Virus record (IMG/VR): IMGVR_UViG_3300036861_000477 | Reading direction: 5' to 3' (one strand) | DNA: 64,000 nucleotides | From: a virus | Shown here: in pieces, positions 1-64,000 of the stretch | Position numbering within the stretch: the first letter of the stretch is position 1 | Layout of the letters: each line of letters starts with the position of its first letter | Notes under the pieces: generated by a model | Database searches by the model: none | Told to the model about the DNA's origin: nothing | Seen by the model: the letters and a program-made list of their open reading frames with translations, nothing else | Program-made: the position numbers and the translations under genes

Positions 1-1668
1 GGTGGCACTCGTGGTCGCGTTCGGCTTCTTCCACGTCAACTCGATGGAAGCACCCGATGGTGGATCATAGCTCGCAAGTGCAGGGTTGGGGTTTGTGCCC
101 ATCGCGGGGAAGATCGATGCACCTAAGATCTGCCACTGATCGCCAGGCAGTGGTGAACTTGACGACCACGTGAACGGGTTGACCGAGTCACTGGTGAGAC
201 CAATCGGACTGCTCAGTCGAAGTGTGACTTCCTTCCAGCCGTCGATGATCTCAGGAAGTGCGTCGAACGCACTAGGCGTGATCGTCGCTGTGAACGCACC
301 ATCGGCGACAGTGAGCGTCTGCACATTACCGAACTTACGTGCGTAGAATCGGATCTGTGCGTACTGTGTTCCCGTGGTGATCTCAGGTCTTGCGTGCACA
401 TCCTGAATCGCACTGATGCCACTGTACACGGGTGCCGGAATCTGGTTCGAGTACACGTGCGCGCCGGTCACGATGCTTACGGCAGTGTAGAGTCCGATGT
501 CCGTGATGATATCGGTGTTCTCTGACGTAAGTGCCGGATCGGATACAGTGAGCGAGGGAATGAATGTCTTACCTACGATAGGTGGCGGGTCCGCATTGAA
601 CTGGCGAATTCCCGCGTACGTGGGCGGAAACTTCGCCGAAGTGTAATTGCTGATCGAACGATGTGTCGCGGTGACGACGTAGTTTCCAGGTGTAAGTGTC
701 TTACCCGTGGTGAACGCTGTGTCCTTCAGCTGGAGGAAGTACTGCCCGATCTGCGCGACGTTGAGCGGGAATCCTTGGACGATGGGTCGTCGACCACCGT
801 ACGCGACACGAGTTTCCTCACAATAGAATACCTCAAGTGCCGCGTATCCCATGCGCATTAATCCGTACAAACCACCGGACAGTGGCTTAGAGATGACCAC
901 CTGAAGACGTGTTGCGATTGATGTACTCGCATCGAGCTGGTTGAGCTCGGTCCAGCGCCATGGGAATACGTTAGCACCGTTATCGGCATCTTGTCCGGGT
1001 GCCCACAACGGGTTCCAGTCGCCAAAGTCAATGTAGTGATAGTCCGTGTTCAGTGCCAGTTCGAAGGTAAATCCATCACCTACCGCACCCTCGAGACCGG
1101 TCTGGTAGTTGAACTCCTCACTGTGATTGGCTTGCCGCGCGATTTCCACTTGCCAAATGCTCAGTGCCCTGATGTCCGAGTTGGCAGCGGCGGTGTAGAC
1201 CATGCGAACACCTAAGATGCGCTTACCGTTGAGTTCATTCTGGTATGACGCGACGTCGAAGTTAAGCCCAAGCTTATCTCCCGTTGGTGTCGCAGTGTCC
1301 AAGAACGACACATAACCCAGGTCATTCGGGTTAGTGAGCGCGTCCACGGCGGCACCGGATCCACCCGGTGGGACCGCAGCGATCGCGGTACCCGTAATGT
1401 TCAGGGCGTCCAGTGGGATCGTGATTTTACGCACCGGACCTGCGTCGAGTGCCGATGCCTCAGGGTAGACGTTGATACACTCGGCGATACCCGCGATAGT
1501 TTGGGGTGCGAGACCGTTGATGCCCACGTGTCCCGACACGACTAGCGCACTGTGATCGATGCGCATGACGTAGCCACGTTCGTTGAAGTTGTCGGGGATG
1601 TAATCCGCCTGACGAACCGGCACCCACTCCATGCCGACGTTCTGAGGAGAGTGCGGATTGTAGTCCAT
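1..1668 (-). CDS. Large minor tail protein, copy A (partial, runs off window start)
   Basis: Not in the ORF track. My translation from ATG 1668 (MDYNPHSPQNVGMEWVPVRQADY...) stays open to base 1. It lies directly after the tape measure gene and is colinear with 59705..62794. Confidence 0.85.
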   Translation of the reverse strand, partial: MDYNPHSPQNVGMEWVPVRQADYIPDNFNERGYVMRIDHSALVVSGHVGINGLAPQTIAGIAECINVYPEASALDAGPVRKITIPLDALNITGTAIAAVPPGGSGAAVDALTNPNDLGYVSFLDTATPTGDKLGLNFDVASYQNELNGKRILGVRMVYTAAANSDIRALSIWQVEIARQANHSEEFNYQTGLEGAVGDGFTFELALNTDYHYIDFGDWNPLWAPGQDADNGANVFPWRWTELNQLDASTSIATRLQVVISKPLSGGLYGLMRMGYAALEVFYCEETRVAYGGRRPIVQGFPLNVAQIGQYFLQLKDTAFTTGKTLTPGNYVVTATHRSISNYTSAKFPPTYAGIRQFNADPPPIVGKTFIPSLTVSDPALTSENTDIITDIGLYTAVSIVTGAHVYSNQIPAPVYSGISAIQDVHARPEITTGTQYAQIRFYARKFGNVQTLTVADGAFTATITPSAFDALPEIIDGWKEVTLRLSSPIGLTSDSVNPFTWSSSSPLPGDQWQILGASIFPAMGTNPNPALASYDPPSGASIELTWKKPNATTSAT

Positions 1669-1669
1669 C

Positions 1670-4168
1670 TTACATCGCCCTCACCGTCGTGCGTACGTTT
1701 CGCTTACTTATCGCGTCTAGGATGCCAAGCCCAACTGCGTTGCCCGTCTGTCGTGCCTCGGCCACGGTTGGCACGACACCCTCGAAGGAGACGACCACGG
1801 ATCCCGGACCAAATGTCACGCCACTTTGTCCCTCGGCAAAGATCTTACGTAGGAGGCTCTCAGGCGTTACGATTTCACGCTCACCGGCTTCCGCCAAGTT
1901 CGCGAGGGTACCACCCTGCCTGGGTTCGATTACACCACCAGCGGCGAGCTGTGGAATCCGCGGTAGGTCACCCGGGAGGAACTTGTCGACGTTAGAGATG
2001 CCTTCATTGATCCGACTGATAATGCGATTCAGCATCGACTTAATCGCACCAGCGATGGCGCCACCGATGTCGGACACCACAGAACCCGCGGTCTTAAATG
2101 CGTCTCGAATGCGCCCAGGCACACTCTTCACAAAGCCGACGATCGCATTGAACCCACGAATGACTAGTGCTTTGGCGTTGTCCAGCGCACGAGTGAACAG
2201 CCCCGCGATCGCGGGCCCAAGTTGTGTAAGCGCGGCGACCATGCGACCTGGGAGACTCTTCACGAAGTCGACGATCTTGCTACCGCCCTCGGTCGTGCGC
2301 TGGGTGACCGTGTGCCAGAGGTTCGTGAAGAAGTTGGCGAGCAGACCCGGAAGCTCTTTGATCTTGTCGATGATCATTCCAGGCAGCACCGTGAACGCGA
2401 AGAGCAGTAGACCAATGCCGGTGCCGATTGCACGAAGCACACTATCGAAGAGGAAGTTGAAGAATGCTTCGAGCTTACCAGGAAGTGACTGAAGAAAACC
2501 GATGATCTTACCGGGCAACTCCACGAAGAAGCTGATTATCTTGTCACGGAAACCTAGGAGGCTGTCACTGACACTTGAAAGGAAGTCACCAAGGTCGGTG
2601 AAGAAGTTACCGACGGCGGTCTGCGCATCACTCACCGCATCGTCGATGTCACCGATGAAGTCCAGCACACCAGTGAACGCAGCACCCAGTCCAGCGATGA
2701 CCGAGAACGTCGTCTTCGCCGCTTCCAGTGTGTCTTGCAGGAAGTCCTGGCCCTCGGCCGATTTGAAGAAGTCGGCCATCTTGTTGATCGTATCGGTGAG
2801 GGTGCTGAGGAAGTCGCGTCCCTCATCGTCCGCGTTACCGAAGATCGAGACGAAGAGGTTACCCAGTGACTTACCTAGGTCGATGAGCTCCTTGACCGTT
2901 TTAATGGCATCATCGAAGAACTTCTCAAAGCTGCCATTGTCGATCGACGTGGTAAGAAAGTCGGCGAACTTCTCGATCGCGCCGGCGAACGCTTTGCTCA
3001 AGCGCTCGACGAACGGCAGACCCGCACCGATCGACTTGAAGATCGCGGCACCGAGTGTTTGAAACGCGGGTGCGATGATGTCAATGATACGAGCCGTCGT
3101 AGCGAGAAGATCATTGAAGATCTTCACCTGCGCGGGCTGACGCAAGAACTCGGCGAAGTTGCTGACCGCACGCCCGATCGCCGTAGCGATCTTGGACATA
3201 CCCGACTGGAACCCAGGCAAGAGTGCATTCGTAAGAAGTGTCAGGTCCTTGACGACCGGCCGGAAGAACGACTCCTGAATCGCCTTCTTAAACCGTTCCA
3301 GTGACGGTAGCAGCTTCTGGAACTCCAGCGCGACCTTGCGAGCGGACGGCGAGAGAGCGTCCAGTGCCTTCTTGATCTTTTCGGGATCCTTCTCAATGAT
3401 CGCGCTGATCGCATCACTGAATCCTTGGAATGCGATGACGAGTGGCACGATCGCGGCGACCGCTACACCGGCTCCCGCCGGAATGACGGCGACGAGACCA
3501 AGAAGATCGGCAAGTGCTCCCGTGAGCCCAATCACCGGGCCGGTGAGCGCGACGATCGCGGTTAAGATCGCCGCAAAGGTGATGAGACCCGCGGGTGTAA
3601 CCGATGATGTCGCTAGCGCCCCGATCGCTGATCCGATGGACACAAGTGACGCACCGATCGAACTAAAGATCTTTCCCAGCCCACCGAAGCTACCCTCAAC
3701 GCCATCGGCCGCGTTCTCAGCGTGACGTGCCATCTCACGTGACTTCAGTGCAACGACGCGATTGGCCTCGCGGAATGCGTCCTCGATGCGCTCGCCTGCG
3801 CGCTCCCACGAGTCCGCAGCCGAGTCTGCTGCGATGTGTGAGATGGTCGCGATGAGCTCGGTAGCCTTGACACCCTTCTCACTCGCAACGCGGAATGATC
3901 GTTCGATCTTCTCACCCGCGTCATCGAACGACTTCTCAATGACCTTAGCGGTGAGCTTACCATCCTGCTCGACAAGCGTGAACTGCCGCTCGATCTCGCG
4001 GCCCATCTTATCGAAGGACTTTGTGATCTTACGCGTGACGTTCTGTGTGGACTTGTCAAGCTTATCATATGCCGCATCAGTGTCACGCTTGAGGTCACGT
4101 GAGAAGTCCTTAGTGTCCGGATCGATCTCCACGAACACGCGATCGATGGGACCGCCCGGAGTCGTCAC
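1670..4168 (-). CDS. Tape measure protein
   Basis: 832 aa, Ala/Leu-rich helical with a hydrophobic stretch; C-terminal IPQLAAGG...LAEAGEREIVTP motif; follows the tail assembly chaperone. Confidence 0.9.
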   Translation of the reverse strand: MTTPGGPIDRVFVEIDPDTKDFSRDLKRDTDAAYDKLDKSTQNVTRKITKSFDKMGREIERQFTLVEQDGKLTAKVIEKSFDDAGEKIERSFRVASEKGVKATELIATISHIAADSAADSWERAGERIEDAFREANRVVALKSREMARHAENAADGVEGSFGGLGKIFSSIGASLVSIGSAIGALATSSVTPAGLITFAAILTAIVALTGPVIGLTGALADLLGLVAVIPAGAGVAVAAIVPLVIAFQGFSDAISAIIEKDPEKIKKALDALSPSARKVALEFQKLLPSLERFKKAIQESFFRPVVKDLTLLTNALLPGFQSGMSKIATAIGRAVSNFAEFLRQPAQVKIFNDLLATTARIIDIIAPAFQTLGAAIFKSIGAGLPFVERLSKAFAGAIEKFADFLTTSIDNGSFEKFFDDAIKTVKELIDLGKSLGNLFVSIFGNADDEGRDFLSTLTDTINKMADFFKSAEGQDFLQDTLEAAKTTFSVIAGLGAAFTGVLDFIGDIDDAVSDAQTAVGNFFTDLGDFLSSVSDSLLGFRDKIISFFVELPGKIIGFLQSLPGKLEAFFNFLFDSVLRAIGTGIGLLLFAFTVLPGMIIDKIKELPGLLANFFTNLWHTVTQRTTEGGSKIVDFVKSLPGRMVAALTQLGPAIAGLFTRALDNAKALVIRGFNAIVGFVKSVPGRIRDAFKTAGSVVSDIGGAIAGAIKSMLNRIISRINEGISNVDKFLPGDLPRIPQLAAGGVIEPRQGGTLANLAEAGEREIVTPESLLRKIFAEGQSGVTFGPGSVVVSFEGVVPTVAEARQTGNAVGLGILDAISKRNVRTTVRAM

Positions 4169-4506
4169 TAGTTACCTCCTCGCCAAGACTTCATCGTGAA
4201 CATCGTCTGCATGCTCTCCGACGCCGTCGTGTCGTCTTCGTCCCACCAGCTCGGAATCGGGATGCCGCGATCATCCACGCGGTACGCGACGAGCGATCCA
4301 AGTCGTTCACTGGTGAGCCTTTGCGTGATCTTTTCGTGCTCTTCCTCACGTGTGATCGTTAAGACGTAACGGTGCACCAGGTTGAGAAACCGTGGTGCAC
4401 TTAGCTCGAGGGCGTCGATTCCTCGCTCGAGAGCCCAGCCGTCGAAGAGGTACCAGCGCTGTCCGTCTGTGATGAAGTCGAAGAGTTCACAGACGGCGTC
4501 GTAGGG
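4168..4506 (-). CDS. Tail assembly chaperone, post-frameshift segment
   Basis: The -1 frame relative to 4401..4811 reads PYDAVCELFDFITDGQRWYLFDGWALERGIDALELSAPRFLNLVHRY... up to the TMP start, the G/GT arrangement. Confidence 0.6.
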   Translation of the reverse strand, partial: PYDAVCELFDFITDGQRWYLFDGWALERGIDALELSAPRFLNLVHRYVLTITREEEHEKITQRLTSERLGSLVAYRVDDRGIPIPSWWDEDDTTASESMQTMFTMKSWRGGN

Positions 4507-4811
4507 CGGACACTGTACTCCTCGATGAGCCAGTGTAAGATGTCCAGCATCTGACCCAGATCCAGCGGGTTCTCATGCGTTCGCCGGAAGCGCGGCTTGA
4601 TGCGATCAGCGGACTCCGTCGGCATGACGAGCTCAAAGAGCTCGTCCAACGCAGCGAGATCCTCGGTGAGCTTGCCGCTGCGTGAGATGCGAAGCATGTC
4701 CTGCAAGACCTCGGGGGCAACCTTGGGAAAGCACTCGTACGTCTCACCGTCGGCGGTGAAGTCCAGCTTACGCGGCTTCGTCGAGAAGTCACGGGTTCGT
4801 ACCTCGGTCAC
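4401..4811 (-). CDS. Tail assembly chaperone
   Basis: GTG 4811 with GGAG RBS; ends ...EEYSVRPT followed by a Ser/Thr-rich tail; located upstream of TMP. Confidence 0.7.
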   Translation of the reverse strand: MTEVRTRDFSTKPRKLDFTADGETYECFPKVAPEVLQDMLRISRSGKLTEDLAALDELFELVMPTESADRIKPRFRRTHENPLDLGQMLDILHWLIEEYSVRPTTPSVNSSTSSQTDSAGTSSTAGLSSEESTPSS

Positions 4812-4876
4812 GGGATCTCCTAAGATGTGGTAGCAGATCCAACGTAGCACCGTGATGATCAAGCACACTACAGTGC

Positions 4877-5320
4877 CTACCGCTGCGGGCCAATGCGCGC
4901 GGCACTAAGCGCGTCGACGAGAAACGGGTTGGGGCGCATACCCTTAACGGACTTCGTGTAGATAAATCGCTTAGTGCCCTTGGGTCGGAAGCGTAGGTAT
5001 CGCTTCGTGCGCGGTACGATGCGTCGGTGCTTAGGTCCGTAGAGTCCCGTGCCGTCGTGCACGAAGATCGCGTACTCCACATTCGTCCCGATACGCACGA
5101 CGAGCGTCTCACGTCGGCGAAGTTCCACCGCAACGGAGGCGCGAAGTAGTCCCGTGTCAACGCGCTTAGGTCCCGAGTGCCCACCACCGAGGTTCTTTCG
5201 CGCCTGTGCCTGAACTCGGAAGCCTCGCACCAGTAGTGCCCTCGCTACGGGTCCCGTCGAGCTCGTGAGAATCCGGTTGATCTCGGCCTGGTTCAACTTA
5301 TGCGAGATCGTGGATGCCAC
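4877..5320 (-). CDS. HK97 gp10-like neck/tail-completion protein
   Basis: Basic protein with VDTGLLRAS, IGTNVEYAIFVHDGT and GMRPNPFL motifs. Confidence 0.75.
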   Translation of the reverse strand: MASTISHKLNQAEINRILTSSTGPVARALLVRGFRVQAQARKNLGGGHSGPKRVDTGLLRASVAVELRRRETLVVRIGTNVEYAIFVHDGTGLYGPKHRRIVPRTKRYLRFRPKGTKRFIYTKSVKGMRPNPFLVDALSAARIGPQR

Positions 5321-5321
5321 A

Positions 5322-5858
5322 TTAACCGCCGGTGATGTTGAGCCAGAAGACGATCGCTACCTCACCACATGCACCGTTGATCTGGTAATCGGTCGCACCG
5401 ACACGCCAGTCGTCGATAAGACCGTTCGCTTCCATGTCGCCTAGGCAGCAGACGAGACTCTCACGCATGTAGAACTCTTCCACGAGTTGGTAGCGAAGTG
5501 CCGCTGCCTGCTGGGCCATCGTGGGTGGTTCACCACTGGACTTGGGCGATGGGTGGTACTCACAGCGTGTCAACGACACGACGCAACGAAGTGCACTCGG
5601 GCCCACAAAGCAGTGAGGACTTACCGTGTCCTCAACGTTCTCACTTGGGAAGCGACTGGATGGGTACGGTCCGTGCTGGACGGTGACGGCGAGTTGCCCA
5701 CAGTCACAACCGTCCCACGCGACCTCGGGTGCGGGTACGGGACCAACTCGCGCCGGCCGACCCAGCGTGCCGTTCATCACGTTGTCCTGCAGCTCGGTGG
5801 CAAGGCACTCGGCGACACCTGTGAGCGCGGCAAAGTACGTGAGCTGTGTGAGGATCAT
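5322..5858 (-). CDS. Putative tail terminator / head-tail connector
   Basis: Synteny; Cys-rich EVAWDGCDCGQLAV motif typical of cluster-B-like connectors. Confidence 0.55.
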   Translation of the reverse strand: MILTQLTYFAALTGVAECLATELQDNVMNGTLGRPARVGPVPAPEVAWDGCDCGQLAVTVQHGPYPSSRFPSENVEDTVSPHCFVGPSALRCVVSLTRCEYHPSPKSSGEPPTMAQQAAALRYQLVEEFYMRESLVCCLGDMEANGLIDDWRVGATDYQINGACGEVAIVFWLNITGG

Positions 5859-6676
5859 GTGATCGTCGTTCCCGTCACTCGTGAGTCCGGCGCGTCGAGA
5901 TCATACACACGCGCACGCGCCATCAACCCGTGTGGGTTGTAGCGTGTGATAAACTTATCCACGTACTTGAGGTTCTCGAACCCAGACTTAAGCGCGTCCT
6001 CCGCCGACTCGAACGTCAGTGACAATCCTTGTCGTGTCATCTCGGTGAGGTTCGACGGCAGGTCACAGTCACTGCCTAAGATGTCACTGACGATCTCGCA
6101 GAAGAGCTGTCCCACCGCGAGTTTGCCTAGTGTGGGAAGTGGCTCTCCGTAGATCGCGGTGACCGACCACGTACCGACCTGCGTGATGTCCTTGCTGAGG
6201 TCGTTGCACCACGGCCACAACAGGTTATTCAGGCGCACGAGCTTGCGATAGTCGTCCAGCCGGTAGTCCGACCCGCTGACGAGAACGTTGCCATCTAGCG
6301 TCACCTGCACGATGTGCTGGACGGGTCCGGGCAAGATCACCTCATCGATGATCGTGCACGAGCAGCCAGAGCCACACGCTCCGCAGACGATGTTGTACCA
6401 CAGGCCGTTAATCAGTGCCGGTCGCGGACCACCGCCGCCGTACTCCCACCAACCGTTGCTAAGGGCCGGCCAGCTCGCCCCAGAGCATCCCGCGCGGCAT
6501 GGCCGTAGCGTAACCTGGCAAGAGTCGAACCGCTGCGCGGAGGCGTAGTAGATGATCTCACTCGCGGCCTCGAGCGCGTAGCCCGTGATCGCTGCCGACT
6601 CGATCGGAAGCGTGCACATGCTGATGTAGTCATACGGACGGCACGGTCCCGGCCGGTAGAAGTCGTCATCAGCCAT
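5855..6676 (-). CDS. Head-to-tail adaptor
   Basis: Synteny; VTLRPC, YRLDD..LVR, WP.C.D and RQG motifs of the actinophage adaptor family. Confidence 0.65.
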   Translation of the reverse strand: MADDDFYRPGPCRPYDYISMCTLPIESAAITGYALEAASEIIYYASAQRFDSCQVTLRPCRAGCSGASWPALSNGWWEYGGGGPRPALINGLWYNIVCGACGSGCSCTIIDEVILPGPVQHIVQVTLDGNVLVSGSDYRLDDYRKLVRLNNLLWPWCNDLSKDITQVGTWSVTAIYGEPLPTLGKLAVGQLFCEIVSDILGSDCDLPSNLTEMTRQGLSLTFESAEDALKSGFENLKYVDKFITRYNPHGLMARARVYDLDAPDSRVTGTTIT

Positions 6677-6779
6677 GTGCGCTCCTAGTTACGTCAATGA
6701 CGACCAGTCGACACACCCCCGTGCCTGCCGACCGGTCGTCATCTACCCCGCTACCAATCCCCGCGCCTACGCACGAAGC

Positions 6780-7445
6780 TTACGTGAGCAGCACCGCTCC
6801 ACACGTCGCCACCGGCGGTGCCACCGTTGTGATGTTGAAGAGGAACTGCTCGTCTGTCGCCACGTTCTGCTCGATCCACGGGCCAGCAGACCCAGGTCCG
6901 TTGCCCCAGAGCGAACCGGCGTAGTCCGTCTCCGACGTTGTCGAGAACTGCAACGGAGCGTTCTCGAAGTTGAAGTCGTTGACGATCGTGTGACCCACGT
7001 TCGGGAATGCCCAGTAGATGTACTGCTGCTGTCCCGCCGCGTTACACGCACCTCGGCCGGCGACCTTCTGCCAGACCTCGAGCGAGAACCTCGCGGTGAT
7101 GAGACCACCACCAAACGCCACACCCGTGCCGGTGACGGAGTTCGTGGTGAGCAGTCGCTCACCGGTGATGATGACCAGCGCGTCCGGGTCGAGCACGCAC
7201 CAGTTGATGTTGAGCTGCACGAGACTGAGCTCCGGGTCACCCTTCTCGTTGATGCAGAAGGAACCGTCGGCCAGTCGCTGCTGGTAGGTTTCACCCTCCT
7301 CATACTGCGGAGAGGGCGAGATCTGGATGAACCCATTGGTGACGACCTCGGCGCTGCTGGCTCCCGTCACGGGGTTACCGCAGACGTCGACCTTGACTAG
7401 GCGCGCAACGAGACCCTTAATGGCCGATGCGCAACGTGCTGCCAT
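6780..7445 (-). CDS. Major tail (tube) protein
   Basis: RLVKVDVCGNPV...YEEGE...ADGSFCINE motif of cluster-B-like tail tubes; synteny. Confidence 0.8.
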   Translation of the reverse strand: MAARCASAIKGLVARLVKVDVCGNPVTGASSAEVVTNGFIQISPSPQYEEGETYQQRLADGSFCINEKGDPELSLVQLNINWCVLDPDALVIITGERLLTTNSVTGTGVAFGGGLITARFSLEVWQKVAGRGACNAAGQQQYIYWAFPNVGHTIVNDFNFENAPLQFSTTSETDYAGSLWGNGPGSAGPWIEQNVATDEQFLFNITTVAPPVATCGAVLLT

Positions 7446-7457
7446 GTTGATCCCCCG

Positions 7458-8366
7458 TTACGTTGCCGCGTTGGCGGTGCCTGTGATGACGCCACCGGTG
7501 GAGACGAGCACCGCACCGTGGCAGCAGTCCCAGCCGAGCACGTAAGTGCGCTCGACGATCATCTTGAGTGTGTTCACGCTACGAACGAAGCTGTCCGTCT
7601 GCGAACCCACCTGTCGAATGCCCGACCGGTAACCCATGAGCGCACCCGTGGCATAGAGCCACGTCGTACCCGCGGCCGGTGCGGCACCCGCTGGACTGAT
7701 GCCCGGGTAGCCGTAGCCCGGCACCACCCAGTTGCCCTTGTACGTCTGCCAGCGTCCGTTTACCTGGCGCACCAGGTAGTTCGCCACCATCGCCTCGAAG
7801 GCAGCGATCGGTGCGTGGATAAGCGCGACACTTGTATAGCAGTCACCGATGTACTGCTCCAGCGCCGTGAGACCCTCAACGATGTCCAGCGTTCCGGTGA
7901 CCGGAATGCTGGCCGCCGTCTGCAGGACGATCATCGGGTCGAGCGGATCGAGAACTTGCGTGTTCTCGGCGAGGTGAGGAAGAACGAGTTCATCCACACC
8001 GGCCGCGTCACCGGTCCAGAAGACACGCTCGAGTGCCCACGACTCCGAGATGTTGAACTGCTGTCGCACGTTGTTCTCGGCGTCGTCCCAGAAGCCGACC
8101 GGCGAGCAGTCCATCTCCGCGTAGATCGTGAACGGTCGCGCGCCTCGGTGATCACGATCGCTCGTCGCCGACTTTGTCGGGTTCGGTACGCCGGCGACAC
8201 CCGAGATGACGCACCAATCCGTCGTCGTGCTAGCTCCACCACAGAGCACGGGATATGTGATGCCGGCCTGCCAGTGAGGATCCGGATCATCAACCCACTG
8301 GACGTAGTCGACCAGCGTCGATGACGGAGGGGTGCGCAGCGGTGGTGCTACGTTCCAGCGCCTCAT
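7458..8366 (-). CDS. Second capsid protein (pentamer-type, as in cluster B phages)
   Basis: Directly after the major capsid gene; PFTIYA..DCS.VG and ALIH motifs; size about 300 aa. Confidence 0.6.
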   Translation of the reverse strand: MRRWNVAPPLRTPPSSTLVDYVQWVDDPDPHWQAGITYPVLCGGASTTTDWCVISGVAGVPNPTKSATSDRDHRGARPFTIYAEMDCSPVGFWDDAENNVRQQFNISESWALERVFWTGDAAGVDELVLPHLAENTQVLDPLDPMIVLQTAASIPVTGTLDIVEGLTALEQYIGDCYTSVALIHAPIAAFEAMVANYLVRQVNGRWQTYKGNWVVPGYGYPGISPAGAAPAAGTTWLYATGALMGYRSGIRQVGSQTDSFVRSVNTLKMIVERTYVLGWDCCHGAVLVSTGGVITGTANAAT

Positions 8367-8408
8367 TGCTCACTCCCTCCGTCGTCGTAGTAGTCGTCGG
8401 TCACCGGC

Positions 8409-10127
8409 TTAGAGCTGGTTGCCCGAGACGGCCTGACCGGCGCCACCGCGAACCGCGATGTCGTAGGTGACCAGTCGCGACTCGTGACCGATCTTCGCCA
8501 GGAGCCAGCACTCTTCCATCCACGCGGCGGTGAAGTCGTTCGTCGCGTTGAGGACCGAGTCGCGAACCACGCCCAGGTCCAGCGTCATGCCCTGGCCGCG
8601 GACGAACGTGCCGACCGGGAAGAGCAGGAACTGGAAGCCCGATGCCGGCCACGCGGTGGGCGGTGTCGCGGCACCCGGCTGGCCGGTCGACCGAACCTGC
8701 CAGTCCGCGACGAACTGCGCGCGGATGTTGTTGCAGTCGAACCAGTTGGCGATCTCCGCGTTGGAGAGGCACATGCCGTCGGAGAAGTTGAGGTTCGCCC
8801 GAGCCGCGACGTCGTTGCGGATCATGTCCAGCGCAAAACGCGGGTAGATCGCTTCCATCGGAGCGTCGTCGCACATCTGGTACTTCTCGATGAGGTCCCG
8901 GCGCTCGAAGACCGCCGCGTTCACCAGACCCCAGGAGGCCGGCACGTCGGAACCCGTGAGGGTCACCGCCGTCGAGTTGCTCGCCGCGACCAGCTGCTGG
9001 ATGAGCCGGATGTTCATGTAGTGCGCGTGGATCGCCTCGACCAGTCGCAGGTGGTTCGCGATCAGCTCGGGGAACGCATCGCTGGTCAGGTTGCCGACCG
9101 TGACGCACATGCCGTCGCAGTCAAGCGTCGCGTCGACGTACGCCGGGCAGGGAACCCGCACACAGGGCTTCACGCCGGACTGCGCGGTACCCGTGACGGC
9201 CGCGACGTCCTGCGTGTTGTTCCATGTCCAGACGACACCCGGCAGCGCCGAGATGTCACCGTAGGACGGCGAGACCGGCCACGACATGCCACCGCGGTTG
9301 ATGCCGACGGTTGGGAGGTCCACAAGGCCGTCGATGCAGACGACGTTGTAGAAGTCGTACGAGATCTCGTGAGGCGAACACCAGCCGCCAGCGGCCGTGA
9401 GAACCGAGAGGTCCGTAGCCATCTCCATGAGCGCGGAGATCTCGTCGAGGTCCATGCGCTGATCGATGGAACGCGCGAACTTCCGCTGGAGCTGCGCGAC
9501 TGGAACGCGCTGGCCGTTGCCGTGCGCGACGGGTAGGTTCCGCGAGCGCCGGTGCATCGCCTTGACGAGCTCGGACATCGAGGAGATCTGGCCACCCTGG
9601 GTGAAACCCGGGATGTCGGCCGACGCCGTGAGAACGGACATCTCGCGCTCGGGCGCGTCGGACACCTTGGCGAACGACTGCGCCTTGGTCAGATCGACCT
9701 GCTCACCGAAGCCCGGCTTCCGCATGTGCTCGTTGAGGCTGCGCTTCGGTCCGGCCAGACCACCCAGTGCGGTGTGTGCCGTCTTAGCACCACCCACCGG
9801 TCGAGCACCGGCCGTCACGACCTCGCCCTCGAGCACCTCGGTCTCGCCGGCGGCGGCGACCTGCTCGCCTCGGACCCGGGCCAGAGTGGCGTCACGCTCG
9901 GTGGCCAGCTCGGCGCGCTCGGCGACACGGCGGTTCGATTCGTTGCGCTTGCGGTCGACGGAGTCGGCCAGGTACTTCGCGCGGTCGACCGACTCGCGCG
10001 TCACGTTATCGCCCTCGAAGAGCGTGTCGATCTCGGAGAGGGCAGCGCCCTCAAATGCGTCAAGGTCCTCGTCGCTGAGGGTCTGGATCTCGTTCCCCTC
10101 AGGAAGAACCAGCTCGTTCTCGTCCAA
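8409..10127 (-). CDS. Major capsid (hexamer) protein with N-terminal scaffold-like domain
   Basis: 572 aa with acidic coiled-coil N-terminus; LTASADIPG and LTAAGGWCSP motifs. Confidence 0.85.
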   Translation of the reverse strand: MDENELVLPEGNEIQTLSDEDLDAFEGAALSEIDTLFEGDNVTRESVDRAKYLADSVDRKRNESNRRVAERAELATERDATLARVRGEQVAAAGETEVLEGEVVTAGARPVGGAKTAHTALGGLAGPKRSLNEHMRKPGFGEQVDLTKAQSFAKVSDAPEREMSVLTASADIPGFTQGGQISSMSELVKAMHRRSRNLPVAHGNGQRVPVAQLQRKFARSIDQRMDLDEISALMEMATDLSVLTAAGGWCSPHEISYDFYNVVCIDGLVDLPTVGINRGGMSWPVSPSYGDISALPGVVWTWNNTQDVAAVTGTAQSGVKPCVRVPCPAYVDATLDCDGMCVTVGNLTSDAFPELIANHLRLVEAIHAHYMNIRLIQQLVAASNSTAVTLTGSDVPASWGLVNAAVFERRDLIEKYQMCDDAPMEAIYPRFALDMIRNDVAARANLNFSDGMCLSNAEIANWFDCNNIRAQFVADWQVRSTGQPGAATPPTAWPASGFQFLLFPVGTFVRGQGMTLDLGVVRDSVLNATNDFTAAWMEECWLLAKIGHESRLVTYDIAVRGGAGQAVSGNQL

Positions 10128-10209
10128 CCCCGTAACCCCTCACGATGAGAACTTGTGATCTAGCACCGATTGTATATCGTTGGGAAGCGATTCTCCGGAG
10201 AGATCACTT

Positions 10210-12531
10210 TTACCCCTGACGAGTACGACTCGCGTTCGCGATCGCGTTCGCCTGCGAGTCCGCAGCGATCTTCGTCGCGTCACCGTCACCGATACCCGGA
10301 ACGGGGGCGGTCACGATCTGCGCACTGGTCTCACCGTTGCGCTTCCGCTGGCAAGGCTTGCATCCCGACACGTTCTTCACCTCCTTCTTAGATGACGTAG
10401 CTACACGACCCGCGGCTACCGACGGCCGCTGCGTCTCACCACCCGCACGCACTCGATCACGAATGCTCGCGAGCGTCTGTCGATTGTCGACGCCCAGCGA
10501 CGCGCGGATCTCGGCGAGCTGCTGCCGATGTGACTTGATCGACTCGGCGGACGCGGTCACCACCTCGTCGGTGGGTGCATCATCGTATACGGCGTCGTCA
10601 CCACCGTTCTCCCAGAACTTGATCGGCACCGCGCTCGCGATCACGACGCTGTCCTCGACGCGAACCGAGACGGTGTCGGTGGAGCGCGCGAAGCCCGGAA
10701 CGGGAACGGCCAGTGCGGCGACGAACTCCTTCCAACCGCGACGCTCGCGGTGCGGAGCCCAGTCACCGGACAGCTGACAGCCCATGAACCGCTGAAGTTG
10801 CTCGGCGGACATCGGGAGGATCGTGCCTGCGACCCACGGTACACCGTGCTTCTTGGACTCACCGACGCAGACGACCGCGGCGATCGAACACGAGTTGTCG
10901 TAGTGGCTCATACGGATGACCGGGTCGGCCGACGCGTGTGCGGACATGTGCCCGCAGTCCATCGTGATCACGCCAGTGCGAATGCGGTGTCCGCCCTCGA
11001 CGATGAACGGCCGGTTCATCCAAGAGGTGTAGTCCACGTTGCCCATCGGGATCGTGATCTTCTTGTCACGGAACGATCGGTGAGCGACGTCGCTTGGCCC
11101 GACCATGCCGAAGATGCGACCCTCGTCGGTGATCCAGACGGCACCAATCGGTGGCATCTCCGACGGTTCCTCGAACCACTCCATCGGTGGCAGATCGGGA
11201 ATGACAATGGTGTGCGACCCGTCTGCCACGATGACTCCGTTCGATTCCGCGGAGGCGACGATCACACCGTCGTCCACCAGGTTGATGGATGCCTCCACGA
11301 AGGCGGGCAGGTTAACCAGTGTGGCGCCTCGGATCCGACCGGCGTGGAAGATCATAAGCTCGGGGTTGGCGAGCATCGCAGCCATGATCTCGTCGTCGGT
11401 CGCGTCCTCAGGTTCGGCGGGGAAGACGAGTTCCACGTCCGCATCCTTGACGGAGTCGGCGTCGATCGACACACCTCGGAAGAAGCCACCCCGGAGCTTG
11501 TGCTCGGCCAGCTGGCCGTTCGGGTCGATCATGTCCAGCGTGCCACGACCCATGATCTTAGCGCCGTCTCGCCAGATCTCGGTGATGTTGCCGACGTTCA
11601 CCGACTCGTCGGTTCCGCCCCCGTGACTCGTGACACGCTGGAACATGAGTGGCACGGGAAGTACCGGCCACGTGAGTGAGTCCTCGGCGAACATCCGACC
11701 GTCACCGGTCTCGACGCCCTCGACAGCCAGAACACCCTCCCAGTCTTGCACGGTCTTTGGCTGCTCAGTTCGCCAAGGTCCAACTCCTGAGCCGTACGCA
11801 GGCATCTCAGAGTCCTTCATGCAGGTTCCATCGGGCATCATGTGTTGACCCTCGGGACAGTCACCTCCCGCCGGCGCATCGACCGGCATGTCGGCGAACG
11901 TCTGCTCCTCAACCGACTCAGTCGGGGTGCCCGGGTGCTGGTGGGGCGACTTACCCGTCGCCTCCTTGTGGTACTCGGCGCAGAGACCCTCGGGGTTGCG
12001 CACATACTTATCGAGCTGCTTCACGCAGCGCTCGAAGTCACCGGGCGTACCCCAGCGAATCTTGAGTGCACCCTCACCGTGCACCCAGTACTCGCGCAGG
12101 TTACGGTCACTGGCAAAGGTCTCGGTGAGAGTGGCATCGAAGGTGTCGACCGATTCGACAGCGGACTTGGACTCACTGGCGTAGAGTGCGCGAAGCTGAG
12201 CGGTCGCTTCTGCACGCGTCGCGTGGCACCCCTCGACTTCACCGTCGGTTTCCTTCACGACGGCGTAGGGTTCACCACCCGAGCACTTACTCGAGTTCTC
12301 GACGATTCGCCACGGCACGGTGTCGCTCCCTCCGTTGATCAGATCGTATACCGGATCTTCCTGAGGCTGCACTGTGCCACCCGCGGCCGTCAGCACGCCA
12401 CTTCGCGGAACCCTCAAGATCGCATCGATCTCACTTGGTGTGTACCCGGTGCCGGGTTCCTCGTCGGGTACGAACGTCCAGTCGACGTTCGTCTGGTCCG
12501 ACAACGCTGTGAGGTCGTTCGGTTCGGTCAC
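10210..12531 (-). CDS. Capsid maturation protease/scaffold with extra N-terminal modules
   Basis: Lies between MuF and MCP; WEGVLAVEGVETGDGR...PVPLM core and CQLSGDW motif. Confidence 0.65.
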   Translation of the reverse strand: MTEPNDLTALSDQTNVDWTFVPDEEPGTGYTPSEIDAILRVPRSGVLTAAGGTVQPQEDPVYDLINGGSDTVPWRIVENSSKCSGGEPYAVVKETDGEVEGCHATRAEATAQLRALYASESKSAVESVDTFDATLTETFASDRNLREYWVHGEGALKIRWGTPGDFERCVKQLDKYVRNPEGLCAEYHKEATGKSPHQHPGTPTESVEEQTFADMPVDAPAGGDCPEGQHMMPDGTCMKDSEMPAYGSGVGPWRTEQPKTVQDWEGVLAVEGVETGDGRMFAEDSLTWPVLPVPLMFQRVTSHGGGTDESVNVGNITEIWRDGAKIMGRGTLDMIDPNGQLAEHKLRGGFFRGVSIDADSVKDADVELVFPAEPEDATDDEIMAAMLANPELMIFHAGRIRGATLVNLPAFVEASINLVDDGVIVASAESNGVIVADGSHTIVIPDLPPMEWFEEPSEMPPIGAVWITDEGRIFGMVGPSDVAHRSFRDKKITIPMGNVDYTSWMNRPFIVEGGHRIRTGVITMDCGHMSAHASADPVIRMSHYDNSCSIAAVVCVGESKKHGVPWVAGTILPMSAEQLQRFMGCQLSGDWAPHRERRGWKEFVAALAVPVPGFARSTDTVSVRVEDSVVIASAVPIKFWENGGDDAVYDDAPTDEVVTASAESIKSHRQQLAEIRASLGVDNRQTLASIRDRVRAGGETQRPSVAAGRVATSSKKEVKNVSGCKPCQRKRNGETSAQIVTAPVPGIGDGDATKIAADSQANAIANASRTRQG

Positions 12532-15500
12532 GGGACTACCTCCAGTCGAACCAGTGTTGTGTAGTGCCCGCCCGTAGGCGGCAGCACTTCCTTAATGCGA
12601 TACTTAAGTCCCGCACCGAGAATGAGCTCCTGCTCAGTCTTATGCGAACTCACGGGATATGCCCACGCGGCGGGTGTTCCGGCCGGTAAGTCGATCTCAT
12701 AGGTGACAGAGCCACCAAACTTGCCACTCTTTGAGATTGATGTGCTCATGAATCCCGGGTCGGTCATGAGCTGTCCCGTGCGCTTCTGCAGCTCGGCGGC
12801 ATTCGCGTTGTTGTTACCGTAAAGATTAAACGGTGACCAGTCCGATCCGCGGAACACCTTCACGTTCTGCGGAATGGGTCGCATGCCCTCGGTGATGTTC
12901 TTCGCGTGCGTGGTCGCGCTGGGCGTGCACGAGCATTTTCCACGAAGGCAGCAGTTAATGGAACTGTACGTCGAACCGGTGTACGCTTGAATGCTACTCT
13001 TGGACTTAGCGGACCAAAGACCGTGCTGCTGATTCATCACCGCGTGCATGGCGTTGGCCTTGGTGAGACTCAGCTCAGGGAAGTTACCTGGCGTGGTCAA
13101 GCCCGTGTTGATCCCCGTGGACTTGAGGATCGACGGTGTGGCCGTGTTCGAGTTGGTACCACCGACGTTCAGTAGTGAACTCGCACTGAGACCCGTTCCA
13201 GCGGTCAGCGCACTGAACTCGTCCTTGCCCTTCTTCGTGCCCAGGTACTTCTTGATCTTATCCGTGAACGGCGTTGGCGACGTCTTCGTGCTCGTCGTGC
13301 CGTCCATTACCTCGAGGATCTGCCCGAGCGAGTACTGCGGGTGCGTGGATTGAACGGTGACGAGTTGGTCGAGCATCTTACTTGAGTCGGTCCACCACTT
13401 CACGTCACCGTTTGCGAACTGCGTCTTGATTTTTACCTTGTCGTTAACGCTCACAAGCGTGAGTGTCGGCACCGACGGAGCGGTTGGTGCGGTCACCTTG
13501 GGCGTGGCCGGCTTAGGTGTGACTACCTCACCGAGCGACCACGGACCCTTCGCACCCTGCAGTTCCTTGTACGCTTGACCCTTCGTCCACGTTTGAATGT
13601 CGCCCCAGGTGCCGTTGCCCAGCGGATCAACTTGCTGCACGATCTTGTTGTTCTTGTACACGATCCGCTGGATGCCGTTATCGTTGGTAGCGATAACCTC
13701 ACCCTCGGAGTACTTCCCATAGATGATCGCGTTGGTGAGCTTGTCGACCTTCTTAAGAGGTTTCGTCGAGACGGACGGTGTGCTTATCCCGGGCGAAAGT
13801 GTAGGCACACTCGATGTACTTGGCGTGTTCGGCACGCCAAATGTCGATGCAACATTCAAGTCATTGGACTCGTTCGCGACCTCCAGGATGTCACTCAAGT
13901 TGGATGAAACCCAGTTATACGCCGCTAGGTCAGTGTTCCATTGACCGTTGTCGTACTTTTGAAGCATTACACCCCACGAGGGAGCATTACCAATGACCGC
14001 GATCTGCATCGGCTTGCCGTCGTGTGGATCGGTCCATTCAGCGATGACCGTGCTACCCTTGATCTTTCCCGATGCGACATTGGTTTCGATCATCGCGCGG
14101 AACGTGTCTGCATCAGGCATCTTGAATGTGGGCTTACTTGATGATTTAGATGCGCTAGGTGTGCGGGGCGAGTTGGGCGCACTCGGCGACATCCACGCCG
14201 TAGGTGTGACGTCCTTGATCTCCTTGATCCACTGATATTTCTTAAAGTCCAGTGTATCAATTAGACCCAGATCACCGACGAACTGTTCTTCTTCCCACTT
14301 ATTCGTCTTGTGGTTGTACTTCTGCTCAGATAAACCAACCTTACCCGTCTTAGGGTCATCGATGGCAACGAGTCGATAAGAGACCGTGCCGGTGGTGCCA
14401 CTACCGATGACCTCGTTGTTCTTGTACTCGCCCGCAAGTAGCTTGGCACCAATAAGTTGACCACCGGCACTTGGAACAGTTGGAGTTCCACTCGGCACAT
14501 TGGTGTCATCCACCACACCTGGGGCAGGCGCGAACGAGTCGTACTTACCCATGTCAGTGGTGCCTAGAAAACCGTTCTTTGTGAACGATGATGAACCCGG
14601 AGTCCACGTGCCGTCCGGCGCCTTGTACTCCTCCTTAACACCCCACTTACCGCCCGGCGATTGGACCGCTTTGAGTCGTACACTGGTTCCGTTGTAGTCC
14701 GATCCGTGCGCGATGATCTGTCCCGGTGTGTAGTGCCCCTGCTCTAGCGCGTCCCAGATGGAAGCACCACTAACGGCACCTCCGCCACCCTTCTTAATGA
14801 ACTTACCGTGTGCACCACGCGGGTGATCCAGTGGATCGAAGTCTGCCGCGGTAAGTACATCGGACTCACCAGTCGACTCACCATAGCGTCCGGTCAGCGA
14901 GTGATCCGTCACCTCACCGGCAAACGCGACTCGCACACGGTCGAAGCTGATCGGCCCTAAGCGATCTTGAACAGATGCGGGAATCATCTGGTCATCGGTG
15001 TACGCAAGAGTAATGTGCGGAACCCAGGGTGTGTGATTCTCAGGAATCTTGTCCGCGAACGCGTCCTCCACCTGCAGGTGGAGTGCCTGCTTTAACGCGA
15101 CGAGCTTCGAGTCACCACCCCTAACACCCAACACCACGGCGGTGTCCATGTCGGGATCGTGCGGGTTGAAGACGTTCACCGAAAACGTCTCCGTGGCGAT
15201 CGGCGCGTACGTACCCGCGAGGTCGGCGACGATCTGCTGAACTTGCGCCTGCTCCTCAGGGCTCCAGTTGGCTGCCTCACCGAGGTAGAGCACAGTGGTG
15301 TGAAGCTGGTCGGCGTCCTCAAACCCGGCCACCTCGAGGCAGCGTGCGTCGGCCTCAGTCATGCGGAAGGCGATCATCGCGCCCGTGTGAACCTCGGCGG
15401 CAGCGGTCAGCACCTTGTCCTCCGATGGAACATTAAGATCGTAGGCGAGGGAGCAGCGGCACTGGATGATTTCACTCGCGGGTGCGTCCGGATCGCCCGG

Positions 15501-16259
15501 TCGGTCGAGGTACGACACGACGGTGTCGGGACACTCGGAACCCAGCCCACCCAGTGTGAACTTCCCGTTGAGGTCCACGGTCTGTCCACCAGCGTCACGG
15601 TGTGTGCAGCGCGTCCGACTGTCATTCGTATCGAGCCACTCCTTTGTGCCAACCAGTCCAGCGAGGCGAACCTGGTTGATGCCACCCGCGGAAGCGGCGC
15701 CGAGGACCTCCGTGCGGGCGATCACATTAGCTCGCTTTGACGAGACACCCGCGGCATCGGCTACACGCATTGCGAGCTTGGGAATCGACTCACCGAGCTG
15801 AGTCCCCTCAAGCAGTGACGCGCGAGCGGCCTCCCAGAAGATGTCACCGATCCCGACCAGTCGATTAACCGCGGACGCGAGGTAGTCCTGCGCGAAGATG
15901 TCCGAGACGGGTGGAATGATGAGACTCGGGAACGCCTCAGACATGCCCTGCCACAAGGTGCTCGCCGCGGCGAGGTACGACTCGGACAGCACCGGCATGA
16001 GCTCGGCGGAGACGATTCCGGCCCACATGCTGGTGACCGCACCTACGTCCCCAAACGCCACGGGCGCCGGTGGAGGTGGCAAGACACCAACCGCGACGGG
16101 AGCCGGTGCCGGTAGAGGTGCGGCGGCTGCTGTGAGCGTCTCGGTGAGTGACATAGCCGCTCGCTGCGCCATGGTGCCGAGCCACGTGTCGACGAGCTTC
16201 GCGAACCCGTCCTCCGTCTCACGAAGCTCATCGGGTCGCCAGCCCACGATCCGAGCCAC
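12528..16259 (-). CDS. MuF (gpF) head morphogenesis protein fused to 2H phosphoesterase and C-terminal ADP-ribosyltransferase
   Basis: MuF motifs RANVIARTE, KEW..TND.RTR.TH and CRC; paired 2H motifs HTTV and HITL; ART R-S-E triad VFRG, MSTS, EQE. Confidence 0.85.
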   Translation of the reverse strand: MARIVGWRPDELRETEDGFAKLVDTWLGTMAQRAAMSLTETLTAAAAPLPAPAPVAVGVLPPPPAPVAFGDVGAVTSMWAGIVSAELMPVLSESYLAAASTLWQGMSEAFPSLIIPPVSDIFAQDYLASAVNRLVGIGDIFWEAARASLLEGTQLGESIPKLAMRVADAAGVSSKRANVIARTEVLGAASAGGINQVRLAGLVGTKEWLDTNDSRTRCTHRDAGGQTVDLNGKFTLGGLGSECPDTVVSYLDRPGDPDAPASEIIQCRCSLAYDLNVPSEDKVLTAAAEVHTGAMIAFRMTEADARCLEVAGFEDADQLHTTVLYLGEAANWSPEEQAQVQQIVADLAGTYAPIATETFSVNVFNPHDPDMDTAVVLGVRGGDSKLVALKQALHLQVEDAFADKIPENHTPWVPHITLAYTDDQMIPASVQDRLGPISFDRVRVAFAGEVTDHSLTGRYGESTGESDVLTAADFDPLDHPRGAHGKFIKKGGGGAVSGASIWDALEQGHYTPGQIIAHGSDYNGTSVRLKAVQSPGGKWGVKEEYKAPDGTWTPGSSSFTKNGFLGTTDMGKYDSFAPAPGVVDDTNVPSGTPTVPSAGGQLIGAKLLAGEYKNNEVIGSGTTGTVSYRLVAIDDPKTGKVGLSEQKYNHKTNKWEEEQFVGDLGLIDTLDFKKYQWIKEIKDVTPTAWMSPSAPNSPRTPSASKSSSKPTFKMPDADTFRAMIETNVASGKIKGSTVIAEWTDPHDGKPMQIAVIGNAPSWGVMLQKYDNGQWNTDLAAYNWVSSNLSDILEVANESNDLNVASTFGVPNTPSTSSVPTLSPGISTPSVSTKPLKKVDKLTNAIIYGKYSEGEVIATNDNGIQRIVYKNNKIVQQVDPLGNGTWGDIQTWTKGQAYKELQGAKGPWSLGEVVTPKPATPKVTAPTAPSVPTLTLVSVNDKVKIKTQFANGDVKWWTDSSKMLDQLVTVQSTHPQYSLGQILEVMDGTTSTKTSPTPFTDKIKKYLGTKKGKDEFSALTAGTGLSASSLLNVGGTNSNTATPSILKSTGINTGLTTPGNFPELSLTKANAMHAVMNQQHGLWSAKSKSSIQAYTGSTYSSINCCLRGKCSCTPSATTHAKNITEGMRPIPQNVKVFRGSDWSPFNLYGNNNANAAELQKRTGQLMTDPGFMSTSISKSGKFGGSVTYEIDLPAGTPAAWAYPVSSHKTEQELILGAGLKYRIKEVLPPTGGHYTTLVRLEVVP

Positions 16260-17884
16260 TACTCGTTCACCGGCCCAAAGCCATTGGTGCGAACAAAACC
16301 ATTGGTGCCCAATGCCTGCAGGTCAGGGTGCTGCTGGGCGAGCCACGCGATCACATCCACACCCGCGGGTACCGGGGCCGGCTTCGCCGTCCGTCGATCG
16401 GGTGTCGACTCCTCCGGTGGCGCAGCACCTCCCTCGGACTCCTGGGTCCCCTGGTCCTCCTCGGTCGGAACCATTTCCTCCTGCTGGTTGTCTATCTCGA
16501 TCGTTACCCCGGTAAGCTCCTCGAGGTACTCAGGACCCGCTCCGGGGGCTAGTGCCTGCCGCAGCATAATGATATCAGCCAGCTCGGACTTGCTCGGCTT
16601 GTCAGATTCCTCAAAGCCCTTGTAGCGCCGGTACGCGTCCGCGGAGATCTCACCGGCGTCGTACGCCTCCTGCGCGTTCTGACTGAGGTCCGGCTTCGTG
16701 GCGAGCTCATCCGTCGAGTACCAGATGACGATCTCATTGCCCGCCTCGGTGCGGAGAGGCTGACCCGCTGCGGCGAGCATGGGCCGTAGGTACGTCTTCG
16801 TGAGCGCGTCACAGATCAGCTCGGCGGTCGGGGCGATCGACATGGAGATCTCGTCCTCCTTAATCTCCCACGAACCCCAGTGGTTCACCTCGCCCATGCC
16901 GGTCAGTCGCTCACGCGAGATGTTCATCGCCGTGGCAAGTCGAGTGATCGCGTCCTTGCGCGCCTCGATGATCCGCTTATCGATCTCCGTGTTGAACGTG
17001 AGGTGCTTGATCTTGTCGATGTACTGCTCGTTCACCCGGATCGGAATCGGGATGGCAGCACCGGCCGAACCCGGATTGCGGATGTTGTGTCCCGCGATGT
17101 CGGCGAACTGCGCGATGAACGGATCGGGTGCGTCCTTGAACTGCTCGTTTACCGGGAATGTCATGCCCTCGGGAAAGAGGATGATGCCGTTCATCGCGAG
17201 GCGCGACACCAGTGTCGCAATGATGTGCTTATCGTAAAGGCTAATCTCGCGCAAGATCGGGATGCACGCCTTGGACGTGGAGATGGACTTCCAGCCGTAG
17301 CGTGGATGCGGGTGGCGGATCTCAGAGACGAGTGCGTTGTCCAGTATCTCCCACTGTCCGGCCTCGACCTGCAGCTGGAACTTACCCGCGGGTCGCGCGC
17401 GCCCGACGAGTCCCAGCACCGACTGCTTGATTCCCGTGCGCTGGCTCCGGATCTCGTCCGCCGAGCGAACGGACCACTGTCGGCCCATGAGCGGTTCGTC
17501 ACGTCCCATGAGAAAGCACTTGCCGACCAGCGGGATGTGAAGACCGAGTGCCTCCCACAACTGCGAGTTCGAGATCACGTTCGCGAGATCGGCGGCCGGT
17601 CCCGTTTCTAAGGGTTTTGGCTCGTTCTGCCCGGGAATCTTTTCCGCGGCGATCGGACGAACACGTGACATCGCCTGCGCCATCCACCAGTGCGCGTACG
17701 AAAACTCACCGATCGTGTCGAGGTAGTCCCAGAGCTCGTCCTGCCACGACTCGTACTGGAATACGTACGTGTTGCGGTAGCCCGGGTCGATGAGTCGTGC
17801 AGCCGCGGTGAGCGGGCTCTCATCGTGGACCACGCTAAGGTGCGCACGGTCGAGCACCGCGCTGGATCGCCTACGGTCTGCCAC
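16259..17884 (-). CDS. Portal protein
   Basis: 541 aa upstream of MuF; RLA.NGI, GMGEVNHWGSW.I motif of actinophage portals. Confidence 0.85.
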   Translation of the reverse strand: MADRRRSSAVLDRAHLSVVHDESPLTAAARLIDPGYRNTYVFQYESWQDELWDYLDTIGEFSYAHWWMAQAMSRVRPIAAEKIPGQNEPKPLETGPAADLANVISNSQLWEALGLHIPLVGKCFLMGRDEPLMGRQWSVRSADEIRSQRTGIKQSVLGLVGRARPAGKFQLQVEAGQWEILDNALVSEIRHPHPRYGWKSISTSKACIPILREISLYDKHIIATLVSRLAMNGIILFPEGMTFPVNEQFKDAPDPFIAQFADIAGHNIRNPGSAGAAIPIPIRVNEQYIDKIKHLTFNTEIDKRIIEARKDAITRLATAMNISRERLTGMGEVNHWGSWEIKEDEISMSIAPTAELICDALTKTYLRPMLAAAGQPLRTEAGNEIVIWYSTDELATKPDLSQNAQEAYDAGEISADAYRRYKGFEESDKPSKSELADIIMLRQALAPGAGPEYLEELTGVTIEIDNQQEEMVPTEEDQGTQESEGGAAPPEESTPDRRTAKPAPVPAGVDVIAWLAQQHPDLQALGTNGFVRTNGFGPVNE

Positions 17885-17896
17885 TTAGACCCCCGT

Positions 17897-18268
17897 TTAC
17901 TCGTACGTGCGATCTTCCTTCATCGCGATGAGACCCGTCACCGTCGACGCCGTTAGCCCCGCCAGAATCCACTGCATCACCGAGGTGTACTCGTACGTGA
18001 GCCACGTCAGACCACCTGCGATCCAGATCGAGACGCACCAGTCGCACTCCCACAGGTACGCGAGGGTGCGTCCAATGAACCCACCGTGCGCGCGAGCACC
18101 TGGGTGGGTTTGTTCCCACTTGGGCGAGGGATCGAACCAGTTCGTCACCCACGTGCGCGGAACCGCGATGAGCGGGAACTGATCATAGGTGATCAGCCTC
18201 GTCGTGCGGTGTACGCCCAGAACGAGAAGTATGACTACGAGCCACGGGGGCCAGACGGCGTTCATCAT
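17897..18268 (-). CDS. Small membrane protein (DUF1360-like)
   Basis: HRTTRLIT.D motif, C.WC.S.W, two hydrophobic segments. Confidence 0.55.
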   Translation of the reverse strand: MMNAVWPPWLVVILLVLGVHRTTRLITYDQFPLIAVPRTWVTNWFDPSPKWEQTHPGARAHGGFIGRTLAYLWECDWCVSIWIAGGLTWLTYEYTSVMQWILAGLTASTVTGLIAMKEDRTYE

Positions 18269-18282
18269 GAATCACTGTACAA

Positions 18283-18326
18283 CGAAAAAACCCAGCACCT
18301 AGGCATGGCGCCTAGGAGCTGGGTTG
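18283..18326 (-). terminator. Intrinsic terminator
   Basis: On the minus strand, hairpin AACCCAGCTCCTAGG-cgccatg-CCTAGGTGCTGGGTT runs into a T tract. Confidence 0.7.
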
Positions 18327-18354
18327 CAGTCGAAACTCTCTTGATCTACTTGTC

Positions 18355-18475
18355 CACCTAGGTGGGTTGGTCGACGCACCTAGGTGGGTTTGATCCGAGT
18401 GTAGGTGGGTCGTTTAAGCGCTCGCTTGATCGATGCGCGCTTATTCGCACGTCGCCGGAGCAACCCACCTAGGTG
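18355..18475. repeat. CACCTAGGTGGGTT repeats (two direct, one inverted, one partial)
   Basis: Exact 14-mer at 18355 and 18377; inverted copy at 18462-18475; partial copy at 18402-18410. Confidence 0.85.
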
Positions 18476-18562
18476 TAGGTGGAGAAACGCCCACACGAGA
18501 GCGAGCCCAAGTAGTACCGCATCGACGTGGTAGAGGTGAACACCGTAGAAGTTGACATACAT
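18380..18562 (-). CDS. Small single-TM protein with basic C-terminus
   Basis: AGGAGG RBS; hydrophobic AVLLGLALVWAFL followed by an Arg/Lys-rich tail. Confidence 0.55.
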   Translation of the reverse strand: MYVNFYGVHLYHVDAVLLGLALVWAFLHLHLGGLLRRRANKRASIKRALKRPTYTRIKPT

Positions 18563-18787
18563 GAGAGTGCCTCCTGGTCTCGAGTGTACCAAGACCAGGA
18601 GGCACGTGTGCTACGCGGTGTCAGCTTATCTTGATCCACCAAGGTGATTGAGCTTTTTCACATATTCTACACGTGGAACCAACACCAAGTGTAGAACCCT
18701 TTTTACCACACAAATACAAGATCGTTCCATCAGCGCGGGTAGCACGTGCAATGTGCATCTTCATAAAGTAACCTTTCACATCTAGTG

Positions 18788-19072
18788 TCAAATGGTCTGG
18801 TTGATGTTCCGCCGAGCGTAGGCAACGGCGGTCACGGTCTGCACGAACGCCATCTCGTACGAGAAGCCGTACAGCTCCTGAGCGAGCTCGACGAGCAGCC
18901 ACTGACCCATGTCGATTGCCGCGTCGGTGGTCTCCTTGGGACTCGTGATCTTCATCGCAGCGATCTTTGCGACGTACCGGTGAACGGTGCGATTGAAGAT
19001 CGCATCCACGGTGTCCAGCGTCACGCTGGGCGCCGACATCTTCGCGATCTCGCTGAGGTCCTTGTTCGTCAT
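18788..19072 (-). CDS. Hypothetical early protein
   Basis: Has its own consensus promoter and an ACGACAAGG-containing leader. Confidence 0.65.
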   Translation of the reverse strand: MTNKDLSEIAKMSAPSVTLDTVDAIFNRTVHRYVAKIAAMKITSPKETTDAAIDMGQWLLVELAQELYGFSYEMAFVQTVTAVAYARRNINQTI

Positions 19073-19114
19073 CGTCGATCTCCTCGTCCTTGTCGTTGCC
19101 TTGCTTATAGAGCA

Positions 19115-19161
19115 ATTGTACATCACTGCACTAACGATGTCAATACATTAGTGCAGTGATG
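19115..19161 (-). promoter_or_regulatory. Sigma-70-type promoter TTGACA-N17-TACAAT with a 14-bp inverted repeat
   Basis: tgtcaa at 19138-43 and attgta at 19115-20; IR arms at 19121-34 and 19148-61. Confidence 0.75.
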
Positions 19162-19171
19162 CACAAGATTC

Positions 19172-19387
19172 TTAGGCGAAGATCGTCTCTTCGGTGTCGG
19201 GACCGTACCGGCGAGCGATCGTCCGCAAGTCGGCCTCGGTGCCGATGTAGGCGATTAGCGGGTGGCCGCCGGCCGGTCCGTGCTCAGCGACCAGGTTTGC
19301 CTCGACGTCCAGGTCCTTCGTCATCTCAGCGATGACGTCGTTGATCGTCTCGTTCGATTCGACGACGGTGTCCAGCTCGATGCGCAT
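19172..19387 (-). CDS. Hypothetical early protein (GPAGGHP motif)
   Basis: AAGGAG RBS and its own promoter. Confidence 0.65.
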   Translation of the reverse strand: MRIELDTVVESNETINDVIAEMTKDLDVEANLVAEHGPAGGHPLIAYIGTEADLRTIARRYGPDTEETIFA

Positions 19388-19424
19388 GATGCTCTCCTTG
19401 TCGTTGTTCCCCGTGTCTAAGTCA

Positions 19425-19452
19425 ATTGTATCACACTAACGATGGATGTCAA
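19425..19452 (-). promoter_or_regulatory. Promoter TTGACA-N16-TACAAT with extended TG
   Basis: Consensus hexamers; shares CACTAACGATG with the promoter at 19115. Confidence 0.7.
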
Positions 19453-20996
19453 AACGGACGGCTCCCGAGCGCGTCCTCACGGTGGTTGCGCTCCCAGATG
19501 TCCTGTGGTCCCGACTGCGCGAGCAGATCACGGCGCATGTCCGTCGTGTCAGAAATGATCGCTTCGAAGGTCGTGGGAATGTATGCGTAGATGACCGCGT
19601 CCGCGAGGTCGGGTGAGAATCCCAGCCGCTTGATAATCTCGTCCTTCTTCTCGATCTTCACCATGCCGTTCGAGTCGATGATCTCGTACTTGGATGCGGT
19701 GAGCTCGTGAATGAGATCATCATCCGCTCGTGTGAGGTCCCACGTCTTAAGCCGACTGTGCTCACGCGCGATCCAGTGGCCCCACGCTCGTTTGTTGAGG
19801 AACTGACGCTCGTACTGCAGTGGTGGTTTCTCAGCGAAGTTGATTGGTACAACCTCGGCCCCGTGAGTCTGGTCTCGGCCGTACGGGTTAGAGACCGAAC
19901 TAAGCTCCCTGAGACGCCCGTAGAACGCCCAGCCGATGCCGATCGAGTCGACCTTAGCGCGCTTAACGTTTCGCTCTCTGAGCACCTCCGCGACCTGCGC
20001 GACGGTCTGCATCGGGTCCGGGTTGACGAACACGTGGCGCTCCAGCAGGACGGGTCCCTGCCGCAGCTGGACGACCGTCCGGTCGTTGCCCCCACCGATG
20101 TCGATGCCCGCCTCGATGTCACCCTGCGGAACGAGCTCAATGTAGCGACACTGCGACGCCCAGCCGAACGGAATCGTCGTGAACGGATCACCAACGGTCG
20201 GGAACTGGCCCAAGCACTTGGACTGGAAGAGCGCGGACTCCTCGCCCCACTTTCGTCGGCGCGTCTCCACCCAGTCAACGTGGATGAGTGAGTCGTGCAC
20301 GAGCTCCGAGACGGGTTCACCCGTGTGATTGGGTGTATCTTGGTAGCCGATGCCAATGACATTCCAATCGGATGAGCGCAGGCAGTTGTCGGCAAACTCA
20401 CCGTGTGGATCGTCCGGGTTGCCGATCGCCAGGACCCGTGATGTTTCCATGTTCGCGGCAAGTGTCGACGCTGAGTCCCACAACTGCTTTGGGATGCCGC
20501 ATGCCTCGTCCATGATGACGAGGAAGTACTGCGCGTGAAGACCCTGAAACGCCGACTCGTTGTGATCGGCGGGCTTGCGTCCCATTGCTACGAGCTGCTT
20601 ACCCATATACCACTCGGTGAGGTTCGTTCGCCCGTTTAACCCAGCGGTACTGTGGAACTTGTTGATCTCTCGCCAGAGGATCGCCTCGACCTGCGGTTGA
20701 GTCGGAGCCGTCGTGACAACGAATGCCGTTCCCGCCTCGTGCACGTCCAGCCACCAGCACGCGGTGAGCGCTGCGGTGAACGACTTCCCGATCTGGTGGC
20801 ACGAGTGGACGGCGGTCTGATAGTGATCGCGGACCGATACCACGATGTCACGCTGCTTGGACCACAGCTCGACGCCCGCGCGCTCTCGCGCCCACGCGAC
20901 CGGGTCCTGCTTATAGCGACGCCCAGGCGGGTCAGCAAAACGCAGCATGACCTCGCCTGGGCTGGAGAACTTCACGGGGATCGGCATGCGGGGCAT
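19449..20996 (-). CDS. terL: Terminase large subunit
   Basis: N-terminal ATPase (SCHQIGKS, VIMDEACG, LAIGNP); RNase H-like nuclease (GIDIGG, KVDSIGIG, SPDLADA). Confidence 0.92.
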   Translation of the reverse strand: MPRMPIPVKFSSPGEVMLRFADPPGRRYKQDPVAWARERAGVELWSKQRDIVVSVRDHYQTAVHSCHQIGKSFTAALTACWWLDVHEAGTAFVVTTAPTQPQVEAILWREINKFHSTAGLNGRTNLTEWYMGKQLVAMGRKPADHNESAFQGLHAQYFLVIMDEACGIPKQLWDSASTLAANMETSRVLAIGNPDDPHGEFADNCLRSSDWNVIGIGYQDTPNHTGEPVSELVHDSLIHVDWVETRRRKWGEESALFQSKCLGQFPTVGDPFTTIPFGWASQCRYIELVPQGDIEAGIDIGGGNDRTVVQLRQGPVLLERHVFVNPDPMQTVAQVAEVLRERNVKRAKVDSIGIGWAFYGRLRELSSVSNPYGRDQTHGAEVVPINFAEKPPLQYERQFLNKRAWGHWIAREHSRLKTWDLTRADDDLIHELTASKYEIIDSNGMVKIEKKDEIIKRLGFSPDLADAVIYAYIPTTFEAIISDTTDMRRDLLAQSGPQDIWERNHREDALGSRPF

Positions 20997-21359
20997 GTAA
21001 CGATCCTACCACCTACTAAAGACTATCGAAGTTTATGATGTGGTAGTTCATCGCTCTGAAACTTGCGCACGTCCAAGATGGGTAGTTCACTGTACGGCAC
21101 CCAGCGATCGAGCACCGGATCATAGATCGACTCGATGTCGAGCTGTACGTCTTGAAACGGCGGACACGGGACTCGTCCCGCATTACACGGCTTACGGAGT
21201 GGGCGAGGCGTAAGCTTGCGGCGCGCTCGCTTGCGCCGGCAGTCAGTGGCGTACACGTTCATTCGCATAACGACGCCAAAGTACGAGCGTAGCCGGCTAC
21301 TCGAGTGCGTGCCGTAGTAGAAGCCGCTGTGCGCTCGTCGACGCTGAAGAGGCCCCATC

Positions 21360-21671
21360 TTAGACATTGTTCGCGAACCCTCCTTCCTCCGGAATGCGAG
21401 CGAGATCGCCCTCCGGCTCGTTGAACGATCCACCGTTCGGAGGCTTCTTGCCGACGGCCGGAATCCGGATCCCACCACCGAAGTACTTCCAGCGGTAGCG
21501 CTGGGACGTCGACGCTCGATCACACTGGTCGTCGTGTGCGCGAAGTCCTGTGTCGGTGTCCACGCAGACCTTTGCGTGAACCTGCCGGTCATTGCACGCA
21601 CTGAACGTGAGTAAGCTCGCTACGAGTAACGGGCCCATCACGAGTGCGTAAAGCACTCGATGCGTCTTCAT
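21360..21671 (-). CDS. Putative lipoprotein/secreted protein
   Basis: Signal-like N-terminus ending LTFSAC; CVD...C and Gly-rich C-terminus. Confidence 0.5.
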   Translation of the reverse strand: MKTHRVLYALVMGPLLVASLLTFSACNDRQVHAKVCVDTDTGLRAHDDQCDRASTSQRYRWKYFGGGIRIPAVGKKPPNGGSFNEPEGDLARIPEEGGFANNV

Positions 21672-21991
21672 GATAGAAGAGTCCAACTCTCGTAGTTGAT
21701 CTCAAACCGTTCGAAGCCGCCGCGCTCCGCGAGAAACTCCTCGAACTCGTCATCCGAACGACGCTTTGCCGATCCGGTGACATACCACTTGTCGTTCACC
21801 TTGTAGGCGAGGTAGGTGTACGTCGTGGCACTATCATACGTCTTAGTGACGCGTATCACGGTGCCATCATTGAAGTTCTTCACGCCTAACGAATGAACCC
21901 GCTTAACGATGAGTGCCGCACGTGTCTCCGTCGCCGCAGCTCGCTCATCGCGAAGCAATCGCACGGCTGCGTCCGTCTTACCGTTCTCCAT
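21668..21991 (-). CDS. Hypothetical protein
   Basis: GGAG RBS; coupled to neighbouring genes. Confidence 0.55.
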   Translation of the reverse strand: MENGKTDAAVRLLRDERAAATETRAALIVKRVHSLGVKNFNDGTVIRVTKTYDSATTYTYLAYKVNDKWYVTGSAKRRSDDEFEEFLAERGGFERFEINYESWTLLS

Positions 21992-21995
21992 GATC

Positions 21996-22199
21996 TTACT
22001 CCTTGTCTCCACTCTCATCGATGAACGTGAACGACGGCTGGTCAAAGTGGAACTCACCGTCCTTGATGCCGGCGATGAACGTCTCCCACTCGTCACGGGT
22101 GAATCGTAGGATCGTGCCATCGCCACCGTTCTTTGCGACGAACACCGTGTCACCGTCGATCTTAGCGACGATGTCACCGTACTGTACGATCTTGCTCAT
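21996..22199 (-). CDS. DUF397-like small protein
   Basis: ILRFTRDEWETFIAGIKDGEF matches the C-terminal DUF397 pattern. Confidence 0.6.
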   Translation of the reverse strand: MSKIVQYGDIVAKIDGDTVFVAKNGGDGTILRFTRDEWETFIAGIKDGEFHFDQPSFTFIDESGDKE

Positions 22200-22419
22200 T
22201 GTGTCCTCCTTGATTAGCGTACCTCCGTGGTGACGGTGGTGCGAGGTGTAGGTGTGGGGTTTGGGTTGTTCTTCCAGCCCTGGCGGAATCCCTTGCCACA
22301 GAAGAGCCCGATGAGTAGAACTCCCACGATCGCCAGGATAAGTGCCTTAGTGCTCTCTTTCACGTGTCCTCCTCGTGTCCTAAGTCAATTATATCACACA
22401 CGTGTTACGTGCTACTGCC

Positions 22420-22764
22420 TTACGATGAACTGTCTTTCGTGAATCCTCGTCGCTGACAGACGTCACGAATGAACGACGCGCTGTGATTCACCTCACACGC
22501 GATGTTCAGGTATGACATGCCACCCGCTCGCAGCTCACCGATGCGCGCCTCGAGCTCCTCGCGCTTTGAACCTCCGGACGGTGGACGCGGGTTCGCCCTG
22601 AACGCGGCGTACCGCATGTCCGGTGAGTCGTACATGTTGCGTCGGGTGAGTGAGAGTTCCTCACGGTTCGCGGCGATCGCGTCGGCCGCCCGCTGCTGTC
22701 TCGTTCGCCGCTTCGTGCCGGCCGCACCCTGATCACGTCGGTGCTGGTGAGGTATCGCCATCAC
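22420..22764 (-). CDS. HTH-containing protein
   Basis: IGELRAGGMSYLNIACEVNHSASFIR helix-turn-helix pattern. Confidence 0.5.
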   Translation of the reverse strand: MMAIPHQHRRDQGAAGTKRRTRQQRAADAIAANREELSLTRRNMYDSPDMRYAAFRANPRPPSGGSKREELEARIGELRAGGMSYLNIACEVNHSASFIRDVCQRRGFTKDSSS

Positions 22765-23096
22765 GAGTACTCCACATCATGCTTTGCCTTGAACTCGAGG
22801 TGCGCACCACAGCCACGCCAGTCGCGCCGTGGCTTGTCGTATTCCTCGAACGCCTTGGTGCAGCTGCCTCGGTACACGATCGTGACCGTGCCGTCCTCCG
22901 CACCGGTGATCTCATAGTCCTCGCGAAACGTGTCCTCGAGGTCGGGCCAGTTAGCTAGCTTCTCACGAAGTGCGTCGTGCTCCTCGATCGACACCTTCCC
23001 ATAGGACTCGGCGATTAGCGTGGCAAGTTTGGCCTTGCCCGTCTCACTTCGAAGTATGCACCCGGGACAGGTGGTCCAGTTGTCTGCACTCATCAT
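22761..23096 (-). CDS. Hypothetical protein (Cys motifs)
   Basis: Own promoter TTGCAC-N17-TAGAAT and AAGGAG RBS. Confidence 0.6.
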   Translation of the reverse strand: MMSADNWTTCPGCILRSETGKAKLATLIAESYGKVSIEEHDALREKLANWPDLEDTFREDYEITGAEDGTVTIVYRGSCTKAFEEYDKPRRDWRGCGAHLEFKAKHDVEYS

Positions 23097-23183
23097 CTTC
23101 TCCTTGTCGTTGTCCTTAACTACATTCTATCACATTAGTGGGCCACGTGCAATACACGCGGCCCACAAGTTAAAAGAGCCAAA

Positions 23184-23384
23184 TCACTTGATGAGTCTTC
23201 CCTCGCGATCGACGCACACCCAGCCGTCGCCGTGCTGCGCGTTGGCGACGATACCACCGTTGTCCCAGCAGGACCGCTTCTGATCACTCGCGTGGTTCAC
23301 GGTGATTACGATGAAGGCCACGAGTCCCACGAACGCGAGCGCACAAGCGAGTGCGAACAAGCGCTCACCTCTGGTCATTCCCAT
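23184..23384 (-). CDS. Small membrane protein
   Basis: One TM segment and a C...GG...C periplasmic-type tail. Confidence 0.5.
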   Translation of the reverse strand: MGMTRGERLFALACALAFVGLVAFIVITVNHASDQKRSCWDNGGIVANAQHGDGWVCVDREGRLIK

Positions 23385-23385
23385 C

Positions 23386-23616
23386 TTAGTCCCCTCCCCA
23401 TGGTTCGCTGTCTCGTCGCTCGATCACCGCGATGATCGCTTTTGCGACACACTTACGAGTGCACGCGAACCACTCGCCGCCGACTAAGCCGGCAAGCGTC
23501 GTTGTCTCGTATGCGGTGCCCTGGAGACCCATGATCTCCATGTCGTCGGTGACAAGCTGGATCTTTCCACAGCCGTCACACTCGTACTCGGTCGCCCGCA
23601 CCTCGGTCTTCACCAC
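23386..23616 (-). CDS. Hypothetical Zn-binding protein
   Basis: CDGC and C.RKC motifs. Confidence 0.5.
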   Translation of the reverse strand: MVKTEVRATEYECDGCGKIQLVTDDMEIMGLQGTAYETTTLAGLVGGEWFACTRKCVAKAIIAVIERRDSEPWGGD

Positions 23617-23960
23617 GCCACCCCCATCGCGAACCCATGCGACTGGTACTCTAGCTCGCCATACGTACGACCGACGACGAACGGAGCTGGCCCATACATG
23701 TCGCTGGCGTTCGAACGCTCGACCATCGCATCATCGCACGTCTCGCATGGGTACTTCTGCTCCACGTCGCCGGCGACTACCGGGCAGTCGGAGCCGTAGG
23801 CGTACTTGCAGCCGTGCTTCACGCAGCAATGCGATGCGTGCACACCATGCTTGGCAACCTCGCGCTGGATGTCGTCGTTGATCGTCTCGACCTCGGCACG
23901 GTCAACCCACTCTTCGGTGTTGGCCTGCTCGAAGATCTCGTCTCCAATGTCCTCTGTCAT
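23610..23960 (-). CDS. Hypothetical protein (HCC..HGCKY motif)
   Basis: ACGACAAGGAG leader; Cys/His-rich. Confidence 0.5.
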   Translation of the reverse strand: MTEDIGDEIFEQANTEEWVDRAEVETINDDIQREVAKHGVHASHCCVKHGCKYAYGSDCPVVAGDVEQKYPCETCDDAMVERSNASDMYGPAPFVVGRTYGELEYQSHGFAMGVAW

Positions 23961-24059
23961 TGTCCCTCTCCTTGTCGTAGTGTCGCCCCGAGACACTTGG
24001 GTTGTCCCTACGCACCTGCGGGGTGACAAGTCTATCGTATCACATACATGGGCCTATGT

Positions 24060-24311
24060 CTAGGACCTGTACTTACCCATGTCGATGTTGTGAAACGAGT
24101 CGACGACGCGCAGGCGCTTCACGGTGATCGGAACGTACACCGAGCGAATGATCTCACGTCGCGCCGCACCACCCAGGTTGATGATCGTCCGATTCACGTG
24201 TCTCGCGGCCCGAGACGCCCCTCGACGGGTCCAATATCGTTCGGTGAGTACCTGCCAGTGGCCGTCACTGATGGCCGCTCTGGCCACCCGCCAGCGCCGA
24301 AGAGTTATCAT
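24060..24311 (-). CDS. Hypothetical basic protein
   Basis: GGAGG RBS in an operon-like run. Confidence 0.45.
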   Translation of the reverse strand: MITLRRWRVARAAISDGHWQVLTERYWTRRGASRAARHVNRTIINLGGAARREIIRSVYVPITVKRLRVVDSFHNIDMGKYRS

Positions 24312-24688
24312 CGCTTCCTCCGGCTACCCGCCCAAAGGGCGATCAGAGCGAAGAACGCAAGGGCAAGTAGCGGACCCGCCCAGCCACTGTCGTGATGTCC
24401 GAGTCGCGGGCCGTCATCACTCGGCGTCGGGCTGGGCGTGCTCGTCGTGCTGCTGGATCGGTACACCGTCGATCATCCCCTCGTTGTCTTTGTGGATGGC
24501 ATCGTGCACGTGCTGGAGGAACCCGGCGGGCGGACCACCCGAGTCACCCGGAGGGGCCGTCGTCTCCCAGTGGCCACAGATGCAACTGTACGTGGCTTCC
24601 GGGATCGGCACTCCGTCGATCGTCGGCGTGATCGTCTCGTCCTTACGCCACACGTGCGCGGCGGGATTCGCCACCACTATCGGTTCGA

Positions 24689-24952
24689 TCACTTCGTCTC
24701 CTCCCACCACTTCCGCGCGGCGAAGGCCACGAGGCAGATCGTTCCCACGACGACCGACGTGTGCGCGAGCCCAAGTGCCGGTAGCCACGTCCAGCCGGCT
24801 CGATGCAAGATGCCGAGCGTCCACATCACGGCTACGACGTACAGTGCGTACGTGGCCACGTCGACGAGAAAGCCAATGCATCCCGTCGCAATGTCCTCGA
24901 TCTGATCCTTACGAATCTTCACGTCGTTCCCTTCTCGTGTCTTACCTGTCAT
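24689..24952 (-). CDS. Small membrane protein
   Basis: Two hydrophobic segments; promoter-like TGG-TATATT upstream. Confidence 0.45.
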   Translation of the reverse strand: MTGKTREGNDVKIRKDQIEDIATGCIGFLVDVATYALYVVAVMWTLGILHRAGWTWLPALGLAHTSVVVGTICLVAFAARKWWEETK

Positions 24953-25207
24953 CTTGAATATACCACAGGACCACGTGATTAGCGTGGCCCTGCGATATTC
25001 CCCTCCGTGAACCCACCCCTGACCTCACGGAAGTTGAGACCCGCTCACCACAGCGGATGATTGCACCCGTGCCCGTACGAAATGCGATCAGAGGTGAGCG
25101 GGCGTAAGCGAGGAGCAGGCACGCGCGGTGTCGACGTAACCTTGGCCTCTTTCCACGGCGCCTTGTGTCGATCCGTCAAACCGTGGCGACTGCTTTAACT
25201 CCTCTAG

Positions 25208-25280
25208 AGGGACAGGATGGATTCGAACCATCTTGTAGTGCCTATGCAGTGATAAAAATCTCCGCACACTCACCCGCCCC
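25208..25280 (-). ncRNA. tRNA-like RNA lacking a D-arm
   Basis: Acceptor GGGGCGG/CTGTCCC and T-arm GATGG-TTCGAAT-CCATC; the middle is one long hairpin; 73 nt. Confidence 0.55.
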
Positions 25281-25502
25281 AGGCCCGGAAGGTCCTCCGC
25301 CACCAATCCCCCACGTCAACAGCCGCACCAGGATTGCCTGGACATCTACGACAAGACGCGTTATGTCACCGAGAGCTACTCGGCACACCGGTTCCAACGA
25401 TGACGGACCACATGCATATGGTCCCTCCCTAACAAAGACGGCCGATCTCTCTAAACCATCGGTCTGTTGCGCGGAATGTTAGCCGCTCTTCATCTTCGTT
25501 TG

Positions 25503-25590
25503 TGCAGCTGGGTGGAATCGAACCACCGACACACGTACGACAGGGAGGCCTATTCCCGTACGCTGCTCTGCCTTGCTGAGCTACAGCCAC
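25503..25590 (-). ncRNA. tRNA-like RNA with extended anticodon arm and G3-U70/A73
   Basis: Acceptor GTGGCTG/CAGCTGC; D-arm GCTC..GAGC; T-arm GGTGG-TTCGATT-CCACC; the anticodon arm encloses 21 nt instead of 7. Confidence 0.7.
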
Positions 25591-25891
25591 TAGCCTGGAG
25601 CTGGACGCCTGATGGAGTCAGGTCGTTAACCCAGGAATTATCCTACGGCACTCCACAGCCGTAGGTCCAGCGATCACGTTTGGTGGAGCGAAGTCACGTT
25701 TATTCTTCACCCCTAGTGTGGCATTGCGACTTACAGTAGTAGCCACCTCTAACCCGTCTCTCCGGGCCGTCACGGCCTATGCCTTCCGTCCTCGGCGACC
25801 TATGTTTCCGACACCTAGTCGTTGCCTCAGCGAACAGTGCTCGGTGCAACACTGGCGGCTTCGCGCGCCCTCGGTGCTCTGTTTCCGGTCG

Positions 25892-25966
25892 TCGCCGATC
25901 GTGGACTCGAACCACGCTCCCTCTAGGCCCAATGCCTAGCGCTCAATCCCTTGAGCCATCTCAGCG
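25892..25966 (-). tRNA. Degenerate tRNA, nominal anticodon TTG (Gln)
   Basis: D-arm and T-arm (CGTGG-TTCGAGT-CCACG) are present; loop CATTGGG lacks U33; the acceptor stem is imperfect. Confidence 0.5.
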
Positions 25967-26056
25967 GCCCGGTCACCAGGGTTGCTTGGGTAAGTGGTTT
26001 GTCCCACCCGAGACGCTCCTGGCGACCTGCTAGTGACTACTCTACCAGGACTGGGC

Positions 26057-26668
26057 TCACCGTTGTTCATCCAGTGTTGCCGAATCCACCACGCGTGATT
26101 GCGGACCGCGCTGTCGTACCCAGTTGACGCAGTCCGGCCGCTTAACGTGAAGCGTTATGCCCTTGCTACCTGGCTCATCGCAGTAGCCAAGATCGTCCTG
26201 TGGTACCGACTCCGTCGGTATCACCGGTAGTGGCATCTGGTGAAGAGTGTTCACAGCATCGGCACACTTCGCACAGAGATTTGGTCCGCCGCAGCGTGCC
26301 TTCGCCGGTTGAGGTTCCGCGTATTGCGCGTGGCTACAGCATCTATACCCGTGCGGGGTGTAGCCGTGATAGACGTTTGCGGAGGTGAGCGAGGGACTTG
26401 TCCCGAAGGTGCTAGTAGGCTTAGCCCAACCCTCCGCAGCGACCATCGCCGCTTGGTCCTCTCGCCATAGTACCTCGCAACGAACTGCGGCATCCTTCGC
26501 GAGGACGAGCTGTCGCAAGCAGAACGAGAGCTCCGGCGAGTCGGGCAGCTGGTTGACGAGTTCCTGTGCAAGGTCGGCGAACTGCCGGCTGATCACCTGC
26601 AGGTGTGGCGGCAGGTGCTGCCAGACGAACAGCCGCATGAGGTGCTCGGTGTTAGAATGTCGTGTCAC
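26057..26668 (-). CDS. Hypothetical protein (HLPPHLQ...AKDAAVR phage family plus Cys-rich extension)
   Basis: Recognisable common phage motif; ARCGGPNLCAKC extension. Confidence 0.6.
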   Translation of the reverse strand: MTRHSNTEHLMRLFVWQHLPPHLQVISRQFADLAQELVNQLPDSPELSFCLRQLVLAKDAAVRCEVLWREDQAAMVAAEGWAKPTSTFGTSPSLTSANVYHGYTPHGYRCCSHAQYAEPQPAKARCGGPNLCAKCADAVNTLHQMPLPVIPTESVPQDDLGYCDEPGSKGITLHVKRPDCVNWVRQRGPQSRVVDSATLDEQR

Positions 26669-26847
26669 GTGGTGCCTACACCTTCATCCAGCGCGTGCCG
26701 GTGATCCCGGCCGCGAGGTACTGCTGTAGCGGTGCGCCGATGTACCACCTCTGACCACACGAGCACGTCGCCCGTGAACCGGCACCCAGGCCGGGATTCC
26801 GCACCTCGAGGTCACGCAGCTCCCGCCGGCAGTCGTGGTGCTTGACG

Positions 26848-27192
26848 TTACGATCCAGCGTTGCCGTCGAGTCGTTCTCCCATCACGAAGACACCGTGCT
26901 CATCGTCAAGTGAGCAGACGTACCGGCCGATCTCGTAGCTGTGTCCGTCGGGGTGATGAAGCGATGCTTCCTTCGCGACGAGGCAGTCCAGCAGGTTCGG
27001 CCGACACGACAGTGGATGCTGGATCGTCCAGCCGTCGGCCTGCACGTCGATGATGTGGCGAGGGTCGCCAATGAGTAACTGATCGAGACTTTTGATGATA
27101 TCGGCCCGAGACTCAGCGTCCAGGTCATCCCACCACCAGTCGAAACCCTTCCGGTCCGCGAGCAACCGAATCACATCACGTCCTATAACCAT
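26848..27192 (-). CDS. Hypothetical protein
   Basis: RKGFDWWWDD and GWTIQHP motifs; GAG-rich RBS. Confidence 0.55.
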   Translation of the reverse strand: MVIGRDVIRLLADRKGFDWWWDDLDAESRADIIKSLDQLLIGDPRHIIDVQADGWTIQHPLSCRPNLLDCLVAKEASLHHPDGHSYEIGRYVCSLDDEHGVFVMGERLDGNAGS

Positions 27193-27259
27193 CTCTTGTT
27201 TTTCCCTCTCATCTCGGTGCCCGGACCTGCAGGTTTTCTCCTGTATATAACTGTCGGAC

Positions 27260-27952
27260 TCAGGCCAGTTCGCCGTCGATGTTCGAACCTGGTTCCAGCT
27301 GCCCCTGAGCTCTTTCCAGGGAGACTACCTGCCGCGCGATGCTAGAAACCAAGGCTAGCTGCTGATCCGCCGTCAGGGAGAGACTCAGCTCGTCCACCGT
27401 ACTCGCGATACCCGCTGTGGCCGCCTCGAACATCAGCCGTCCCTGCAGTTCCACGCGCTGAAGTAGCCGCTCGGCCACACCCGCGTCGATCGCCATCTTA
27501 CTGACCTTGGCCAGTCTATCACCACGAGCGTCCCGCATCTCGACCCAGCAGTGCAGGTCACCCCCGGGCGCGATGTCCTCGTCCGTTTGCGCACTCGCGA
27601 GCTTAGCGTTCAACCAGCGCACCTGACCCGCGAGGTCCTGCACTTCCTCAAGTAGCGCGTCCCACGGCGAGACCTGCCTCGCCTGCGCGTATGCGTGAGC
27701 CATGAGCCACGCCCCCTTCGCTCGTCCGTGTCTTTTCGCTCCGCCGTGCCCCACGCACTCGCCGGCACCCTCGTGTGATGTACCCTGTCCAGCGGGCTGG
27801 AAGCACGCTGTTCCGGCGAGCACACCCACCTTAATTGGGACACCACACGTCTCTCGAAGACGCTCACCGTCGCGTTCCCACTCGTCCATGGCCGCATCAA
27901 GTGCACGCACTTGCCAGTCAGCCATCGCATCAATGATCTCTCGAATGTCCAC
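27260..27952 (-). CDS. Putative terminase small subunit
   Basis: N-terminal C...C...C..HGG motif followed by helical P.DALLEEV...AG.V.WL, typical of actinophage terS-like proteins. Confidence 0.55.
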   Translation of the reverse strand: MDIREIIDAMADWQVRALDAAMDEWERDGERLRETCGVPIKVGVLAGTACFQPAGQGTSHEGAGECVGHGGAKRHGRAKGAWLMAHAYAQARQVSPWDALLEEVQDLAGQVRWLNAKLASAQTDEDIAPGGDLHCWVEMRDARGDRLAKVSKMAIDAGVAERLLQRVELQGRLMFEAATAGIASTVDELSLSLTADQQLALVSSIARQVVSLERAQGQLEPGSNIDGELA

Positions 27953-28030
27953 TTAGGCCCACTTGTTGAGTGAGTTTCTACTAGAAACTTATACGCGCGA
28001 GTATAGAGAACACAGTATCACACCATCCTC

Positions 28031-28306
28031 TCAAGCCCTTCCATCACGCCCACGAATCGCTTCCGCGATCTCTGTAAGTCCACTTGAAATCGCCTCAGCG
28101 ATGTACGTACATCCCTCCTTGATCGCCTCTTCTTGGGCCTTACCGTTTGCTTCAAGAACACCCATGTTTTTCATGCCGCCGACACCACCAACCCATTCAA
28201 GAAAGCCGGTCAAGGTTTCCATCGTCACTGTAGCCGCGAGAAGTAAGTCCTCACGCATCTCAGTCTCGGACGGTTTTTCACCAAGCCACACCTTACCGTT
28301 TGCCAT
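28031..28306 (-). CDS. Hypothetical protein
   Basis: GGGAG RBS before ATG 28306. Confidence 0.45.
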   Translation of the reverse strand: MANGKVWLGEKPSETEMREDLLLAATVTMETLTGFLEWVGGVGGMKNMGVLEANGKAQEEAIKEGCTYIAEAISSGLTEIAEAIRGRDGRA

Positions 28307-28329
28307 CACAGTTCTCCCATTTCGCTTCA

Positions 28330-28626
28330 AAGTAGTGCTCTGGACACTTGGACGGTTTAAAGACAATTCTCATTTTTCTAGCTCGCGCGCGACATGCGCG
28401 CGCGCGTAGCGCGCGTATAAACATAGAATACACTTTGAAGTGTCCAAGTGTCCAAAGTTAGACTCTATAACTCTCTGACCTCGATAAACACAAGATCAAT
28501 AAGTGTACACATTGTGCTCAGCACCGTCCAACAACCGTCCAGCGATGTGTACAAGATCCAAAATTGGCCCACATATAGTCTCCATGTTGGATCTTGTACA
28601 CATCGAATGGATGGTTTCTGGACGGT
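28330..28626. other. Putative replication origin
   Basis: AT-richer non-coding stretch after the helicase stop, with two inverted-repeat pairs and a (CG)n run. Confidence 0.5.
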
Positions 28627-30126
28627 CTAAACGATCTTCATCATTAGTGGGACACCTTGCGGAAGCGTCCAGCCCACCCAGCGTGCGCCGTTACTACGCG
28701 TCTTTTCCCACCCGATTCCTTCCAGCGCCTGCGAGAATCCCTTGCTGCCAAGCGGATCTTTACGATCCTCAGACTCGGCTTGACCTTTGATCCAGTACCT
28801 GTAGATGTCATATAGATCGGTTGTTCGTGCACACCCTGATGCAGGTATCGTCTTAGATATCTCAGCAAGGTACTCCGCATTTAGTGCCCACTCGATGAAC
28901 TCAGCCAGGTGTCCCATACCTTGGCGAGCTTGGTCCGTCGCGATACGGTACTTCTCCGGCATGTCCGAGAGGTCACGGGCCAATGGCAAACTCGCACCAA
29001 AGATGACACGAGCCAAGAGTGCTTGCCGCATCTTAACGTCCGCCAAGAACCGCGCCCGAATCGCTGGGTCTTCCTTCTCGGGTGGGAGTGTCTGATCCAT
29101 GTGAATGGACAAGATTCGCCGTCGTGTTGCCACATCAATTCCGGAGATGCGTGGAAACTCATTCGCCACGATCATTGCCACGAACCGTGGAATGTGTTCG
29201 ATGATTCCCGCGTAGAGATCACGATAGGGAAGTGAGTCCGAGCCACCCGTGAGGCGCTTAACCTGGTCTGCGTGAAGTGCCCACGACTTAGAACCTTCGG
29301 TCGCGTAAGCGATTCGCTTGAACATCGCGCGAACGAGGTCAGGCCGTGGCTTGTCATCCAGGTTGCTGCGGAACACACCTGGGCTAATTGCGCACGCGTA
29401 TGAACCAAAGATCTGCTGAAGTGCGGCGAAGAACTGTGACTTACCACTCGTCGTGCCACCAAAGAACACCGGCAAGATGCGCAAGTCGTTACCCACATAG
29501 AGTGAGTGACCTAGTAGCTTAAACACATATGCTTGACACTCAGGATCTGGAATGAATGTCTCGAGGAACAACTCCAACTCCACCGAGTACCCGGGTTCCA
29601 CGGCCTCGGGAATAAACTCCACACCGGCGCAGAGTGAGTTCATGTCGTTAGGCTGCGCTGAACGTAAGCTGAATGTGCGCAAGTCCACGGTGCCGTTTGG
29701 TACGACGAAGTCCGAGACCGACTCATCAAAGTTGTGCAGTTCCAGCTGGATGCGAGGATCAGACTTCGCGACGCTTAGCATCGCACGCCGCTTATCTACC
29801 GCCTCAAGCTTTGTGATCGCCTGTAGTAGTGCGTCGCGGTTTTCACCCGTGGTCTCGAGCGCGAGGTCTTTCCGACGCTGGATGACACTCTGTGTGAGCG
29901 CGAACGCGGCGAGACCTTCACGCGTGTCAGGCTGCCAGTGAAAGCCGTTCCAGATAGCCCAGCGCTTTTCATCGGTGATGTACCGAACCGTGTCCTCAAA
30001 GAGATGAACGAACAGTCCCGCGTTCGTCGTATCGGTGATCGGGTTAAGGTCGATCCCCGCATTAAGATCGATCCAGTGGTGAGCTGAGACCGTTGTGGCT
30101 TCACCCTGTTGCTGCTCACTCACCAA
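28627..30126 (-). CDS. D5/P4-family SF3 helicase (primase partner)
   Basis: D5-N motifs (WAIWNG.HW, VVPNGTVDL); Walker A variant GGTTSGKS; KRLTGGSD..YRDLY. Confidence 0.85.
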   Translation of the reverse strand: MVSEQQQGEATTVSAHHWIDLNAGIDLNPITDTTNAGLFVHLFEDTVRYITDEKRWAIWNGFHWQPDTREGLAAFALTQSVIQRRKDLALETTGENRDALLQAITKLEAVDKRRAMLSVAKSDPRIQLELHNFDESVSDFVVPNGTVDLRTFSLRSAQPNDMNSLCAGVEFIPEAVEPGYSVELELFLETFIPDPECQAYVFKLLGHSLYVGNDLRILPVFFGGTTSGKSQFFAALQQIFGSYACAISPGVFRSNLDDKPRPDLVRAMFKRIAYATEGSKSWALHADQVKRLTGGSDSLPYRDLYAGIIEHIPRFVAMIVANEFPRISGIDVATRRRILSIHMDQTLPPEKEDPAIRARFLADVKMRQALLARVIFGASLPLARDLSDMPEKYRIATDQARQGMGHLAEFIEWALNAEYLAEISKTIPASGCARTTDLYDIYRYWIKGQAESEDRKDPLGSKGFSQALEGIGWEKTRSNGARWVGWTLPQGVPLMMKIV

Positions 30127-31259
30127 CGACTCCTAATGATGCTAACCCGACCGATGTCTTCCCGACGTTCAGTTACGCCGGATTCCTCATTCACATGCTC
30201 TGTCGTTATGACTGGTCGCCACTTCGGCAGCTCCTCACCGGGTTCCACGGTCTGCCAGATCCGCTCGATCTTATACTCCACGTGCTCGAACGGCATGAAC
30301 CACGCAGCCTGCGGCGGCTGGACCATCTTCTCCGACGACCAGTACTTACGTGCCTCATCAAGTGCTCGTTCCTTCGTCGCGCCGAGCTTTCGCAGCCGGA
30401 ACAGCATATCGTTGAAGAACTCGTCCCGCTCGCCGTCGTGGACACCTTCCGTCAGCGCGCGCTTGTAGTCGTAACCCGTGATGCCGCCGCTTCCTCCACC
30501 CACGTCGCCGCTCGCGCCGATCGCACCACGCACACCACCCCGAAGCTCACGGGATCCCTTTGCCTTTAAGAGCCACATCAGTAGCGATACCGACAACGGT
30601 GTCACTCCCCCGTGTGATCCTCCACCGGTGATCCAGTGGCGATTGTCGAACCCGGGCGTCGGCACCGCGACGTAGCCGCCCTCCGCCTTGATGTCCGTCT
30701 TAGGAAGCACGCGGTTGTGTGACTTGATGATGAACCCAACCCGCGTCTCGTAGAGGAGGTGAAGACCTCCTGAGCCCGTGCGCTGCTGGAGCGTCGGCGG
30801 TAGCTCCGTGCCGGTGAGTCCCTCCCAACGGTCCATGATCTCGAGACCCGTCGTTCCCGCCCACGGCCCGGTCTCGACGGCCGCTGCCTCGAAGTCGATC
30901 ACGACGAGTCCTGACCCGTGTGGGCGCAGTCCCGTGCGAACGGCGAGGTAGCCGAACGGATGACGCTCGATCATTTCAGCGTAACGGTCGATGTTGCGCG
31001 TCGCCGCGTAGAACCCATGGCAAGTTAAGCAACCACACTCTTGCCTCACGTGCTGCCAGTCCGCCTTGGCGCACAGGTCACAGTTCTTCAACGGGGACTT
31101 GTCTCGTCCCAGGACGAACACCGCCCAGCCACGCTGGACGTAGTCGGTTGCGACTCGGATCTTCTCCGCGATGAGAGCGTGCAGTGATGCCCCTCGCGCG
31201 TAGTCATCTGGTACTATCGGCACTAGAGGTTCTCCTTCCTCTGGTCCTTGCACGGACAA
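30120..31259 (-). CDS. Bifunctional DNA primase/polymerase
   Basis: GWAVFVL..K.P, Zn motif C..C...C.C..CHGFYAAT, VVIDFE, TGSGGLHLLY, GGYV. Confidence 0.85.
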   Translation of the reverse strand: MSVQGPEEGEPLVPIVPDDYARGASLHALIAEKIRVATDYVQRGWAVFVLGRDKSPLKNCDLCAKADWQHVRQECGCLTCHGFYAATRNIDRYAEMIERHPFGYLAVRTGLRPHGSGLVVIDFEAAAVETGPWAGTTGLEIMDRWEGLTGTELPPTLQQRTGSGGLHLLYETRVGFIIKSHNRVLPKTDIKAEGGYVAVPTPGFDNRHWITGGGSHGGVTPLSVSLLMWLLKAKGSRELRGGVRGAIGASGDVGGGSGGITGYDYKRALTEGVHDGERDEFFNDMLFRLRKLGATKERALDEARKYWSSEKMVQPPQAAWFMPFEHVEYKIERIWQTVEPGEELPKWRPVITTEHVNEESGVTERREDIGRVSIIRSRW

Positions 31260-31289
31260 GGAAGCCCAGCGGTCTCACGGCCGCTGGGC

Positions 31290-31490
31290 TCACTTCTTGA
31301 ACGGTGTTTCGGTCGCGACCTCGGAGATCATGTCGTCGAGGAGCGCCTGCTGCCGCTGGATGACCCGGGCGCCTAGCGCGATGAAGTGCCGTGCCGCGTC
31401 GTTACGACTGCCGTATGTGCGATCGGCGTAGTCGTCTAGGACATCACGAAGTTCGTCGTCGATGTACACACTCATATGTGCCTTAGCCAT
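31290..31490 (-). CDS. Ribbon-helix-helix DNA-binding protein
   Basis: MSVYIDDELRDVLDDYA...SRNDAARHFI pattern. Confidence 0.65.
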   Translation of the reverse strand: MAKAHMSVYIDDELRDVLDDYADRTYGSRNDAARHFIALGARVIQRQQALLDDMISEVATETPFKK

Positions 31491-31606
31491 GGTTCGATTT
31501 TAATTCACTTTAGTCTTAAGATCACAACACCGTGTGATCAACAAATTAACCGCACGTGTGATACAGTAGTCACTAGCACCACCTACGACAAGTCAGGGAG
31601 ACGAGT

Positions 31607-32119
31607 ATGGAACGCACCACGATCAACCCATTTGCGATCGAGCAGAACTCACTCAGTCACACACCGGCGCAACACTGGCTCGCCGTCATTCATCCGCGAG
31701 GCGCGGTGCGGATCAAGGGTAAGCAGCTCGGTCACGCGTCCAGTCAGGCCCAAGAGCACTCAGGCCACGCGGTCGGCGAGTACGCCACCCGGGGTAAGCG
31801 CTGCTCCGCGTGCCGCTGGTTCGAAGCGCGCATCTACCACGTGGACGAGATCCACCCGGAAGACTTCACGCTGCTTCTTCCGTCGGAGGTCGCCGAGCGC
31901 TACCTCGTCGTGACCGTCGGCTTCTCCGTCGCGCCGGGTGAGACGCCTTACGTTCGCGCGACGTTCACCTCCTCGGGCTACGAGGTCGTCGAGCTGCTGA
32001 CGATCCGGAAGTCCGGTGAGGAGCCGTTCATGCCGGTCGTCTCGGCGCGAGCGCTGTCCCAGGCGGCCGAAGATGACCGGTCGATCCGCGACGCGTACGT
32101 CAACCGCGCGGTCGCGTAG
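31607..32119 (+). CDS. Hypothetical protein (CSACRWFE motif)
   Basis: First gene of the rightward arm; GGGAG RBS. Confidence 0.6.
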   Translation: MERTTINPFAIEQNSLSHTPAQHWLAVIHPRGAVRIKGKQLGHASSQAQEHSGHAVGEYATRGKRCSACRWFEARIYHVDEIHPEDFTLLLPSEVAERYLVVTVGFSVAPGETPYVRATFTSSGYEVVELLTIRKSGEEPFMPVVSARALSQAAEDDRSIRDAYVNRAVA

Positions 32120-32153
32120 GCGTAGCGTCAGTACCTGATTGGAGTAACTTCAA

Positions 32154-32477
32154 GTGCAACCTACCATCGGTCAGATCGTCCACTACAAGCTCAGCGAGCA
32201 GGACGCCGAGTCCATTAATGTTCGCCGCGCGGATTACCACGCCTTCAAGGTGGGCCACAATCACCCGCACGAGCCGGGTGCGCCCGGCGCGACCGGTCAT
32301 GTCGGTCATGTCGGCAACGTGGTCCAGGCCGGAGACGTGTACCCAGCCGTGGTGGTGCGGATATTCCACCCGAGCATGACGACTATCAACCTCCAGGTCT
32401 TCCTCGACGGCAACGACACGTACTGGGCGACAAGCCGCACTGAAGGCGACGAGCCCTGCCACTACGTCACCGTGTAA
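32154..32477 (+). CDS. Hypothetical phage protein (PTIG.IVHY...NLQVFLDG family)
   Basis: Common phage motif; GGAG RBS. Confidence 0.6.
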   Translation: MQPTIGQIVHYKLSEQDAESINVRRADYHAFKVGHNHPHEPGAPGATGHVGHVGNVVQAGDVYPAVVVRIFHPSMTTINLQVFLDGNDTYWATSRTEGDEPCHYVTV

Positions 32478-32611
32478 CACGTGCGTGGTACGAACCTGGT
32501 ACGGTAGTCTTCAGTCGGTTCCACGGATGTTCCTCCCCAGGTCACTTTCTGTACGATCCGACAACGTGGCAGCTCCAAGCCTATCCGGGTCCCAATCGGA
32601 GCTGCCACCAC

Positions 32612-32687
32612 CGCGGGATAGAGGAGTTCGGTCGTCCTCGTCTGGCTCATAACCAGAAGATCGCTGGTTCAAATCCGGCTCCCGCGT
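32612..32687 (+). tRNA. tRNA with CAT anticodon (elongator Met or Ile2)
   Basis: Full cloverleaf: CGCGGGA/TCCCGCG, TCTGG-CTCATAA-CCAGA, GCTGG-TTCAAAT-CCGGC. Paired C1-G72 and no triple GC stem, so not the initiator; CCA not encoded. Confidence 0.9.
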
Positions 32688-32914
32688 CTGCGCACGATGA
32701 CCAGTCACCGTGCACACGGAACCGAGCACGTCACCGCTGGCGCTAGGATGTACAATGTGACGAACATTGGGCGACTCGCAGCCCGTAAACTGGACGAACG
32801 TCGAGAGGGTTTCCCCGTTGGCCCAAACCAACCGGGTGAGGGACCGGTGCTCGGCCGGGTGCCGGTCCCTGACTTAACCTCATAAGACAAAGACACGACA
32901 AGGACGGAGAGATC

Positions 32915-33271
32915 ATGCGTCAGGTACTCGCAACCGACTACGCGTTCGCGGCACAACCCACCGATCAGTTCGACGAGGCCAACACCGTACGTGAGTACGC
33001 GTGGCAGCAGCTAGTTCGATCCACCGCAAAGTACGTCGCCGCGGAGCGCTTGTTCCGTGAACGACGAGACTTCTTTCGTGAGAAGCACCGTTGTGTCTTC
33101 ACCGCTGACACGGTGGAGATGCTCAAAGACCTCGAGAACGATGAGCAGTTCAAGAACGCCATCGCCGACGCTCCGCACTTCTCTCGCCGTATGACCGCGT
33201 TCGCCGAACTCTTTCAGGCCGCGGGTGATCGCATCGATGACATTCACCAGAACACGGGCGTCGAGCGATGA
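32915..33271 (+). CDS. Hypothetical protein
   Basis: ACGACAAGG leader and GGAG RBS. Confidence 0.6.
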   Translation: MRQVLATDYAFAAQPTDQFDEANTVREYAWQQLVRSTAKYVAAERLFRERRDFFREKHRCVFTADTVEMLKDLENDEQFKNAIADAPHFSRRMTAFAELFQAAGDRIDDIHQNTGVER

Positions 33272-33957
33272 CACTCCAGCGCGTGAAGCTCGTCCCCATC
33301 GACAACCTCATGGACATTCGGCTCACGACACCTCTCACATCCCACGAGTTCACGAACGAGTTCGGTACCGATGCTCATGTGTTCGGTCTCACGACGAACG
33401 ACGTGGCACTTCTCAATCACACCGCCGGCGTGGCACGTCGCGTGTCGCAGTTGAACCGCAACAAGGAGGGTCCACAGCGCACGATCAAGCTCGTCACCGA
33501 TCAGCTTGATGTCATCAACGAGTACTACCCGTTCGCGCGCATACCCAAGGCGGCGACGCAGTGGGGTATGACGTGGAGTCGCAACATCAACACCGCGTAC
33601 ATCTGGCTCAGTCCCACGCACCTCCAGAACAACACACGCCACAACGTGCTCAGGACGTATATCCACGAGCTCGCACACGCCGTGACGTCCAGTCGCACGT
33701 GTCACAACTGGACGTTCCGCCGGATGTACGGCCTGCTTCTCACCACACTGGGTCCGATCTTTGGCGTCGACTACGATGTGAGCAAAGAGCTCAGCGCGAC
33801 GATCTACCTGTATCAGCGCGACGGCGCGACGCACCGTCCCGTGACGGGTTCACCTAGTTACTACGGTGACGATACCGCCTGGGCATATGAGCGTCACGAG
33901 GAAGAGCTCACAAAGCACCTCACAGCGATCGATCGGTTCCGTAAGCGTCATCTGTGA
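33268..33957 (+). CDS. SprT-like zinc metalloprotease
   Basis: YIHELAHA...CHNWTF (HExxH...H..F) motif. Confidence 0.6.
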   Translation: MTLQRVKLVPIDNLMDIRLTTPLTSHEFTNEFGTDAHVFGLTTNDVALLNHTAGVARRVSQLNRNKEGPQRTIKLVTDQLDVINEYYPFARIPKAATQWGMTWSRNINTAYIWLSPTHLQNNTRHNVLRTYIHELAHAVTSSRTCHNWTFRRMYGLLLTTLGPIFGVDYDVSKELSATIYLYQRDGATHRPVTGSPSYYGDDTAWAYERHEEELTKHLTAIDRFRKRHL

Positions 33958-34102
33958 CACGATGGTATACATTAGCAGTGTGACCTGGTACAGTAACCTC
34001 AAGCACAGCCGCACGACACGCACGTTGCACAACGGCCGGAATCGCGGTCACGGCCTGGGTTCACATAAGGGACCCGGGACGGAGAGGACCTGCCCGGCTT
34101 AA

Positions 34103-34250
34103 GGGCCGAATAGCTCAAAGGTAGAGAGCGGAGCACTTAGGCTCCGGCGCCACTGGAGTGGCGGGACGGAACGGTGAGACTCGCACAACCTGCGTCGTAG
34201 GTTGAGTTGACCCGGAAAGTCGATGGCGGGTTCGAGTCCCGTTCGGTCCA
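34103..34250 (+). ncRNA. 148-nt tRNA-like RNA with multi-hairpin insert and G3-U70/A73
   Basis: Acceptor GGGCCGA/TCGGTCC-A; D-stem GCTC/GAGC; T-arm GCGGG-TTCGAGT-CCCGT; about 80 extra nt folded into hairpins. Confidence 0.7.
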
Positions 34251-34295
34251 CGGTTGACGAAAGTCACCAGACAACTTCACGACAAGGAGAAGTGT

Positions 34296-34931
34296 ATGAC
34301 CCAGAGTGAAGACCTCGGCGTGGTCAACGACCAGAAGGTCGTCGCCGTCGAACTCGCGAAGCTTGCCACGCCGAACAACGGCACACTATCCCCGACCACC
34401 GGTGTGGAAGAGTGCCTTCTCGAGGACGGCACCATCATTCATCGGTGTGCCCACTGGCGCGACGCCGACAAGCCGTGCGAGTACGTGCACGTGAACCCGA
34501 TCTCCGTTCGGAGTCACCTGCGTCATCATGGCAAGACCGCCGAGCTCAACCGGACGAAGCGTGAGCTCGAGGCGCTTAAGAAGCGCGCCGAGGAGATCAA
34601 GCGCAACCGGCAGAACGGTGTCAAGAAGGCCGCCGAGACGAAAAAGCGTCGTGCGGCGGAGGCAACCACAACGGTGCCGACCACCTCGAATGTCATCCTC
34701 GGTACGGACCCGCGCGCCCAGATCATCGAGACGCTCATGGAGGTCGTCGCCATGATCAACGACACGACGGACGACTTCGTGATCATGCACAACGCACTCT
34801 CCGTGCATGAGGCGTCGCTACGACGCGCGCAAGAGAGCGTGGACGCGCAGCTGTCGAAGATCGCCGAGCTGACGATCACGGATCCGAAGCTCATCGAGCT
34901 GGCGAACGCACTCAAGAACTACACCAAGTGA
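34296..34931 (+). CDS. Zn-finger/coiled-coil protein
   Basis: C...C...H..HH motif followed by a basic coiled coil; AAGGAG RBS. Confidence 0.55.
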   Translation: MTQSEDLGVVNDQKVVAVELAKLATPNNGTLSPTTGVEECLLEDGTIIHRCAHWRDADKPCEYVHVNPISVRSHLRHHGKTAELNRTKRELEALKKRAEEIKRNRQNGVKKAAETKKRRAAEATTTVPTTSNVILGTDPRAQIIETLMEVVAMINDTTDDFVIMHNALSVHEASLRRAQESVDAQLSKIAELTITDPKLIELANALKNYTK

Positions 34932-35017
34932 GACCGGGAGGTCACCGACTCGTCGTTACCGAGCCGGTGGCCTCCCCCCATGTGCTATGATCACAACAAC
35001 TTCACTCAAGGAGATCC

Positions 35018-35469
35018 ACGTGCACCGCAAACCGCTCACCTCCTGGCTCTCTCGGACCACCGAAGCTCTCCGGTCCTGGGTAACCAACCAGCTCGACCGG
35101 ATCCGAGCTCTGCGAGAGTTTGGTCCGGTCCGAAAGCGCCTCTACACCGGTCGCCACCGGGTGCTCGGCACCGAGACGCAGTTCGCCAAGCGCACCGACG
35201 GTGTCGACGGCATCGTCGTCCAGTCGACCTCTAAGCCTCGTCGCCGATCGCCTCGCGCGGTCGCTGTCGCACTCCGGTCACACGTTGCGGGACGTCGCAC
35301 GCGCTCCTCCGCGGACGCCAAGGAGCCCGCTTTACCGATGCGCTTCCGCGCCTCCGTACCCAAGGTTGAAGTCGATCTCATAGCGCTCACCACGCTCGTC
35401 GACCAGATCATCGCCAACACGCGGATCCTTCGCGGTGAGGACTTCCACCACAACTTCATCATGTCCTAG
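35018..35469 (+). CDS. Hypothetical basic protein
   Basis: AAGGAG RBS before GTG; TG-C-TATGAT promoter upstream. Confidence 0.5.
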
Positions 35470-35523
35470 GAGGACACATGCTCATCATCGTTGAAGATTT
35501 GTTCTTATGCTAGGATAATTAGT

Positions 35524-36030
35524 ATGGATCTTCATTCACATGTTGCTGAACTCTTTCCAGGTGATAAGCGTGTTCTTCAAAGAATTTTATTACACGCACT
35601 CATCGATTTGGGCCAAGTAACAAAACTTGAGTGTGCATGGGAAAATTGCGCACTACCAAACACATCTCTCAAGCCTGCGGGTAAAAGAGGCGCATGTGTC
35701 ACTTTCGATCACACTGTAGATCGTATGAGTGGCGGGCCAGATCATTGGCGTAACATCTTACTTATGCATCACACGTGTAACACACGAAAAGGTGCAGTAT
35801 TCACACCTGAACGTCGAGCAAAGATTAGCGCTAAAGTTCGTGAACGATGGCAAGATCCTGCATATGCGCAACGTGTAATTGACAAATCGGCTGAAGTATT
35901 ACGCACAAATGGATCATCACAACGAAAGAGTGAAGCAATGAAAAGACATTGGGCAGATCCAGAACGAAAAGCAGCGCACGCCGCAAAGCTTTCGCGGGGC
36001 GAATCTTGGCGAAAAGCTCGAGGTTTGTGA
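35524..36030 (+). mobile_element. Free-standing HNH homing endonuclease (NUMOD3-like C-terminus)
   Basis: TFDH...GG..HWRNILLMHHTCNTRK HNH motif; repeated RAKIS/RKSEAMK.HW.DP segments; AT-rich relative to flanks. Confidence 0.85.
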
Positions 36031-36995
36031 TGTTGATAATTTGTGAAGGTCCGGATGCGGCAGGTAAGTCGACGCTCGTTAGTCAGCTTCACGACGTCAT
36101 CACCCAGCGATACCCAACGTGGAAGGTCGAGGTACTCCACAAGGGACCACCCGCACCCGACGCTCATCCACTGGACGAGTACGAGCTTCCGCTCTTGTCG
36201 TACCGGCCGGGCCGCGAGCATGTGATCATCTGTGACCGCTGGCACATTGGTGAGTGGGTTTATCCGTTCATTCTCAAGCGAAAGACCCACGCGGACCGTG
36301 CGGTGTGGTATCACATCGAGCTGTTCCTCCAGTCACGGGGCGCGATCATCGTGCACCTTGGTGCCGATCCATCGGAGATCACACGCCGGCTCACCGAGCG
36401 TGGTGATGACCTCGTCTACCCGCACCAGGCAACGGCACTGGTCAACGGCTACGCGAATATGCGGCAGCATCACACGGTGAACTCGATCTACGCAACGCTC
36501 GGTGTCACGCCCGACTACATCGTGGATCAAGCCGTGATCACCGCTGTGCAGGCCGAACGACTCAACGAGTTCACCACGTACATTGGTGATCCTGTGCCAA
36601 GCACGATGCTTATGGGTGACGTGCGCAACGGCCTCGACCTATCGGACGAGTTCGTGAACGCGCGCGCTGATCTACGACCCGCGTTCATGCCGTACAAGGG
36701 CACGTCGGGGCACTACCTCTTTAGCTCACTCAAGCCCGAGCAGTTCCGCACCCTAGGTGTCGCGAACGCGTGTGACGTGGACAACATCGAGCGCATGCAC
36801 GCGATGCTCCACTTCCCATCTAGTGCGGCACTGGGAGTCAACGCCCAGCGGGCAACCGACTTCATGGCCGAGGTCAACGGCGTGCCTCATCCGCAGTTCA
36901 TCCGGCGGTTTCACAACAAGGCGGGACGACAGTACGCGCAGGCCATCGAGCGCACGCTCGTGGACGGAGAGGACAACAGCCAGTGGCGACCCTAA
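36030..36995 (+). CDS. dNMP (thymidylate-like) kinase fused to a UDG-superfamily-like domain
   Basis: EGPDAAGKST P-loop and CDRWH; C-terminal GD, PAF.P..GTSG..L, ALG..A and PHP motifs. Confidence 0.75.
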   Translation: MLIICEGPDAAGKSTLVSQLHDVITQRYPTWKVEVLHKGPPAPDAHPLDEYELPLLSYRPGREHVIICDRWHIGEWVYPFILKRKTHADRAVWYHIELFLQSRGAIIVHLGADPSEITRRLTERGDDLVYPHQATALVNGYANMRQHHTVNSIYATLGVTPDYIVDQAVITAVQAERLNEFTTYIGDPVPSTMLMGDVRNGLDLSDEFVNARADLRPAFMPYKGTSGHYLFSSLKPEQFRTLGVANACDVDNIERMHAMLHFPSSAALGVNAQRATDFMAEVNGVPHPQFIRRFHNKAGRQYAQAIERTLVDGEDNSQWRP

Positions 36996-37846
36996 TCACC
37001 GGTGCGAGTGGCATCGACGTGTATCGCCGACTTGTGAACTACGTGCTCGCCGGTGGTGATCGCCGGAACCCACGTGGTCTCGCGACGAACGACCTGGGCT
37101 ACACCACCGTGGAGCTCGATTCGCCCTACAACGCTCTTCCACTGGGTCTGGGTCGCAACCTCTCACGGCGCATCGCCGCGGCGGAGGCGGTGCAGCTCAT
37201 CGGAGCGTTCGCCGACCCGCAACTTCTCCTCGACGCGTCGCCCAACTTCAAGAACTACGTGGAGGACGACGGCACGTTCTGGGGTGCTTACGGTCGGCGC
37301 ATCGGAACCCAGCTGCGCGAGGCGTGCACCAAGCTCAGCCAGGACCACAGCACGCGCCAGGCCTTGATCACGCTATGGGATCCAATGCTGGACAACCAGC
37401 CGCACAAGCGTGACTACCCGTGCACGATGCTTCTGGGCTTCAGCTTTAGCCCGACGGGACTTCTCGAGCTCGACGTCACCATGCGATCCAACGACGTGTG
37501 GAAGGGATTTCCCTACGACATCTTCCAGTTCACGCAGCTGCAGCTCACCGTGGCTCGGCTGCTGAAGGTCGAACCGGGGCGCTATCGTCACCACACGTAC
37601 TCACTTCACATCTATGAGAGCGACGCACTGGCCGCCGCCGAGTTCATCCGGCGAAGTGATGTCGCACACACGGAGGAGCAACCGACGGGCTTCGGCGCGC
37701 CGGGCGATAACCTACTCACCATCCAGCAGCGAGCACGAACGGTTGCATATGCAACTACCGCTACGTCGTCCACCGACTCCGAGCGCTGGTACTGGCACGT
37801 TCTGCGTGGTGGCAAGCCTCAGCTCACCCTGGTGGATCCGCAGTGA
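36983..37846 (+). CDS. Thymidylate-synthase-family enzyme, predicted dCMP hydroxymethylase
   Basis: Catalytic PC; MRSNDVWKGFPYD places Asp at the position of E. coli ThyA Asn177; SLHIY. Confidence 0.8.
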   Translation: MATLITGASGIDVYRRLVNYVLAGGDRRNPRGLATNDLGYTTVELDSPYNALPLGLGRNLSRRIAAAEAVQLIGAFADPQLLLDASPNFKNYVEDDGTFWGAYGRRIGTQLREACTKLSQDHSTRQALITLWDPMLDNQPHKRDYPCTMLLGFSFSPTGLLELDVTMRSNDVWKGFPYDIFQFTQLQLTVARLLKVEPGRYRHHTYSLHIYESDALAAAEFIRRSDVAHTEEQPTGFGAPGDNLLTIQQRARTVAYATTATSSTDSERWYWHVLRGGKPQLTLVDPQ

Positions 37847-38442
37847 CTCGGCCAACGGATCACGAGCTGTTCATGGAGATGGCACACGTCGCAGCGAAGC
37901 GTAGCTTGTGCTCCCGTGACCAAGTCGGCGCGGTGATCGTGTCCGACGACCAGGTCGTCATCTCAACGGGTCGGAACGGTCCGCCACGGTTCTACCCACA
38001 CGACGAGCAACCGTGCACTGAGTGGTGTGACAGAGCTCGTAATGCCAAGTATCTCTCCATCGACTATGCCAAGGTGCCACCACAGGTACAGCTTGAAGTG
38101 ATCAACGGTGAGATCTATGATCACGGACGAGTCCTTGACCCCAAGCACTATAAGACCTTCGGCATCATCGAGGTGGACTCACCCAGCCCACGATACGATG
38201 ACTGTCCTAGTCTTCACGCGGAGGCGAATGCACTCCTCAGTGCCGAACGTTCAGAGCGACTTGGTGGTACGATCTACGTAACGAGCGCGATCTGCTTTGG
38301 ATGTGCGAAGCTCATCGCGAACTCGGGTCTCGTATCCGTCGTGATGCCCGCGTTCACGTATGAACAGGCGACGGCTCGTGGCTGGTCCAAGACGGAGGAG
38401 TTCTTCATGCTTCTGTCTATTAACGTAACAGTGCTTGACTAA
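37843..38442 (+). CDS. dCMP deaminase family protein
   Basis: SLCSRDQVGAVIV, GRNG.P, HAEANAL and C..C. Confidence 0.85.
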   Translation: MTRPTDHELFMEMAHVAAKRSLCSRDQVGAVIVSDDQVVISTGRNGPPRFYPHDEQPCTEWCDRARNAKYLSIDYAKVPPQVQLEVINGEIYDHGRVLDPKHYKTFGIIEVDSPSPRYDDCPSLHAEANALLSAERSERLGGTIYVTSAICFGCAKLIANSGLVSVVMPAFTYEQATARGWSKTEEFFMLLSINVTVLD

Positions 38443-38457
38443 GAGACGGAGAAGGAC

Positions 38458-38655
38458 ATGACATTCAACGTGCATCATCACGATCCCGACGAGACGCACG
38501 TCATCCCCAAGGTGACGGCACCTCGGCCGATCCAGACACCCTCACCTCGTAAGTCCAGCGACAAGGTGGGTCTGATCATGCTCGGCATGATCTGTGGCTC
38601 GGCGATTCTCATCGCGCTCATCTGCTCGATCGGAGCCGTTCGTGTCTTTGGGTAG
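38458..38655 (+). CDS. Small membrane protein
   Basis: C-terminal TM segment. Confidence 0.5.
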   Translation: MTFNVHHHDPDETHVIPKVTAPRPIQTPSPRKSSDKVGLIMLGMICGSAILIALICSIGAVRVFG

Positions 38656-38908
38656 TCGGCGTGAGCAACTGAATCAACACCTCTCAAACATCGACGAGGA
38701 GCTCGACCGGCTCGATCGCGAGGAACGTGCGCAGCGGCATCGACTCGACATCACCGATTTCAACGACGTTGGGCATCACGAACCCATCGACTGGGGTGCG
38801 CTTACCTGGGCGGGGATCATTCTTCTTAGTGGTGGGATCGTGCTACTCTCGCTCATTCTCCACGCCATCGACATCACGAAGTGGGTGTACCACATTGTCA
38901 CTGGATAA
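38648..38908 (+). CDS. Small membrane protein
   Basis: Coiled-coil N-terminus followed by a TM segment; start uncertain. Confidence 0.4.
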   Translation: MGSRREQLNQHLSNIDEELDRLDREERAQRHRLDITDFNDVGHHEPIDWGALTWAGIILLSGGIVLLSLILHAIDITKWVYHIVTG

Positions 38909-40700
38909 CGTCAAGCTCCACCTCATCGAGACGATGGACGACGTCGCGAAGTTCAACGACTGGCTGAACTCACGTGACCGCGACCAACTCGGCTTCGACA
39001 CAGAGACGACGGGTCTCGATCTCGAGAAGGACCACGTTCGCCTCGTGCAGATCGGCGATGAGGAGGACGGCTGGGCGATGTCCTGGGAACGCTGGTCCGG
39101 TGTGTTTGAGGACACTGTGAAAAAGTTCACGGGAAACTGGGTCGCGCACAACGCACCGTACGATCAGCACATGACCGCGAAAGCGGGCATCAAGGTCGAG
39201 CGATCACAGATCCTGGATGCCCGACCCATGGCGCACATCGTCGATCCCACGGGTTCCATGGCCCTGAAACCTCTGTCAGGTCGGTACGTCGATAAGCGCG
39301 CCGGCAACGCGCAGCAGGACCTCGACGACGGTGTCGCCAACTGGGGTTGGGCGAACATCCCGATCAACTTCGAGCCGTACTGGTCGTACGGCGCGCTGGA
39401 TCCCGTCCTGACGATGCAACTCGGACGAGAGCTCTGGACTCGCGTCGTGGATCACGGCGCGACGAAGGCGTTCGATGTGGAGAACGCCGTCCAGTGGATC
39501 ACGCACGACATGGGTCGCTACGGCACGAACATCGACACGCGGTACGCGCTAACGCACTACGAGAAGTTCAACGAGTACTGTGATCTAGCCGAGATGTGGT
39601 GTAAGAAGGAGTACAACGTCTCGCCCGGTTCGAACGCGGCGGTCATCAAGGTGCTCCACGAGGCGGGCGTCGAGTTCACGAAGCGCACCAAGGGTGGTGC
39701 CATCTCGTTGGACGCCGACGTGCTCGAGGGGATCGACCACCCACTCGCGCAGACCGTGCTCAAGCGCCGTAAGCTGCAAAAGCTCGCGTCTACATACCTC
39801 AAGCACTACATCACCGAGGTCGACGGTGACAGCCTCATCCATCCGTCGTTCAACACACTGGGTGCTCGCACGTCACGCATGTCGATGTCGAACCCGAACA
39901 TGCAGAACCTGCCACGTGTGAGCGAGTACAACCACGCGACCACCGTGATCCGCAACTGCGTGCACGCACGACCCGAGCACACGCTCATCTTCTGTGACTT
40001 CTCACAGATCGAGATGCGCATGCTCGCGTGGCTCTGCAAGGACCCGGGTCTCGTCGCCGCGTTCCTCTCCGGTGATGACTTCTTCGTGAGTCTGGCCCAG
40101 CAGGTGTACCACGACCTGTCGATCGATAAGAAGCATCCACTTCGCCAGCGAGTTAAGAACGTCGGCTACGCGAAGATCTACGGTGCGGGTGACGAGAAGA
40201 TCGCGGTCACCGCCGGTGTGCCGTACGCCGGGGGTCGTGCATCACGCATCGCGTTCGACCAGGCGTTCCCACTCGTATCCGAGTACGTGAACATCAACTT
40301 CCATGAGGCGATGCTCAACAAGTCCGTGTTCGGTTACCCATTCGTGAACTGCCCACTCACGGGTCGCCGGCATCCCGCGGACTCGGGTAAGGAGTACACA
40401 CTCGTGAACTTCCAGATCCAAGGTGCGGCGGCCGTGCTCTTTAAGATGAAGATGCTCGAGCTCGATCAAGCCGGACTTGGCCCGTGGATGATGCTCGCGG
40501 TACACGACGAGATTATTCTTGATGTTCCGAACGAATACGTGCCCGATGCGGTGCACAAGCTTCAGCAGGTAATGAATGACGATGTGATCATGGCCCCCGT
40601 GCCGATCACCGCCGAGGTGTCCTTCGGTCAGCGCTGGGGTGAGAAGCACGACTGGAACGAAGCTCTGTGGAGGGAGCTCACCTATGCCCAGGCCACTTAG
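38895..40700 (+). CDS. polA: Family A DNA polymerase with 3'-5' exonuclease
   Basis: FDTETTGLD, AHNA.YD, CDFSQIEMR, KNVGYAKIYG and VHDEI; start taken at TTG 38895. Confidence 0.93.
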   Translation: MSLDNVKLHLIETMDDVAKFNDWLNSRDRDQLGFDTETTGLDLEKDHVRLVQIGDEEDGWAMSWERWSGVFEDTVKKFTGNWVAHNAPYDQHMTAKAGIKVERSQILDARPMAHIVDPTGSMALKPLSGRYVDKRAGNAQQDLDDGVANWGWANIPINFEPYWSYGALDPVLTMQLGRELWTRVVDHGATKAFDVENAVQWITHDMGRYGTNIDTRYALTHYEKFNEYCDLAEMWCKKEYNVSPGSNAAVIKVLHEAGVEFTKRTKGGAISLDADVLEGIDHPLAQTVLKRRKLQKLASTYLKHYITEVDGDSLIHPSFNTLGARTSRMSMSNPNMQNLPRVSEYNHATTVIRNCVHARPEHTLIFCDFSQIEMRMLAWLCKDPGLVAAFLSGDDFFVSLAQQVYHDLSIDKKHPLRQRVKNVGYAKIYGAGDEKIAVTAGVPYAGGRASRIAFDQAFPLVSEYVNINFHEAMLNKSVFGYPFVNCPLTGRRHPADSGKEYTLVNFQIQGAAAVLFKMKMLELDQAGLGPWMMLAVHDEIILDVPNEYVPDAVHKLQQVMNDDVIMAPVPITAEVSFGQRWGEKHDWNEALWRELTYAQAT

Positions 40701-40941
40701 CGACTGGCTTCACACGCCCGTTGTCGTGCCGACCAGTGACACCAAGGCTGACAAGATCGACAAACTTACGCAGCATACGAAGTCGGTGACGCTCAACCCA
40801 CGACGTTGTACCGTGTCCGAGTGTGACGAGCTTCTCGATCCACGTACGTCAGTGCTGCGAGTGCTTCCCGATAAGACCATTGGAAGGATCTGCCCGTCGT
40901 GCGACTCACAGCTACGGACTCGCTCTGGATCATCGGAGTAG
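40684..40941 (+). CDS. Small Zn-binding protein
   Basis: C...C and CPSC motifs. Confidence 0.4.
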   Translation: MPRPLSDWLHTPVVVPTSDTKADKIDKLTQHTKSVTLNPRRCTVSECDELLDPRTSVLRVLPDKTIGRICPSCDSQLRTRSGSSE

Positions 40942-41375
40942 ACCCCGGTAAGGTGACGGGACTGGTCCTCTATCACGGGTGTAAGATCATCGATAAAGCG
41001 TCACTAAGCGTTGACGCTGTTGCGCCCTGGGTCACTCGACGACTCGATCGTATCGAGTCACCGTGTGATCCCAACGCGAAGGTGTTCATTGGGGTCGAGC
41101 GCTACAACATCGGTGGCAACACGGTGAAGATGAGTCGGCAACCGGACGCACTTGACGTCACCGGTCGACTTCGCAATGTTGCGCGCGGTCGTAGCAATGT
41201 AGCTGTGCGCACCTTCAACGCGTCCGACGCGAAGGCACTCGGAAGTCCTAAGACACTTCGTCGCATCGGCTGGTGGGTACCCGGACACCTTCACATCAGC
41301 GATGCGGCGGCGCAAGCTCTCATCACCTTAGCAACGGTGCGACCCAGTGAGTTCGAGCTGGTCATTGATGTGTGA
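40899..41375 (+). CDS. RuvC-like Holliday junction resolvase
   Basis: IIGVDPG..TG, VFIGVE and H..DAA. Confidence 0.75.
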   Translation: MRLTATDSLWIIGVDPGKVTGLVLYHGCKIIDKASLSVDAVAPWVTRRLDRIESPCDPNAKVFIGVERYNIGGNTVKMSRQPDALDVTGRLRNVARGRSNVAVRTFNASDAKALGSPKTLRRIGWWVPGHLHISDAAAQALITLATVRPSEFELVIDV

Positions 41376-41408
41376 TATAGTTCCATCAAGGACAAGAGGA
41401 GGACAAGG

Positions 41409-43277
41409 ATGCCAGTCGCTGAATTGAATGACGACGGAACACGAATCAACGTCCAGACCGTGTACACCGAGAAGGAGCTCATCAAGCGAGTTCCGGGTGC
41501 ACTCTACGACGGCACGCAGAAGATCTGGCACGTGCCTAAGACGTGGCCGGCGTGTCTCCAGCTCCGAGGTGTCTTCGGTACATCACTCACCATCGGTGAT
41601 GAGCTACGTAAGTGGGCAACACTGGAGCGCACCATGCGGGTGCAAAACATCCTAGAACTTCGCGATGTGCTTACGCCCGCGAACGTGATGCCGTGCTACT
41701 CACCTGATCTTTATCCATTCCAAGCCGCCGGTGTGGACTTCTTCAACGCCACGGGTCGCACGCTTCTTGGCGATGAGATGGGCACGGGCAAGACTATTCA
41801 AGCGCTTGAGACCCTACGACACGCGCACGAGCACGGCCCAGATGTTCTTCCTGCACTCGTGATCTGTCCCAACACTACGAAGTACAATTGGGAAGATGAG
41901 ACCGCACGCTGGTTCCCGGCCGTGCGCACCTACGTGATCTCGGGCGGTCTCGTCCAGCGGCGCAAGATCCTCAAGGCCGCGAGAGCCGATCCACTGGCGA
42001 TCGTCATCATCAACATTGAGGGTGTTCGTGGTCACTCGCGACTCGCGCCTTACGGCTCCGTTCGCCTTAAGCGCTGCGTCTCGTGCTCGGGTGGCGACGT
42101 CACCGCGGTCAGCGAGTCTCGTTGTGAAGTGCATCCCAAGGAGCTTAACGGGTTCGGGTTCAAGACGGTGATCTTTGATGAGGCGCACCGGATGAAGGAG
42201 CCGAAGGCACTCCAAACTCGCGCGGCTTGGGCGGTGGGGCATGACCCGTCGGTCACTGAACGGTGGGCACTCACCGGCACACCGATCGCCAACGACCCAT
42301 CGGACCTCTGGTCGCTTCTTCACTTCATCGACCCCATCGGGTTCCCGCGTCGATCGGCCTTCATCGACCGCTACTGCTTGCAATCGTGGAACAGCTACGG
42401 TGGCCTCTCCGTCATCGGTGTGAAGCCTGAGACCCGTGATGAGTTCCACGCGATCCTCAACACGTACTTCCGTCGTGTCACCAAGGCGATGGTCCTCGAC
42501 CAGCTGCCGAAGAAGGTTCGCACGACGATCCTCGTGGACATGGAGCCCAAGCAGGCGAAGGCGTACCAAGAGATGGGGGACAGCCTCGTCACGCGACTCG
42601 AGGACGGGCAGCTTCTCATCGCGCGATCGAACCTCGTCGCGCAGATTCGACTGCTCCAGCTCGCGGCGTCGTACTGCACCCTAGAGAAGCCCGACCCCGA
42701 AGATTCCAAGACGTGGATTCTCACACCGACCGATCCGTCACCGAAGATCGATGCACTCGTCGAGATCCTTGAGGATGCAGCGAAGCCGGTCGTCGTCGCA
42801 GCTGCCCAGCGCAAGCTTATCGAGCTCGCGTCAAAGCGACTTACCAAGCTCAAGATCCCGCACGCTCTCATCACGGGTAAGGTCGACGAGTGGGATCGTA
42901 AGAAGGCACTTGAGGACCTCAAGGACGGTCGCATCAAGGCACTCCTCTTCACGATGAAGGCGGGTGGTACGGGCCTCAACATGACCGCCGCCGACACGAT
43001 CGTCTTCCTACAGCGCGACTGGTCGATGATCGAGAACATCCAGTCCGAGGACCGGGTGCACCGCATCGGTTCCGAGATCCACGAGTCCATCAACGTGATC
43101 GACATCGTCGCACGTGGAACCGTCGAGGAAGACGTCATCCAGCGGTACGTGGAGAAGCGCGTGCGACTGGACGAGATCACTCGTGACCGTGAACGCCTTC
43201 GCGCACTGGGCCATACCACGACCGAGCTCGACGAGCTCGAGGCGTCACTCACTTCGGGATTCTTGGGGGAGCTGTGA
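41409..43277 (+). CDS. SNF2-family helicase
   Basis: GDEMGTGKT, DEAH, LTGTP, GGTGLNMT and QSEDRVHRIG. Confidence 0.92.
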   Translation: MPVAELNDDGTRINVQTVYTEKELIKRVPGALYDGTQKIWHVPKTWPACLQLRGVFGTSLTIGDELRKWATLERTMRVQNILELRDVLTPANVMPCYSPDLYPFQAAGVDFFNATGRTLLGDEMGTGKTIQALETLRHAHEHGPDVLPALVICPNTTKYNWEDETARWFPAVRTYVISGGLVQRRKILKAARADPLAIVIINIEGVRGHSRLAPYGSVRLKRCVSCSGGDVTAVSESRCEVHPKELNGFGFKTVIFDEAHRMKEPKALQTRAAWAVGHDPSVTERWALTGTPIANDPSDLWSLLHFIDPIGFPRRSAFIDRYCLQSWNSYGGLSVIGVKPETRDEFHAILNTYFRRVTKAMVLDQLPKKVRTTILVDMEPKQAKAYQEMGDSLVTRLEDGQLLIARSNLVAQIRLLQLAASYCTLEKPDPEDSKTWILTPTDPSPKIDALVEILEDAAKPVVVAAAQRKLIELASKRLTKLKIPHALITGKVDEWDRKKALEDLKDGRIKALLFTMKAGGTGLNMTAADTIVFLQRDWSMIENIQSEDRVHRIGSEIHESINVIDIVARGTVEEDVIQRYVEKRVRLDEITRDRERLRALGHTTTELDELEASLTSGFLGEL

Positions 43278-44224
43278 GGATCCGACGCATCTCGAACTCC
43301 GAGATCCAGACACACAAGGAGTGCCCACGTAAGTGGTGGCTGGCGTGGCATCGTGGTCTGCGACCACGTCGTCCCTCGGTACTTGGCGCGCTGGCCATAG
43401 GTACGCGAATCCACGTGGCTCTGGCCGGCTGGTACGTCCCTAGGGGTGAGAAACCCCGGGATCCGTTAGTTACCCTGACCGAGCTTCTGACCGAGGCTAG
43501 CAAGAGTCTCATGGCCGCGAACGCGACACCCGAAGAGTACAAGATCTTCGCGAGCGAAGCAAACCTGCAGGAGATCATGCTCGAGGGCTACATGGAGTGG
43601 ATCGCCGAGACGGGTGTGGACGAGCCGTATGAGGTGATCGAGTCGGAGTCGTACGTCGAGCGTGTGTTCATGGAGGTACCACTCTTCGATCTGCAGGTCG
43701 TGATCATTGGCCGGCTGGACGTTCGTCTTCGCCGCCTTAGTGACGGTGCGATCATGTTCCTCGATCACAAGACGACCGCGTCCATCCTCCAGTCGATCAA
43801 GGGTCTGCGGATGAACCCGCAGATGCGGATGTACCGGACTCTTCTTCACGGCGACGCAAACGAACCAGGTGGCGCGATCTACTCGATGATCCGCAAGGTG
43901 AAGCGAACGATCAAGGCAACACCGCCGTTTTACCACCGTGAAGAGTTGACCTTCAACCCACACGAACTCGAGAACTTCCAGCGGCAGCTTCGGGGAAGCA
44001 TCTCGAAGATCTTTATGGACGAAGAAAACCTCATCCAGGCACCCGAGGGTCATCATGTGTTCGTGCCACCCACCCCGGGTTCACACTGCAGCTACTGCCC
44101 GTTCGAGCGAGCGTGTCCGATGTTCGACGACGGCTCACGGGTCGAAGACTTCATCAATGAGAACTTTATCGTTGGTGAGGCGTTAGAGTACTACGGAAGG
44201 GAGGACCTCACACGGCATGGCTGA
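43274..44224 (+). CDS. Cas4/RecB-like PD-(D/E)XK exonuclease
   Basis: CPRKWWL, GRLDV...DHKT, QMRMY and C..CPF...C. Confidence 0.85.
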   Translation: MRIRRISNSEIQTHKECPRKWWLAWHRGLRPRRPSVLGALAIGTRIHVALAGWYVPRGEKPRDPLVTLTELLTEASKSLMAANATPEEYKIFASEANLQEIMLEGYMEWIAETGVDEPYEVIESESYVERVFMEVPLFDLQVVIIGRLDVRLRRLSDGAIMFLDHKTTASILQSIKGLRMNPQMRMYRTLLHGDANEPGGAIYSMIRKVKRTIKATPPFYHREELTFNPHELENFQRQLRGSISKIFMDEENLIQAPEGHHVFVPPTPGSHCSYCPFERACPMFDDGSRVEDFINENFIVGEALEYYGREDLTRHG

Positions 44225-44960
44225 AGATGAAGAGATCCTGTCGATGCTCATCCACGCGGGATCGAAGCAGGGTAAGTCCACACTCGCCAGCACGGCACCG
44301 TTGCCGCTGCTCGTGCTCGATGCGGAGGGTTCGTGGAAGTTCATCCGTGAGGCGGGCTTCAAGTCGGGAGTGCCTCTGCGGAAGATCAAGTGGAATCCTC
44401 TCTCGGAGGAGATCCCACAGCACGACGGAACGTGGGACGTCTGCGTCGTCAACGTGCGAGACTGGCAGACGATGGTGATGGTGTACCAGCACCTCACACA
44501 GCGGCAGCACCAGTTTCGCACGATCATCTGGGACTCGATCACCGAGGTCCAGCGCAAGTGTCGCGCCGCACTCAAGGGAGCCGACGCGATGCAGATCCAG
44601 GACTGGGGTGTCCTACTCACGCAGATGGACGACCTCATCCGCAAGTACCGTGACTTGACCCTCATCGGCGGCAGCATCAAGTGTGCCATTTTCATCGCCG
44701 AGACGAAGATGAAGGAGGGTAAGTGGCGGCCCCAGATGCAGGGCCAGATCGGTGATTCACTGCCGTACTGGGTCGACATCTGCGGATGGCTCTACACGAT
44801 GTTCACCAATGACGAATCGGGTCAGCCGACCGTCGTACGCAAGGTGCTGCACATCGGGCCCAGTGACCACTGGGAGTCCGGTGAACGAGTCCAAGGCGCG
44901 CTTCCTGAGGCCATCCTCGATCCGAACATCGGTAGTATGATCAAGGCCGTCTACACGTAA
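44217..44960 (+). CDS. AAA ATPase (Sak4/AAA_24-like recombination protein)
   Basis: GSKQGKSTLA, LDAEG and IIWDSITE. Confidence 0.8.
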   Translation: MAEDEEILSMLIHAGSKQGKSTLASTAPLPLLVLDAEGSWKFIREAGFKSGVPLRKIKWNPLSEEIPQHDGTWDVCVVNVRDWQTMVMVYQHLTQRQHQFRTIIWDSITEVQRKCRAALKGADAMQIQDWGVLLTQMDDLIRKYRDLTLIGGSIKCAIFIAETKMKEGKWRPQMQGQIGDSLPYWVDICGWLYTMFTNDESGQPTVVRKVLHIGPSDHWESGERVQGALPEAILDPNIGSMIKAVYT

Positions 44961-45006
44961 CCAACACAACCACAATCGACACACAACCACAAGCAAAGGA
45001 ACTGAA

Positions 45007-45612
45007 GTGGCAGACCTGAACTTCAAGCAACTCCGCCAGGACGCGATGACCGTGATCACCGGTCTGTTCGTGGCAAGCATCGTCGAGGCGACGGTGGTGA
45101 CGAACTCCAAGGGCAATCCGATGATCAAGACGAAGTGGAAGATCCAGTCGGGTCCGTATGCCGGCCGGCCGCTCTACAACAACTTCAACATCACGGTGGA
45201 CTCCCCCGCGGCGCTGAAGATGTTCTTCGGTCAGATGAGCATCCTCGGGATGGACGCGGCGTATTTCGACCGGCTGCCGAGTGGTGACGCCGGTGTGAAC
45301 CAGATCGCCCGGGACATGATCGGCAAGACTGCCGAGCTGAAGGTCGGTTCGCGCATGTGGAACGGCACCGAGCAAGAGAACATCGAGGAGATCCGTGCTG
45401 CGCCTGCCGGTTTCGGCGGTTCCGGCCCGGCCACCGGTGGTGTACTCCCGCAGGCGCTGCCCGCGCAGACCTCCAGCACCCCCGTCGCGGTCGCTACCAC
45501 TCCCGCCGCAGTTCCGTCCGCAACCCCCGCGTCGGTGACTTCGGCTCCCGCTGAGCCCGTGACCGTCTCGCCGGCGTCGCCGTCATCGCCGCCGCCCAGC
45601 GATCCGTTCTAG
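45007..45612 (+). CDS. SSB-like OB-fold protein (DUF669-like)
   Basis: SKGNPMIK.KW.I..GPYAGR motif; low-complexity Pro/Ala/Ser tail ending in PF. Confidence 0.65.
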   Translation: MADLNFKQLRQDAMTVITGLFVASIVEATVVTNSKGNPMIKTKWKIQSGPYAGRPLYNNFNITVDSPAALKMFFGQMSILGMDAAYFDRLPSGDAGVNQIARDMIGKTAELKVGSRMWNGTEQENIEEIRAAPAGFGGSGPATGGVLPQALPAQTSSTPVAVATTPAAVPSATPASVTSAPAEPVTVSPASPSSPPPSDPF

Positions 45613-45624
45613 TTCCAGCGAACG

Positions 45625-45664
45625 TGGTATAGTCAGGGTGGAGCCCACAAATTGGGCTCCACCC
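45625..45664 (+). promoter_or_regulatory. Extended -10 promoter followed by a 12-bp hairpin at the head of the glycosylation operon
   Basis: TG-G-TATAGT at 45625-33; GGGTGGAGCCCA-caaat-TGGGCTCCACCC. Confidence 0.55.
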
Positions 45665-45693
45665 GTGTTCATTAAGAGACGAGAGGACAACGA

Positions 45694-47040
45694 GTGGGAC
45701 GCAACATTCTCTACGGCAAGCTTGGGCGAAGCATGCCTCTCACACTGGAAAAGTGTGGAACCCTCGGCGGTGACATCGAGATGTCGGCCGTCTTGACCCT
45801 ACTAGCGAACAGGTATCCCGACGATCGGATCATCCTTATCGGCCGCAACTCCGGTGAGGATCCCCGAGCGATCGGCCTGCCGGCGAACGTGTACAACCCG
45901 TGGCACGTGTTCGGTGATGATGTTCGACGAGACCTCAAGCAGCTCGGGTTCAAGGGCAACATGACCCCCACCGAGCAGCATCGCTACGGTGACGTGATCG
46001 ACAAGTACACGCTGCCGTACTTTCACGCGGCCGATGCGATCGTCATGTGGGTGGGCCAGCACGGCACGTCCAACCATCCACTCCCCAAGGTCGAGGATCG
46101 TTCGGTCTGGACGAAGCCGCAGGATGCGTTCGCCCACTACGCCGGATTCATCCTCCGCGGCATCAATGAGTGGCGCGAGATCAACCCGCTCGAGCGTGAG
46201 GAGATCTGGCTCAACGCCGACCCGCGCAACTACCACAAGATGCGCGACCTCAAGTGGCCACTTCGTCACCCGATCCTCACGCAGTACAACTTCACGCACG
46301 CGATCAAGCACGAGCGCTACGAGGACACGATTCCGCCAGGAATACTGGGTTTTGAGCACTACGCGAAGGCCGTGAACGGCGTTTGGGAGTCCACGACCAG
46401 CAACGTGTACTCACGCCTCGAGCTCAATGCACTCGTGCCGGGCACGCCCAGTGGCGACCTGCTCTCGTACAACAACTCGTGGGAGGGACGCGAGCCGTTC
46501 GGTCTCGTGATCAACGAGGCACGCGCGATCGGTCTGCCACAGCGTAAGACGCGGCTCCAGATCATGCACGACTGGGTAATGCCGCTTAACCCACACTTCA
46601 TCCACGGCACGTGGTCGAACGAGGCCATGGGAAGTCTTCAGGGCCGCTGGGGCATCAAGAAGATTACTTCACTTCCGTGGCACTTCTACACCGCTACGAT
46701 GCACCGTGTTCTCTCTACGTTCACGACACCGTCCAGTGGTTCCGGCTGGGCGACGACGAAACCGTGGGAGGCGTTCGGACTCGGCGTGGTTTGCTTCTTC
46801 CATCCGGACTACGACGACCAGGACAACATCCTGCGTGATGCTCCGAGGGATCTGCACGAGTGGCTTCGCCCGCGAACCCCAGGTGACCTCGCGAAGCGCG
46901 TGCGACACCTGAGCACCCCCGCAGGCCGGTCCGACTGGGAGGCTCTCGTCGCACTCCAGTACGATCACTTCCGCAAGAACGTCGACGATCCACTGTTTAT
47001 GTCATACATTAACTACCGCTTGGAGGGTTCTTACTCGTGA
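45694..47040 (+). CDS. GT-B glycosyltransferase resembling T4 DNA beta-glucosyltransferase
   Basis: C-terminal WATTKPWEAFGLGVVCFFHPDYD...GDLAKRVRHL...LVALQYDHF parallels recalled T4 BGT FITLRVWETMASDAVMLIDEEFD...AELIDRVNEL...MLSIQHDIL. Confidence 0.65.
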   Translation: MGRNILYGKLGRSMPLTLEKCGTLGGDIEMSAVLTLLANRYPDDRIILIGRNSGEDPRAIGLPANVYNPWHVFGDDVRRDLKQLGFKGNMTPTEQHRYGDVIDKYTLPYFHAADAIVMWVGQHGTSNHPLPKVEDRSVWTKPQDAFAHYAGFILRGINEWREINPLEREEIWLNADPRNYHKMRDLKWPLRHPILTQYNFTHAIKHERYEDTIPPGILGFEHYAKAVNGVWESTTSNVYSRLELNALVPGTPSGDLLSYNNSWEGREPFGLVINEARAIGLPQRKTRLQIMHDWVMPLNPHFIHGTWSNEAMGSLQGRWGIKKITSLPWHFYTATMHRVLSTFTTPSSGSGWATTKPWEAFGLGVVCFFHPDYDDQDNILRDAPRDLHEWLRPRTPGDLAKRVRHLSTPAGRSDWEALVALQYDHFRKNVDDPLFMSYINYRLEGSYS

Positions 47041-48101
47041 AGACCGCTGTCATCATGCCGACCATTCGTGTGCCGCAGAACATCGCGGCGTGGATGGCGC
47101 TGCTCGACCCCGAGACCGACGTGGTCATCATCGCCGGCAACGCGAAGTCTCCGCACGTCGACATTCTCGACCGCCTCGACGAGTTCGCCGTGCCGTCGAT
47201 CTACCTACACCCGGAGCAGATGAAGCCCTGGGCAATCGATGAGTTCATGGAGCCGAACCACACGCATCGGCGCAACTTCGCACTCCTCGAGGCGATCAAG
47301 TTTCAGCCGGACGTGCTCGTCACCATCGATGACGACAACTTCCCGTACATGTCGACGTGGCTTCAGGGCGTGAAAGCCTTGCTCACGGAACCGAACCGCC
47401 GGCCGCTGATCTTCTCGGCGAACGGGTGGTGGAACCCGGGTAACATCTGCTCACCCCGGGTGCTCCACCGTGGGTTCCCCCTCAAGCACCGCGATGAGCA
47501 GACCACCGTCGAGTTGCAGGCCGACAACGAACGGATCGGCGTCGTCGCGAGTCTCTGGCTCGGTGATCCGGACATCAACGCGTTCGAGCGCATCTACAAT
47601 GACCCGCAGGTGCAGCACGTCAACGGATCGGTGACGCTCGGCAAGGGCGTGTGGGCACCGTTCGACTCGCAGTCAACGGCGCTTGCCGGCGAACTCGCGC
47701 CTCTTCTCTACATGTGGCCCGGTGTCGGACGGTATGACGACATCTGGTCATCATACGTCGCACGTGCGGTGATGGACTTGACCGGCTGGTACGTCACGTA
47801 CGGCCACCCCACGGTGATCCAAACGCGTAACCCGCACAACCTTATCCGTGACCTCAAGGACGAGCTCTACGGGTATGAGCACACCGAAGAGCTGTGCGAC
47901 AACCTCCGCGGCATCGTTGAAGACATGGGCACCACGGGACAGCTCCGGCAGCCGTCGGTACTGCAGGTGTTCACGGAGGTTACAGAACGACTCTGGGACA
48001 TCAAGGTAATCCCGTATCGCACCCGTGAGAGCTTCATGGCGTGGCTCGAGGACCTCCAGACCCTGCACACCTACGGTAACCTTAAGGAGGGCACAGTCTG
48101 A
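47037..48101 (+). CDS. RGP/GT75-like protein (UDP-arabinopyranose mutase-like, GT-A fold)
   Basis: PTIR, TIDDD, RGFP, LWLGDPD and GRYDDIW match recalled plant RGP motifs PTIR, TIDDD, RGYP, LWLNIPD and GRYDDMW. Confidence 0.7.
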   Translation: MKTAVIMPTIRVPQNIAAWMALLDPETDVVIIAGNAKSPHVDILDRLDEFAVPSIYLHPEQMKPWAIDEFMEPNHTHRRNFALLEAIKFQPDVLVTIDDDNFPYMSTWLQGVKALLTEPNRRPLIFSANGWWNPGNICSPRVLHRGFPLKHRDEQTTVELQADNERIGVVASLWLGDPDINAFERIYNDPQVQHVNGSVTLGKGVWAPFDSQSTALAGELAPLLYMWPGVGRYDDIWSSYVARAVMDLTGWYVTYGHPTVIQTRNPHNLIRDLKDELYGYEHTEELCDNLRGIVEDMGTTGQLRQPSVLQVFTEVTERLWDIKVIPYRTRESFMAWLEDLQTLHTYGNLKEGTV

Positions 48102-48583
48102 TGGACCGCCTTGCGGGCATGCTCAACAAGCAGTCATTGCTGCAGTCGAGCACGTACAAGAATCACATCGAGTTCATGACCGATGAAGAGCGCGTCGAGT
48201 TCATCCGCATGAATGTGCTCGCGCTCACCGACGAGCTTCACGAGGCTCTTGCCGAGACCGGCTGGAAGCCGTGGGCCACCAGTAAGCACGTCAACGATGA
48301 AGCGTACTTCGGTGAGCTCGTCGACGCGTGGCACTTCCTCATGAATCTCATGCTCGCCGTGGGCGCGAACCCGTCGGACGTCGCGACCATGCTCTACGAG
48401 CGCTACACCGACAAGCACAACATCAACATCCAGCGGCAGGTTGACGGCTACGACGGTGTCTCCACGAAGTGCCCGGGTTGCGGTCGAGCACTCGACGATG
48501 ATGCGGTGAAGTGCTTCGTGTATCCACTCGGTGCAGACGCGTGGTGTGATACGAACCACAAGAACATTCGCCTCAAAGGTTGA
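48101..48583 (+). CDS. All-alpha dNTP pyrophosphatase (dCTPase/dUTPase type)
   Basis: DELHEAL...GWKPW and GELVDAWHFLMNL. Confidence 0.8.
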   Translation: MDRLAGMLNKQSLLQSSTYKNHIEFMTDEERVEFIRMNVLALTDELHEALAETGWKPWATSKHVNDEAYFGELVDAWHFLMNLMLAVGANPSDVATMLYERYTDKHNINIQRQVDGYDGVSTKCPGCGRALDDDAVKCFVYPLGADAWCDTNHKNIRLKG

Positions 48584-48596
48584 TAAGGTTCGATCC

Positions 48597-50126
48597 ATGC
48601 GTGCGGTTGATGTTCTCGGGTTTGCCGGCGGATTTACACTCGGTACGGTTCAGGCGGGCTTTGAGCTTGTCGGCAAGCGTGAGATGAAGGGCGGTTTTGG
48701 TGTCGCGAACTGCGAGGCCAACCGCCATCTTCTCGGGTACGGCTGGAAGTCCGAAGCGTGCGATCAGGCGGACTGGTCGCCGGTCGATGCAGAGGTGGTC
48801 TTCGGTAACCCTCCCTGTTCGGGCTTCAGTGTGATGTCCGCAAAGGAATTTCGTGGAGCGGATTCGAAGATCAATCATTGCATGTGGGCCTTCGCCGACT
48901 ACGTCATTAAGGTGAAACCCCTGATCGCGGTCTTCGAGTCCGTCCAGCCGGCTCGCACGCGACCCGACGGACATGCCCTCATGCGTCGCCTGCGTGATCA
49001 CGTCGAAGCGGGAACGGGTCTCAAGTACACCCTCCACCACGTGCTCCACAACGCCTACTCCATCGGCGGCTGTGCCCAGCGTCGGCGTTACTTCTGGGTC
49101 ATCTCACAGATGCCCTTTGGAATCGAACCTCCCAAGCACGACCGCTACCCAACCCTACTCGACGCGATCGGCGACCTCAGAGGACTTCAGAACACCTGGA
49201 GTTCCCAGCCCTATATCGAACAACCGAGCTGGTGGGCGGAGGACCGTCGAAGTGGCTCAGACCAGGTAGATGGGCATGCTAGCATCGACAACCCGTTGAC
49301 CGGACGGATTCGTGACCTGATCGTCGGTGCTGGCTGGAAAGAACGAGAGCATATTGCCCTCGTCGCAAAGCGGCACTACACCCAGCACGGGAAGCTGCCG
49401 GACTCGTGGCGAGACACCGAAGCGAAGCTCGTCAAGCAGGACTTTTTCATGGGATTCACCACTCCGGTGCGCTGGCCAGGGGATGAGGCCGCACGCGTCA
49501 TCACGGGTGGTGGACTTGTGATGGTCGTTCATCCCACCGAAGATCGTACGATCACACACCGTGAGGCAGCACGCATCCTCGGTTTTCCGGATGACTGGCT
49601 GATCGAACCACTTCGTGGTGTGCCCGGCCTGGGTATGACGTGGGGCAAGGGCATCACGGTCGACTGCGGTCAGTGGATCGCCGACTGGATCAAGCGCGCA
49701 CTTGAGGGAGATCCCGGGTACTACGTGGGCGTGCCGATCGGTGAGCGCGAGTTTGACATCGATGTCACCAGTGCGTGGAAGGGCTCCTGGTATAGTAAGA
49801 CAAGTCGCACCACCCTTACGAAAGTGTCATCTACGAGAGGAACCACCATGACGGAGCCGGAGACCCCCGAGGTCACCGAGACCAAGGCCGGCCGGCCGCG
49901 TTCGACCCAGACGCTCGAGCGCGACGAGAAGGTTTTCGAGATCCTGTCCACCGGCGCGAAGACCCGAGTCGCCGTCGGCGAGGTGCTCGGTGCCACTCCC
50001 GCGGAAGCCTACCTCAGCCTCGATCGCCTGCGGACCGCCGGCCGCGCAAAGTCCGAACGGCGCGACGGCAAGTTCGTCTGGTTCCGGCCGGACGTGCCGG
50101 AGCCCGAGCCGGTCGCTGCCGAGTAA
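48597..50126 (+). CDS. Atypical DNA cytosine-C5 methyltransferase with in-frame C-terminal winged-helix
   Basis: GNPPCSGFS, VFESV, QRRRYF and REAARILGFP; motifs I and X are degenerate. Confidence 0.8.
   Translation: MRAVDVLGFAGGFTLGTVQAGFELVGKREMKGGFGVANCEANRHLLGYGWKSEACDQADWSPVDAEVVFGNPPCSGFSVMSAKEFRGADSKINHCMWAFADYVIKVKPLIAVFESVQPARTRPDGHALMRRLRDHVEAGTGLKYTLHHVLHNAYSIGGCAQRRRYFWVISQMPFGIEPPKHDRYPTLLDAIGDLRGLQNTWSSQPYIEQPSWWAEDRRSGSDQVDGHASIDNPLTGRIRDLIVGAGWKEREHIALVAKRHYTQHGKLPDSWRDTEAKLVKQDFFMGFTTPVRWPGDEAARVITGGGLVMVVHPTEDRTITHREAARILGFPDDWLIEPLRGVPGLGMTWGKGITVDCGQWIADWIKRALEGDPGYYVGVPIGEREFDIDVTSAWKGSWYSKTSRTTLTKVSSTRGTTMTEPETPEVTETKAGRPRSTQTLERDEKVFEILSTGAKTRVAVGEVLGATPAEAYLSLDRLRTAGRAKSERRDGKFVWFRPDVPEPEPVAAE
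49848..50126 (+). CDS. Nested in-frame winged-helix protein (likely also made separately)
   Basis: GAGAGG RBS and ATG 49848 inside the MTase frame; TG-G-TATAGT at 49788-96. Confidence 0.55.
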   Translation: MTEPETPEVTETKAGRPRSTQTLERDEKVFEILSTGAKTRVAVGEVLGATPAEAYLSLDRLRTAGRAKSERRDGKFVWFRPDVPEPEPVAAE

Positions 50127-50187
50127 CAGTCGCCGGCCAGTGACAGTCTCACGGGGAGACAATGAAGGCTCACCATCCTACGGGGTA

Positions 50188-50505
50188 ATGGTGAGCCTTC
50201 ATGACATCTACAGCCAGATGCAGCAGATGTCCGATCGGCAAGCTCTCTTCCTAGGCAAGCTCGACACTCTCGCACTCACGTGGAACGCACAGGTGGAAGC
50301 ACTCAATCGTGACATCGCAGTGGTGCGAGCTGATGCCCTAAATTTTCGCGCAGACTACGTGAAGGCCCGTGATGATCACGAGCACCGGATTCGTGCGATC
50401 GAGGTACGACCTACGGTGACGCCACGCGCGATGTGGTCTGCTATGACAGCACTCATCGCGGCGGTGGGTGTTGCCACCGCGATCATCTCACTTGTAACAC
50501 GATAA
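50188..50505 (+). CDS. Lysis-associated coiled-coil membrane protein (start could be GTG 50140)
   Basis: Coiled coil plus C-terminal TM; directly upstream of the endolysin. Confidence 0.6.
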   Translation: MVSLHDIYSQMQQMSDRQALFLGKLDTLALTWNAQVEALNRDIAVVRADALNFRADYVKARDDHEHRIRAIEVRPTVTPRAMWSAMTALIAAVGVATAIISLVTR

Positions 50506-50511
50506 GGAGGT

Positions 50512-51381
50512 GTGATGGCCAGCCAGGCGTACTACGACTGGAAAGCGGCCGGTGAGCCATACACTCGCGCGCGCCCCACGCTGGAGTTCCTTCAGATGTT
50601 GCGCGGCCACGGCTACACCGTGTACGACTACCCGGACATCGATCACCTGACGGCCGAGCCGCCGGAGGATCACACCCCGTTCTCGGCCACCGGCTGGCCG
50701 ATCGCGAGCAAGCGATGGGTGGGTCACGCCGTCGACGTGATGCCGCCGGCGGTTTCGTCTGCCCTGCCGACGTTGCCCAACCTGGCACGGCAGATCATCA
50801 AGGACAAGGACGCCAAGGTCCACGGCACCGAGTGGATCAAGTACATGAACTGGACCGACGAAGACGGCATCTGCCGCAAGGAACGATGGTGGCTGGACGG
50901 CTCGCGGACCACCACCAGCAGCACCGATAAAGGCCACGTTCACATCAGCGGACGCAGCGACATGGACACCTCCGACGTGGTGTCCGCGTCCGGCTGGGAC
51001 CCCGTAGCACGCTTGAGAGGAACCGACATGAGTCTGACCCCGGCCGAGCACAATACCCAGATTGCGATCGACGCACGGGTGCGCACCCTGATGTTCGATG
51101 CTGACTTCGCCGATTTCCAGCTGCTCAACAGCGATGGGACTCCCGGCGAGACCCGGCACGAGGCGAACAAGTCCAAGGCGGCCAGAGCGGCTATCGCCGC
51201 AGACGTGGCGGAGCTGAAGGCCCGACCGCCGGTCACGTTCACCGCCGAGCAGATCGCGGCGCTCGCGAACGCCATCGCGGCCGAGCTGATCGCCAGTGAT
51301 GCCAACGCGCTGACCATGGCCGATCATGACGGCATCGTGGCCGACGTGAAGAGCGCTCTGCGCGAAGGCTCCGCGACGTGA
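50512..51381 (+). CDS. Endolysin (M15-like Zn peptidase)
   Basis: H...GHAVD...GHVHIS metal-binding pattern; flanked by membrane proteins. Confidence 0.7.
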   Translation: MMASQAYYDWKAAGEPYTRARPTLEFLQMLRGHGYTVYDYPDIDHLTAEPPEDHTPFSATGWPIASKRWVGHAVDVMPPAVSSALPTLPNLARQIIKDKDAKVHGTEWIKYMNWTDEDGICRKERWWLDGSRTTTSSTDKGHVHISGRSDMDTSDVVSASGWDPVARLRGTDMSLTPAEHNTQIAIDARVRTLMFDADFADFQLLNSDGTPGETRHEANKSKAARAAIAADVAELKARPPVTFTAEQIAALANAIAAELIASDANALTMADHDGIVADVKSALREGSAT

Positions 51382-51623
51382 CCGACTCGAGTAGCACGAA
51401 CCCGCACTCGCCGTCTCGCACGGCGGTGCGGGCCTTTATGTACGGCATGATGATTGATGTGAGCGTGGCAGCGATCCTCATCCTTGCCACGGCGTTCACG
51501 GACATCCGCTGGACGGCCGACTACTGGCTCGCGCTCGCGGGCCTGGAGGCGAAGACGATACTCCAGTCGTCCGTCGCGTACCTCGTTCGCCGGTTCGTGC
51601 AGCCGTATCTTCAGCGGCACTAA
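51378..51623 (+). CDS. Holin
   Basis: Small, two TM segments, overlaps the endolysin stop. Confidence 0.65.
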   Translation: MTDSSSTNPHSPSRTAVRAFMYGMMIDVSVAAILILATAFTDIRWTADYWLALAGLEAKTILQSSVAYLVRRFVQPYLQRH

Positions 51624-51713
51624 GAATCTTGGGCCTTCCTATTTGCATTGCAGTGATGCGTGTGGTATAGTTATCGTAACAGCAAAACAGCGACAACGAC
51701 AAGGACAAAGACG

Positions 51714-52190
51714 ATGATCAAGTGTGGGAACTGCAAGGACCGCCACGAAACGGTGGCCGAGGTTAAGAGCTGCTACGTCAGCACGAAGGCAAAGGTGCTC
51801 GACGCGAAGGTCGCCACGCTTCAGACCGAGATCAAGACCGAGCAGATCAAGACCGAGCTGATCAAGTCGCAGCCGGTGACCGAAGCGGGCATCTATCGCA
51901 AGGTGATCAATGCAAAGACCGGTACGATCACGTGCATCTACCGAGTGAAGATCGGCAAATCGGGTTACCCATACGCCGAGGCACTCGTCCTGGGTGCACC
52001 CGGCCAGAAGGCCAAGTTCATGTTCGCCAAGGGTGCGATCATGGCACTGACCGCCGACATGAAGATGTCGCTGGAAGAGGCGAAAGCGTTCGGGTTCCAG
52101 TGGGGCGTCTGCTGCGCTTGCGGTCGCACGCTCACGAACGCGAAGTCGGTCGAGCTGGGCATCGGGCCGGTCTGCCGCAAGTACTTCTGA
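51714..52190 (+). CDS. DUF6011-like Zn-ribbon protein
   Basis: CCACGRTLT...SVELGIGPVC; own promoter TTGCAT-N17-TATAGT. Confidence 0.7.
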   Translation: MIKCGNCKDRHETVAEVKSCYVSTKAKVLDAKVATLQTEIKTEQIKTELIKSQPVTEAGIYRKVINAKTGTITCIYRVKIGKSGYPYAEALVLGAPGQKAKFMFAKGAIMALTADMKMSLEEAKAFGFQWGVCCACGRTLTNAKSVELGIGPVCRKYF

Positions 52191-52218
52191 TCAAGACGAC
52201 AAGACAAGGAGAAAGACG

Positions 52219-52617
52219 ATGATGCTTGCGACCAACTGGGGTGTGTACGAGATCTGCACACGACACGCCGAGTTCATCAAGGAAGGTGACGAGCGTGATA
52301 TGGAGATCCGCGCTCGTAGCGAACAGCACCTCATGGAGCTCCACAAGCGATTTCCCAATGCCATCACGGGAATCGTACGACTCACCGACGGTACCGCCGA
52401 CTTTCAGTACCGCTCGTTCATCTCTCGCGTTGATCTCGCTGGCCTCATGGCATCGCTACCGTACGAGATCGACTACGTCCAGTTCAAGAAGGACGCCATC
52501 ACCACCAAACTTCACGCACTCTTGAGTGACTTCTGGAGCGCGTGGCTCGACGCGTACCCGCACGGTTCGGTTTACACCCTGCCTAGGAAGAGCAAGCGTG
52601 GCAACCGTCGTCGGTGA
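52219..52617 (+). CDS. Hypothetical protein
   Basis: IRAR...D.QYR...IDY..FK phage family pattern; AAGGAG RBS. Confidence 0.55.
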   Translation: MMLATNWGVYEICTRHAEFIKEGDERDMEIRARSEQHLMELHKRFPNAITGIVRLTDGTADFQYRSFISRVDLAGLMASLPYEIDYVQFKKDAITTKLHALLSDFWSAWLDAYPHGSVYTLPRKSKRGNRRR

Positions 52618-52739
52618 GTTGACACCGACATCATACTGGGATACAGTGACCAAGAGGACGAAACGATCGCCGTGAGGCGAGCGTCCACGAGCTAAATGCC
52701 GTGCTGAATGAGTCCAGTGGTACTCATAAGACAAGGGAG

Positions 52740-53729
52740 ATGACAATGACCGACACGCTCGTCGCAGAAAACACCGCGACCCAGGACACCACGGTCGAGA
52801 ACACCACGTGGAGCACCCGCGAGGTCCCGTGGATGAAGATCGGGAAGATCGAACCGACGATGAAGGCGACGGACGCGGCGAAGGCGGGTGGCCTGGACTT
52901 CACGGTGTCGCAGCGATCGCTCTCGTACCGGGTGACCATCGACGGTAAGGAGAAATCGATGACCGCTCCGAACCGCAAGGCGATCGTTCGTGATGATACC
53001 GGCGACATGCTCGGCATCACCAGTGCGAAGATGTACAAGGTGCTGCAGTACTCGGAGGCGTTTGAGTTCATGGACACCGTTGACCCGTGGTACGTCGCTG
53101 CGGGTGTGCTCAAGAAAGGCCGGCACGGGTTCATGGTCGTGAAGGCACCGTTCGACCTGCACGTACTCGGCGGCGAGGACAAGCACGACCTCTACGGTGT
53201 GCTTCGTACCTCAATGGATTGCACCCGCGCGGTGGAGATCATGGTCATGCCACTGCGCGCTCGCTGCATGAACCAGCTCACCCTCTCGTCCTTCTCGAAG
53301 GATGTGCCACATCGCTGGTCGATTCGTCACACCTCGACGATGTGGGAGCGACTCGCCGAGGCGAAGGACTCTCTGGATAAGCTCGGCGCGTACGCCGCTC
53401 GCTTCGATGAGATCACCCAGCGGCTGGCCGATATCCTCGTCACTGATGGGCAGGCACGCGAGGTGCTGACCTACGTGATTCCCGCTCGTAAGAAGCAGAT
53501 CGAGGTCATCGACCGCATCGTCGAGTTGATGAACACGTCGGAGCACGTCGGCTACGTCGGCACCGGCTGGGGACTCGTCAACGCCGTGTCAGAGCACTTT
53601 GACTGGGGTCGCTCGGGTGGTACCGCGGAGTCGCGCTTCCTCGCCGCGATCGAGGGTCAGACGACCAAGGCGATCAACCGCACCGCCGCGCACCTGCTCC
53701 GTTCTGCCTCCGCTCTCGCCACCAACTGA
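52740..53729 (+). CDS. DUF932/DUF945 family protein
   Basis: GGLDFTV, LRARCMNQL, IRHT and GTGWGLVNAVSE..D. Confidence 0.75.
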   Translation: MTMTDTLVAENTATQDTTVENTTWSTREVPWMKIGKIEPTMKATDAAKAGGLDFTVSQRSLSYRVTIDGKEKSMTAPNRKAIVRDDTGDMLGITSAKMYKVLQYSEAFEFMDTVDPWYVAAGVLKKGRHGFMVVKAPFDLHVLGGEDKHDLYGVLRTSMDCTRAVEIMVMPLRARCMNQLTLSSFSKDVPHRWSIRHTSTMWERLAEAKDSLDKLGAYAARFDEITQRLADILVTDGQAREVLTYVIPARKKQIEVIDRIVELMNTSEHVGYVGTGWGLVNAVSEHFDWGRSGGTAESRFLAAIEGQTTKAINRTAAHLLRSASALATN

Positions 53730-53781
53730 ACATCGTCCGAGGGACCCGGGCAACTGGGTCCCTCAGCCGTAGGAGGATAAC

Positions 53782-54108
53782 GTGACATACATACTCTCCG
53801 CTGAGCTTCGTAAGAAGGCGCGTTGCAACGAGACGATGGAGTCTCTCTTCTTTCCCGCGTACGACTCACCGTCTAGCACACAGGCGGCCAAGGACATCTG
53901 CGCGTGGTGTCCCATTCGCGTCGAGTGTCTTCGTCACGCAATGGAGAATGATGAGATGGGCGTGTGGGGCGGCACCAGTGAGGCGGAACGTCGTTCACTC
54001 AAGAGGCCACGAGTTCGCACCGCATGCATCGGTTGTGGTGGCGAGGACATCTTCACGGAGAATCGTACCGAGATCTGCCTCGCGTGCGGCTTGTCGTGGT
54101 CGATCTGA
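53782..54108 (+). CDS. whiB: WhiB-family transcription factor with C-terminal Zn ribbon
   Basis: C...C..CPIR.EC and GVWGGTSE.ER; extra C..C...C..C. Confidence 0.9.
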   Translation: MTYILSAELRKKARCNETMESLFFPAYDSPSSTQAAKDICAWCPIRVECLRHAMENDEMGVWGGTSEAERRSLKRPRVRTACIGCGGEDIFTENRTEICLACGLSWSI

Positions 54109-54156
54109 CGTTGGAGATCAACAACACGCGAACTTGAGCCGTACAACTCTTCTCAG

Positions 54157-54208
54157 ACACAGAAAACGTCTCTGCTGGTAGCAACTACCGCAGAGACGTT
54201 CTTTGTGT
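54157..54208. terminator. Bidirectional terminator hairpin at the arm convergence
   Basis: AACGTCTCTGC...GCAGAGACGTT with inner GGTAG/CTACC, between convergent genes. Confidence 0.65.
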
Positions 54209-55285
54209 TTAGCGAGTGTTCTGAAGCCCTAGCGGGTTCTTGTGCACGGACTTACCCGCTTCAGCCCATGCTTCCGCCCAGCGCCACGCGTTGTCCTCAA
54301 TCGTGAGGCGTTCACGCACGATCTGACGATCGCGCTCGCTCTCCTCCTGCCGACGGCGCCAGTTCGTCGCTAGATCGGTCACGATGCGTGTCCACTGGAC
54401 GTGGCTCTTGGCAATGTTGCCGATGCCGTACTGCCGCTGAAGCTTCACGTACTCGACACGTTCGGACGAAACACTGGGTACGCCCAGCGCCGCATACTCG
54501 AGAGGCTTGAGCCACGACTTCGCGGAGTTGAAACGAGTGTCCGCCGTGGGTGCAAGTCCCACGCCCACTTGGTTGAGCGCCGCCGGCCACTCGTGGAAAT
54601 CCACCCCACCGGTAACACTGACAAGTGGTGTAATGACAGATCCCAGCGCGTCGATGACGCCCAGGTGGGGTCCCACGATGCGAAAGTGAATGCCCGCACG
54701 GATCCACTTCGGAAGCGAGCGACTCAATTCCTGCACGTCCTGTGGGTGCGTCTGGATCGCGCCACCCCACGCGACGATCGCGCTATCGTGATGCTCGTAC
54801 TGCGTGAATTGCTTCGGTACGAAGTTCGGCAGCACCACACTCTTACTGCCATACACCTTCTGCAACGCCGGTGTCGACACGGTGACCAGCGTTGCGGCAC
54901 GACACGTGTCGACCACGTTCTGCCACGAGTGATCACGCTGCCCGGTGGTCGGGTGAAGCATCCGCCACGCGGGATGCAGCGGATCGATCGCCGATAGATC
55001 ATCATCCATGTCGATAATGACGGCGATGCCCTTCTTCTGTATGAGCTTCACTGCCTGTGTGAGGTAGCGATGCGTCGTTCGCTGGAGCACGATCACGTCC
55101 GCGTCGGGTGGCACCTGGATGTCCACCATCGTGTCGCGCACCATACTCGCCTTGAACTGCTCACGCTGACTCTTCGGACTTATGATCACCACATCGTGGC
55201 CCTGGGCCTTAAGTGCGAGAGCGGGCCAGATGAGCCGATAGTAGCCGCAGCCGGTGATATCCGCGGGATACACGTACACCTTCAC
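54209..55285 (-). CDS. GT-B (GT4-like) glycosyltransferase
   Basis: GCGYYRL, DMDDD and KSWLKPLEYAALGVP. Confidence 0.85.
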   Translation of the reverse strand: MKVYVYPADITGCGYYRLIWPALALKAQGHDVVIISPKSQREQFKASMVRDTMVDIQVPPDADVIVLQRTTHRYLTQAVKLIQKKGIAVIIDMDDDLSAIDPLHPAWRMLHPTTGQRDHSWQNVVDTCRAATLVTVSTPALQKVYGSKSVVLPNFVPKQFTQYEHHDSAIVAWGGAIQTHPQDVQELSRSLPKWIRAGIHFRIVGPHLGVIDALGSVITPLVSVTGGVDFHEWPAALNQVGVGLAPTADTRFNSAKSWLKPLEYAALGVPSVSSERVEYVKLQRQYGIGNIAKSHVQWTRIVTDLATNWRRRQEESERDRQIVRERLTIEDNAWRWAEAWAEAGKSVHKNPLGLQNTR

Positions 55286-55512
55286 TGCATTTCCTCCGCG
55301 GCTTCTTCCATGTACCACTTCCACCAGTTACGTGCGTACACGTAACCGTAGGCGAACGCGGAGATGATAAAACCCCACTGACGCGTGTACAGACCGTAGG
55401 CGACCCAGAGAATCTGTGCGAGGAAGTTGATCATCCAGCCGATCTTCAAGCGTGATCCGGCGAGTAAGAGACCCGTGACGCCAATGCCCGCGAGTACGAA
55501 CGACCAGATCAT
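55282..55512 (-). CDS. Small PnuC-like membrane protein
   Basis: Two to three TM segments; GW....Q.LW..Y......G pattern. Confidence 0.55.
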   Translation of the reverse strand: MIWSFVLAGIGVTGLLLAGSRLKIGWMINFLAQILWVAYGLYTRQWGFIISAFAYGYVYARNWWKWYMEEAAEEMQ

Positions 55513-55516
55513 GTCA

Positions 55517-56092
55517 TCACCACTTCGTGGGAAGACCACTGGTGTTGCCCTGGTGATGGCACCAGAACCACGTCCGCTCGACGAGGTGTGAAATCTTCGC
55601 GCCGGCCTCAATGCAACCCAGTGTGAAGAACCGGTCCTCACCCGAGTTGATGTTGTGCCCGCGGTTCAGCGCTTGGAAGCCGACCTGCTTCGCGAGCTCC
55701 GTTCGGACGAGTGTGGTGATCGTCGTCTCGATCGGGTTCGCTGGATCGAACGGTTCGGTGAAGTGTGTGGAAGGGAACGGGTCGCCACCGCCGAGCATCT
55801 CGAACCACGAGTACACGAAGTCCGCCTCGGTCTCTAACGCATGCGCCAGCAGACGCTCGAGATGCTGAGTCTTGAACATGTCGTCGTCATCAAGGAACGC
55901 GACCCAGGGCGTGGTAACCGCGTCCAGAGCTCTCTGTCGCGTGGCCGCGGCACCTTCCCGATGGGTATCAACGGCGATGGAGATCGCGGCCGCGGGAAGA
56001 GTCTGACGGGCGACACTGCCGATGGCTCGTTCCAGCAGGTGCGGACGAACGGGGATGGACGGGATGACCACCGTGATGTCATTCTCTGTCAT
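55517..56092 (-). CDS. GT2 glycosyltransferase
   Basis: ITVVIP, GAAATRQ and VAFLDDDD. Confidence 0.85.
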   Translation of the reverse strand: MTENDITVVIPSIPVRPHLLERAIGSVARQTLPAAAISIAVDTHREGAAATRQRALDAVTTPWVAFLDDDDMFKTQHLERLLAHALETEADFVYSWFEMLGGGDPFPSTHFTEPFDPANPIETTITTLVRTELAKQVGFQALNRGHNINSGEDRFFTLGCIEAGAKISHLVERTWFWCHHQGNTSGLPTKW

Positions 56093-56104
56093 AGTGCTAC
56101 TCTA

Positions 56105-56749
56105 TCACCACGGAGGTTGACCCCACTTCTCAACGAAAGCTACACGGTCGCGCCCCGCCTGCTGGGCAAGTTCAGCGGTGGTCGTGCTGTTCGGGTAAAG
56201 ATGTTGAATCTTCAACCCTCCAACCAACACGGCACCCCCCTTCTGGCGTGCCTGGTACTCGATGTCATTGTCCCCGTACCACCAGACGAAGCGTTCGTCC
56301 GCCATGATACCGGCCTTGCCGCTAAGTGCGAACGCGAAACCACTCATCCGCAAGCCGTCACGCACGGGCCACGTGAGTGCGTAGTCCGCGTTGAGCCCGT
56401 ACACATCGGGAAATGCTGCCACGACGTTGTACTGCCCGATCGCGGTCGCAAGCCGCTGGACGAACTGTGGCGGCACGATCACATCATCATTCAGCACTGC
56501 GACGACGTAGTCACCTGAAAAGTTCTCGGACGCGGCCACGTAGCCCAGGCCCACGTTCCACCAGAACGAGATGTTCAAGCGATCCACGAAGCGGATGATG
56601 TGTACTCGATCCGTCTCGGCGAAGTCGAGTCGAGGTTCATAGCCCGTGTCCACGATGACGACGTTCACATCATCATTAAGAAGTCGTGCGACGAGAGCAA
56701 AGAGCTCGGTACGACGTTCTTTCGAGGGAATCACTGCCCAGAGTTTCAC
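56105..56749 (-). CDS. GT2 glycosyltransferase
   Basis: WAVIP, WN.G, VLNDD and WWYGDND. Confidence 0.8.
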   Translation of the reverse strand: MKLWAVIPSKERRTELFALVARLLNDDVNVVIVDTGYEPRLDFAETDRVHIIRFVDRLNISFWWNVGLGYVAASENFSGDYVVAVLNDDVIVPPQFVQRLATAIGQYNVVAAFPDVYGLNADYALTWPVRDGLRMSGFAFALSGKAGIMADERFVWWYGDNDIEYQARQKGGAVLVGGLKIQHLYPNSTTTAELAQQAGRDRVAFVEKWGQPPW

Positions 56750-57312
56750 GGTGTCCTCCCGTGCTTCACATCCCATGATCCGTTGCCCCAGTCACCGAAG
56801 CGGTACTGCCATGTCACCTGACCGGTCTCAGCGAAGCGCGCGCCCTCATCCATGAGTCGGTTCCAGTTGGCCCAGTCAATCCAGCAATGACGGTCAGTCT
56901 TGTCGGTCCAGCGACCGAAGATCTCACGTCGTGCGACCACCGCACTGGGTGGAAACCAGTTCGTGAGGCGCATATCTTCCCAGTTGACGTGCCACGGTTC
57001 GATCGTCCCCGGTGCACGATTCACGAGATCGAACCGTGAGGCGACCACGTCCACATCATTGTTAAACGTGGCAAGACACGCCTCGAGGTGCTGCGGGTAC
57101 CATACATCATCATCGTGTAAGAACGCGACAAGGTCGGTGTTCACCGCATCGAGGAGCCGGTTTTGGTTGGCGACTTCGCCCAGCCGACGAGGATCGATAC
57201 CAATGATGATGTCGTCCGGTTGGCGTGTCTGCTTACGAACGGACTCCAGCGCCTCCTGTAAGAGTTGCTCACGCTCCATAAGAGACACGATGACCACGCC
57301 GATGGTCATCAC
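56746..57312 (-). CDS. GT2 glycosyltransferase
   Basis: ALESVRKQT and VAFLHDDD.W.P.HLE. Confidence 0.85.
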   Translation of the reverse strand: MMTIGVVIVSLMEREQLLQEALESVRKQTRQPDDIIIGIDPRRLGEVANQNRLLDAVNTDLVAFLHDDDVWYPQHLEACLATFNNDVDVVASRFDLVNRAPGTIEPWHVNWEDMRLTNWFPPSAVVARREIFGRWTDKTDRHCWIDWANWNRLMDEGARFAETGQVTWQYRFGDWGNGSWDVKHGRTP

Positions 57313-57866
57313 CGTGAGAGCCTCGGCTCGGGTGAGTTCGGAAAATCACGCTCCGCCGGCAACATCGCGAGCGCGTACACATCGTGTGCTTCGGCGTTGT
57401 ACTCAACCTCGACCGCGTCGAAGTACTTATCCAGCGTCCATCGCAAGTCGTCCGGTGACACGTTGGCATACCACTCACCCGGCGGAACGACGTGATTACC
57501 GCTCGCATCGTGCGCCGGACGCCCAAATGAGGCGCACGTGGAGATGAACACACCTGGACCTGCTGGGTCGAGGTGGTACCACATGGTTTTGATGATGTCC
57601 TGCCAGCGCTCCGCGTGCTCGAACAGTTCGGTGGCAATGACGATATCATACCGTTCATCGGAGCGCCACTCGGCGGCATCGGCGACGATGTCCACATCAG
57701 GCCCCTGGCGCAGATCGAGCCCGGTCCACTTCGTGTTGGGTAGCTCGACGCGAACGGTGCCGTTCACATTGCGACCGCCGACGTCCAGTCCGTTGAGTGG
57801 CGCAAGACGATCGATGCCGGACTTTTCAAGCAGCCGTCGAAATCCCATGTATGCTGCAGCGTGCAC
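57309..57866 (-). CDS. Class I SAM-dependent methyltransferase
   Basis: LDVGG, GLD...G..VDIV.DA and ELFEH. Confidence 0.85.
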   Translation of the reverse strand: MHAAAYMGFRRLLEKSGIDRLAPLNGLDVGGRNVNGTVRVELPNTKWTGLDLRQGPDVDIVADAAEWRSDERYDIVIATELFEHAERWQDIIKTMWYHLDPAGPGVFISTCASFGRPAHDASGNHVVPPGEWYANVSPDDLRWTLDKYFDAVEVEYNAEAHDVYALAMLPAERDFPNSPEPRLSR

Positions 57867-57915
57867 GTCTTATCCCTTCGTGGTAAGCGAGACAGCTACA
57901 CTATACTGGGTGAAG

Positions 57916-58599
57916 TCACCAAACCTCTTGTGCTGTGTATGACATCCAATCGGTCGCGTCCGTCGTCATCGTACCCGTGCCGCTCTCTCTAAGCCAGAGT
58001 GGCTGGAATGTATAGGTACCGGCGCCATCACCACCGTTTAAAGCATCAGGGATGAGAAGAAAACCGGTGGCCGTCGCGTGAACCGTGTTGAAGACGAACT
58101 TAGTGATGTCATACGTGCCACCGCCGCCTAAGAGCTGCACACCAAACTTTGTGACCGTACCGTTCACCGTCGTGAAAGCCGTTACTGCAAAGTCGAAGCG
58201 AATCTTTGTTTCGTCGAACTTCTTAGTGAAGGCTTTAGTAAGACCCGCACCACCTAGGTTAGTATATGACGCAGATGTAGTCGTATCGGCACCGATGGAC
58301 CCGTTGACGTTGTACGTAAGAAACGACTGCTCGAGCGTGATACCCGTCGTGCCGATGATGTAGCAGCCCTGGGGTGGAACGATGAGCACCATGACTCGTT
58401 GATCGGCACCGATGTTGCCGATGAGACTTTGCGCGCGACTGGGCTGTGTGTCACCGTCGAGAACGACGAACACATTGGTGGGAAAGCTGTTCGCTGTGAC
58501 GGTTCCGGGCACAAGTCGCCACGTAAGACCAAGCCGAGTCGCGTTGTCTACGATCGCTGCGGTGCCCGCGCCAAAGATGCCTGAGACGTCGCCACTCAT
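57916..58599 (-). CDS. Minor tail protein
   Basis: Coupled to upstream tail genes; N-terminal OB-like GTVT...V.LDGD followed by a beta-rich C-terminus. Confidence 0.6.
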   Translation of the reverse strand: MSGDVSGIFGAGTAAIVDNATRLGLTWRLVPGTVTANSFPTNVFVVLDGDTQPSRAQSLIGNIGADQRVMVLIVPPQGCYIIGTTGITLEQSFLTYNVNGSIGADTTTSASYTNLGGAGLTKAFTKKFDETKIRFDFAVTAFTTVNGTVTKFGVQLLGGGGTYDITKFVFNTVHATATGFLLIPDALNGGDGAGTYTFQPLWLRESGTGTMTTDATDWMSYTAQEVW

Positions 58600-59696
58600 G
58601 AGTAGGCCTTTCGCATGACGTGTCCCATCGCGGCACCTTCAGTAAGCGGAAGTGTCCACGCCAGCTCGAGCCAGTTCTCACCCTGCCAGACAATGACATC
58701 GTATGAATCATGGCGCGGATCCGGCACCGTTGCCAACTCAACACGCTCAAGCACCGTCTGGCGCAGGGCTAAATTCTTGGCGATCGCAGCAATCTGCGCC
58801 TGAGTGTTCACTTGACGTTCAATGACACTCGGAATTACAAACCCACGGTTCTCGATTGAGTGAGGTGCAGTGATTGGTACATCCGCGCGACCGACGGTGG
58901 GTGTTGCTGCCGTGTCCTCAGTGGCTGCACCGTTTGAGACGACGATGAATCGATTAGGTGCAGTGAGTAGATCATCCGTCTCAATGATGCTATCACGAAT
59001 GACGCGATTACCCACGTCGAGATCGAACGTCGGAACGGCGGTCGCCGGATCGAACGCACGGATGAAGTGCATGTGAGTATCATTACCAAACCATGGTGAA
59101 AACCAGTCGCCATCCAGTGCCATCTGTTCAATGATCTGGCCTCGTGTCGTTCCGGCGTTCCACGCACCGATGGTGTAATACTGTGTAGGCTCGATCTCTA
59201 ATGTGACAGCAATGTTCACAAGTAGCCGACGAATTGCCTTGTCACAATTAGCAAATGATGCCGGAGACCCGATGTTCACGGCGATCTGTGGTGAGAACGC
59301 GGTTTCAATCTGCTGATCCACCATGAACATCTCGTCGTACAGTGTCGCATTCGTGATGCGCCCATTCGAGTAAAAGAGACGTGCGCGGTCCGCGAACATG
59401 TAGCGACCCAGTGGGTACTGCACACCACCCAAGATCATATAGACGAGAATGCGTGACTGGATGACGTTGACGATGGCGGTGTCCGCAACACCCAGTGTGA
59501 GACCGGTGATCTGTCGCTTGATCGTTCGACTCGTGTCGTGTGACAGTGTTGGCACGGTGTCCCGAAGTGGGTGGATGTCGATCGGTGACTGCGCGCCGAT
59601 CTCGTTGATGAGCACGAAGCGGAATGTGGCCGCACGCTGTCCCACGTAGTCCGGCATATCCAGCGCTACGAGTGCCTCCGTGGTAAGCAGCGACAC
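58596..59696 (-). CDS. Minor tail (hub-like) protein
   Basis: YPLGRYMF, PNRF.V and P.PRH.SYD patterns; synteny. Confidence 0.7.
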   Translation of the reverse strand: MSLLTTEALVALDMPDYVGQRAATFRFVLINEIGAQSPIDIHPLRDTVPTLSHDTSRTIKRQITGLTLGVADTAIVNVIQSRILVYMILGGVQYPLGRYMFADRARLFYSNGRITNATLYDEMFMVDQQIETAFSPQIAVNIGSPASFANCDKAIRRLLVNIAVTLEIEPTQYYTIGAWNAGTTRGQIIEQMALDGDWFSPWFGNDTHMHFIRAFDPATAVPTFDLDVGNRVIRDSIIETDDLLTAPNRFIVVSNGAATEDTAATPTVGRADVPITAPHSIENRGFVIPSVIERQVNTQAQIAAIAKNLALRQTVLERVELATVPDPRHDSYDVIVWQGENWLELAWTLPLTEGAAMGHVMRKAYS

Positions 59697-59704
59697 ATTA
59701 CCTC

Positions 59705-62700
59705 CTACGTCACAGGTGCCGCTTCATCAGCGACTTCGGTAACTCTAATCTGTGCGAGGTAGAGTCGTCGATTGCGCTTCGTCTCGCCGGCAGGGACGAG
59801 CACGTTCGCGAACCAACGGTTACCGAGCTCGTCACGCACGCAGACGTACGGCAGGTCATCCCACGCAAGATCACGAAGTCCCTTAAAGTCCGCCAGGCTT
59901 GGCACGGCAATGGCAGCGGCCTGCACGAGGATCACACGGTCAAACGTCTCACCACCTCGCTCCAGTGGGCGGAACGCGACCTGGAAGTCACGACCGTACA
60001 TCCGCTGGAACACCTGGGTGTCCGCCTCAGGGAAGACGAACGTCTCGACAGGGTTACCCTGCCACGACATCGGATACGCGAGACTGCTGTTCGGCGCCTG
60101 ATTCGACGTAAAGATCAAGACACTGTTGCCACTGCCGGTGGTGGTCACTCCCGGACTCGGCAGCGTAGCGGCCCCAGTCACCCAGGGACCAGCGAAACCG
60201 AGCGCGTCGACGGATCGAACACGGTAGCGAGATTGCATCCCTACGCGTGCCTCATAGTCGGCGAACGAGAGTGAGCAGAGGTCCGCCGTCTTAAGCACGG
60301 TCTGCCAGTCGGTCAAGTCGTCGGAACGCTGGACCTCGATGCCGCCCTCCCACAGGTTGGCGGCCACGGCGTAGAAGTTGTCCCAGTTGACGAGAACCGG
60401 TAGCGGGTTGGTGTTGCCGGCGTTCAGAGCGGCACCGAAACCGACACGAGTACTGGTTGTAAGTGATGTGTCTGTCACGGTGAGCATCCACGAACTTGGT
60501 GGGGTGATCTTCCACGCGCGAGCCATGATCGTGCTGCCGACGACGCGAATCTCGGTGGTGAACTTGTCACCTACCGTGAACGAGTCGAAGCCGATCACGG
60601 TGGCGAGTTGAGTGAAGACACCGCCCACGAACTTGCCGATTAAGAGGTTAACGAGCAGTGTTCCACCCGGCTGAAAATCCAGCTGGGCGAAGTAGTAGTT
60701 GCTACCGTCCGTAAAGCGGGCCGTCACTTTGTGAATGACGGATCCTACGAACGGGAAGACGGTGATCGTGGACTCAGCCCGGGCGTACTGGTCCGTCGCA
60801 CCGACGTCGATAGTCGCGTAGCGGAAGACACCAACGGATCCGAGCGACATAACCGCTTCGTGACCGGTCAGGTAGTAGTCGATGCCAACCGTGCCACCAC
60901 TGAGCGTCCACGGCTGTCCCGTCGGCGCGACGCCGTACGACCCGGTGACGGCGGCACGCTCGAAGTCATCGCACACCGCAAGCGCGCTCCACGAGAGGGT
61001 GTTGTAGCCGATCGCGGAGGGTACGCAGCCAGCCGGTACGCCGCACTCCGTTGCCACCCCGGTAAGAGCCTGAGAGCCCGTACCGACGACGAATCCGGTC
61101 ACCAGCGGCGCGTCCTGCGCCAGCATGACCGTGAGATCCGCCTGCGCGTCGGTAGCGGTGGCAGTGGCCGAGGTCGCGTTCCACTGCGCGTTAACGGTCG
61201 CGCCGTTCGGCGGGTCATAACCGGCGGTGTTCGACGCTGGATTGGCGCCAAGTGGCACCAGGGCAGCCGCACCGAGGATCTGGTACTGCCCACCGATCGG
61301 TGCGCCGAGTGCGTTCCAGTCGATGTTGAAGTTGGCACCACCGGTGACCAAGATGGGCGCACCGAGGGTAAGCGTGACTTCCTTCCAGCCGTCGATGACC
61401 TCGGGCAGTGCGTCGAGTTCATCGGGCGTGATGGTGGCGACCTGCGTCGCGGAGTTCGCTAGGCCGACCTTTAGCGGAATGGTGTTCGCTCCGCTGAAGC
61501 GGCGCGCGTAGAACCTCACCTGGGTAAACGGAACACTTGTTGCCACGCTGCCACGAGGTGCTACGACCTGACGAGCGTAGACACTGTTGCTGAACACACC
61601 GGCCGCTACCTGTGCACCGTACGTGTGTGACGCCGTCGCGAGGCTGCCACTGGTGTAGATGCCGATGTCCGGGATGACGAAGTCTTCCTCCAGCGTGAAG
61701 TCATCACCGACCGTCGTGGTCTCGGTGATCGTTCGGCCGACGACCGGTTGCAGTGTGTTGGGTTCTCGGATCGCGGCGTGAACGGGTGCGCCGGTCGTGG
61801 CAGGCTGGTTGCCCAGGCTGCGACGTGACGCGACTACGACGTAGTTTCCCGGACCGATCGACGTTGAACCCAGCGCCAGTGCCGTGTTTCGCAGCTGGAC
61901 CAGGTTGAGTCCCTTGACGAACTGGTTCTGCGGAAAGCCCGCCGTCATGATGCGACGACCACCGTGGAGAACTCGCTGTTCCTCACAGTAGAAGATCTCC
62001 AGCGCGCAGTAACCGACTCGCACGGCACCCAGGCCTAGACCGTTGAGCGTGCCCGTGAGCATGACGCGGTAGACGTTGGTCGCCGTGTCGAAGTCGAACA
62101 GCGTGGTGCCAAGCCAGGGGTAGATGGCGCTGCCGTTAAGTTCGTCCGTGTTGGCCGCCCAGAACGGGTTCAACTCGGTGAAGTCAACGTGGCCGAAGTT
62201 GGTGACGAACGCGAAGTCACCGACCGCACCCTCCAAGCCGTTCTGGTAGGTGAACTTGGACGCGCGGTTGACCGACCGAATGATGGACACGTCAATCTGC
62301 GCGAGGGCGCTTACGCCGGACACCGCCATGGCGGTGTAGATCAGTCGCACGTCTACGATGCGCTTACCCGAGAGCTGGGCGTTGACCGCTGACGTGTTGA
62401 AGTTGATCCCGATGGCATCGGTCAGCGCCTGCGCGGACGACGTGAACTCGATGTACGCGTTGTCGGTGGGGACGGTCAGCGCGGTGTAGTCACCCGTGGT
62501 GGACGTGACCTGCGCGCCGGTGATCGAGATGGCCATCGCGGGCACCACAACCGAACGGATCGGTCCCGAGTCTCCAGCGTGCAGCTCGGGGTAGATGCTG
62601 ATGAACTCGACCACGTTGTTCAGCTGCGACGACGGTAGATCGGCGACACCGATGTGCCCGGACACCGGCGTGATGGACGTGTCCAACCGCACGACGTAGC

Positions 62701-62794
62701 CGCGCTCGGTGACGGTGTCGGGCGTGTAGTCCGCCTGCCGAACCGGTGCCCACTCCATGCCGATCACGTGCGGTGAGTGCGGGTTGTAGTCCAT
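59705..62794 (-). CDS. Large minor tail protein, copy A-prime
   Basis: 1029 aa; colinear paralog of 1..1668; beta-rich lectin-like insert; Dit-like C-terminus. Confidence 0.8.
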   Translation of the reverse strand: MDYNPHSPHVIGMEWAPVRQADYTPDTVTERGYVVRLDTSITPVSGHIGVADLPSSQLNNVVEFISIYPELHAGDSGPIRSVVVPAMAISITGAQVTSTTGDYTALTVPTDNAYIEFTSSAQALTDAIGINFNTSAVNAQLSGKRIVDVRLIYTAMAVSGVSALAQIDVSIIRSVNRASKFTYQNGLEGAVGDFAFVTNFGHVDFTELNPFWAANTDELNGSAIYPWLGTTLFDFDTATNVYRVMLTGTLNGLGLGAVRVGYCALEIFYCEEQRVLHGGRRIMTAGFPQNQFVKGLNLVQLRNTALALGSTSIGPGNYVVVASRRSLGNQPATTGAPVHAAIREPNTLQPVVGRTITETTTVGDDFTLEEDFVIPDIGIYTSGSLATASHTYGAQVAAGVFSNSVYARQVVAPRGSVATSVPFTQVRFYARRFSGANTIPLKVGLANSATQVATITPDELDALPEVIDGWKEVTLTLGAPILVTGGANFNIDWNALGAPIGGQYQILGAAALVPLGANPASNTAGYDPPNGATVNAQWNATSATATATDAQADLTVMLAQDAPLVTGFVVGTGSQALTGVATECGVPAGCVPSAIGYNTLSWSALAVCDDFERAAVTGSYGVAPTGQPWTLSGGTVGIDYYLTGHEAVMSLGSVGVFRYATIDVGATDQYARAESTITVFPFVGSVIHKVTARFTDGSNYYFAQLDFQPGGTLLVNLLIGKFVGGVFTQLATVIGFDSFTVGDKFTTEIRVVGSTIMARAWKITPPSSWMLTVTDTSLTTSTRVGFGAALNAGNTNPLPVLVNWDNFYAVAANLWEGGIEVQRSDDLTDWQTVLKTADLCSLSFADYEARVGMQSRYRVRSVDALGFAGPWVTGAATLPSPGVTTTGSGNSVLIFTSNQAPNSSLAYPMSWQGNPVETFVFPEADTQVFQRMYGRDFQVAFRPLERGGETFDRVILVQAAAIAVPSLADFKGLRDLAWDDLPYVCVRDELGNRWFANVLVPAGETKRNRRLYLAQIRVTEVADEAAPVT

Positions 62795-62958
62795 GACCCT
62801 AATCTATCACTGTGGATGTTTTCACCACTGGACCTGCACAAACGTGGGCCCAGCTGGTTTACATATGTCACGCCTCCCGATTCAATTGACTCACGGCCGT
62901 CCACACAGGACGGTCAACGACAACGACAAAGACAGAGACGATGACAGGGAGAACGACG

Positions 62959-63498
62959 ATGACCAAGGCCAAGACCAAGACCACACTCGACGAGCCCAAC
63001 CCGATCGCGACCGAACCCGCGACCGAACCCGAGGTCAAGCGGCCCAACCCCGCCGCAGTCCGCCAGTGGCGCGAGTCGCTGGAGGTCTCGCGCGTCGCGC
63101 TGGCCGACATGACCGGCCTGCCGCTCAGCCGGATCTGGGCCGCCGAGCAACCGGACAAGACCGTCACCGACGAGCACCGTGCACTGATCATCGGCGCGCT
63201 GGACGGCGTCGAGAAGAACGGCTTGCCCGAGAAGTACCAGCGACCGAAGGCGGAAGCCCAGGCCAAGGCGTCCAAGCCGAAGCAGCCGACGAAGGCGGCA
63301 CTGGAGGAGCGGCTGAGGCTCGTCGTGGAAACACTCGCGACGACCGCCGAGAAGAAGACGCTCAAGGAGCTGCGCGAGGTGATCGAGCAGGCGAGCCGGT
63401 TCGCCAGCGGGTGGCCGGACGGTCAGCCCAGCTTCGAGCTGGCCGCCGACGAGAGCGCACCTGCCGTCGTGGTCGACGCCCCGGTGATCGATGTCTAA
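62959..63498 (+). CDS. XRE-like HTH protein
   Basis: VRQWRESLEVSRVALADMTGLPLSRIWAAE pattern. Confidence 0.65.
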   Translation: MTKAKTKTTLDEPNPIATEPATEPEVKRPNPAAVRQWRESLEVSRVALADMTGLPLSRIWAAEQPDKTVTDEHRALIIGALDGVEKNGLPEKYQRPKAEAQAKASKPKQPTKAALEERLRLVVETLATTAEKKTLKELREVIEQASRFASGWPDGQPSFELAADESAPAVVVDAPVIDV

Positions 63499-63515
63499 GT
63501 CTTCACAGCCATCAC

Positions 63516-63549
63516 AGCGAGGGAGCGGTCATTTGACCGCTCCCTCGCT
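63516..63549. terminator. Bidirectional terminator
   Basis: Perfect 15-bp stem AGCGAGGGAGCGGTC-attt-GACCGCTCCCTCGCT between convergent genes. Confidence 0.8.
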
Positions 63550-63566
63550 TTCGTTGGGGTCACTAT

Positions 63567-64000
63567 TTAGCTGCTTCGCGCGTAGTGGTGCACGCTACCC
63601 AGTGTCCAGGGTTGCCCGGTTCGTGTGCGGTACCCGCGTTCGTTGAGTTCGCTCGTGATGGTGTCGATGGTTGCTCCCTCACGCACGCGCTGGGTGATGT
63701 ACATCGTTGCCCGCCACTCGCTGGTAGCCGCCTGGCCGGCCGTTTCCTCGGGTTCGTCGGTGATACGAGTAAGTAGGCGCTGGACCTGCACCGGCTGCCA
63801 GACGCTCTCCTTGCCAGACAGCAGTGGGTAGCCCTTGCGCGTCAAGTGGCGCGCGATGTACGAGGTCGAGTGACCACGAGCGTGGAGCGTCTCGACGACG
63901 TGCGCGAGATCGGCTGGCACGGGCGTCGGCTTCGGCCCCGGCTTGATGCCGTGATTCTTCTTCGCTGCCGCGAGCGCGACCTTGATTCGCTCGGAGATGA
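63567..64000 (-). CDS. Serine recombinase, C-terminal part (truncated by window end)
   Basis: The frame stays open to the edge: ISERIKVALAAAKKNHGIKPGPKP (resolvase helix E and linker), then two recombinase-type modules (IARHLTRKGY...W and ITSELNERGYRTRTGQPW). Confidence 0.7.
   Translation of the reverse strand, partial: ISERIKVALAAAKKNHGIKPGPKPTPVPADLAHVVETLHARGHSTSYIARHLTRKGYPLLSGKESVWQPVQVQRLLTRITDEPEETAGQAATSEWRATMYITQRVREGATIDTITSELNERGYRTRTGQPWTLGSVHHYARSS

Follow-up and report, generated by a model that had tools for sequence, protein, structure and literature searches.

The locus described here raises the question of whether a gene with a tRNA core and no usable anticodon is a decaying tRNA, the precursor of an ordinary one, or an RNA maintained for some purpose other than decoding. 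It lies on the minus strand (25503..25590) of a 64,000-nt stretch of viral DNA, which we call the window. The Rfam tRNA model (RF00005) matches the 88-nt gene end to end (model positions 1-71) with 41.7 bits against a gathering score of 29 (E 1.9e-5 over the 64-kb window) and puts a 20-nt insertion in the anticodon loop. The match confirms the coordinates and the strand assigned by a first-pass annotation. Our own covariance model, R1, gives the gene 87.1 bits, the sequence itself having been used in building that model. Default ARAGORN makes no call at the gene.

Read 5' to 3', the RNA is GUGGCUG-UA-GCUC-AGCAAGGCA-GAGC-A-[31-nt arm]-GUGUC-GGUGG-UUCGAUU-CCACC-CAGCUGC-A. The acceptor 5' strand GUGGCUG (RNA positions 1-7; 25584..25590, on the minus strand like every part of the gene given below) pairs at all seven positions with 25504-25510 (G1-C72, U2.G71, G3.U70, G4-C69, C5-G68, U6-A67 and G7-C66), and the stem holds a tandem wobble, U2.G71/G3.U70. 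The acceptor 3' strand CAGCUGC and the discriminator A73 (25503) together occupy 25503..25510. CCA is not encoded; the bases 3' of A73 are CAA, and CCA would therefore have to be added post-transcriptionally. The D arm, GCUC-AGCAAGGCA-GAGC (25565..25581), has a 4-bp stem and a loop with A14, G18 G19 and A21. The variable loop, read directly from the sequence, is GUGUC (25528..25532), and the T arm, GGUGG-UUCGAUU-CCACC (25511..25527), has five Watson-Crick pairs including G53-C61 and the T-loop UUCGAUU. The elbow and core bases U8 A9, A14, G18 G19, A21 and G53-C61 are all canonical, and a G15:C48 contact is possible. The normal acceptor, D and T arms seen in the first-pass annotation are thus borne out, with all stems paired and the tertiary-contact bases canonical, as are G3-U70 and A73 when read from the minus strand.

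With canonical elongator tRNAs the RNA shares the 7-bp acceptor stem, U8, a D arm with G18 G19, the 5-nt variable loop, UUCGAUU and A73. What it lacks is a readable triplet, U33 and a 5-bp anticodon stem capped by a 7-nt loop. In their place is an arm of 31 nt (25533..25563), compared with 17 nt in an ordinary tRNA. Everything that marks a tRNA is found except the anticodon arm, and we therefore call the product a tRNA-like RNA and not a tRNA.

The arm folds with a minimum free energy of -11.7 kcal/mol in ViennaRNA. The preferred structure consists of an outer helix GCGUACG/CGUACGU of 7 bp (pair probabilities 0.89-0.99), a 3-nt bulge GGA, an inner helix AUAGG/CCUGU of 5 bp (0.57-0.92) and the tetraloop CCUC. 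An alternative fold, with the inner helix GGGA/UCCC, the loop AUAGGCC and a bulge UGUC, is 1.7 kcal/mol worse and makes up about 5% of the ensemble. This minor fold is the one that had been described for the distal arm at first; the elongation itself and the loss of a decodable anticodon stand, since both folds give an arm of 10-12 bp without a canonical 7-nt anticodon loop. The minor-fold loop AUAGGCC lies 10 bp from the core and has C at the equivalent of position 37. Judged from tRNA geometry, a triplet at the tip of the arm would miss the decoding site, lying about two half-turns of helix too distant from the core. A closed hairpin of 10-12 bp should thus be unable to place a codon-reading triplet at the proper spacing from the 3' end, and the RNA would for that reason be no ribosomal adaptor. 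The arm by itself is modestly more stable than its shuffles (z -1.8; 12 of 200 shuffles are as good). Its stability is marginal, and the statistical weight therefore rests on the match of the whole RNA to the tRNA model. A repeat or antisense target of the insert was not found elsewhere in the window at 3 or fewer mismatches.

The window encodes tape-measure, portal, MuF-type head and large terminase proteins, a PrimPol, a D5-type primase-helicase, a family A DNA polymerase and an SNF2 helicase. Its portal is about 27% identical to the portals of Mycobacterium, Gordonia and Microbacterium phages. A nucleotide search of 24500-27500 against 50,697 phage records gave no match, and DNA of the window is present in soil metagenomes. 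The window therefore comes from a novel, uncultured, actinophage-like siphovirus of soil. Two soil-metagenome runs have contigs with the identical 88-nt sequence, and a third run, which holds a variant strain, has its 3' half. Since the sequence appears in more than one run, the gene is not an assembly artefact. No RNA run is listed among those that hold the gene. Contigs from the sequencing runs show no joints, an observation that has no bearing on expression or splicing.

The gene sits in an ORF-poor island of about 1.1 kb (about 24960-26056) without convincing ORFs. The island is inside a leftward gene block that runs from the PrimPol and primase genes to the terminase, and the gene is co-oriented with the genes around it. 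Two other tRNA-like units on the minus strand share the island. One, at 25891..25966, is called by ARAGORN as tRNA-Gln(UUG); R1 gives it 20 bits, its loop is CAUUGGG with A33, and it has no Rfam match at the gathering score or at E<=1. One small sequencing run, guessed to be RNA, covers only 25746-26051, which includes this tRNA-Gln-like gene. The other, at 25208..25280, was found by our own scan for acceptor and T arms and is possibly a third unit, with an acceptor, a long hairpin and a T arm and no D arm; it is weak (R1 14 bits, E 0.69). A scan of 24800-26400 for promoter and terminator consensus sequences gave nothing exceeding shuffled expectation. The neighbouring 203-aa protein had no relative in IMG/VR by a pattern method. 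Neither the surroundings of the gene nor the window proteins scanned, which represent part of the ORFs, yielded a partner protein; Ro60, RtcB and tRNA enzymes were not seen among these proteins.

Related phages offer a wider view of such genes. A search with the D5-type primase yielded three complete IMG/VR genomes of 60-63 kb (G001-G003) with 59-63% identity and synteny to the window, and a protein search with contig look-ups yielded eight further contigs (primase 45-61% identity). These relatives were scanned with Rfam, ARAGORN, our acceptor/T-arm scan and R1. Most of them have an ordinary tRNA-Met(CAU), with occasional tRNA-Glu or tRNA-Asp genes. They also carry many tRNA-like genes that combine a canonical core with a non-canonical anticodon arm, and the cluster of tRNAs and tRNA-likes lies immediately upstream of the terminase gene. 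MAFFT misaligned the D arms when all tRNA-likes were included, and a four-sequence alignment and the covariance model were used instead.

Six of the tRNA-likes, including the one under study, bear a D arm, and the region between positions 26 and 48 spans 16-67 nt in them, compared with 23 nt in a normal tRNA. In the 88-nt RNA the region has 37 nt, in a 94-nt RNA of G001 45 nt and in a 117-nt RNA of G003 67 nt. Three more relatives encode RNAs of 68 nt (L036; region of 19 nt, an arm of 3 bp with a 5-nt loop), 66 nt (L038; 16 nt) and 76 nt (L040; 26 nt, a perfect 9-bp helix with a GGCC tetraloop). All six share U8 A9, G18 G19 and the T-loop UUCRAnU, and their acceptor and T stems are paired throughout. 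We define the class here by a canonical acceptor/D/T core together with a closed hairpin at positions 27-43 that departs from the standard length. The 88-nt RNA has both, and the anticodon-less class is common to it and these five analogues.

Other forms occur as well. A 110-nt family with two perfect extra hairpins is found in G001 (39087-39196) and G002 (56044-56153), a 122-nt family in G002 and G003, and a 148-151-nt family in the window (34103-34250), G001 (38935-39085) and G003 (55356-55506). Units with an acceptor, T arm and hairpin and no D arm are found in L035 and at 25208-25280 of the window. The G001, G003 and L036 members of the D-arm-bearing class form a family of their own. Its acceptor, GGGGUGG/UCACCYC, varies only at one base of the 3' strand, in L036, and its T arm only at one base of the loop, in G003. 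The arm between acceptor and T arm is unalignable in this GGGGUGG family, where it measures between 13 and 62 nt. Since some analogues differ in their acceptor stems and have arms of very small size, a single function may not cover the whole set.

The heptaloops AUAGGCC in the window and AUCUUAU in G001 were considered as displaced anticodon loops. Both belong to minor conformers, the arms that would carry them differ in length, and the RNAs of G003, L036, L038 and L040 have no such loop.

Intron-containing pre-tRNAs of archaea and eukaryotes also have extra nucleotides in the anticodon arm that lengthen the helix, and the first-pass annotation had raised the prospect that the insert is spliced out to give an ordinary tRNA. 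Under this explanation the gene would encode a precursor from which 14-20 nt are removed to leave a normal decoding tRNA. ARAGORN in intron mode can indeed model the gene as tRNA-Asp(GUC) with a 16-nt intron, but the model is non-canonical, with the intron at 31/32, an A27.G43 mismatch and position 26 absent. In the G001 and G003 analogues the same mode yields unrelated anticodons, Asp(AUC) with C33 instead of U33 and Arg(UCG), and the inconsistency makes splicing unlikely. In the register of a normal 5-bp stem, no single contiguous removal from the 21 nt that separate its two strands leaves a 7-nt loop with U33. The bulge-helix-bulge of two 3-nt bulges flanking 4 bp, which archaeal and eukaryotic precursors have, is absent from both predicted folds, and there is no consistent junction. 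The short-armed analogues, with 16-19 nt, hold nothing that could be removed. A group I intron was rejected, as the insert is 14-20 nt and the catalytic core takes a few hundred nt; Rfam gave no intron match. The gene belongs to a bacterial phage, and we know of no splicing endonuclease in bacteria. No consistent splicing solution was found, and we regard a spliced precursor as highly improbable.

Whether the RNA is decaying can be judged from its own parts and from its relatives. A tRNA pseudogene would be a former Phe-like tRNA, altered in the anticodon loop by insertion or rearrangement but still undecayed, its G3.U70 being an incidental wobble. As a blastn query the 88-nt sequence gave only partial matches, to ordinary phage tRNA-Phe genes and attP sites. 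The best partial matches of both halves are phage tRNA-Phe genes, and judged from these the body of the RNA appears to resemble tRNA-Phe. Its variable loop GUGUC and T-loop UUCGAUU are, we presume, those of E. coli tRNA-Phe, and the two adjacent acceptor wobbles could be obtained by two transitions. Phage tRNA sets turn over quickly, a point in favor of a pseudogene, as is the exchange of G3.U70 for G3-C70 within the 110-nt family. In addition, no orthologue attests the conservation of this particular sequence. Pattern searches of IMG/VR and of prokaryote genomes found none with the same acceptor stem. IMG/VR returned nothing when queried with DNA patterns, exact or degenerate, of the insert and of the full RNA, a blank of little weight for the full RNA, whose pattern was over-strict in the D loop and the gap length. 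A copy of a host tRNA end, as at an attP site, was considered and rejected, for the 3' half, made up of T arm and acceptor, had no exact match in 185,579 prokaryote species, one genome each. The primase had no prophage relative in the genomes of those species.

Against a pseudogene stand the intact stems and tertiary-contact bases everywhere outside the arm, the fact that the inserted part is itself base-paired and not random, and the recurrence in five or more other phage genomes of a perfect core with a closed variable arm, accompanied by compensatory changes. These changes were assessed over 16 core pairs in a model-guided alignment of 11 sequences (8 tRNA-likes and 3 canonical tRNA-Met genes). 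In this alignment, which was fitted to a model that favours pairing, 97.7% of the cells pair, compared with 70.4% after shuffling and 44-52% with slid partners. Two-sided, compensatory changes occur at 12 of these 16 pairs, and on each of the five measures all 500 shuffles fall short. A hand-parsed table agrees, with 95 of 96 cells forming pairs and two-sided changes at 9 of the 16 pairs. Among the arms of the analogues are long, near-perfect helices, three of them with z from -2.5 to -3.7. Random decay is unlikely, because it would spare the core no more than the arm and would break up long near-perfect helices; nor would independent decay give a recurring pattern with compensatory changes. 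We consider a pseudogene unlikely. With their intact covarying cores and variable closed arms, the anticodon-less tRNA-likes of the relatives are read as maintained RNAs in which the constraint lies in the tRNA-shaped core and no anticodon is kept.

On present evidence, then, the proposal in the first-pass annotation of a selected RNA class rather than decay is upheld by the related phages. In the related phages, where it proposed to look for covarying extended stems, the covariation is in the core, and the arms are closed hairpins of variable length that cannot be aligned within the GGGGUGG family. For the 88-nt RNA itself, selection is argued from these analogues, its acceptor stem having turned up in no orthologue. 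The variant strain has 3 substitutions in the 128 nt immediately downstream and 0 in the 46 gene nt covered, a weak difference that is not significant.

The identity of bacterial tRNA-Ala lies outside the anticodon. Its determinants are A73, G2-C71, G3.U70 and G4-C69, all in the acceptor branch, and G20; alanyl-tRNA synthetase (AlaRS) ignores the anticodon, and G3.U70 put into tRNA-Phe makes it a substrate of AlaRS (PMC9976931). The 88-nt RNA has A73, G3.U70 and G4-C69; at the two other determinants it has U2.G71 in place of G2-C71 and C20 in place of G20. Because G3.U70, A73 and G4-C69 are present, charging by AlaRS at some level is predicted; it is plausible and may be inefficient. A class selected for alanine charging without decoding could act as a sink for AlaRS or EF-Tu, as a non-ribosomal alanine donor or in protection against anticodon nucleases. 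These determinants and the indifference of AlaRS to the anticodon (PMC9976931) speak for such a class. So does the 148-151-nt family, which has G3.U70 and A73 in all three genomes that carry it, despite other changes in the acceptor. The 110-nt family has G3.U70 in G001. In all, G3.U70 recurs in 3 of about 8 independent families, above the roughly 10% frequency of wobbles at other G positions, in a sample that is small and uncorrected for phylogeny.

The closest relatives of the 88-nt RNA in structure point the other way. In all five analogues the 3:70 pair is G3-C70 or C3-G70, with G73 in two; G3-C70 is also what G002 has in its copy of the 110-nt RNA. The incomplete determinant set of the 88-nt RNA itself also counts against a class built on alanine. 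Moreover, most of the tRNA-likes have G3, and a single C70-to-U transition makes G3.U70. It looks like a lineage-specific feature and not a defining trait of the anticodon-less tRNA-likes, and a class selected for alanine charging seems decidedly unlikely to us. Alanine identity as a selected trait is suggested by the sequences only for the 148-151-nt family, the link for the 88-nt RNA coming from a single sequence. The alanine identity proposed at first for both RNAs of the window thus survives as a determinant that is present in each and conserved in the family of the 34103 RNA; as a selected trait of the 88-nt RNA it is no more than a candidate, and it does not define the class.

Taken as a whole, the 88-nt locus probably encodes a selected, non-decoding tRNA mimic. 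Its expression, processing, charging and purpose we infer from its position and structure. Judging by position, the RNA would be transcribed within the leftward block from primase to terminase. Because the acceptor stem, D arm, T arm and elbow bases are all canonical, tRNA-like processing is expected: host RNase P and 3'-end trimming enzymes would excise the RNA, and the CCA-adding enzyme would complete its 3' end. The product would be a stable, L-shaped RNA of 88 nt, and the same cuts would divide the long leftward transcript. As a non-decoding RNA it would most likely act through the half made of acceptor and T arm and through the elbow, the parts that are read by processing enzymes, by anticodon-independent synthetases and by other enzymes directed at the acceptor end.

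Two purposes are compatible with such a mimic. The RNA may act in trans, as a decoy, sponge or carrier for a tRNA-binding factor of host or phage, possibly in alanylated form; we put this forward tentatively, at rather less than an even chance. It may instead act mainly in cis, as a processing or stability element, the tRNA shape being a site for RNase P and 3' processing at which the leftward transcript is cut ahead of the late genes while the arm drifts. We consider this second purpose somewhat unlikely. Such punctuation is favored by the ORF-poor island, in which the gene and two other tRNA-like units are co-oriented with the surrounding genes; by the position of the cluster just upstream of the terminase gene in the relatives; by the units without a D arm in L035 and at 25208-25280, since units of acceptor, T arm and hairpin are nearer to a minimal RNase P substrate; and by the unconstrained length and sequence of the arm. 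It leaves unexplained why the acceptor and T arm are near-identical in three phages whose proteins are only 50-63% identical, and why a full elbow and long near-perfect arm helices are found in place of drifting loops. A normal tRNA would also serve equally well. The near-identical top half of the GGGGUGG family and the full elbow favor recognition by a specific partner over punctuation. A more elaborate form of the trans-acting purpose, in which the clade encodes a set of aminoacylatable non-decoding mimics, each with its own acceptor identity and with the 88-nt and 148-nt RNAs being of the alanine type, appears improbable and is offered as speculation. If true, it would make these RNAs a new functional class of phage RNA, serving for instance as decoys that soak up host defence enzymes directed against the acceptor end or elbow of tRNA, or as carriers of amino acids outside the ribosome.

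Known tRNA mimics include tmRNA, Y RNAs and the 3' tRNA-like structures of viruses. The tRNA-like domain of tmRNA resembles the 88-nt RNA in its G3.U70/A73, its acceptor and T arm and its lack of an anticodon. It has, however, no true D arm or equivalent of the anticodon arm, and tmRNA includes pseudoknots and a tag reading frame, none of which is found in the 88-nt RNA. No tmRNA was detected at the locus by ARAGORN or Rfam, and the RNA is only 88 nt long. The small stable RNAs called species 1 and 2 in phage T4 and tRNA-Other in Bacillus cereus are encoded among tRNA genes, undergo tRNA-like processing and do not decode; their function is unknown or regulatory. To our knowledge none of them joins a complete D/T/acceptor core to a long closed hairpin, and we regard them as functional analogies, drawn by description and not by sequence or fold.

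Y RNAs of the YrlA type are found in actinobacteria and their phages, and in M. smegmatis RNase P cleaves YrlA, to which CCA is also added (Chen et al. 2014, PMC4201824). They mimic the D, T and acceptor arms, and the 88-nt RNA is likewise a probable substrate of RNase P and CCA addition. The topology of YrlA is permuted, however: its two ends lie in the stem that binds Ro60, which sits where a tRNA has its anticodon stem, and its acceptor is a closed loop. The 88-nt RNA is the opposite, with free acceptor ends and a closed arm. YrlA genes adjoin the Ro60 gene (rsr), whereas the window proteins scanned include no TROVE/Ro60 match. At the locus no Rfam family other than tRNA scored above its gathering score, although Rfam may hold no YrlA model.

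In the literature searched we found no account of phage tRNA-likes in which a closed hairpin takes over from the anticodon arm, and the architecture, which recurs in this clade, seems undescribed. If made and stable, such RNAs would represent a natural separation of the functions of the tRNA top half (processing, CCA addition, charging and elbow recognition) from decoding. They would also be candidates for new interactions between phage and host at tRNA-binding enzymes. In addition, anticodon-less genes can mislead counts of phage tRNAs, and the arguments about codon usage built on such counts, because default ARAGORN misses the 88-nt gene and mislabels related or neighboring loci. For example, it labels the 148-nt RNA as tRNA-Asp, with an arbitrary anticodon, and the units in L035 and L040 as "tRNA-???".

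A family of tRNA-like RNAs of 148-151 nt is present in the window (34103-34250, plus strand) and in two of the complete relative genomes, G001 (38935-39085, minus strand) and G003 (55356-55506, plus strand). G3.U70 and A73 are kept in all three genomes, alongside changes at other acceptor pairs. The stem of the hairpin at the anticodon position covaries (GGAGC/GCUCC versus CCGGC/GCCGG), and its 6-nt loop reads ACUUAG, ACCUAG or GUCUAG, so that each of the three loops contains UUA or CUA, the complements of stop codons. The ARAGORN prediction of a tRNA-Asp at 34164-34251 of the window is a mis-parse of this RNA.

Immediately upstream of its 151-nt member, G001 encodes a 110-nt tRNA-like RNA (39087-39196, minus strand) that has a counterpart in a third complete relative genome, G002 (56044-56153, minus strand). 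Between their D and T arms, members of this family carry two additional, near-perfect hairpins; A73 is present in both copies, and pair 3:70 is G3.U70 in G001 and G3-C70 in G002. A structured RNA of about 122 nt is also conserved between G002 (59463-59585, minus strand) and G003 (50955-51076, plus strand), with a closing stem of CGGUC/GACCG and a hairpin resembling a T arm (GAGGUUCGACUCCUC).

Two further units, at 25208-25280 of the window (minus strand) and 15455-15529 of the related contig L035 (plus strand), lack a D arm and combine an acceptor stem with a T arm (UUCGAAU or UUCGAGU) and a single long hairpin. The hairpin of the L035 unit includes a 20-nt perfect palindrome. The window unit is a weak candidate, scoring 14 bits with R1, our covariance model of these tRNA-like RNAs, and having two G.U pairs in its acceptor.

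The gene at 25891-25966 (minus strand), called tRNA-Gln(UUG) by ARAGORN, has A rather than U at position 33 and a mismatch at 7:66, and has no Rfam match even at E<=1. Read by eye, its arm could form a 6-bp stem closing a 5-nt loop. A variant strain (run X5) has five substitutions and two indels in the adjoining 145 nt and none within the gene itself. It may be a further non-decoding tRNA-like RNA.

The only fully canonical tRNA of the window is a tRNA-Met(CAU)-type gene (32612-32688, plus strand), and the majority of the related genomes that were examined have one as well. The copies in the window, G003 and L035 share a near-identical D arm; the acceptor and T stems of the gene show covariation. 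The 92-nt tRNA-Gln(CUG) called by ARAGORN at 41959-42050 (plus strand) falls within a SNF2-helicase ORF (41409-43277), receives no support from Rfam and is in all likelihood a false positive.

The primase gene carries at its 3' end a long, near-perfect inverted repeat (28523-28628, about 40 bp in each arm). The Rfam matches to miRNA precursors there are spurious products of the repeat, which might serve as a terminator or as a site acting at the DNA level.

Follow-up and report, generated by a model that had tools for sequence, protein, structure and literature searches.

We consider it somewhat probable that the DNA analysed here (the window, a single stretch of 64,000 nt) encodes a two-stage, T4-style cytosine hypermodification in an uncultured soil siphovirus of actinobacteria, with furanosyl-hmC DNA as the predicted product. 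Sequence evidence supports a predicted gene kit that looks complete for converting dC to 5-hydroxymethylcytosine (hmC) and then attaching a sugar, which would probably be in the five-membered-ring (furanose) form. If this is true, the virus evades host nucleases by an altered form of the T4 strategy, and its furanosyl-hmC DNA would resist restriction enzymes and other nucleases. The virus comes from soil metagenome contigs only. An earlier note on this DNA had already read it as replacing dC by hmC (or a related 5-substituted C) and adding a sugar. The + strand carries all the genes which that note named, at the positions it gave or close to them, and each identification survived testing; the reading itself is supported by the ThyA signature, the gp56 homology, the BGT-like fold, the GT75 residues and the swaps observed in a sugar-supply slot. 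The features concerned are the following.

36030..36995, +, two-domain protein: nucleotide monophosphate kinase like YorR and thymidylate kinase (residues 1-180) and a domain with the UDG-superfamily fold (residues about 175-313); its predicted substrate is 5hm-dCMP
36983..37846, +, ThyA-family enzyme, predicted dCMP 5-hydroxymethylase (T4 gp42 type); Pfam PF00303 Thymidylat_synt, E 3.8e-17
37843..38442, +, dCMP deaminase (counterpart of T4 cd) carrying a ~60-aa insertion; Pfam dCMP_cyt_deam_1, E 7.7e-16; PHROG dCMP deaminase, E 1.4e-33
38727..40700, +, family A DNA polymerase with 3'-5' exonuclease; Pfam DNA_pol_A, E 8e-64, and DNA_pol_A_exo1, E 2e-11
40899..45612, +, conserved block (RuvC-like protein, SNF2 helicase, PD-(D/E)XK nuclease, AAA_24 RecA-like ATPase, DUF669 protein); Pfam, and synteny with phages DSL-LC01, GodonK and GMA2; context only
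45694..47040, +, GT-B glycosyltransferase, 448 aa, representing a new sequence family, predicted to act on hmC in DNA; fold nearest to T4 DNA beta-glucosyltransferase (BGT)
47037..48101, +, member of the GT75 (RGP/UAM/MtdL) family that is predicted to convert NDP-sugars from pyranose to furanose; Pfam RGP, 24.0 bits (cut-off 23.8), also STELLO
48101..48583, +, pyrophosphatase of the all-alpha dimeric dUTPase/dCTPase family, counterpart of T4 gp56; would remove dCTP and dUTP from the pool; Pfam dUTPase_2, E 1.9e-13; PHROG dUTPase, E 6.9e-44
48597..50126, +, atypical C5-cytosine methyltransferase (MTase) homolog with a C-terminal extension of ~140 aa; Pfam DNA_methylase, E 8e-19

The replication/recombination block at 40899..45612 separates two modification blocks. 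The gene overlaps are as had been noted: GTGA sequences couple the deaminase gene translationally to the hydroxymethylase gene (37843-37846) and the GT75 gene to the transferase gene (47037-47040), and a TGATG lies at 48099-48103 behind AGGAGG. The kinase and ThyA-family genes overlap by 13 nt.

Predicted synthesis of hydroxymethylcytosine

Homology and signature residues point to a first, pre-replicative stage in which the gp56-like pyrophosphatase would convert dCTP and dUTP to the monophosphate, the ThyA-family enzyme would add a hydroxymethyl group to dCMP at C5, the YorR/Tmk-like kinase would produce the diphosphate and a host kinase 5hm-dCTP, and the phage Pol A would incorporate hmC into DNA. 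The dCMP deaminase would supply dUMP to the host thymidylate synthase and so balance the pools, like T4 cd.

Three positions of ThyA homologs are diagnostic: N177D confers selection of dCMP, L143D/E is the mark of a hydroxymethyl instead of a methyl product, and D169N that of 5-hydroxy-dCMP synthases (Lee et al. 2026, PMC13326640). The enzyme of the window carries L143D, Cys146, Asp169 and N177D (E. coli numbering). These residues form the T4 gp42 signature and do not vary among about 40 relatives; the D169N change that marks RB69-type 5-hydroxycytosine synthases is absent. The Asp previously reported at the Asn177 position was recovered in an alignment with E. coli ThyA, T4 gp42 and RB69 gp48, and corresponds to Asp179 of the protein itself; the ThyA homolog of hmU phage CP-51 (gp100), taken as a control, has Asn177. 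As far as residues can tell, the signature supports assignment to the dCMP hydroxymethylases and not to the dTMP, hmdUMP or 5-hydroxy-dCMP synthases. A search of the PDB rendered the CMP hydroxymethylase MilA as the top solved relative (E 1.6e-12), and the enzyme scores far under every NCBIfam thymidylate synthase cut-off. No second ThyA-family gene was found in any of the five related genomes examined (completeness of 97% or more in four), and ThyX was found in one of the five.

The kinase had been described simply as a dNMP kinase; a kinase is indeed encoded upstream of the ThyA-family gene, but as a two-domain fusion with a UDG-fold domain. Its best structural match is YorR, as it is for the nucleotide kinases that DLP3 and RB69 encode next to their ThyA homologs. 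Pfam, PHROG and the zinc motifs HAE and CFGC (CxxC) confirmed the dCMP deaminase, and Pfam the phage's own Pol A, whose nearest phage relatives are from actinophages (31-37% identity). The putative dCTPase/dUTPase turned out to be a direct homolog of T4 gp56 (BLASTP E 1e-8, 28% identity over near full length), a protein that also scores as dUTPase_2.

Proposed sugar transfer and the variable donor slot

A second, post-replicative stage is proposed on the basis of protein fold and gene neighbours: the BGT-like GT-B enzyme would attach a sugar to hmC in the DNA, at its hydroxymethyl group, and the coupled GT75 enzyme would provide the donor by turning a host NDP-pyranose into an NDP-furanose. 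The description of the 448-aa transferase as BGT-like holds at the level of fold, T4 BGT being its top solved match by two methods, above all other GT-B families; it does not hold at the level of sequence, since neither Pfam nor a PDB sequence search detected BGT membership. Its catalytic base could not be mapped.

The protein formerly termed RGP-like is a GT75 member, as indicated by its match to MtdL (PDB, E 1.2e-30; family profile, E 5e-58) and by the retention of nearly all MtdL catalytic residues, namely the equivalents of DDD, Arg159, Asp195, Ser228-Gln229, Arg257, Asp260, Arg289 and His292; the family profile also matches the plant UDP-arabinopyranose mutase 8cid (E 1e-4). MtdL/Hyg20 and the plant RGP/UAM proteins are GT75 NDP-pyranose mutases (PMC9937993), and the phage protein shares with them the family and the conserved catalytic residues, including the glycosylated Arg159. 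They serve antibiotic or cell-wall synthesis, whereas the phage protein sits in a DNA-modification context. The Mn-binding His287 of MtdL is replaced by Gln, also in 118 of 120 relatives, and the base-recognition residues fit neither MtdL nor the plant enzymes: residue 13 is Pro, as in the plant UDP-using enzymes, residue 40 is Asn, and residue 87 is Thr, compared to Ser in plants and Asp in MtdL. Because of this Gln and the unmatched base-recognition residues, mutase activity is not assured.

A neighbourhood search for co-occurrence of these genes had been suggested, and a comparison with 67 related IMG/VR loci, with counts taken on those with enough flank, rendered an identical order in dozens of contigs, far more than chance. 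The transferase is accompanied by the ThyA homolog in 36 of 40 loci, by the adjacent pyrophosphatase in 40 of 42 and by the MTase homolog in 41 of 42; it lies between DUF669 and the dCTPase homolog, within the replication/nucleotide module, in nearly all relatives, and the hydroxymethylase and deaminase genes are adjacent in all of them. The module is conserved across the 67 loci, and its sole variable slot adjoins the transferase. This slot contains GT75 by itself, GT75 together with an SDR epimerase, or a set consisting of NTP_transferase, a kinase-like domain and a SIS isomerase that resembles RB69 gp53, gp52 and gp55; it is empty in two loci. Going by predicted function, every gene type occupying the slot is one of nucleotide-sugar donor supply.

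Comparison with known systems

The T4 glucosyl-hmC pathway (gp42, gp1 kinase, gp56 dCTPase, Cd deaminase, BGT) follows the same logic as the pathway predicted for the soil phage, with the same enzyme families at four steps. Both have a gp56 homolog and a dCMP deaminase, and the active-site signature of the ThyA homolog is identical to that of gp42. T4 is a myovirus with Pol B, whereas the window belongs to a siphovirus of roughly 60-75 kb with Pol A and an actinobacterial host; its kinase is a Tmk/YorR-like fusion to a UDG fold and not gp1-like, its transferase is of a separate sequence family lacking a Pfam match, its sugar donor would involve a phage-encoded GT75 enzyme where T4 relies on host UDP-glucose, and its module includes a C5-MTase homolog, unlike the T4 pathway.

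The arabinosyl-5-hydroxycytosine phages RB69, DLP3 and HY126 and the hexosyl-5-hydroxycytosine phage RL38JI likewise cluster a ThyA homolog, an adjacent Tmk-like kinase, GT-B transferases and sugar-donor genes, which in RL38JI include an NDP-sugar pyranose-furanose mutase (PMC13326640). The mutase of RL38JI is a flavin UGM, whereas that of the soil phage would be a metal-dependent GT75 enzyme. Position 169 is Asn in RB69-type systems and Asp in the soil phage; for this reason hydroxymethylation, and not flavin-dependent hydroxylation, is predicted.

Among actinophages, Actinomycetia phage DSL-LC01 (OQ999401) shares the gene order of the soil phage; its slot is occupied by a glycosyltransferase and a flavin UDP-galactopyranose mutase, and the mutase was interpreted previously as a gene for the host cell wall. 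Gordonia phages GodonK and GMA2 share with the soil phage the module of kinase, ThyA (Asp), deaminase and Pol A. The ThyA homologs in the records of DSL-LC01, GodonK, GMA2 and Brevibacterium phage LuckyBarnes are annotated as thymidylate synthase, and these four phages lack both the 448-aa transferase family and the GT75 enzyme. The proposal that this pathway may be undescribed in actinophages stands for the chemistry, no chemical analysis of the DNA of any of the four having been found in the searchable literature, but not for the prediction, since a dCMP hydroxymethylase and two glycosyltransferases had already been predicted in LuckyBarnes (PMC6588365).

Alternative readings

It could be that the DNA contains bare hmC and that the transferase and GT75 protein act on something other than DNA, for instance virion proteins or the host envelope. 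A second glycosylation cluster on the minus strand (54209-57866), with three GT2 enzymes, one GT4-like enzyme and one methyltransferase (the four glycosyltransferases spanning 54209-57312), shows that the phage glycosylates something else too, so that the sugar-donor genes need not serve DNA alone; the empty slot in two related loci, and the retention of kinase, ThyA (Asp) and deaminase by GodonK and GMA2 without any transferase, fit this possibility as well. We regard it as rather unlikely, given that the transferase is embedded in the replication/nucleotide module of nearly all relatives and has a DNA enzyme as its top structural match, and that the structural-side glycosyltransferases are located elsewhere, on the opposite strand. 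A different substitution would result if the deaminase acted on 5hm-dCMP to give 5hm-dUMP, so that thymine, or both bases, would be replaced, the sugar would be on hmU, and cytosine would be left for the C5-MTase homolog. Acceptance of 5-substituted dCMP is known for dCMP deaminases, the hydroxymethylase and deaminase genes are coupled in the window and adjacent in all relatives, and the conservation of the MTase homolog would be accounted for. This is nevertheless very unlikely in our estimation: known hmU phages use an Asn177 enzyme straight on dUMP, as in the CP-51 homolog, T4 likewise pairs a dCMP deaminase with an hmC pathway, and no enzyme removing dTTP or dTMP was identified. Asp177 by itself settles only the cytosine substrate, and RB69-type arabinose genes do fill the slot of some relatives, so that the ThyA homolog might instead produce 5mC as a dCMP methylase of the XP12 type, or be an RB69-type 5-hydroxy-dCMP synthase. 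Position 143, however, has the Asp of T4 gp42 and MilA in place of a bulky hydrophobic residue, every member has Asp at position 169 where all tested 5-hydroxy-dCMP synthases have Asn, and a methyl group gives a glycosyltransferase no acceptor, which makes hydroxymethylation the preferred reading and these two activities highly improbable.

The conserved C5-MTase homolog fits poorly with a complete replacement of cytosine, under which it has no obvious substrate. Its place after the second block was confirmed; the ORF spans 48531-50126, and the likely start is shifted to the ATG at 48597, which coincides with the beginning of the Pfam match. As an addition to the main reading, replacement might be partial, with leftover motif cytosines modified by this atypical enzyme in a second layer. 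The presence of the homolog in nearly all related loci (41 of 42), with an intact, invariant catalytic Cys and invariant non-canonical motifs, is consistent with such a role, which we find unlikely all the same, as a gp56 homolog normally drives replacement to completion and a CmoA or CmoA-like cofactor gene was not found in the window or the related loci. The homolog scores 42.5 bits against NCBIfam dcm (cut-off 100.65), and SpCmoX (8YF3) was absent from its PDB sequence matches. The homolog was aligned to HaeIII and HhaI; within its family PPC-S, E-S-V, RxR and G-K-G are invariant in 49 of 49 sequences, together with a Lys at the HhaI Asn304 position. The DNA cytosine C5-carboxymethyltransferase CmoX (PMC12783734) has Arg350 at that position and the engineered M.MpeI N374K a Lys, while the motif NPPC of the phage homolog differs from the SPPC of CmoX.

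The predicted base and its gene order

We consider it on balance likely that the DNA of this phage carries hmC plus a sugar, by a pathway logic common to T4 and the window; that the attached sugar is a furanose we hold with more reserve, as a possibility that leans somewhat towards the doubtful side. The replication arm occupies about 34-53 kb of the plus strand, with the structural genes on the minus strand to its left. ORF listing and family searches recovered all the genes named in the earlier note, in this order:

35491-36030, plus strand, HNH endonuclease, directly upstream of the kinase
36030-36995, plus strand, kinase
36983-37846, plus strand, ThyA-family enzyme (ThyA homolog)
37843-38442, plus strand, dCMP deaminase
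38727-40700, plus strand, Pol A
between Pol A and the 448-aa protein, plus strand, RuvC-like protein, SNF2 helicase, PD-(D/E)XK nuclease, AAA_24 ATPase and DUF669 protein
45694-47040, plus strand, 448-aa protein without a family match (the transferase)
47037-48101, plus strand, RGP/STELLO-like protein (the GT75 protein)
48101-48583, plus strand, dUTPase_2-family protein (the pyrophosphatase)
48531-50126 (ORF; likely start 48597), plus strand, C5-methyltransferase homolog (the MTase homolog)

The overlaps that had been claimed between these genes are real (GTGA at 47037, TGATG at 48099 preceded by AGGAGG, and GTGA at 37843). Gordonia phage GMA2 has a 33% identical homolog of the HNH endonuclease in the equivalent position (L006, 12591-13118). 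The window sequence occurs in assembled soil metagenome contigs only, and in no raw reads, and megablast of its 14-kb block gave no match among 50,697 phage records. Its label as an actinophage is reasonable, because Pol A is nearest to those of Micrococcus, Arthrobacter, Microbacterium, Gordonia and Streptomyces phages (31-37% identity) and relatives of the window encode WhiB.

A scan of IMG/VR with an alignment of the transferase rendered 67 loci, and counts were restricted to those with enough flank. The gene-neighbourhood search for which the earlier note had called thus shows that the genes of the module co-occur, since the transferase has near it the ThyA homolog in 36/40 loci, Pol A in 38/40, a homolog of T4 gp56 in 40/42 and the MTase homolog in 41/42. 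The sole variable part of the module is a slot adjoining the transferase, between the BGT-like and dUTPase_2 genes (loci L010-L076). In Actinomycetia phage DSL-LC01 the genes follow the order seen in the window, but a glycosyltransferase and a UDP-galactopyranose mutase of the flavin type stand in place of the transferase and the GT75 protein.

The predicted base-making enzyme and its nucleotide partners

The ThyA homolog is a member of the thymidylate synthase family (Pfam PF00303, 62.7 bits for a cut-off of 24.3), scores far under every NCBIfam thymidylate synthase cut-off, and has MilA, a CMP hydroxymethylase, as its best solved relative. Lee et al. 2026 (PMC13326640) describe three diagnostic positions in ThyA enzymes, in E. 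coli numbering: position 177, where Asn goes with dUMP and Asp with dCMP; position 143, where Leu accompanies methyl products and Asp or Glu accompanies hydroxymethyl or other products; and position 169, where Asn instead of Asp is the hallmark of the 5-hydroxy-dCMP synthases of RB69, DLP3 and RL38JI, which depend on flavin. In an alignment with E. coli ThyA, T4 gp42 and RB69 gp48, taken from annotated records, the catalytic Cys is found as Cys147 (E. coli Cys146), the Asp previously proposed at the Asn177 position as Asp179 in FPYDIF, invariant in about 40 relatives, and the acidic residue at E. coli Leu143 as Asp144 in KRDYPC, the same as in T4 gp42. The signature Asp143, Cys146, Asp169 and Asp177 is the exact pattern of T4 gp42 (RSND...D), and it is invariant in about 40 homologs of related contigs as well as in DSL-LC01, GodonK and GMA2. 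The homolog of Bacillus phage CP-51, whose DNA contains hydroxymethyluracil, served as a control and has Asn177 with Asp143, which is the pattern of a dUMP hydroxymethylase.

By these residue rules the ThyA homolog is predicted to be a dCMP hydroxymethylase. It is the sole ThyA-family gene in 5/5 related genomes, four of them at least 97% complete, and therefore we take it not to be the thymidylate synthase of the phage; ThyX is present in one of the five. Synthesis of 5-hydroxycytosine of the RB69 type was rejected, given that Asp171 (RSND) stands at E. coli Asp169, versus RSQN in RB69 gp48, and that all relatives have Asp there. Three genes filed as thymidylate synthases, in DSL-LC01 (L001, 15001-15861), GodonK (L005, 13956-14840) and GMA2 (L006, 13977-14819), carry Asp143, Asp169 and Asp177, so that they are probably misannotated dCMP hydroxymethylases. 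GodonK and GMA2 are without any transferase gene, and their DNA may contain bare hmC.

The kinase was modelled as two domains (pLDDT 89); a search of the protein atlas with its C-terminal domain gave no usable match, and an exhaustive structural search identified this domain as a UDG fold. The dCMP deaminase keeps both zinc motifs, HAE and CxxC. Between its N-terminal helix and the HAE motif lies an insertion of about 60 residues, and NCBIfam places the protein nearest to the deaminase domain of an anti-phage dCTP deaminase, with a score (E 2.4e-19) far under the cut-off. The pyrophosphatase belongs to Pfam dUTPase_2 (51.4 bits), of which T4 gp56 also scores as a member, and its reading as a putative dCTPase/dUTPase is supported by a nearly full-length BLASTP match to the gp56 dCTPase (E 1e-8, 28% identity); we know of no sequence rule separating dCTP from dUTP hydrolysis in enzymes of this family.

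The same order of nucleotide genes is found in an unrelated freshwater virus, the Manatee Spring podovirus (L081, MW202510, 4938-9165), namely NTP-pyrophosphatase, thymidylate kinase, 'pyrimidine hmase', dCMP deaminase and DNA polymerase, the 'pyrimidine hmase' having Asp143, Asp169 and Asp177. The module's nucleotide half is therefore widely dispersed.

The predicted transferase and its probable sugar donor

The transferase family comprises at least 738 metagenomic proteins and has no Pfam domain; the protein of the window has no match in Pfam, PHROG or NCBIfam and no sequence match in the PDB, and tblastn among phages gave one distant match, in a Pseudoalteromonas phage. A model built on 40 family members (pLDDT 87.5) has a GT-B fold, and its nearest solved structure is BGT (CAZy GT63), T4 beta-glucosyltransferase taking ranks 1-6 in Foldseek. 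Against viral models, 'DNA beta-glucosyltransferase' ranks second (TM 0.69). On the other hand, an hhalign comparison of the family profile with T4 BGT reached 54% probability over 54 C-terminal columns, which hold the nucleotide-sugar motif alone, and membership in the T4 BGT family (GT63) by sequence was rejected in view of the missing family and PDB matches. The description of this protein as BGT-like thus holds for the fold but not for the sequence, and it is from the modelled fold that it is predicted to work like BGT.

The neighbouring protein, which had been called RGP-like, does belong by sequence to GT75 (RGP/UAM/MtdL). It matches the solved mutase MtdL with E 1.2e-30 (PDB entry 7XPR, identified via PMC9937993) and Pfam RGP with 24.0 bits for a cut-off of 23.8, while the family profile matches MtdL with E 5e-58 and the plant UDP-arabinopyranose mutase (UAM) 8cid with E 1e-4. 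The N-terminus of MtdL was aligned by the family profile but not by phmmer with the first 110 residues of the protein. The DDD (DXD) motif, Arg159, Asp195, Ser228-Gln229, Arg257, Asp260, Arg289 and His292 are kept and are invariant in 120 GT75 relatives; the roles of residues, including the autoglycosylated Arg159 and the Mn-coordinating His287, are those described for MtdL (PMC9937993). Two positions differ from MtdL. Asp87 is replaced by Thr, which is not disqualifying, because active plant GT75 enzymes have Ser there (PMC9937993). The Mn-binding His287 is replaced by Gln262, with Gln in 118/120 relatives, and this is a genuine departure; loss of the equivalent His in AtRGP5 has been linked to inactivity (PMC9937993).

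A comparison of the GT75 protein with those of 33 related loci, in MtdL numbering, separates two subtypes. Thr13/Asp40, the same as in the GDP-using MtdL, is found in 19/19 loci with an SDR epimerase; Pro13/Asn40, with Pro13 as in the plant UDP-using enzymes, includes the window and goes without the epimerase in 11/11. These residues suggest that the two subtypes use different nucleotide carriers.

Three cassettes have been found in the slot: GT75 alone, GT75 with an NAD-dependent (SDR) epimerase/dehydratase, and a nucleotidyltransferase with a SIS isomerase, where the nucleotidyltransferase is fused to a kinase-like domain or accompanied by a separate unknown protein. The third cassette is similar to RB69 gp53 (E 6e-6), gp52 (E 5e-6) and gp55 (E 3e-14), which make up a published route to UDP-arabinofuranose (PMC13326640); a 282-aa slot protein (L040) and a 203-aa one (L028) had no significant similarity to gp52 or gp55. 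The slot is empty in two loci (L062, L063), and in some others GT75 lies upstream of the transferase. Every slot cassette is a source of nucleotide sugars, and those that can be recognised yield furanoses; this is the strongest argument for a donor made by the phage and for a furanose as the sugar here.

The C5-methyltransferase homolog and the combined reading

Identification of the last gene of the block as a C5-MTase homolog stands, since the protein retains the catalytic Cys, the RxR motif and the motifs for SAM binding. Motifs I (FxGxG), IV (PC), VI (Glu), VIII (RxR) and IX, aligned to HaeIII, read FAGG, NPPC, FES, RRR and REAARILGFPDDW, and are invariant in 49 relatives. The canonical ENV of motif VI and GN of motif X (HhaI Asn304) are absent, PCQ, ENV and GN being replaced by the family-invariant PCS, ESV and GKG, and the NCBIfam dcm score is 42.5 bits, under the cut-off of 100.65. 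The HhaI Asn304 position, here Lys, is where a change turns engineered and natural enzymes to carboxy-SAM, with Arg in the natural carboxymethyltransferase CmoX (PMC12783734) and Lys in the engineered M.MpeI N374K. A CmoX-type carboxymethyltransferase was rejected all the same, because the protein has NPPC and not SPPC, and Lys and not Arg, and because tblastn with E. coli CmoA found no match, either in the window or among 68 related loci. DNA fully substituted with hmC offers no substrate to a C5-acting enzyme; either cytosine is replaced in part, or the enzyme has other DNA as its target, or its activity is a different one.

Taken jointly, these observations can be assembled into a reading that we put forward tentatively, as rather doubtful in its entirety. 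The virion base would be 5-(glycofuranosyl-oxymethyl)cytosine, its donor coming from a metal-dependent GT75 mutase recruited by phages, and soil actinophages of a large clade would vary the coat on their DNA through the exchange of furanose-donor cassettes (GT75, GT75 with epimerase, the arabinose-5-phosphate route, flavin UGM) next to a single conserved BGT-like transferase. Residual cytosines may receive a second, non-methyl group from the Lys-variant C5-MTase homolog, and unmodified pyrimidines may be read or removed by the UDG-fold part of the kinase fusion.

To our knowledge, chemical proof of glycosylated hmC is limited to T-even-type phages of Gram-negative bacteria, with glucose as the only sugar. 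GT75 pyranose-furanose mutases are known from plant cell walls and two antibiotic pathways. The earlier suggestion that such a modification may be undescribed in actinophages holds for the chemistry, no chemical analysis of any such actinophage having been found in the searchable literature, but not for the prediction, since a similar one had already been made for Brevibacterium phage LuckyBarnes (PMC6588365). Phage sugar-donor cassettes were likewise already known from RB69, DLP3 and RL38JI (PMC13326640). What we regard as new is the pairing of an hmC signature and furanose-donor genes, a GT75 enzyme in a DNA-modification setting, the family of the transferase, the kinase-UDG fusion and the size of the clade in soil. 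Should the prediction of hmC with a sugar be right, hmC-based DNA camouflage would be widespread among soil actinophages, the transferase being present in hundreds of metagenomic relatives; one locus would vary the sugar through cassette exchange; GT75 pyranose-furanose mutases would have a third biological role; and several GenBank 'thymidylate synthase' entries would probably need to be read as dCMP hydroxymethylases. The transferase family and its donors might also find use as hmC-labelling tools.

On the minus strand, 54209-57866 contains a second glycosylation cluster, which encodes three GT2 proteins, one GT4-like protein and a methyltransferase of class I, and which may glycosylate virion proteins or the host envelope. 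In relatives a comparable cluster is accompanied by an NMN-transporter-like membrane protein (L008).

Follow-up and report, generated by a model that had tools for sequence, protein, structure and literature searches.

The hypermodification of phage DNA has been a source of new chemistry and of tools, with glucosyltransferases, TET enzymes and CmoX-type carboxymethylases serving in epigenome sequencing. In T4, cytosine-specific functions directed at host DNA accompany hmC. C5-methyltransferases deaminate cytosine when SAM is absent, and we know of no natural enzyme dedicated to the aldehyde-addition or 5hmC-exchange side reactions of this fold. M.HhaI hydroxymethylates DNA without SAM, and an engineered M.SssI couples thiols to 5hmC (PMC7176277). 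SpCmoX of Synechococcus phage S-B43 (PDB 8YF3) is a DNA cytosine C5-carboxymethyltransferase, in which positions in motifs IV and X determine carboxymethyl selectivity (PMC12783734). The same positions set the size of the transferable group in engineered methyltransferases (PMC13594970), and phage C5-methyltransferase clades with divergent motifs IX and X showed no methylation in E. coli (PMC8256090).

The locus studied here lies in a window of 64,000 nucleotides, the whole stretch of DNA that was analysed, from an uncultured soil phage of high-GC bacteria. In a megablast search, the locus had no near-identical counterpart among 50,697 phage records. The plus-strand ORF at 48597..50126 encodes 509 residues, arranged as a C5-methyltransferase-fold core, a linker and a winged-helix domain, and its ATG at 48597 agrees with the N-termini of aligned relatives. 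The original prediction had the gene spanning 48597-49847. Its start is retained, but there is no stop at 49847 and the frame is open to 50126, adding 92 residues that hold a GRPR motif and the winged helix.

The catalytic and target-recognition core comprises residues 1-400 (48597..49796, plus strand). Pfam PF00145 matches residues 1-365 over profile positions 1-322 of 324 (68.8 bits), and the motifs follow the order I-IV-VI-VIII-TRD-IX-X of the PF00145 / EC 2.1.1.37 fold. The AlphaFold2 (AF2) model of the core has a pLDDT of 88.5, and its best Foldseek matches are DNMT1/MET1, M.HaeIII, 3g7u and M.HhaI, with E values from 1e-19 to 1e-14. HaeIII is also the best PDB match by sequence (E 1.5e-9 with the single sequence, 2.7e-10 with a profile), while DNMT3A and DNMT3B are not among the sequence matches. 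The NCBIfam dcm model TIGR00675 scores 42.5 bits, below its cut-off of 100.65.

The core is followed on the same strand by an AT-richer linker (49797..49889), in which a Shine-Dalgarno-like GAGAGGAA stands just before an internal, in-frame ATG at 49848. Because of this arrangement, and because other phages encode a homologue of the C-terminal domain as an independent downstream ORF, the C-terminal domain of the enzyme may also be translated on its own. The remainder, residues 432-497 (49890..50087, plus strand), consists of the AT-hook-like GRPR motif and a small winged-helix DNA-binding domain recognized by alignment, AF2 and Foldseek. It is modeled as H-b-H-H-hairpin with pLDDT above 90, and its best structural matches are wHTH, Z-alpha and ArsR/MarR domains.

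All motifs lie on the plus strand. Those readings on which the original prediction was built, namely the catalytic PC, the Glu of ESV, the motif VIII Arg residues, VLGFAGG and GKGI, were all correct. Motif IV reads G-N-P-P-C-S-G-F-S (residues 70-78, 48804..48830) and provides the catalytic Cys74, with Ser75 in place of the Gln of PCQ. Motif VI, F-E-S-V (residues 113-116, 48933..48944), keeps Glu114 and has Ser115 for Asn. Motif VIII, Q-R-R-R-Y-F (residues 161-166, 49077..49094), holds Arg162 and Arg164, which align with the R-K-R of HaeIII. Motif IX, T-H-R-E-A-A-R-I-L-G-F-P-D-D-W, occupies 49554..49598, and motif X, G-K-G-I (residues 350-353), occupies 49644..49655; in the HMMER alignments Lys351 pairs with the Asn of HaeIII GNAV. 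This position is equivalent to HhaI Asn304, DNMT1 N1580, DNMT3A R887 and SpCmoX R350 (PMC12783734, PMC13594970). In one relative, an intein is inserted exactly between the PP and the catalytic Cys of motif IV.

Family-wide conservation was counted in 151 cluster representatives, with smaller totals for individual columns (144, 145, 130 and 129). The catalytic residues C74, E114, R162 and R164 are conserved in about 100% of the 151 representatives. K351 is present in 137/144, S115 in 139/145 and S75 in 116/130, and since these three are kept across the representatives, the motif deviations are not chance. The trio of Lys, Ser and Ser lies where the transferable group sits. Taken together, the fold and residues predict a catalytically competent DNA cytosine-C5 enzyme.

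The SAM site has a different character. Motif I is L-G-F-A-G-G (48615..48632), or V-L-G-F-A-G-G over residues 6-12 with the flanking Val, as placed by HMMER alignment to HaeIII and by hhalign against canonical phage Dcm. Leu7 occupies the position of the canonical Phe, which is Gln, His or Glu elsewhere in the family. Phe9 falls at the first canonical Gly, which is Phe or Leu across the family, leaving A-G-G, or two of the three glycines. The variable motif II-III segment, which lines the adenine pocket, is replaced by a family-specific block, GGFGxxNxxANRxLLGxxW (residues 32-50, 48690..48746), with invariant columns at G32, G33, F34, G35, N38, N42, R43, L46 and W50. This block and the change of the PCQ Gln to Ser are two further differences that the original prediction did not list. 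The motif II Glu is kept in 91/129 representatives (~70%) and absent from ~30%, being Ser in the Kurnik clade. The GDI of motif III was left unaligned by hhalign against canonical phage Dcm and has no clear counterpart in the family. HMMER paired the motif III Asp with Trp50; given the hhalign result, we do not claim this substitution. Thus the site lacks the F-x-G-x-G-G of motif I, a consistently acidic motif II, the motif III Asp and the G-N of motif X, whereas five canonical phage Dcm proteins used as controls retain the motif I Phe and Gly residues, acidic motif II, motif III Asp and GNAV. By these alignments, the adenosine-binding positions are degenerate throughout the family, in contrast to the invariant catalytic residues.

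In metagenomes the family comprises 207 clusters at E <= 1e-30. Among 185,579 species genomes of cells we found one locus, on a short MAG contig, so the family is essentially restricted to phages. Its cultured carriers include the Gordonia phages Sixama, GMA2, GodonK and Phendrix and the Micrococcus phage Kurnik. Databases label the family 'DNA methylase', the GMA2 genome paper gives the gene only as 'putative methylase', and a literature search for Kurnik found no paper. Some relatives carry fused O-methyltransferase-like domains, of the FkbM family in 5 clusters and UbiG-like in 3 clusters; these class-I methyltransferase fusions could be mere multi-methylase proteins. One relative is fused to the helical domain of a hydroxymethyl-base DNA kinase (HMUDK, E 5e-40), a single protein on a 5.6-kb contig.

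The genomic company of the enzyme is that of a cytosine-replacement pathway. Immediately upstream is an all-alpha NTP pyrophosphohydrolase (48101..48583, plus strand; dUTPase_2/MazG-like, PF08761, phrog_18650) with a C-terminal zinc ribbon. A MazG/dUTPase gene holds this position in 68/82 related loci, and the order is also seen at loci with no glycosyltransferase nearby. The same block contains glycosylation genes (45694..48101, plus strand), namely a 448-residue protein without a Pfam match, present in 53/82 related loci, and an RGP/GT75-like protein, present in 33/82. A weak, sub-threshold HMUDK-like kinase match was seen in one relative's locus. Farther upstream, a ThyA homologue (36983..37846, plus strand) has Asp at the position of E. 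coli Asn177, as in dCMP hydroxymethylases, and the PDB entry that it matches best is MilA, a CMP hydroxymethylase. This lends support to the premise of the original prediction that C5 is already substituted in the phage DNA. The signature M-R-S-N-D...P-Y-D, Asp177-type with Asp169 kept, is shared by the window and 31 relatives. D169N marks ThyA homologues of the 5-hydroxy-dCMP type (PMC13326640), and because Asp169 is kept, the window's homologue is not of that type.

The co-occurrence of GFAGG-type methyltransferases with hmC genes, proposed as a check on the original prediction, was strongly positive. ThyA loci were found with a narrower ThyA alignment, the first one being too divergent to search with. 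Enzyme and Asp177-type ThyA were both present in 29/30 whole phage records that carry the enzyme and in 20/20 near-complete ones, and each ThyA homologue found in enzyme-bearing records has the Asp. In the reverse direction, 17/25 records with Asp177-type ThyA have the enzyme. The two genes are carried by the same set of cultured actinophages, and their pairwise identities are correlated (Mantel r 0.73, 0/2000 permutations). The enzyme is a fixed, vertically co-inherited part of this actinophage lineage's cytosine-replacement module, whose other members are the dCMP-hydroxymethylase-like ThyA, a kinase, a deaminase, MazG/dUTPase and variable glycosyltransferases. Co-inheritance marks the gene as a core part of this lineage; it does not show its function.

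We also considered whether another methyltransferase supplies a cofactor. The class-I methyltransferase at 57309-57866 was set aside as a cofactor-making partner, as a search with this protein gave a match in just 2/25 complete genomes. Members of the generic PF13489 family are present in 19/25, ~8 kb off on the other strand in a glycosyltransferase cluster, and were likewise set aside as specific partners, the family being ubiquitous. The FkbM family occurs in 1/25 of the same genomes.

From these observations, we favor a cytosine-C5 enzyme that acts after replication as an integral part of the pathway and relies on a non-classical donor; it may be a DNA hydroxymethylase. We assign this reading a probability of roughly 40%. 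The enzyme would flip cytosine out of duplex DNA and attack C6 with Cys74. Because productive turnover needs a hydrogen at C5, its substrate would most likely be cytosine that escaped pre-replicative replacement, either residual cytosine of the phage's own DNA or perhaps cytosine of the host. The installed group would not be delivered by classically bound SAM. The more specific version that we favor, rather unlikely when taken by itself, makes the family a natural SAM-independent DNA hydroxymethylase that converts leftover cytosine in the duplex to 5hmC, with methylene-tetrahydrofolate or another formaldehyde equivalent as the donor. In the hydroxymethyl transfer Lys351 would serve as acid/base, and Ser75 and Ser115 would leave space for a water molecule beside the CH2OH group. 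The resulting hydroxyl could then pass to glycosyltransferases and, in relatives, to the O-methyltransferase-like or hydroxymethyl-base kinase domains fused to the enzyme. A hydroxymethylase would in this way close the gaps left by nucleotide-level replacement and feed glycosyltransferases, O-methyltransferases or kinases. Against the favored reading, a DNA-level hydroxymethylase looks redundant beside a nucleotide-level one, motif I has lost only one of its three glycines, and a motif II Glu persists in ~70% of clusters. The motif X Lys had been taken as a sign of altered cofactor use. The substitution is real, but it is weaker evidence than assumed, as SAM-dependent DNMT3A naturally has Arg there (PMC13594970). 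Lys351 alone does not exclude SAM, because both DNMT3A and DNMT3B carry Arg at its position.

An ordinary SAM-dependent C5-methyltransferase with odd motif spelling is the most conventional alternative. It would make 5mC on unsubstituted cytosine, in partly replaced phage DNA or in host DNA, for anti-restriction or host takeover. The full-length PF00145 match, the C5-methyltransferase fold, the presence of every catalytic residue, the A-G-G of motif I, the motif II Glu of most members and the Arg of DNMT3A are all consistent with it. Because the upstream gene carries a dUTPase annotation and is not a proven dCTPase, dCTP may persist and leave a source of substrate. On the other side are the loss of the motif I Phe from the whole family, the ~30% of clusters without an acidic motif II residue, a motif III that cannot be aligned and a score below the NCBIfam dcm cut-off. 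Dcm-type enzymes occur in cellular genomes, from which this family is essentially absent. Anti-restriction methylases are patchy and shuffle their specificity, whereas the members of this single family are orthologues that keep their TRD and hold a fixed position, and fusions to O-methyltransferase-like and hydroxymethyl-kinase domains make no sense for a 5mC product. We therefore consider ordinary methylation somewhat unlikely. The claim that the enzyme is not an ordinary Dcm and is tied to hmC genes is partly supported, held up by comparative evidence in the form of the co-occurrence and of a degenerate SAM site with invariant catalytic residues. The retention of cytosine-recognition and nucleophile residues beside a degenerate adenosine site would also suit a cofactor-less enzyme directed at unmodified host DNA. 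Such an enzyme would flip cytosine and either deaminate it to uracil, with Lys351 protonating C5, or form tight or covalent roadblocks, helping host shut-off or the breakdown of host DNA, with the hmC DNA of the phage left untouched. Deamination by C5-methyltransferases without SAM and the T4 analogy give this some backing; the sequence data, however, give no specific pointer to deamination, and fusions to hydroxyl-modifying enzymes and a position in a glycosylation operon suit a biosynthetic role better, making it very unlikely. An RNA (DNMT2-like) target was set aside, since the family tracks the ThyA homologue and not phage tRNA-like genes and has a DNMT1-like DNA TRD and a fused DNA-binding domain.

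Two further alternatives are hmC editing and carboxymethyl transfer. As an editor of hmC, it would add Cys74 to C6, use Lys351 to aid departure of the 5-CH2 oxygen (as OH or phosphate) and couple a pocket-held nucleophile to the exocyclic methylene, giving a hypermodified base. The predicted hmC substitution of the phage DNA and the thiol coupling to 5hmC by engineered M.SssI (PMC7176277) speak for this, and the smaller Ser residues with a Lys at the C5 side would suit a 5-substituent. The kinase fusion and the HMUDK-like match also point this way, although one is a singleton and the other sub-threshold. Such an editor would rival the glycosyltransferases for the same hydroxyl, the O-methyltransferase fusions give no leaving group and a conserved nucleophile-donor gene was not found, so we regard hmC editing as quite doubtful. 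A Lys-type analogue of CmoX would instead transfer a carboxymethyl or other extended anionic group from a SAM derivative onto cytosine C5. It would draw on the basic residue that stands in for Asn304, shared with SpCmoX (R350) and engineered M.MpeI (N374K), on the change of the motif IV Gln to Ser, which widens the pocket for the transferable group, and on a carboxylate that the fused O-methyltransferase-like domains could esterify. However, CmoA (TIGR00740) was found in 0/2 of Kurnik and Sixama, in 0/20 complete related phage genomes and, at its cut-off, in 0/301 genomes sampled from the phylum to which the relative-bearing MAG belongs; two of these, G032 and G257, are unpublished, and the negative is independent of both. 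The fused domains of relatives have no match to CmoA either. The family profile meets SpCmoX (8YF3) at E 0.21 over the motif IV stretch only, the CmoX signature of SPPC with Arg at the HhaI Asn304 position is replaced by NPPC and Lys, and the positions of the Phe, Glu and Asp with which CmoX still contacts adenosine are degenerate. Carboxy-SAM, a cofactor suggested with the original prediction, is thus disfavored by the absence of CmoA from the 22 enzyme-bearing phage genomes, by the lack of a match at its cut-off in the 301 phylum genomes and by the SpCmoX comparison, and we consider a CmoX analogue highly improbable. A route through 5mC oxidation is also tentatively disfavored: no TET/JBP dioxygenase was matched among the scanned ORFs of the window, and Tet_JBP PF12851 was found in 0/20 complete related genomes, in a search without a positive control. 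The three options first proposed, a different cofactor, hmC editing and action on host DNA, are not separable computationally.

Within the C5-methyltransferase fold, the family forms a large branch that is phage-only and uncharacterised, and its conserved features and genomic company argue for a function other than that of a DNA methylase. Instead of methylating in the ordinary way, it probably carries out a step in phage DNA modification that has yet to be described. Should it prove to install or exchange a hydroxymethyl-type group, it would stand as the first natural user of M.HhaI-type side reactions, extend the textbook T4-style hmC pathway by a post-replicative step and offer sequence-programmable, direct writing of 5hmC. 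If it is a plain methylase, actinobacterial hmC phages retain a second cytosine modification and the spelling of motifs I-III is far more plastic than assumed. The cultured relatives Sixama, GMA2, GodonK, Phendrix and Kurnik make the question directly testable.

Compared to M.HaeIII and M.HhaI of PF00145, the enzyme has the same fold and motif order, the Pro-Cys, the motif VI Glu, the motif VIII Arg-x-Arg, a TxRExARxQGFPDxF-type motif IX helix and a large TRD between motifs VIII and IX. It differs from them in lacking the motif I Phe, in having Phe or Leu at the first Gly, in a dispensable motif II Glu and an unalignable motif III, and in the changes of PCQ to PCS, ENV to ESV and GNAV to GKG(I/V). 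Unlike them, it is phage-only and tied to a dCMP-hydroxymethylase homologue. DNMT3A and DNMT3B share a basic motif X residue where HhaI and DNMT1 have Asn, but they keep canonical motifs I-III and use SAM. SpCmoX is likewise a phage enzyme of this fold in which a basic residue takes the place of HhaI Asn304, as is also found in engineered M.MpeI N374K, and in our reading SpCmoX and the present enzyme both serve hypermodification and not plain methylation. The present enzyme has Lys and not Arg, NPPC and not SPPC, and unconserved adenosine contacts, and it co-occurs with the Asp-type ThyA instead of CmoA/CmoY, with no CmoA partner in its phages or in the sample of the MAG phylum.

Phage modules that combine a C5-methyltransferase with TET/5mYOX and glycosyltransferases (PMC8256090) also cluster a C5-methyltransferase-fold gene with DNA glycosyltransferases, and some of their methyltransferase clades have divergent motifs IX and X and no methylation seen. 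Here, in contrast, Tet_JBP was found in 0/20 complete related genomes (with no positive control), and the hydroxymethyl is predicted to enter before replication via the ThyA homologue. The chemistry that we favor resembles the SAM-independent reactions of M.HhaI and M.SssI, in which aldehyde addition giving 5hmC and thiol coupling to 5hmC were shown for the fold (PMC7176277). Unlike the role proposed here, those are laboratory side reactions of SAM enzymes. The parts list around the enzyme is the same as that of the T4 hmC pathway (gp42, gp1 kinase, gp56 dCTPase, Cd deaminase and glucosyltransferases), its counterparts being ThyA with Asp177, a kinase, a deaminase, the all-alpha NTP pyrophosphatase and a glycosyltransferase. 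T4 has, to our knowledge, no C5-methyltransferase-fold component, whereas the actinophage lineage adds such an enzyme as a fixed fifth part.

The cytosine-C5-methyltransferase-fold enzyme is encoded from an ATG at 48597 to a TAA at 50126 (plus strand, 509 residues; ORF list and translation). The start lies 13 nt past the upstream gene's stop codon and agrees with the N-termini of relatives. The original prediction placed the gene at 48597–49847; its start stands, but no stop occurs at 49847 and the frame stays open to 50126. Residues 1–365 give a full-span, modest match to Pfam PF00145 (68.8 bits), and the NCBIfam dcm score is 42.5 bits against a cut-off of 100.65. The AlphaFold2 model of residues 1–400 is confident (pLDDT 88.5), and the top Foldseek matches of this core are DNMT1/MET1 methyltransferase domains, M.HaeIII, the prophage enzyme 3g7u and M.HhaI.

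The gene end assigned earlier falls in an AT-richer linker, where the stretch 49830–49850 contains an in-frame internal ATG at 49848, preceded by a Shine-Dalgarno-like GAGAGGAA. A GRPR motif and a small winged helix follow (49890–50087; alignment A4, AlphaFold2 model and Foldseek), and ATG 49848 may allow separate translation of the winged-helix domain as well. In some relatives from other phages this domain is its own gene directly downstream, and about half of the family is without it. Its Foldseek matches are wHTH, Z-alpha and ArsR/MarR domains. The fold is equally close to Z-alpha (Z-DNA-binding) and to ArsR/MarR (PKZ 4kmf, TM 0.91 by target), with an invariant Tyr in helix 3, a near-invariant Trp in the wing and the AT-hook-like GRPR motif ahead of it; it could recognise modified DNA or an unusual DNA conformation.

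The motifs read in the original prediction were confirmed by HMMER alignments to HaeIII and HhaI and by hhalign profile–profile alignment to five canonical phage Dcm enzymes. Canonical PCQ corresponds to P-C74-S75, ENV to E114-S115-V116, RxR to R162 and R164, GNAV to G-K351-G-I and the motif II Glu to Glu29, while in motif I Leu7 replaces the Phe and Phe9 the first Gly. No position could be assigned to motif III: in HMMER its Asp falls opposite Trp50, hhalign leaves it unaligned, and the invariant family block GGFGxxNxxANRxLLGxxW stands there. Among 151 representatives, with denominators varying by column, the residues kept are Cys74 (128/130), Glu114 (144/145), Arg162 (145/149), Arg164 (149/149), Lys351 (137/144; Arg in 3), Ser115 (139/145) and Ser75 (116/130). 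These counts indicate that the target-base machinery and three transfer-site residues are strictly constrained. The motif II Glu is kept in 91/129, with Ser, Gly, Ala or Thr otherwise, this alignment being unambiguous in the clades of phages Kurnik and Sixama; the motif I Phe position carries Gln, His, Glu, Tyr or Met in the family. Positions that hold the SAM adenosine in canonical enzymes and in CmoX, a phage DNA cytosine C5-carboxymethyltransferase, are under no strict constraint. Judged by its residues, the enzyme is a catalytically intact cytosine-C5 enzyme directed at DNA, with a distinct, conserved reaction center and a degenerate adenosine site.

In one metagenome relative (P0225, 5.3-kb contig), a Hint/LAGLIDADG intein at motif IV splits Pro-Pro from the catalytic Cys exactly, leaving the Cys as the +1 extein residue. 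In two IMG/VR loci, L041 and L084, the frame is broken just ahead of the catalytic Pro-Cys and reads ...PPVRPC... or is truncated, which may reflect either a sequencing error or slippage-prone phase variation.

Searching 5.8 billion proteins yielded 857 hits; exhaustive profile searching found 207 clusters at 50% identity (E ≤ 1e-30), and 92 loci came from IMG/VR. Cultured carriers are Micrococcus phage Kurnik, Gordonia phages GMA2, Sixama, GodonK, Phendrix, Forza and others, and Actinomycetia phage DSL-LC01, with all cultured members annotated only as 'methyltransferase'. A pattern scan of 185,579 prokaryotic species, one genome each, found a single locus, in a Coriobacteriia MAG (17.5-kb contig); because the patterns are strict, the scan shows only that close relatives are absent.

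The enzyme, confined to phages, is inherited together with a cytosine-specific thymidylate-synthase (ThyA) homologue, in the window at 36983–37846 (plus strand). Co-occurrence of GFAGG-type methyltransferases with hmC genes, the check proposed originally, was found: 29/30 long phage records carrying the enzyme encode a ThyA homologue, as do 20/20 of those at least 90% complete. In the reverse search, 17 of 25 long contigs with the ThyA homologue carry a full-length family member (5/6 near-complete genomes), most of the others being fragments. All ThyA homologues of the enzyme-bearing records, and those of Kurnik and Sixama, have Asp at the E. coli Asn177 position, keep Asp169 and have the Pro-Cys nucleophile. 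The best PDB match of the window homologue is the CMP hydroxymethylase MilA, and it lacks D169N, the signature of 5-hydroxy-dCMP synthases (PMC13326640). The cultured phages nearest by ThyA are the same actinophages that bear the enzyme, and pairwise identities of the two proteins are correlated (Mantel r 0.73, 0/2000 permutations). Together, the co-occurrence and correlated identities argue that the enzyme is a core lineage gene rather than a mobile accessory.

Among 82 related loci, a MazG/dUTPase_2-type pyrophosphatase lies directly upstream of the enzyme gene in 68, a homologue of the window's 448-residue protein upstream in 53 and an RGP/GT75-like protein in 33; SNF2, PD-(D/E)XK, Sak4 and DUF669 recombination genes precede all of these. 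Gene order in Kurnik and Sixama matches. A divergent clade has the order deaminase, dUTPase_2, kinase, ThyA, followed by PrimPol and the enzyme, and lacks glycosyltransferases in the vicinity, which suggests that the enzyme is tied to hydroxymethylcytosine supply and not to one given sugar. The window pyrophosphatase (48101–48583) has a zinc-ribbon-like tail with four Cys at its C-terminus. Entry of unmodified cytosine into phage DNA would depend on whether this enzyme acts as a dCTPase, like T4 gp56, or solely as a dUTPase.

Four glycosyltransferases and a Methyltransf_23-type methyltransferase occupy the minus strand at 54209–57866, and this cluster may act on virion proteins or on the DNA sugar. 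The class-I methyltransferase within it (57309–57866) was considered as a conserved cofactor-making partner and is not conserved as such. Its generic family is common, and 19/25 complete related genomes encode a similar protein about equally far from the C5 enzyme, but it lies among the opposite-strand glycosyltransferases. Sugar-nucleotide genes beside the enzyme are exchanged between relatives (L225, 8889–9995; L005, 8485–9492), with a UDP-galactopyranose mutase (GLF) in one and an NAD-dependent epimerase adjoining the RGP-like gene in another, which suggests that the sugar on the same base varies among furanoses or pentoses. In L086, a related phage without the glycosyltransferases of the window, a P-loop kinase (5125–5904) is encoded upstream of the recombination genes and C5 enzyme and matches 5-hmdU DNA kinase weakly, below threshold (PF18748, E 2.6e-4).

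Among representatives, the enzyme C-terminus is fused to three kinds of domain: an FkbM-family methyltransferase (five clusters, contigs up to 215 kb), a UbiG-like Methyltransf_23 (three clusters) and, once, a 5-hydroxymethyl-dU DNA kinase helical domain (E 5e-40, single 5.6-kb contig). By family name, these partners would be hydroxyl-acting enzymes; none of the fused domains matches CmoA, which makes the CmoX donor Cx-SAM. Fusion neighborhoods retain the same module, in one with UDP-galactopyranose mutase immediately upstream. The fused members are P0241, P0144, P0238, P0149, P0145/P0271, P0155, P0180, P0200 and P0254, some on contigs of 167–215 kb.

We favor, at a probability of about 0.4, a C5 enzyme that is integrated in the pathway, uses a non-classical donor chemistry and acts on unsubstituted cytosine. 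A 5-substituted cytosine would be unable to finish the normal addition–elimination cycle, so the productive substrate would be unmodified cytosine, or 5hmC in exchange. The fixed operon-end place and the hydroxyl-modifying fusions would favor a biosynthetic role with a hydroxyl on product or substrate. The most coherent specific model, itself rather doubtful, would have leftover cytosine hydroxymethylated post-replicatively. The original interpretation, a different cofactor, hmC editing or action on host DNA, is supported in part. Editing of hmC appears improbable, and a deaminase or blocker aimed at host DNA, set against that biosynthetic placement, very improbable. A Cx-SAM-type transferase is the least probable: neither Kurnik and Sixama nor 20 complete related genomes yielded a CmoA, matches reached the CmoA cut-off in 0/301 sampled genomes from the phylum of the relative-carrying MAG (a result unaffected by the unpublished genomes G032 and G257 in that sample), and the family is remote from SpCmoX (E only 0.21). 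For a methylate-then-oxidise route, Tet_JBP matched 0/20 complete genomes in a search without a positive control.

The serious rival, although somewhat unlikely, is an ordinary SAM-dependent methylase. Most members retain Glu29, and the upstream enzyme is perhaps a dUTPase only, so that dCTP would be left for incorporation. The chemistry is directly testable in the cultured Gordonia and Micrococcus phages. Lys351 aligns with HhaI Asn304, a position at which SpCmoX Arg350 contacts the carboxymethyl group (PMC12783734) and the SAM-dependent mouse DNMT3A has Arg887 (PMC13594970), making a basic motif X residue compatible with SAM. Larger transferable groups in bacterial enzymes require substitutions in motif IV and motif X (PMC13594970), and M.HhaI performs hydroxymethylation as a side reaction (PMC7176277).

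Follow-up and report, generated by a model that had tools for sequence, protein, structure and literature searches.

The window analysed here comprises 64,000 nt of the IMG/VR virus record IMGVR_UViG_3300036861_000477 and carries two large tail genes, both on the minus strand. Copy A (1–1668) encodes the N-terminal 556 residues of the resident central tail-fibre or tail-tip protein and runs off the left window edge; as in all relatives, it starts 1 nt past the stop codon of a tape-measure gene (1670–4168, minus strand; 832 aa; phrog_305, E 1.5e-53). The second copy, A' (59705–62794), is an intact central-fibre gene that encodes 1029 aa from an ATG start without internal stops. It is followed on the same strand by the gene of a 366-aa tail protein (58596–59696; phrog_1887, E 3.9e-8), which in relatives comes directly after the single big tail gene, and by a conserved 227-aa gene (57916–58599). 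As a preliminary description of this DNA had remarked, A' does not stand behind a tape-measure gene as A does; a divergent regulator gene occupies that position. The same description had given spot counts of 62–70% GC for A' and 52–62% for A, roughly in keeping with the 62.6% and 56.4% computed over the genes; its 43–50% for the genes after A' does not agree with the 55.1% that we compute for the two of them. GC was dropped as a sign of foreign origin of A', because GC3 across the phage's own genes ranges more widely (0.62–0.88) than A' and A differ.

A' and the regulator gene diverge from an intergenic region (62795–62958) in which an extended −10-like motif, TGaTAGATT (62809–62801, minus strand), stops 6 nt short of the A' ATG. 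This match fits the leaderless start of A' proposed earlier, but a consensus promoter scan of the upstream region found no promoter. The regulator gene itself (62959–63498, plus strand; 179 aa) probably encodes an Xre/Cro-type HTH protein. It has no Pfam match, and the leads are weak: Xre/HTH_3 likeness over residues 26–90, phrog_14076 at E 0.065, and atlas neighbours with HTH_3 scores of 0.87–0.90. Exactly this product is called on an independently assembled 12.9-kb contig, described below. The 247-aa frame at 62793–63536, by contrast, is a spurious Arg/Asp-rich one. Beyond the 179-aa gene, and convergent with it, lies a serine recombinase gene (63567–64000, minus strand), of which the window holds the C-terminal 143 of 275 residues (PF07508, E 9.9e-10; phrog_125 DNA invertase, E 8.7e-5); the full 275-aa protein on the independent contig has a PF00239 Resolvase domain, and 0.8 kb separate the end of its gene from the A' start. 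This recombinase is of the small resolvase/invertase type and not an integrase. A hairpin between the two convergent genes (63495–63570; inverted repeat I1, 37-nt arms, 73% complementary, core GCGAGGGAGCGGTCA/TGACCGCTCCCTCGC) is probably a two-way terminator.

What kind of protein is A'? At the sequence level, the tail protein matched no solved structure and no Pfam family. An AF2 model of A' (mean pLDDT 74.6) has as its best Foldseek match the central fiber of mycobacteriophage Douge, gp20 (8zdp_v; E 2.7e-10, prob 1.00). VIA-align superposes 441 residues within 79–814 of the model on Douge gp20 with Z 18.1, although the global rmsd is large because the domain orientations differ. The model comprises an N-terminal part (1–600), a ConA/CBM66-like lectin domain (602–814) and a conserved C-terminal domain (817–1029), and residues 610–811 match CBM66 with Z 18.8. 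A and A' are central tail-fibre/tail-tip proteins: like Douge gp20 (PDB 8zdp/8zdq) and lambda gpJ (PDB 8k35), the family consists of large all-beta multidomain proteins encoded just after the tape measure, carries a lectin-like domain as siphophage central tail fibres and tail tips do, and has a predicted fold similar to that of a solved central fibre. Copy A and those relatives with a tape-measure match occupy the expected gene position, and A' does not. Conservation within this family peaks in the C-terminal domain and variation in the N-terminal 600 residues, the reverse of the pattern in lambda gpJ.

How are the two genes related? BLASTP aligns them colinearly and in one piece across the 556 residues of A in the window (42% identity, 59% positives, E 5e-146), which bears out the colinearity first described, including the motifs then quoted. 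At the DNA level, similarity is confined to short patches (81–85% across 40–107 nt) and one exact 25-mer. The invariant residues of the family are kept in both proteins. Each is closer to its own best relatives (A 52–56%, A' 47–48%) than to the other, and a tree groups A with 14 proteins of other phages and leaves A' outside that clade (supports 89/95 and 91/83). With these 14 proteins nearer to A than its second copy, A' is neither the sister nor a recent duplicate of A and derives from a different lineage. A scan of JGI metagenomes with A' as query returned a single relative, 48% identical. Full-length A was absent from the protein collection (305–973 aa and 974–2780 aa ranges, 50%-cluster representatives), so the ends of the record probably cut A; the exact 40-mers of both window ends had no match in IMG/VR, nor did megablast match either end to GenBank phages.

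In relatives, a single big tail gene is the rule. We compared 91 loci, 82 from metagenomes and IMG/VR and 9 from genomes, including Micromonospora prophages. One copy of the N-terminal domain was present in 82/82 and 9/9 of them, and none had two copies within 10 kb. Their gene order is tape measure, big tail gene, 366-aa gene: every tape-measure match lies upstream of the big gene, the 366-aa homolog follows directly in 76 of the 82 loci (all those reaching that far), and a homolog of the 227-aa gene holds the same position in 63/82 loci and also in the Micromonospora prophages. No HTH or recombinase gene match lay near the tail locus in any of the 91. The phage's structural and replication genes stand in family order, and JGI contig L001 (61,528 bp) and two further contigs share this gene order. 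Where the same phage turns up in a second sample, the gene before the 366-aa one encodes 374 aa and is not A'. Could A and A' be an old, fixed pair of paralogs native to the phage lineage? Both genes are intact, and 42% identity indicates an old divergence, but the single-copy loci, the place of A' outside the clade of A and the second sample together make this highly improbable. The earlier suggestion that A' is foreign to the tail operon is instead strengthened by the single-copy rule and the tree, and also by the recombinase and regulator neighbours and the separate upstream region.

An independent Logan assembly of run SRR11742962, an accession for which a literature search gave no match, covers the record with two contigs. 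The first (60,703 bp; window −926 to 59776) carries the canonical phage in full and reaches from A codon 865 round past the 366-aa gene to 80 nt upstream of its start. The second (12,907 bp; window 60218 to 73124) begins with exactly codons 1–859 of A' and continues with the 179-aa HTH gene, the 275-aa Resolvase, a 644-aa Prim-Pol+AAA_25 protein (PrimPol-helicase), a 503-aa Resolvase+Recombinase+Zn_ribbon protein (a large serine integrase, ~6 kb beyond the window) and ten small ORFs with no Pfam hits on record. Nine tenths of this block are known here only from gene lengths and Pfam hits in that assembly. We read the block, ~13 kb with A' at its end and equipped with recombinases and a replication gene, as a putative mobile element, possibly circular. 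The resolvase fragment had no relatives in IMG/VR, GenBank phages and PLSDB plasmids (tblastn for the last two) or 404 Actinomycetes genomes, and the HTH gene had none in IMG/VR, so that comparison lends no support to the element's mobility.

The two contigs also bear on whether the record is a chimera of two complete related phages, A' coming from a second full genome in the same sample. Many related phages do co-occur in soil metagenomes (two relatives, for example, come from sample 3300005471), and the assembly graph branches in the conserved C-terminal domain. However, upstream of A' lie a divergent regulator and a resolvase rather than a tape measure, the 12.9-kb contig has an integrase and a PrimPol and no structural-gene Pfam hits, and a record of 74,717 bp leaves no space for a second phage genome. 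We consider this reading quite improbable. The preliminary description had itself named a chimeric assembly of two phages among the cases that would refute its reading, and our results come close to it, except that the partner is a mobile element and not a second phage.

Where do phage and element meet? Neither Logan contig covers 59777–60217, a gap within a segment that we call R (59747–60247, A' residues ~850–1015). The contigs break at homologous codons: with the part of A beyond the window represented by 12 relatives, A codon 865 corresponds to A' 853–860, and the element contig ends at A' 859. Breaks at homologous codons imply a shared stretch of ~0.45 kb in the conserved C-terminal domain; from where the contigs break, A and A' would share R nearly identically, and R would be the join between phage and element. 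Across distinct phages, this part of the domain has a median identity of 52% and at most ~86% among the pairs listed, so near-identity between A and A' there would mean recent exchange. Among relatives, mosaic pairs, a sign of recurrent crossover at the same point, did not appear: DNA identity of at least 90% occurred only in duplicate contigs. With the 441-nt gap counted twice, the contigs add up to 74,491 bp against the 74,717 bp of the record, with 226 nt unexplained; this length arithmetic suggests that the element contig also runs into R at its other end. Alternatively, both contigs could have broken at microdiversity among strains, if it began at the same point in A and A'. Read pairs or long reads behind the record's assembly may support the join.

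The preliminary description had read the locus as a recombinase-HTH-tail cassette inserted into the tail operon of one phage, which could give alternative or mixed tail tips; in that model the recombinase next to A' would act as the switch. Several features speak for such a cassette: an invertase/resolvase-type serine recombinase 0.8 kb from A', two intact tail genes with the family's invariant residues, and the place of A' upstream of the remaining tail genes in the record as assembled. A small serine recombinase gene adjoining alternative tail-fibre coding sequence is also what the G segment of Mu with Gin and the C segment of P1 with Cin display. Yet in the Gin, Cin and Hin switches inverted repeat crossover sites flank the segment. 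Within the window, we found no inverted repeats of at least 14 nt bracketing A' or linking its region to A, only chance-level 13–14-mers and the terminator hairpin. Those switches further combine one constant N-terminal part with variable C-terminal parts in opposite orientation; here two complete genes lie on the same strand and diverge from residue 1, and the putative common part is C-terminal. With both genes in one orientation and no such inverted repeats in the window, we rejected an invertible switch, and the idea of alternative tips by switching finds no support. Nor is the block a three-gene unit: it extends to ~13 kb with its own replication and integration genes, and no such cassette occurs in the 91 related loci. 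We regard the cassette as improbable. Insertion into the tail operon is only one of two readings: the join crosses the stretch that Logan could not resolve and A' is missing from that position in the second sample.

The explanation that we favour, and hold to be probable, is a two-part record: a canonical phage and a ~13-kb element with A' as its end gene, joined in R by recombination or by the assembler. Window positions 1 to ~59750 would then be a complete soil actinophage genome, ~61 kb as a circle, with a tail operon of tape measure, central fibre A, 366-aa tail protein and 227-aa protein followed by glycosylation genes. The element would start at ~60250, extend ~9 kb past the window and carry the resolvase, the Xre-like regulator, the PrimPol-helicase, the large serine integrase and A' behind its own upstream region. 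Most likely, recombination would have made the join: homologous recombination of phage with element inside a common host, by a single Campbell-type crossover or by gene conversion in R, would yield a graph of two circles with R in common. The sequence fits a natural join and an assembler-made one alike. That the 74,717-bp record is the assembler's walk through two separate replicons has, in our estimate, close to an even chance; that it is a real phage-element cointegrate is a substantial possibility, somewhat short of even. Either way, A and A' would each remain a complete reading frame.

Which known elements does this one resemble? Phage satellites (PICI, P4-like elements, and MiniFlayer with MulchRoom in Streptomyces; PMC10690885) likewise combine an integrase, a primase-helicase-type gene and small regulators in ~13 kb and occur alongside one particular phage, and the gene list of the 12,907-bp contig has the integrase and own replication initiator expected of a satellite of ~10–18 kb. 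MiniFlayer even carries a tail-fibre gene (PMC10690885). Satellites typically have tyrosine integrases (PMC10690885), whereas the one here belongs to the large serine recombinases. The tail gene that the element carries is a homolog of the putative helper's central fibre, seemingly with a common 3' part. We found no chromosomal copy of the element in the 404 Actinomycetes genomes searched with the resolvase fragment and recognised no capsid, packaging or interference genes among those listed for it. Actinobacterial AICEs span 9–24 kb and have a serine or tyrosine integrase and a prim-pol type replication protein; the element is like them in size, serine integrase, prim-pol type protein and actinobacterial setting. 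Among the genes listed for the contig, the precomputed Pfam hits include no FtsK/Tra-type (FtsK/SpoIIIE) transfer protein of the kind expected of an AICE. To our knowledge, AICEs do not carry phage tail genes. At T-even adhesin loci, tail-fibre cassettes are exchanged by homologous recombination at conserved motifs, and here too a conserved stretch usable for crossover borders on a divergent part that bears specificity. In contrast to T-even exchange, the donor would be self-replicating and integrase-bearing, and the product would be a cointegrate that keeps both genes rather than a replacement.

The range of bacteria open to a phage is set by its tail-tip proteins, and the acquisition of new ones is mostly reconstructed afterwards from mosaic genomes. 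If the record is an assembly walk only, it is a warning that "circular" viral contigs ~20% longer than their relatives and with a duplicated structural gene may be two joined replicons. Should the join be real, the record would show a phage fused by a single crossover to a self-replicating element with a foreign tail-tip gene; such a cointegrate would be an intermediate of tail-gene replacement, with a possible effect on host range. If the two replicons are separate, a small mobile element would encode a helper-compatible tail tip, a strategy that, as far as we know, has not been described for satellites. More tentatively, and with rather less confidence, we propose a satellite-like integrative element of soil actinobacteria with its own central fibre, whose attachment (C-terminal) domain is kept identical to the helper's by recombination; it could then equip tails built by the helper with a different tip, or its gene could recombine into the helper genome at the common stretch as the first step of tail-tip replacement. 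Such an element would be a mobile donor of host-range determinants for this lytic-looking phage family.

The resident central tail-fibre/tail-tip gene of the phage (copy A, 1-1668, minus strand, cut by the window edge) has a second, diverged counterpart, A' (59705-62794, minus strand), as the preliminary description had proposed. A' is an uninterrupted 1029-aa ORF. The whole visible part of A (556 residues) pairs with it in a colinear alignment (42% identity, E 5e-146), and their DNA sequences resemble each other only in short conserved patches. A tree built from the N-terminal 575 residues nests A among 14 proteins from other phages, in a clade outside which A' forms a long branch (supports 89/95 and 91/83). 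A recent duplication of A is thus not the origin of A'. The GC content of A' is indeed higher than that of A (62.6% versus 56.4%), but the next two genes stand at 55.1% and not at the 43-50% first estimated, and the spread among the phage's own genes (~60% for the phage genome in the window) exceeds these differences.

What kind of protein is A'? Its sequence had no match in Pfam, PHROGs or PDB sequences. We built an AlphaFold model from 24 homologs (mean pLDDT 74.6) and found that its best structural match is gp20, the central fibre of mycobacteriophage Douge (E 2.7e-10), with the lambda and T1 tail-tip complexes ranking lower. Residues 602-814 are predicted to form a ConA/CBM66-like lectin domain (Z 18.8, rmsd 2.1, 157 residues), and the family comes in two lengths, a long form of ~1030 aa and a short form of 820-880 aa that lacks this domain. 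Prophages related to this phage family in eight Micromonospora genomes (loci L083-L090, locus coordinates ~10001-15000) carry the short form, with an insert of ~1.2 kb between the big tail gene and the homolog of the 366-aa tail protein gene; at one of these loci (L083), a separate downstream piece (locus coordinates 13319-13648) matches residues 693-796 of A', as if the lectin domain were encoded on its own. Conservation within the family is highest in the C-terminal domain (A' 817-1029; median pairwise identity 52%) and lowest in the N-terminal 600 residues (35%). This is the reverse of the usual pattern in receptor-binding tail proteins and suggests that the C-terminus may be the attachment end.

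The HTH gene originally placed next to A' (62793-63536, plus strand) proved to be a spurious frame. This Arg/Asp-rich 247-aa ORF is the longest there and is almost certainly not a gene; it overlaps, in another frame, the real gene (62959-63498, 179 aa), whose product is weakly Xre-like. A serine recombinase gene runs from 63567 to beyond 64000, and its end faces the convergent 179-aa gene across a strong hairpin (63495-63570, core GCGAGGGAGCGGTCA / TGACCGCTCCCTCGC). This hairpin is probably a two-way terminator; it has no T run behind it and was therefore passed over by a consensus terminator scan. As to the leaderless promoter ascribed to A', a TGaTAGATT motif lies 6 nt before the ATG; as no more than a motif match, it fits an independent, possibly leaderless, start.

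On the phage side, a full structural operon runs on the minus strand from ~21000 down to 1 and encodes terminase, portal, a MuF-ADP-ribosyltransferase fusion, major head protein, head-tail adaptor, the tape-measure protein (1670-4168) and copy A. The phage's own primase genes (379 aa and 499 aa; phrog_5852 and phrog_1156) lie at 28627-31259 on the minus strand, and replication and DNA-modification genes occupy 31476-54108 on the plus strand. Glycosyltransferase and methyltransferase genes, a 227-aa gene and the 366-aa tail protein gene follow on the minus strand (54209-59696), with A' upstream of them.

Exact-product look-ups retrieved two Logan contigs from run SRR11742962, an assembly independent of the record. 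Contig 1 (60,703 bp) starts at window position 59776, 80 nt upstream of the 366-aa gene, continues through the whole phage and ends at codon 865 of copy A, 927 nt left of the window. Contig 2 (12,907 bp) begins with A' codons 1-859, an exact match that we verified, followed by the 179-aa gene, a 275-aa Resolvase-domain protein, ORFs of 141, 223 and 161 aa, a 644-aa Prim-Pol+AAA_25 protein, two small ORFs, a 503-aa Resolvase+Recombinase+Zn-ribbon protein (a large serine integrase) and five further small ORFs. Thus, each piece has its own replication initiator, the 644-aa protein being separate from the phage primases. A gap of 441 nt (window 59777-60217, A' codons 860-1005) is in neither contig. 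With 12 relatives as stand-ins for A beyond the window, codon 865 of A corresponds to A' codons 853-860, and contig 2 breaks at codon 859. De Bruijn graphs break contigs where two sequences turn identical. Here, the two breaks coincide in codon position although the genes are only 42% identical. We therefore infer that A and A' share a segment, R, in the conserved C-terminal domain.

Are phage and element joined? The record measures 74,717 bp, against 74,491 bp for the two Logan contigs with the gap counted twice. Full-length A was not found in the protein collection where A' of the same record is present, so the record ends probably cut A, as expected of a circular path opened inside A. The assembly graph would then consist of two circles with R in common, and would have two solutions: one circle of ~74.5 kb, with the element between A and the 366-aa gene and direct repeats of R flanking it, or a 61.1-kb phage and a separate 13.3-kb circular element. 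We tentatively place separate replicons first, by a narrow margin. In another sample (JGI 3300036860, also Logan SRR11742948), a contig of 2,679 bp matches window 58153-59599 at 100% identity and encodes the identical 366-aa protein, and its cut upstream gene (374 aa) is not A' 656-1029. A control look-up with A' 1-859 confirmed that cut products are indexed. The phage therefore occurs with a different gene at the junction, for which copy A is the simplest candidate. Moreover, a cointegrate would exceed its relatives in length by ~22%, and a conserved operon would be interrupted by 13 kb, with some genes on the opposite strand. The comparison set comprised 82 JGI and IMG/VR loci and nine loci of bacterial genomes (eight of them Micromonospora prophages): the big tail gene is single-copy at every one, the 366-aa homolog lies downstream and the tape-measure gene, at all loci where a match to it was obtained, directly upstream, and no match to the HTH gene or to the recombinase was found within 10 kb. 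Contigs with the big tail gene concentrate at lengths of 55-66 kb. Contig 1, closed on itself, would restore exactly this canonical order. Alternatively, some assembler joined the pieces in the record, possibly on read evidence, and a few differences in R, if any exist, would let reads phase through; a cointegrate is thus a serious possibility, which we place second, and some other arrangement is unlikely. The physical link of A' to the tail operon may be an assembly product. Of the proposed recombinase-HTH-tail cassette inserted into that operon, what stands is that A' is foreign and accompanied by recombinase genes, but within a far bigger, putatively mobile element.

As with Gin of phage Mu and Cin of phage P1, a small recombinase adjoins a tail gene here. 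Looked for here, the hallmarks of such an invertible switch are nevertheless absent, which argues against the suggested switching of tail tips: A and A' lie on the same strand, the part they appear to share is C-terminal, and the window showed no inverted repeats bracketing A' or linking it to A. To our knowledge, no described satellite carries a homolog of its helper's central fibre. In its integrase, primase-helicase, regulators and size of ~13 kb, the element resembles phage satellites and actinomycete integrative elements, and the Streptomyces satellite MiniFlayer has a tail-fibre gene (PMC10690885). The resolvase fragment had no relatives in IMG/VR, GenBank phages, plasmids or 404 Actinomycetes genomes, nor the regulator in IMG/VR, so that satellite status is a lead and not a finding. 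In the part corresponding to R, protein identity between distinct phages of the family reaches at most ~86% among the pairs listed. DNA identity of A and A' in R would thus mean recent exchange.
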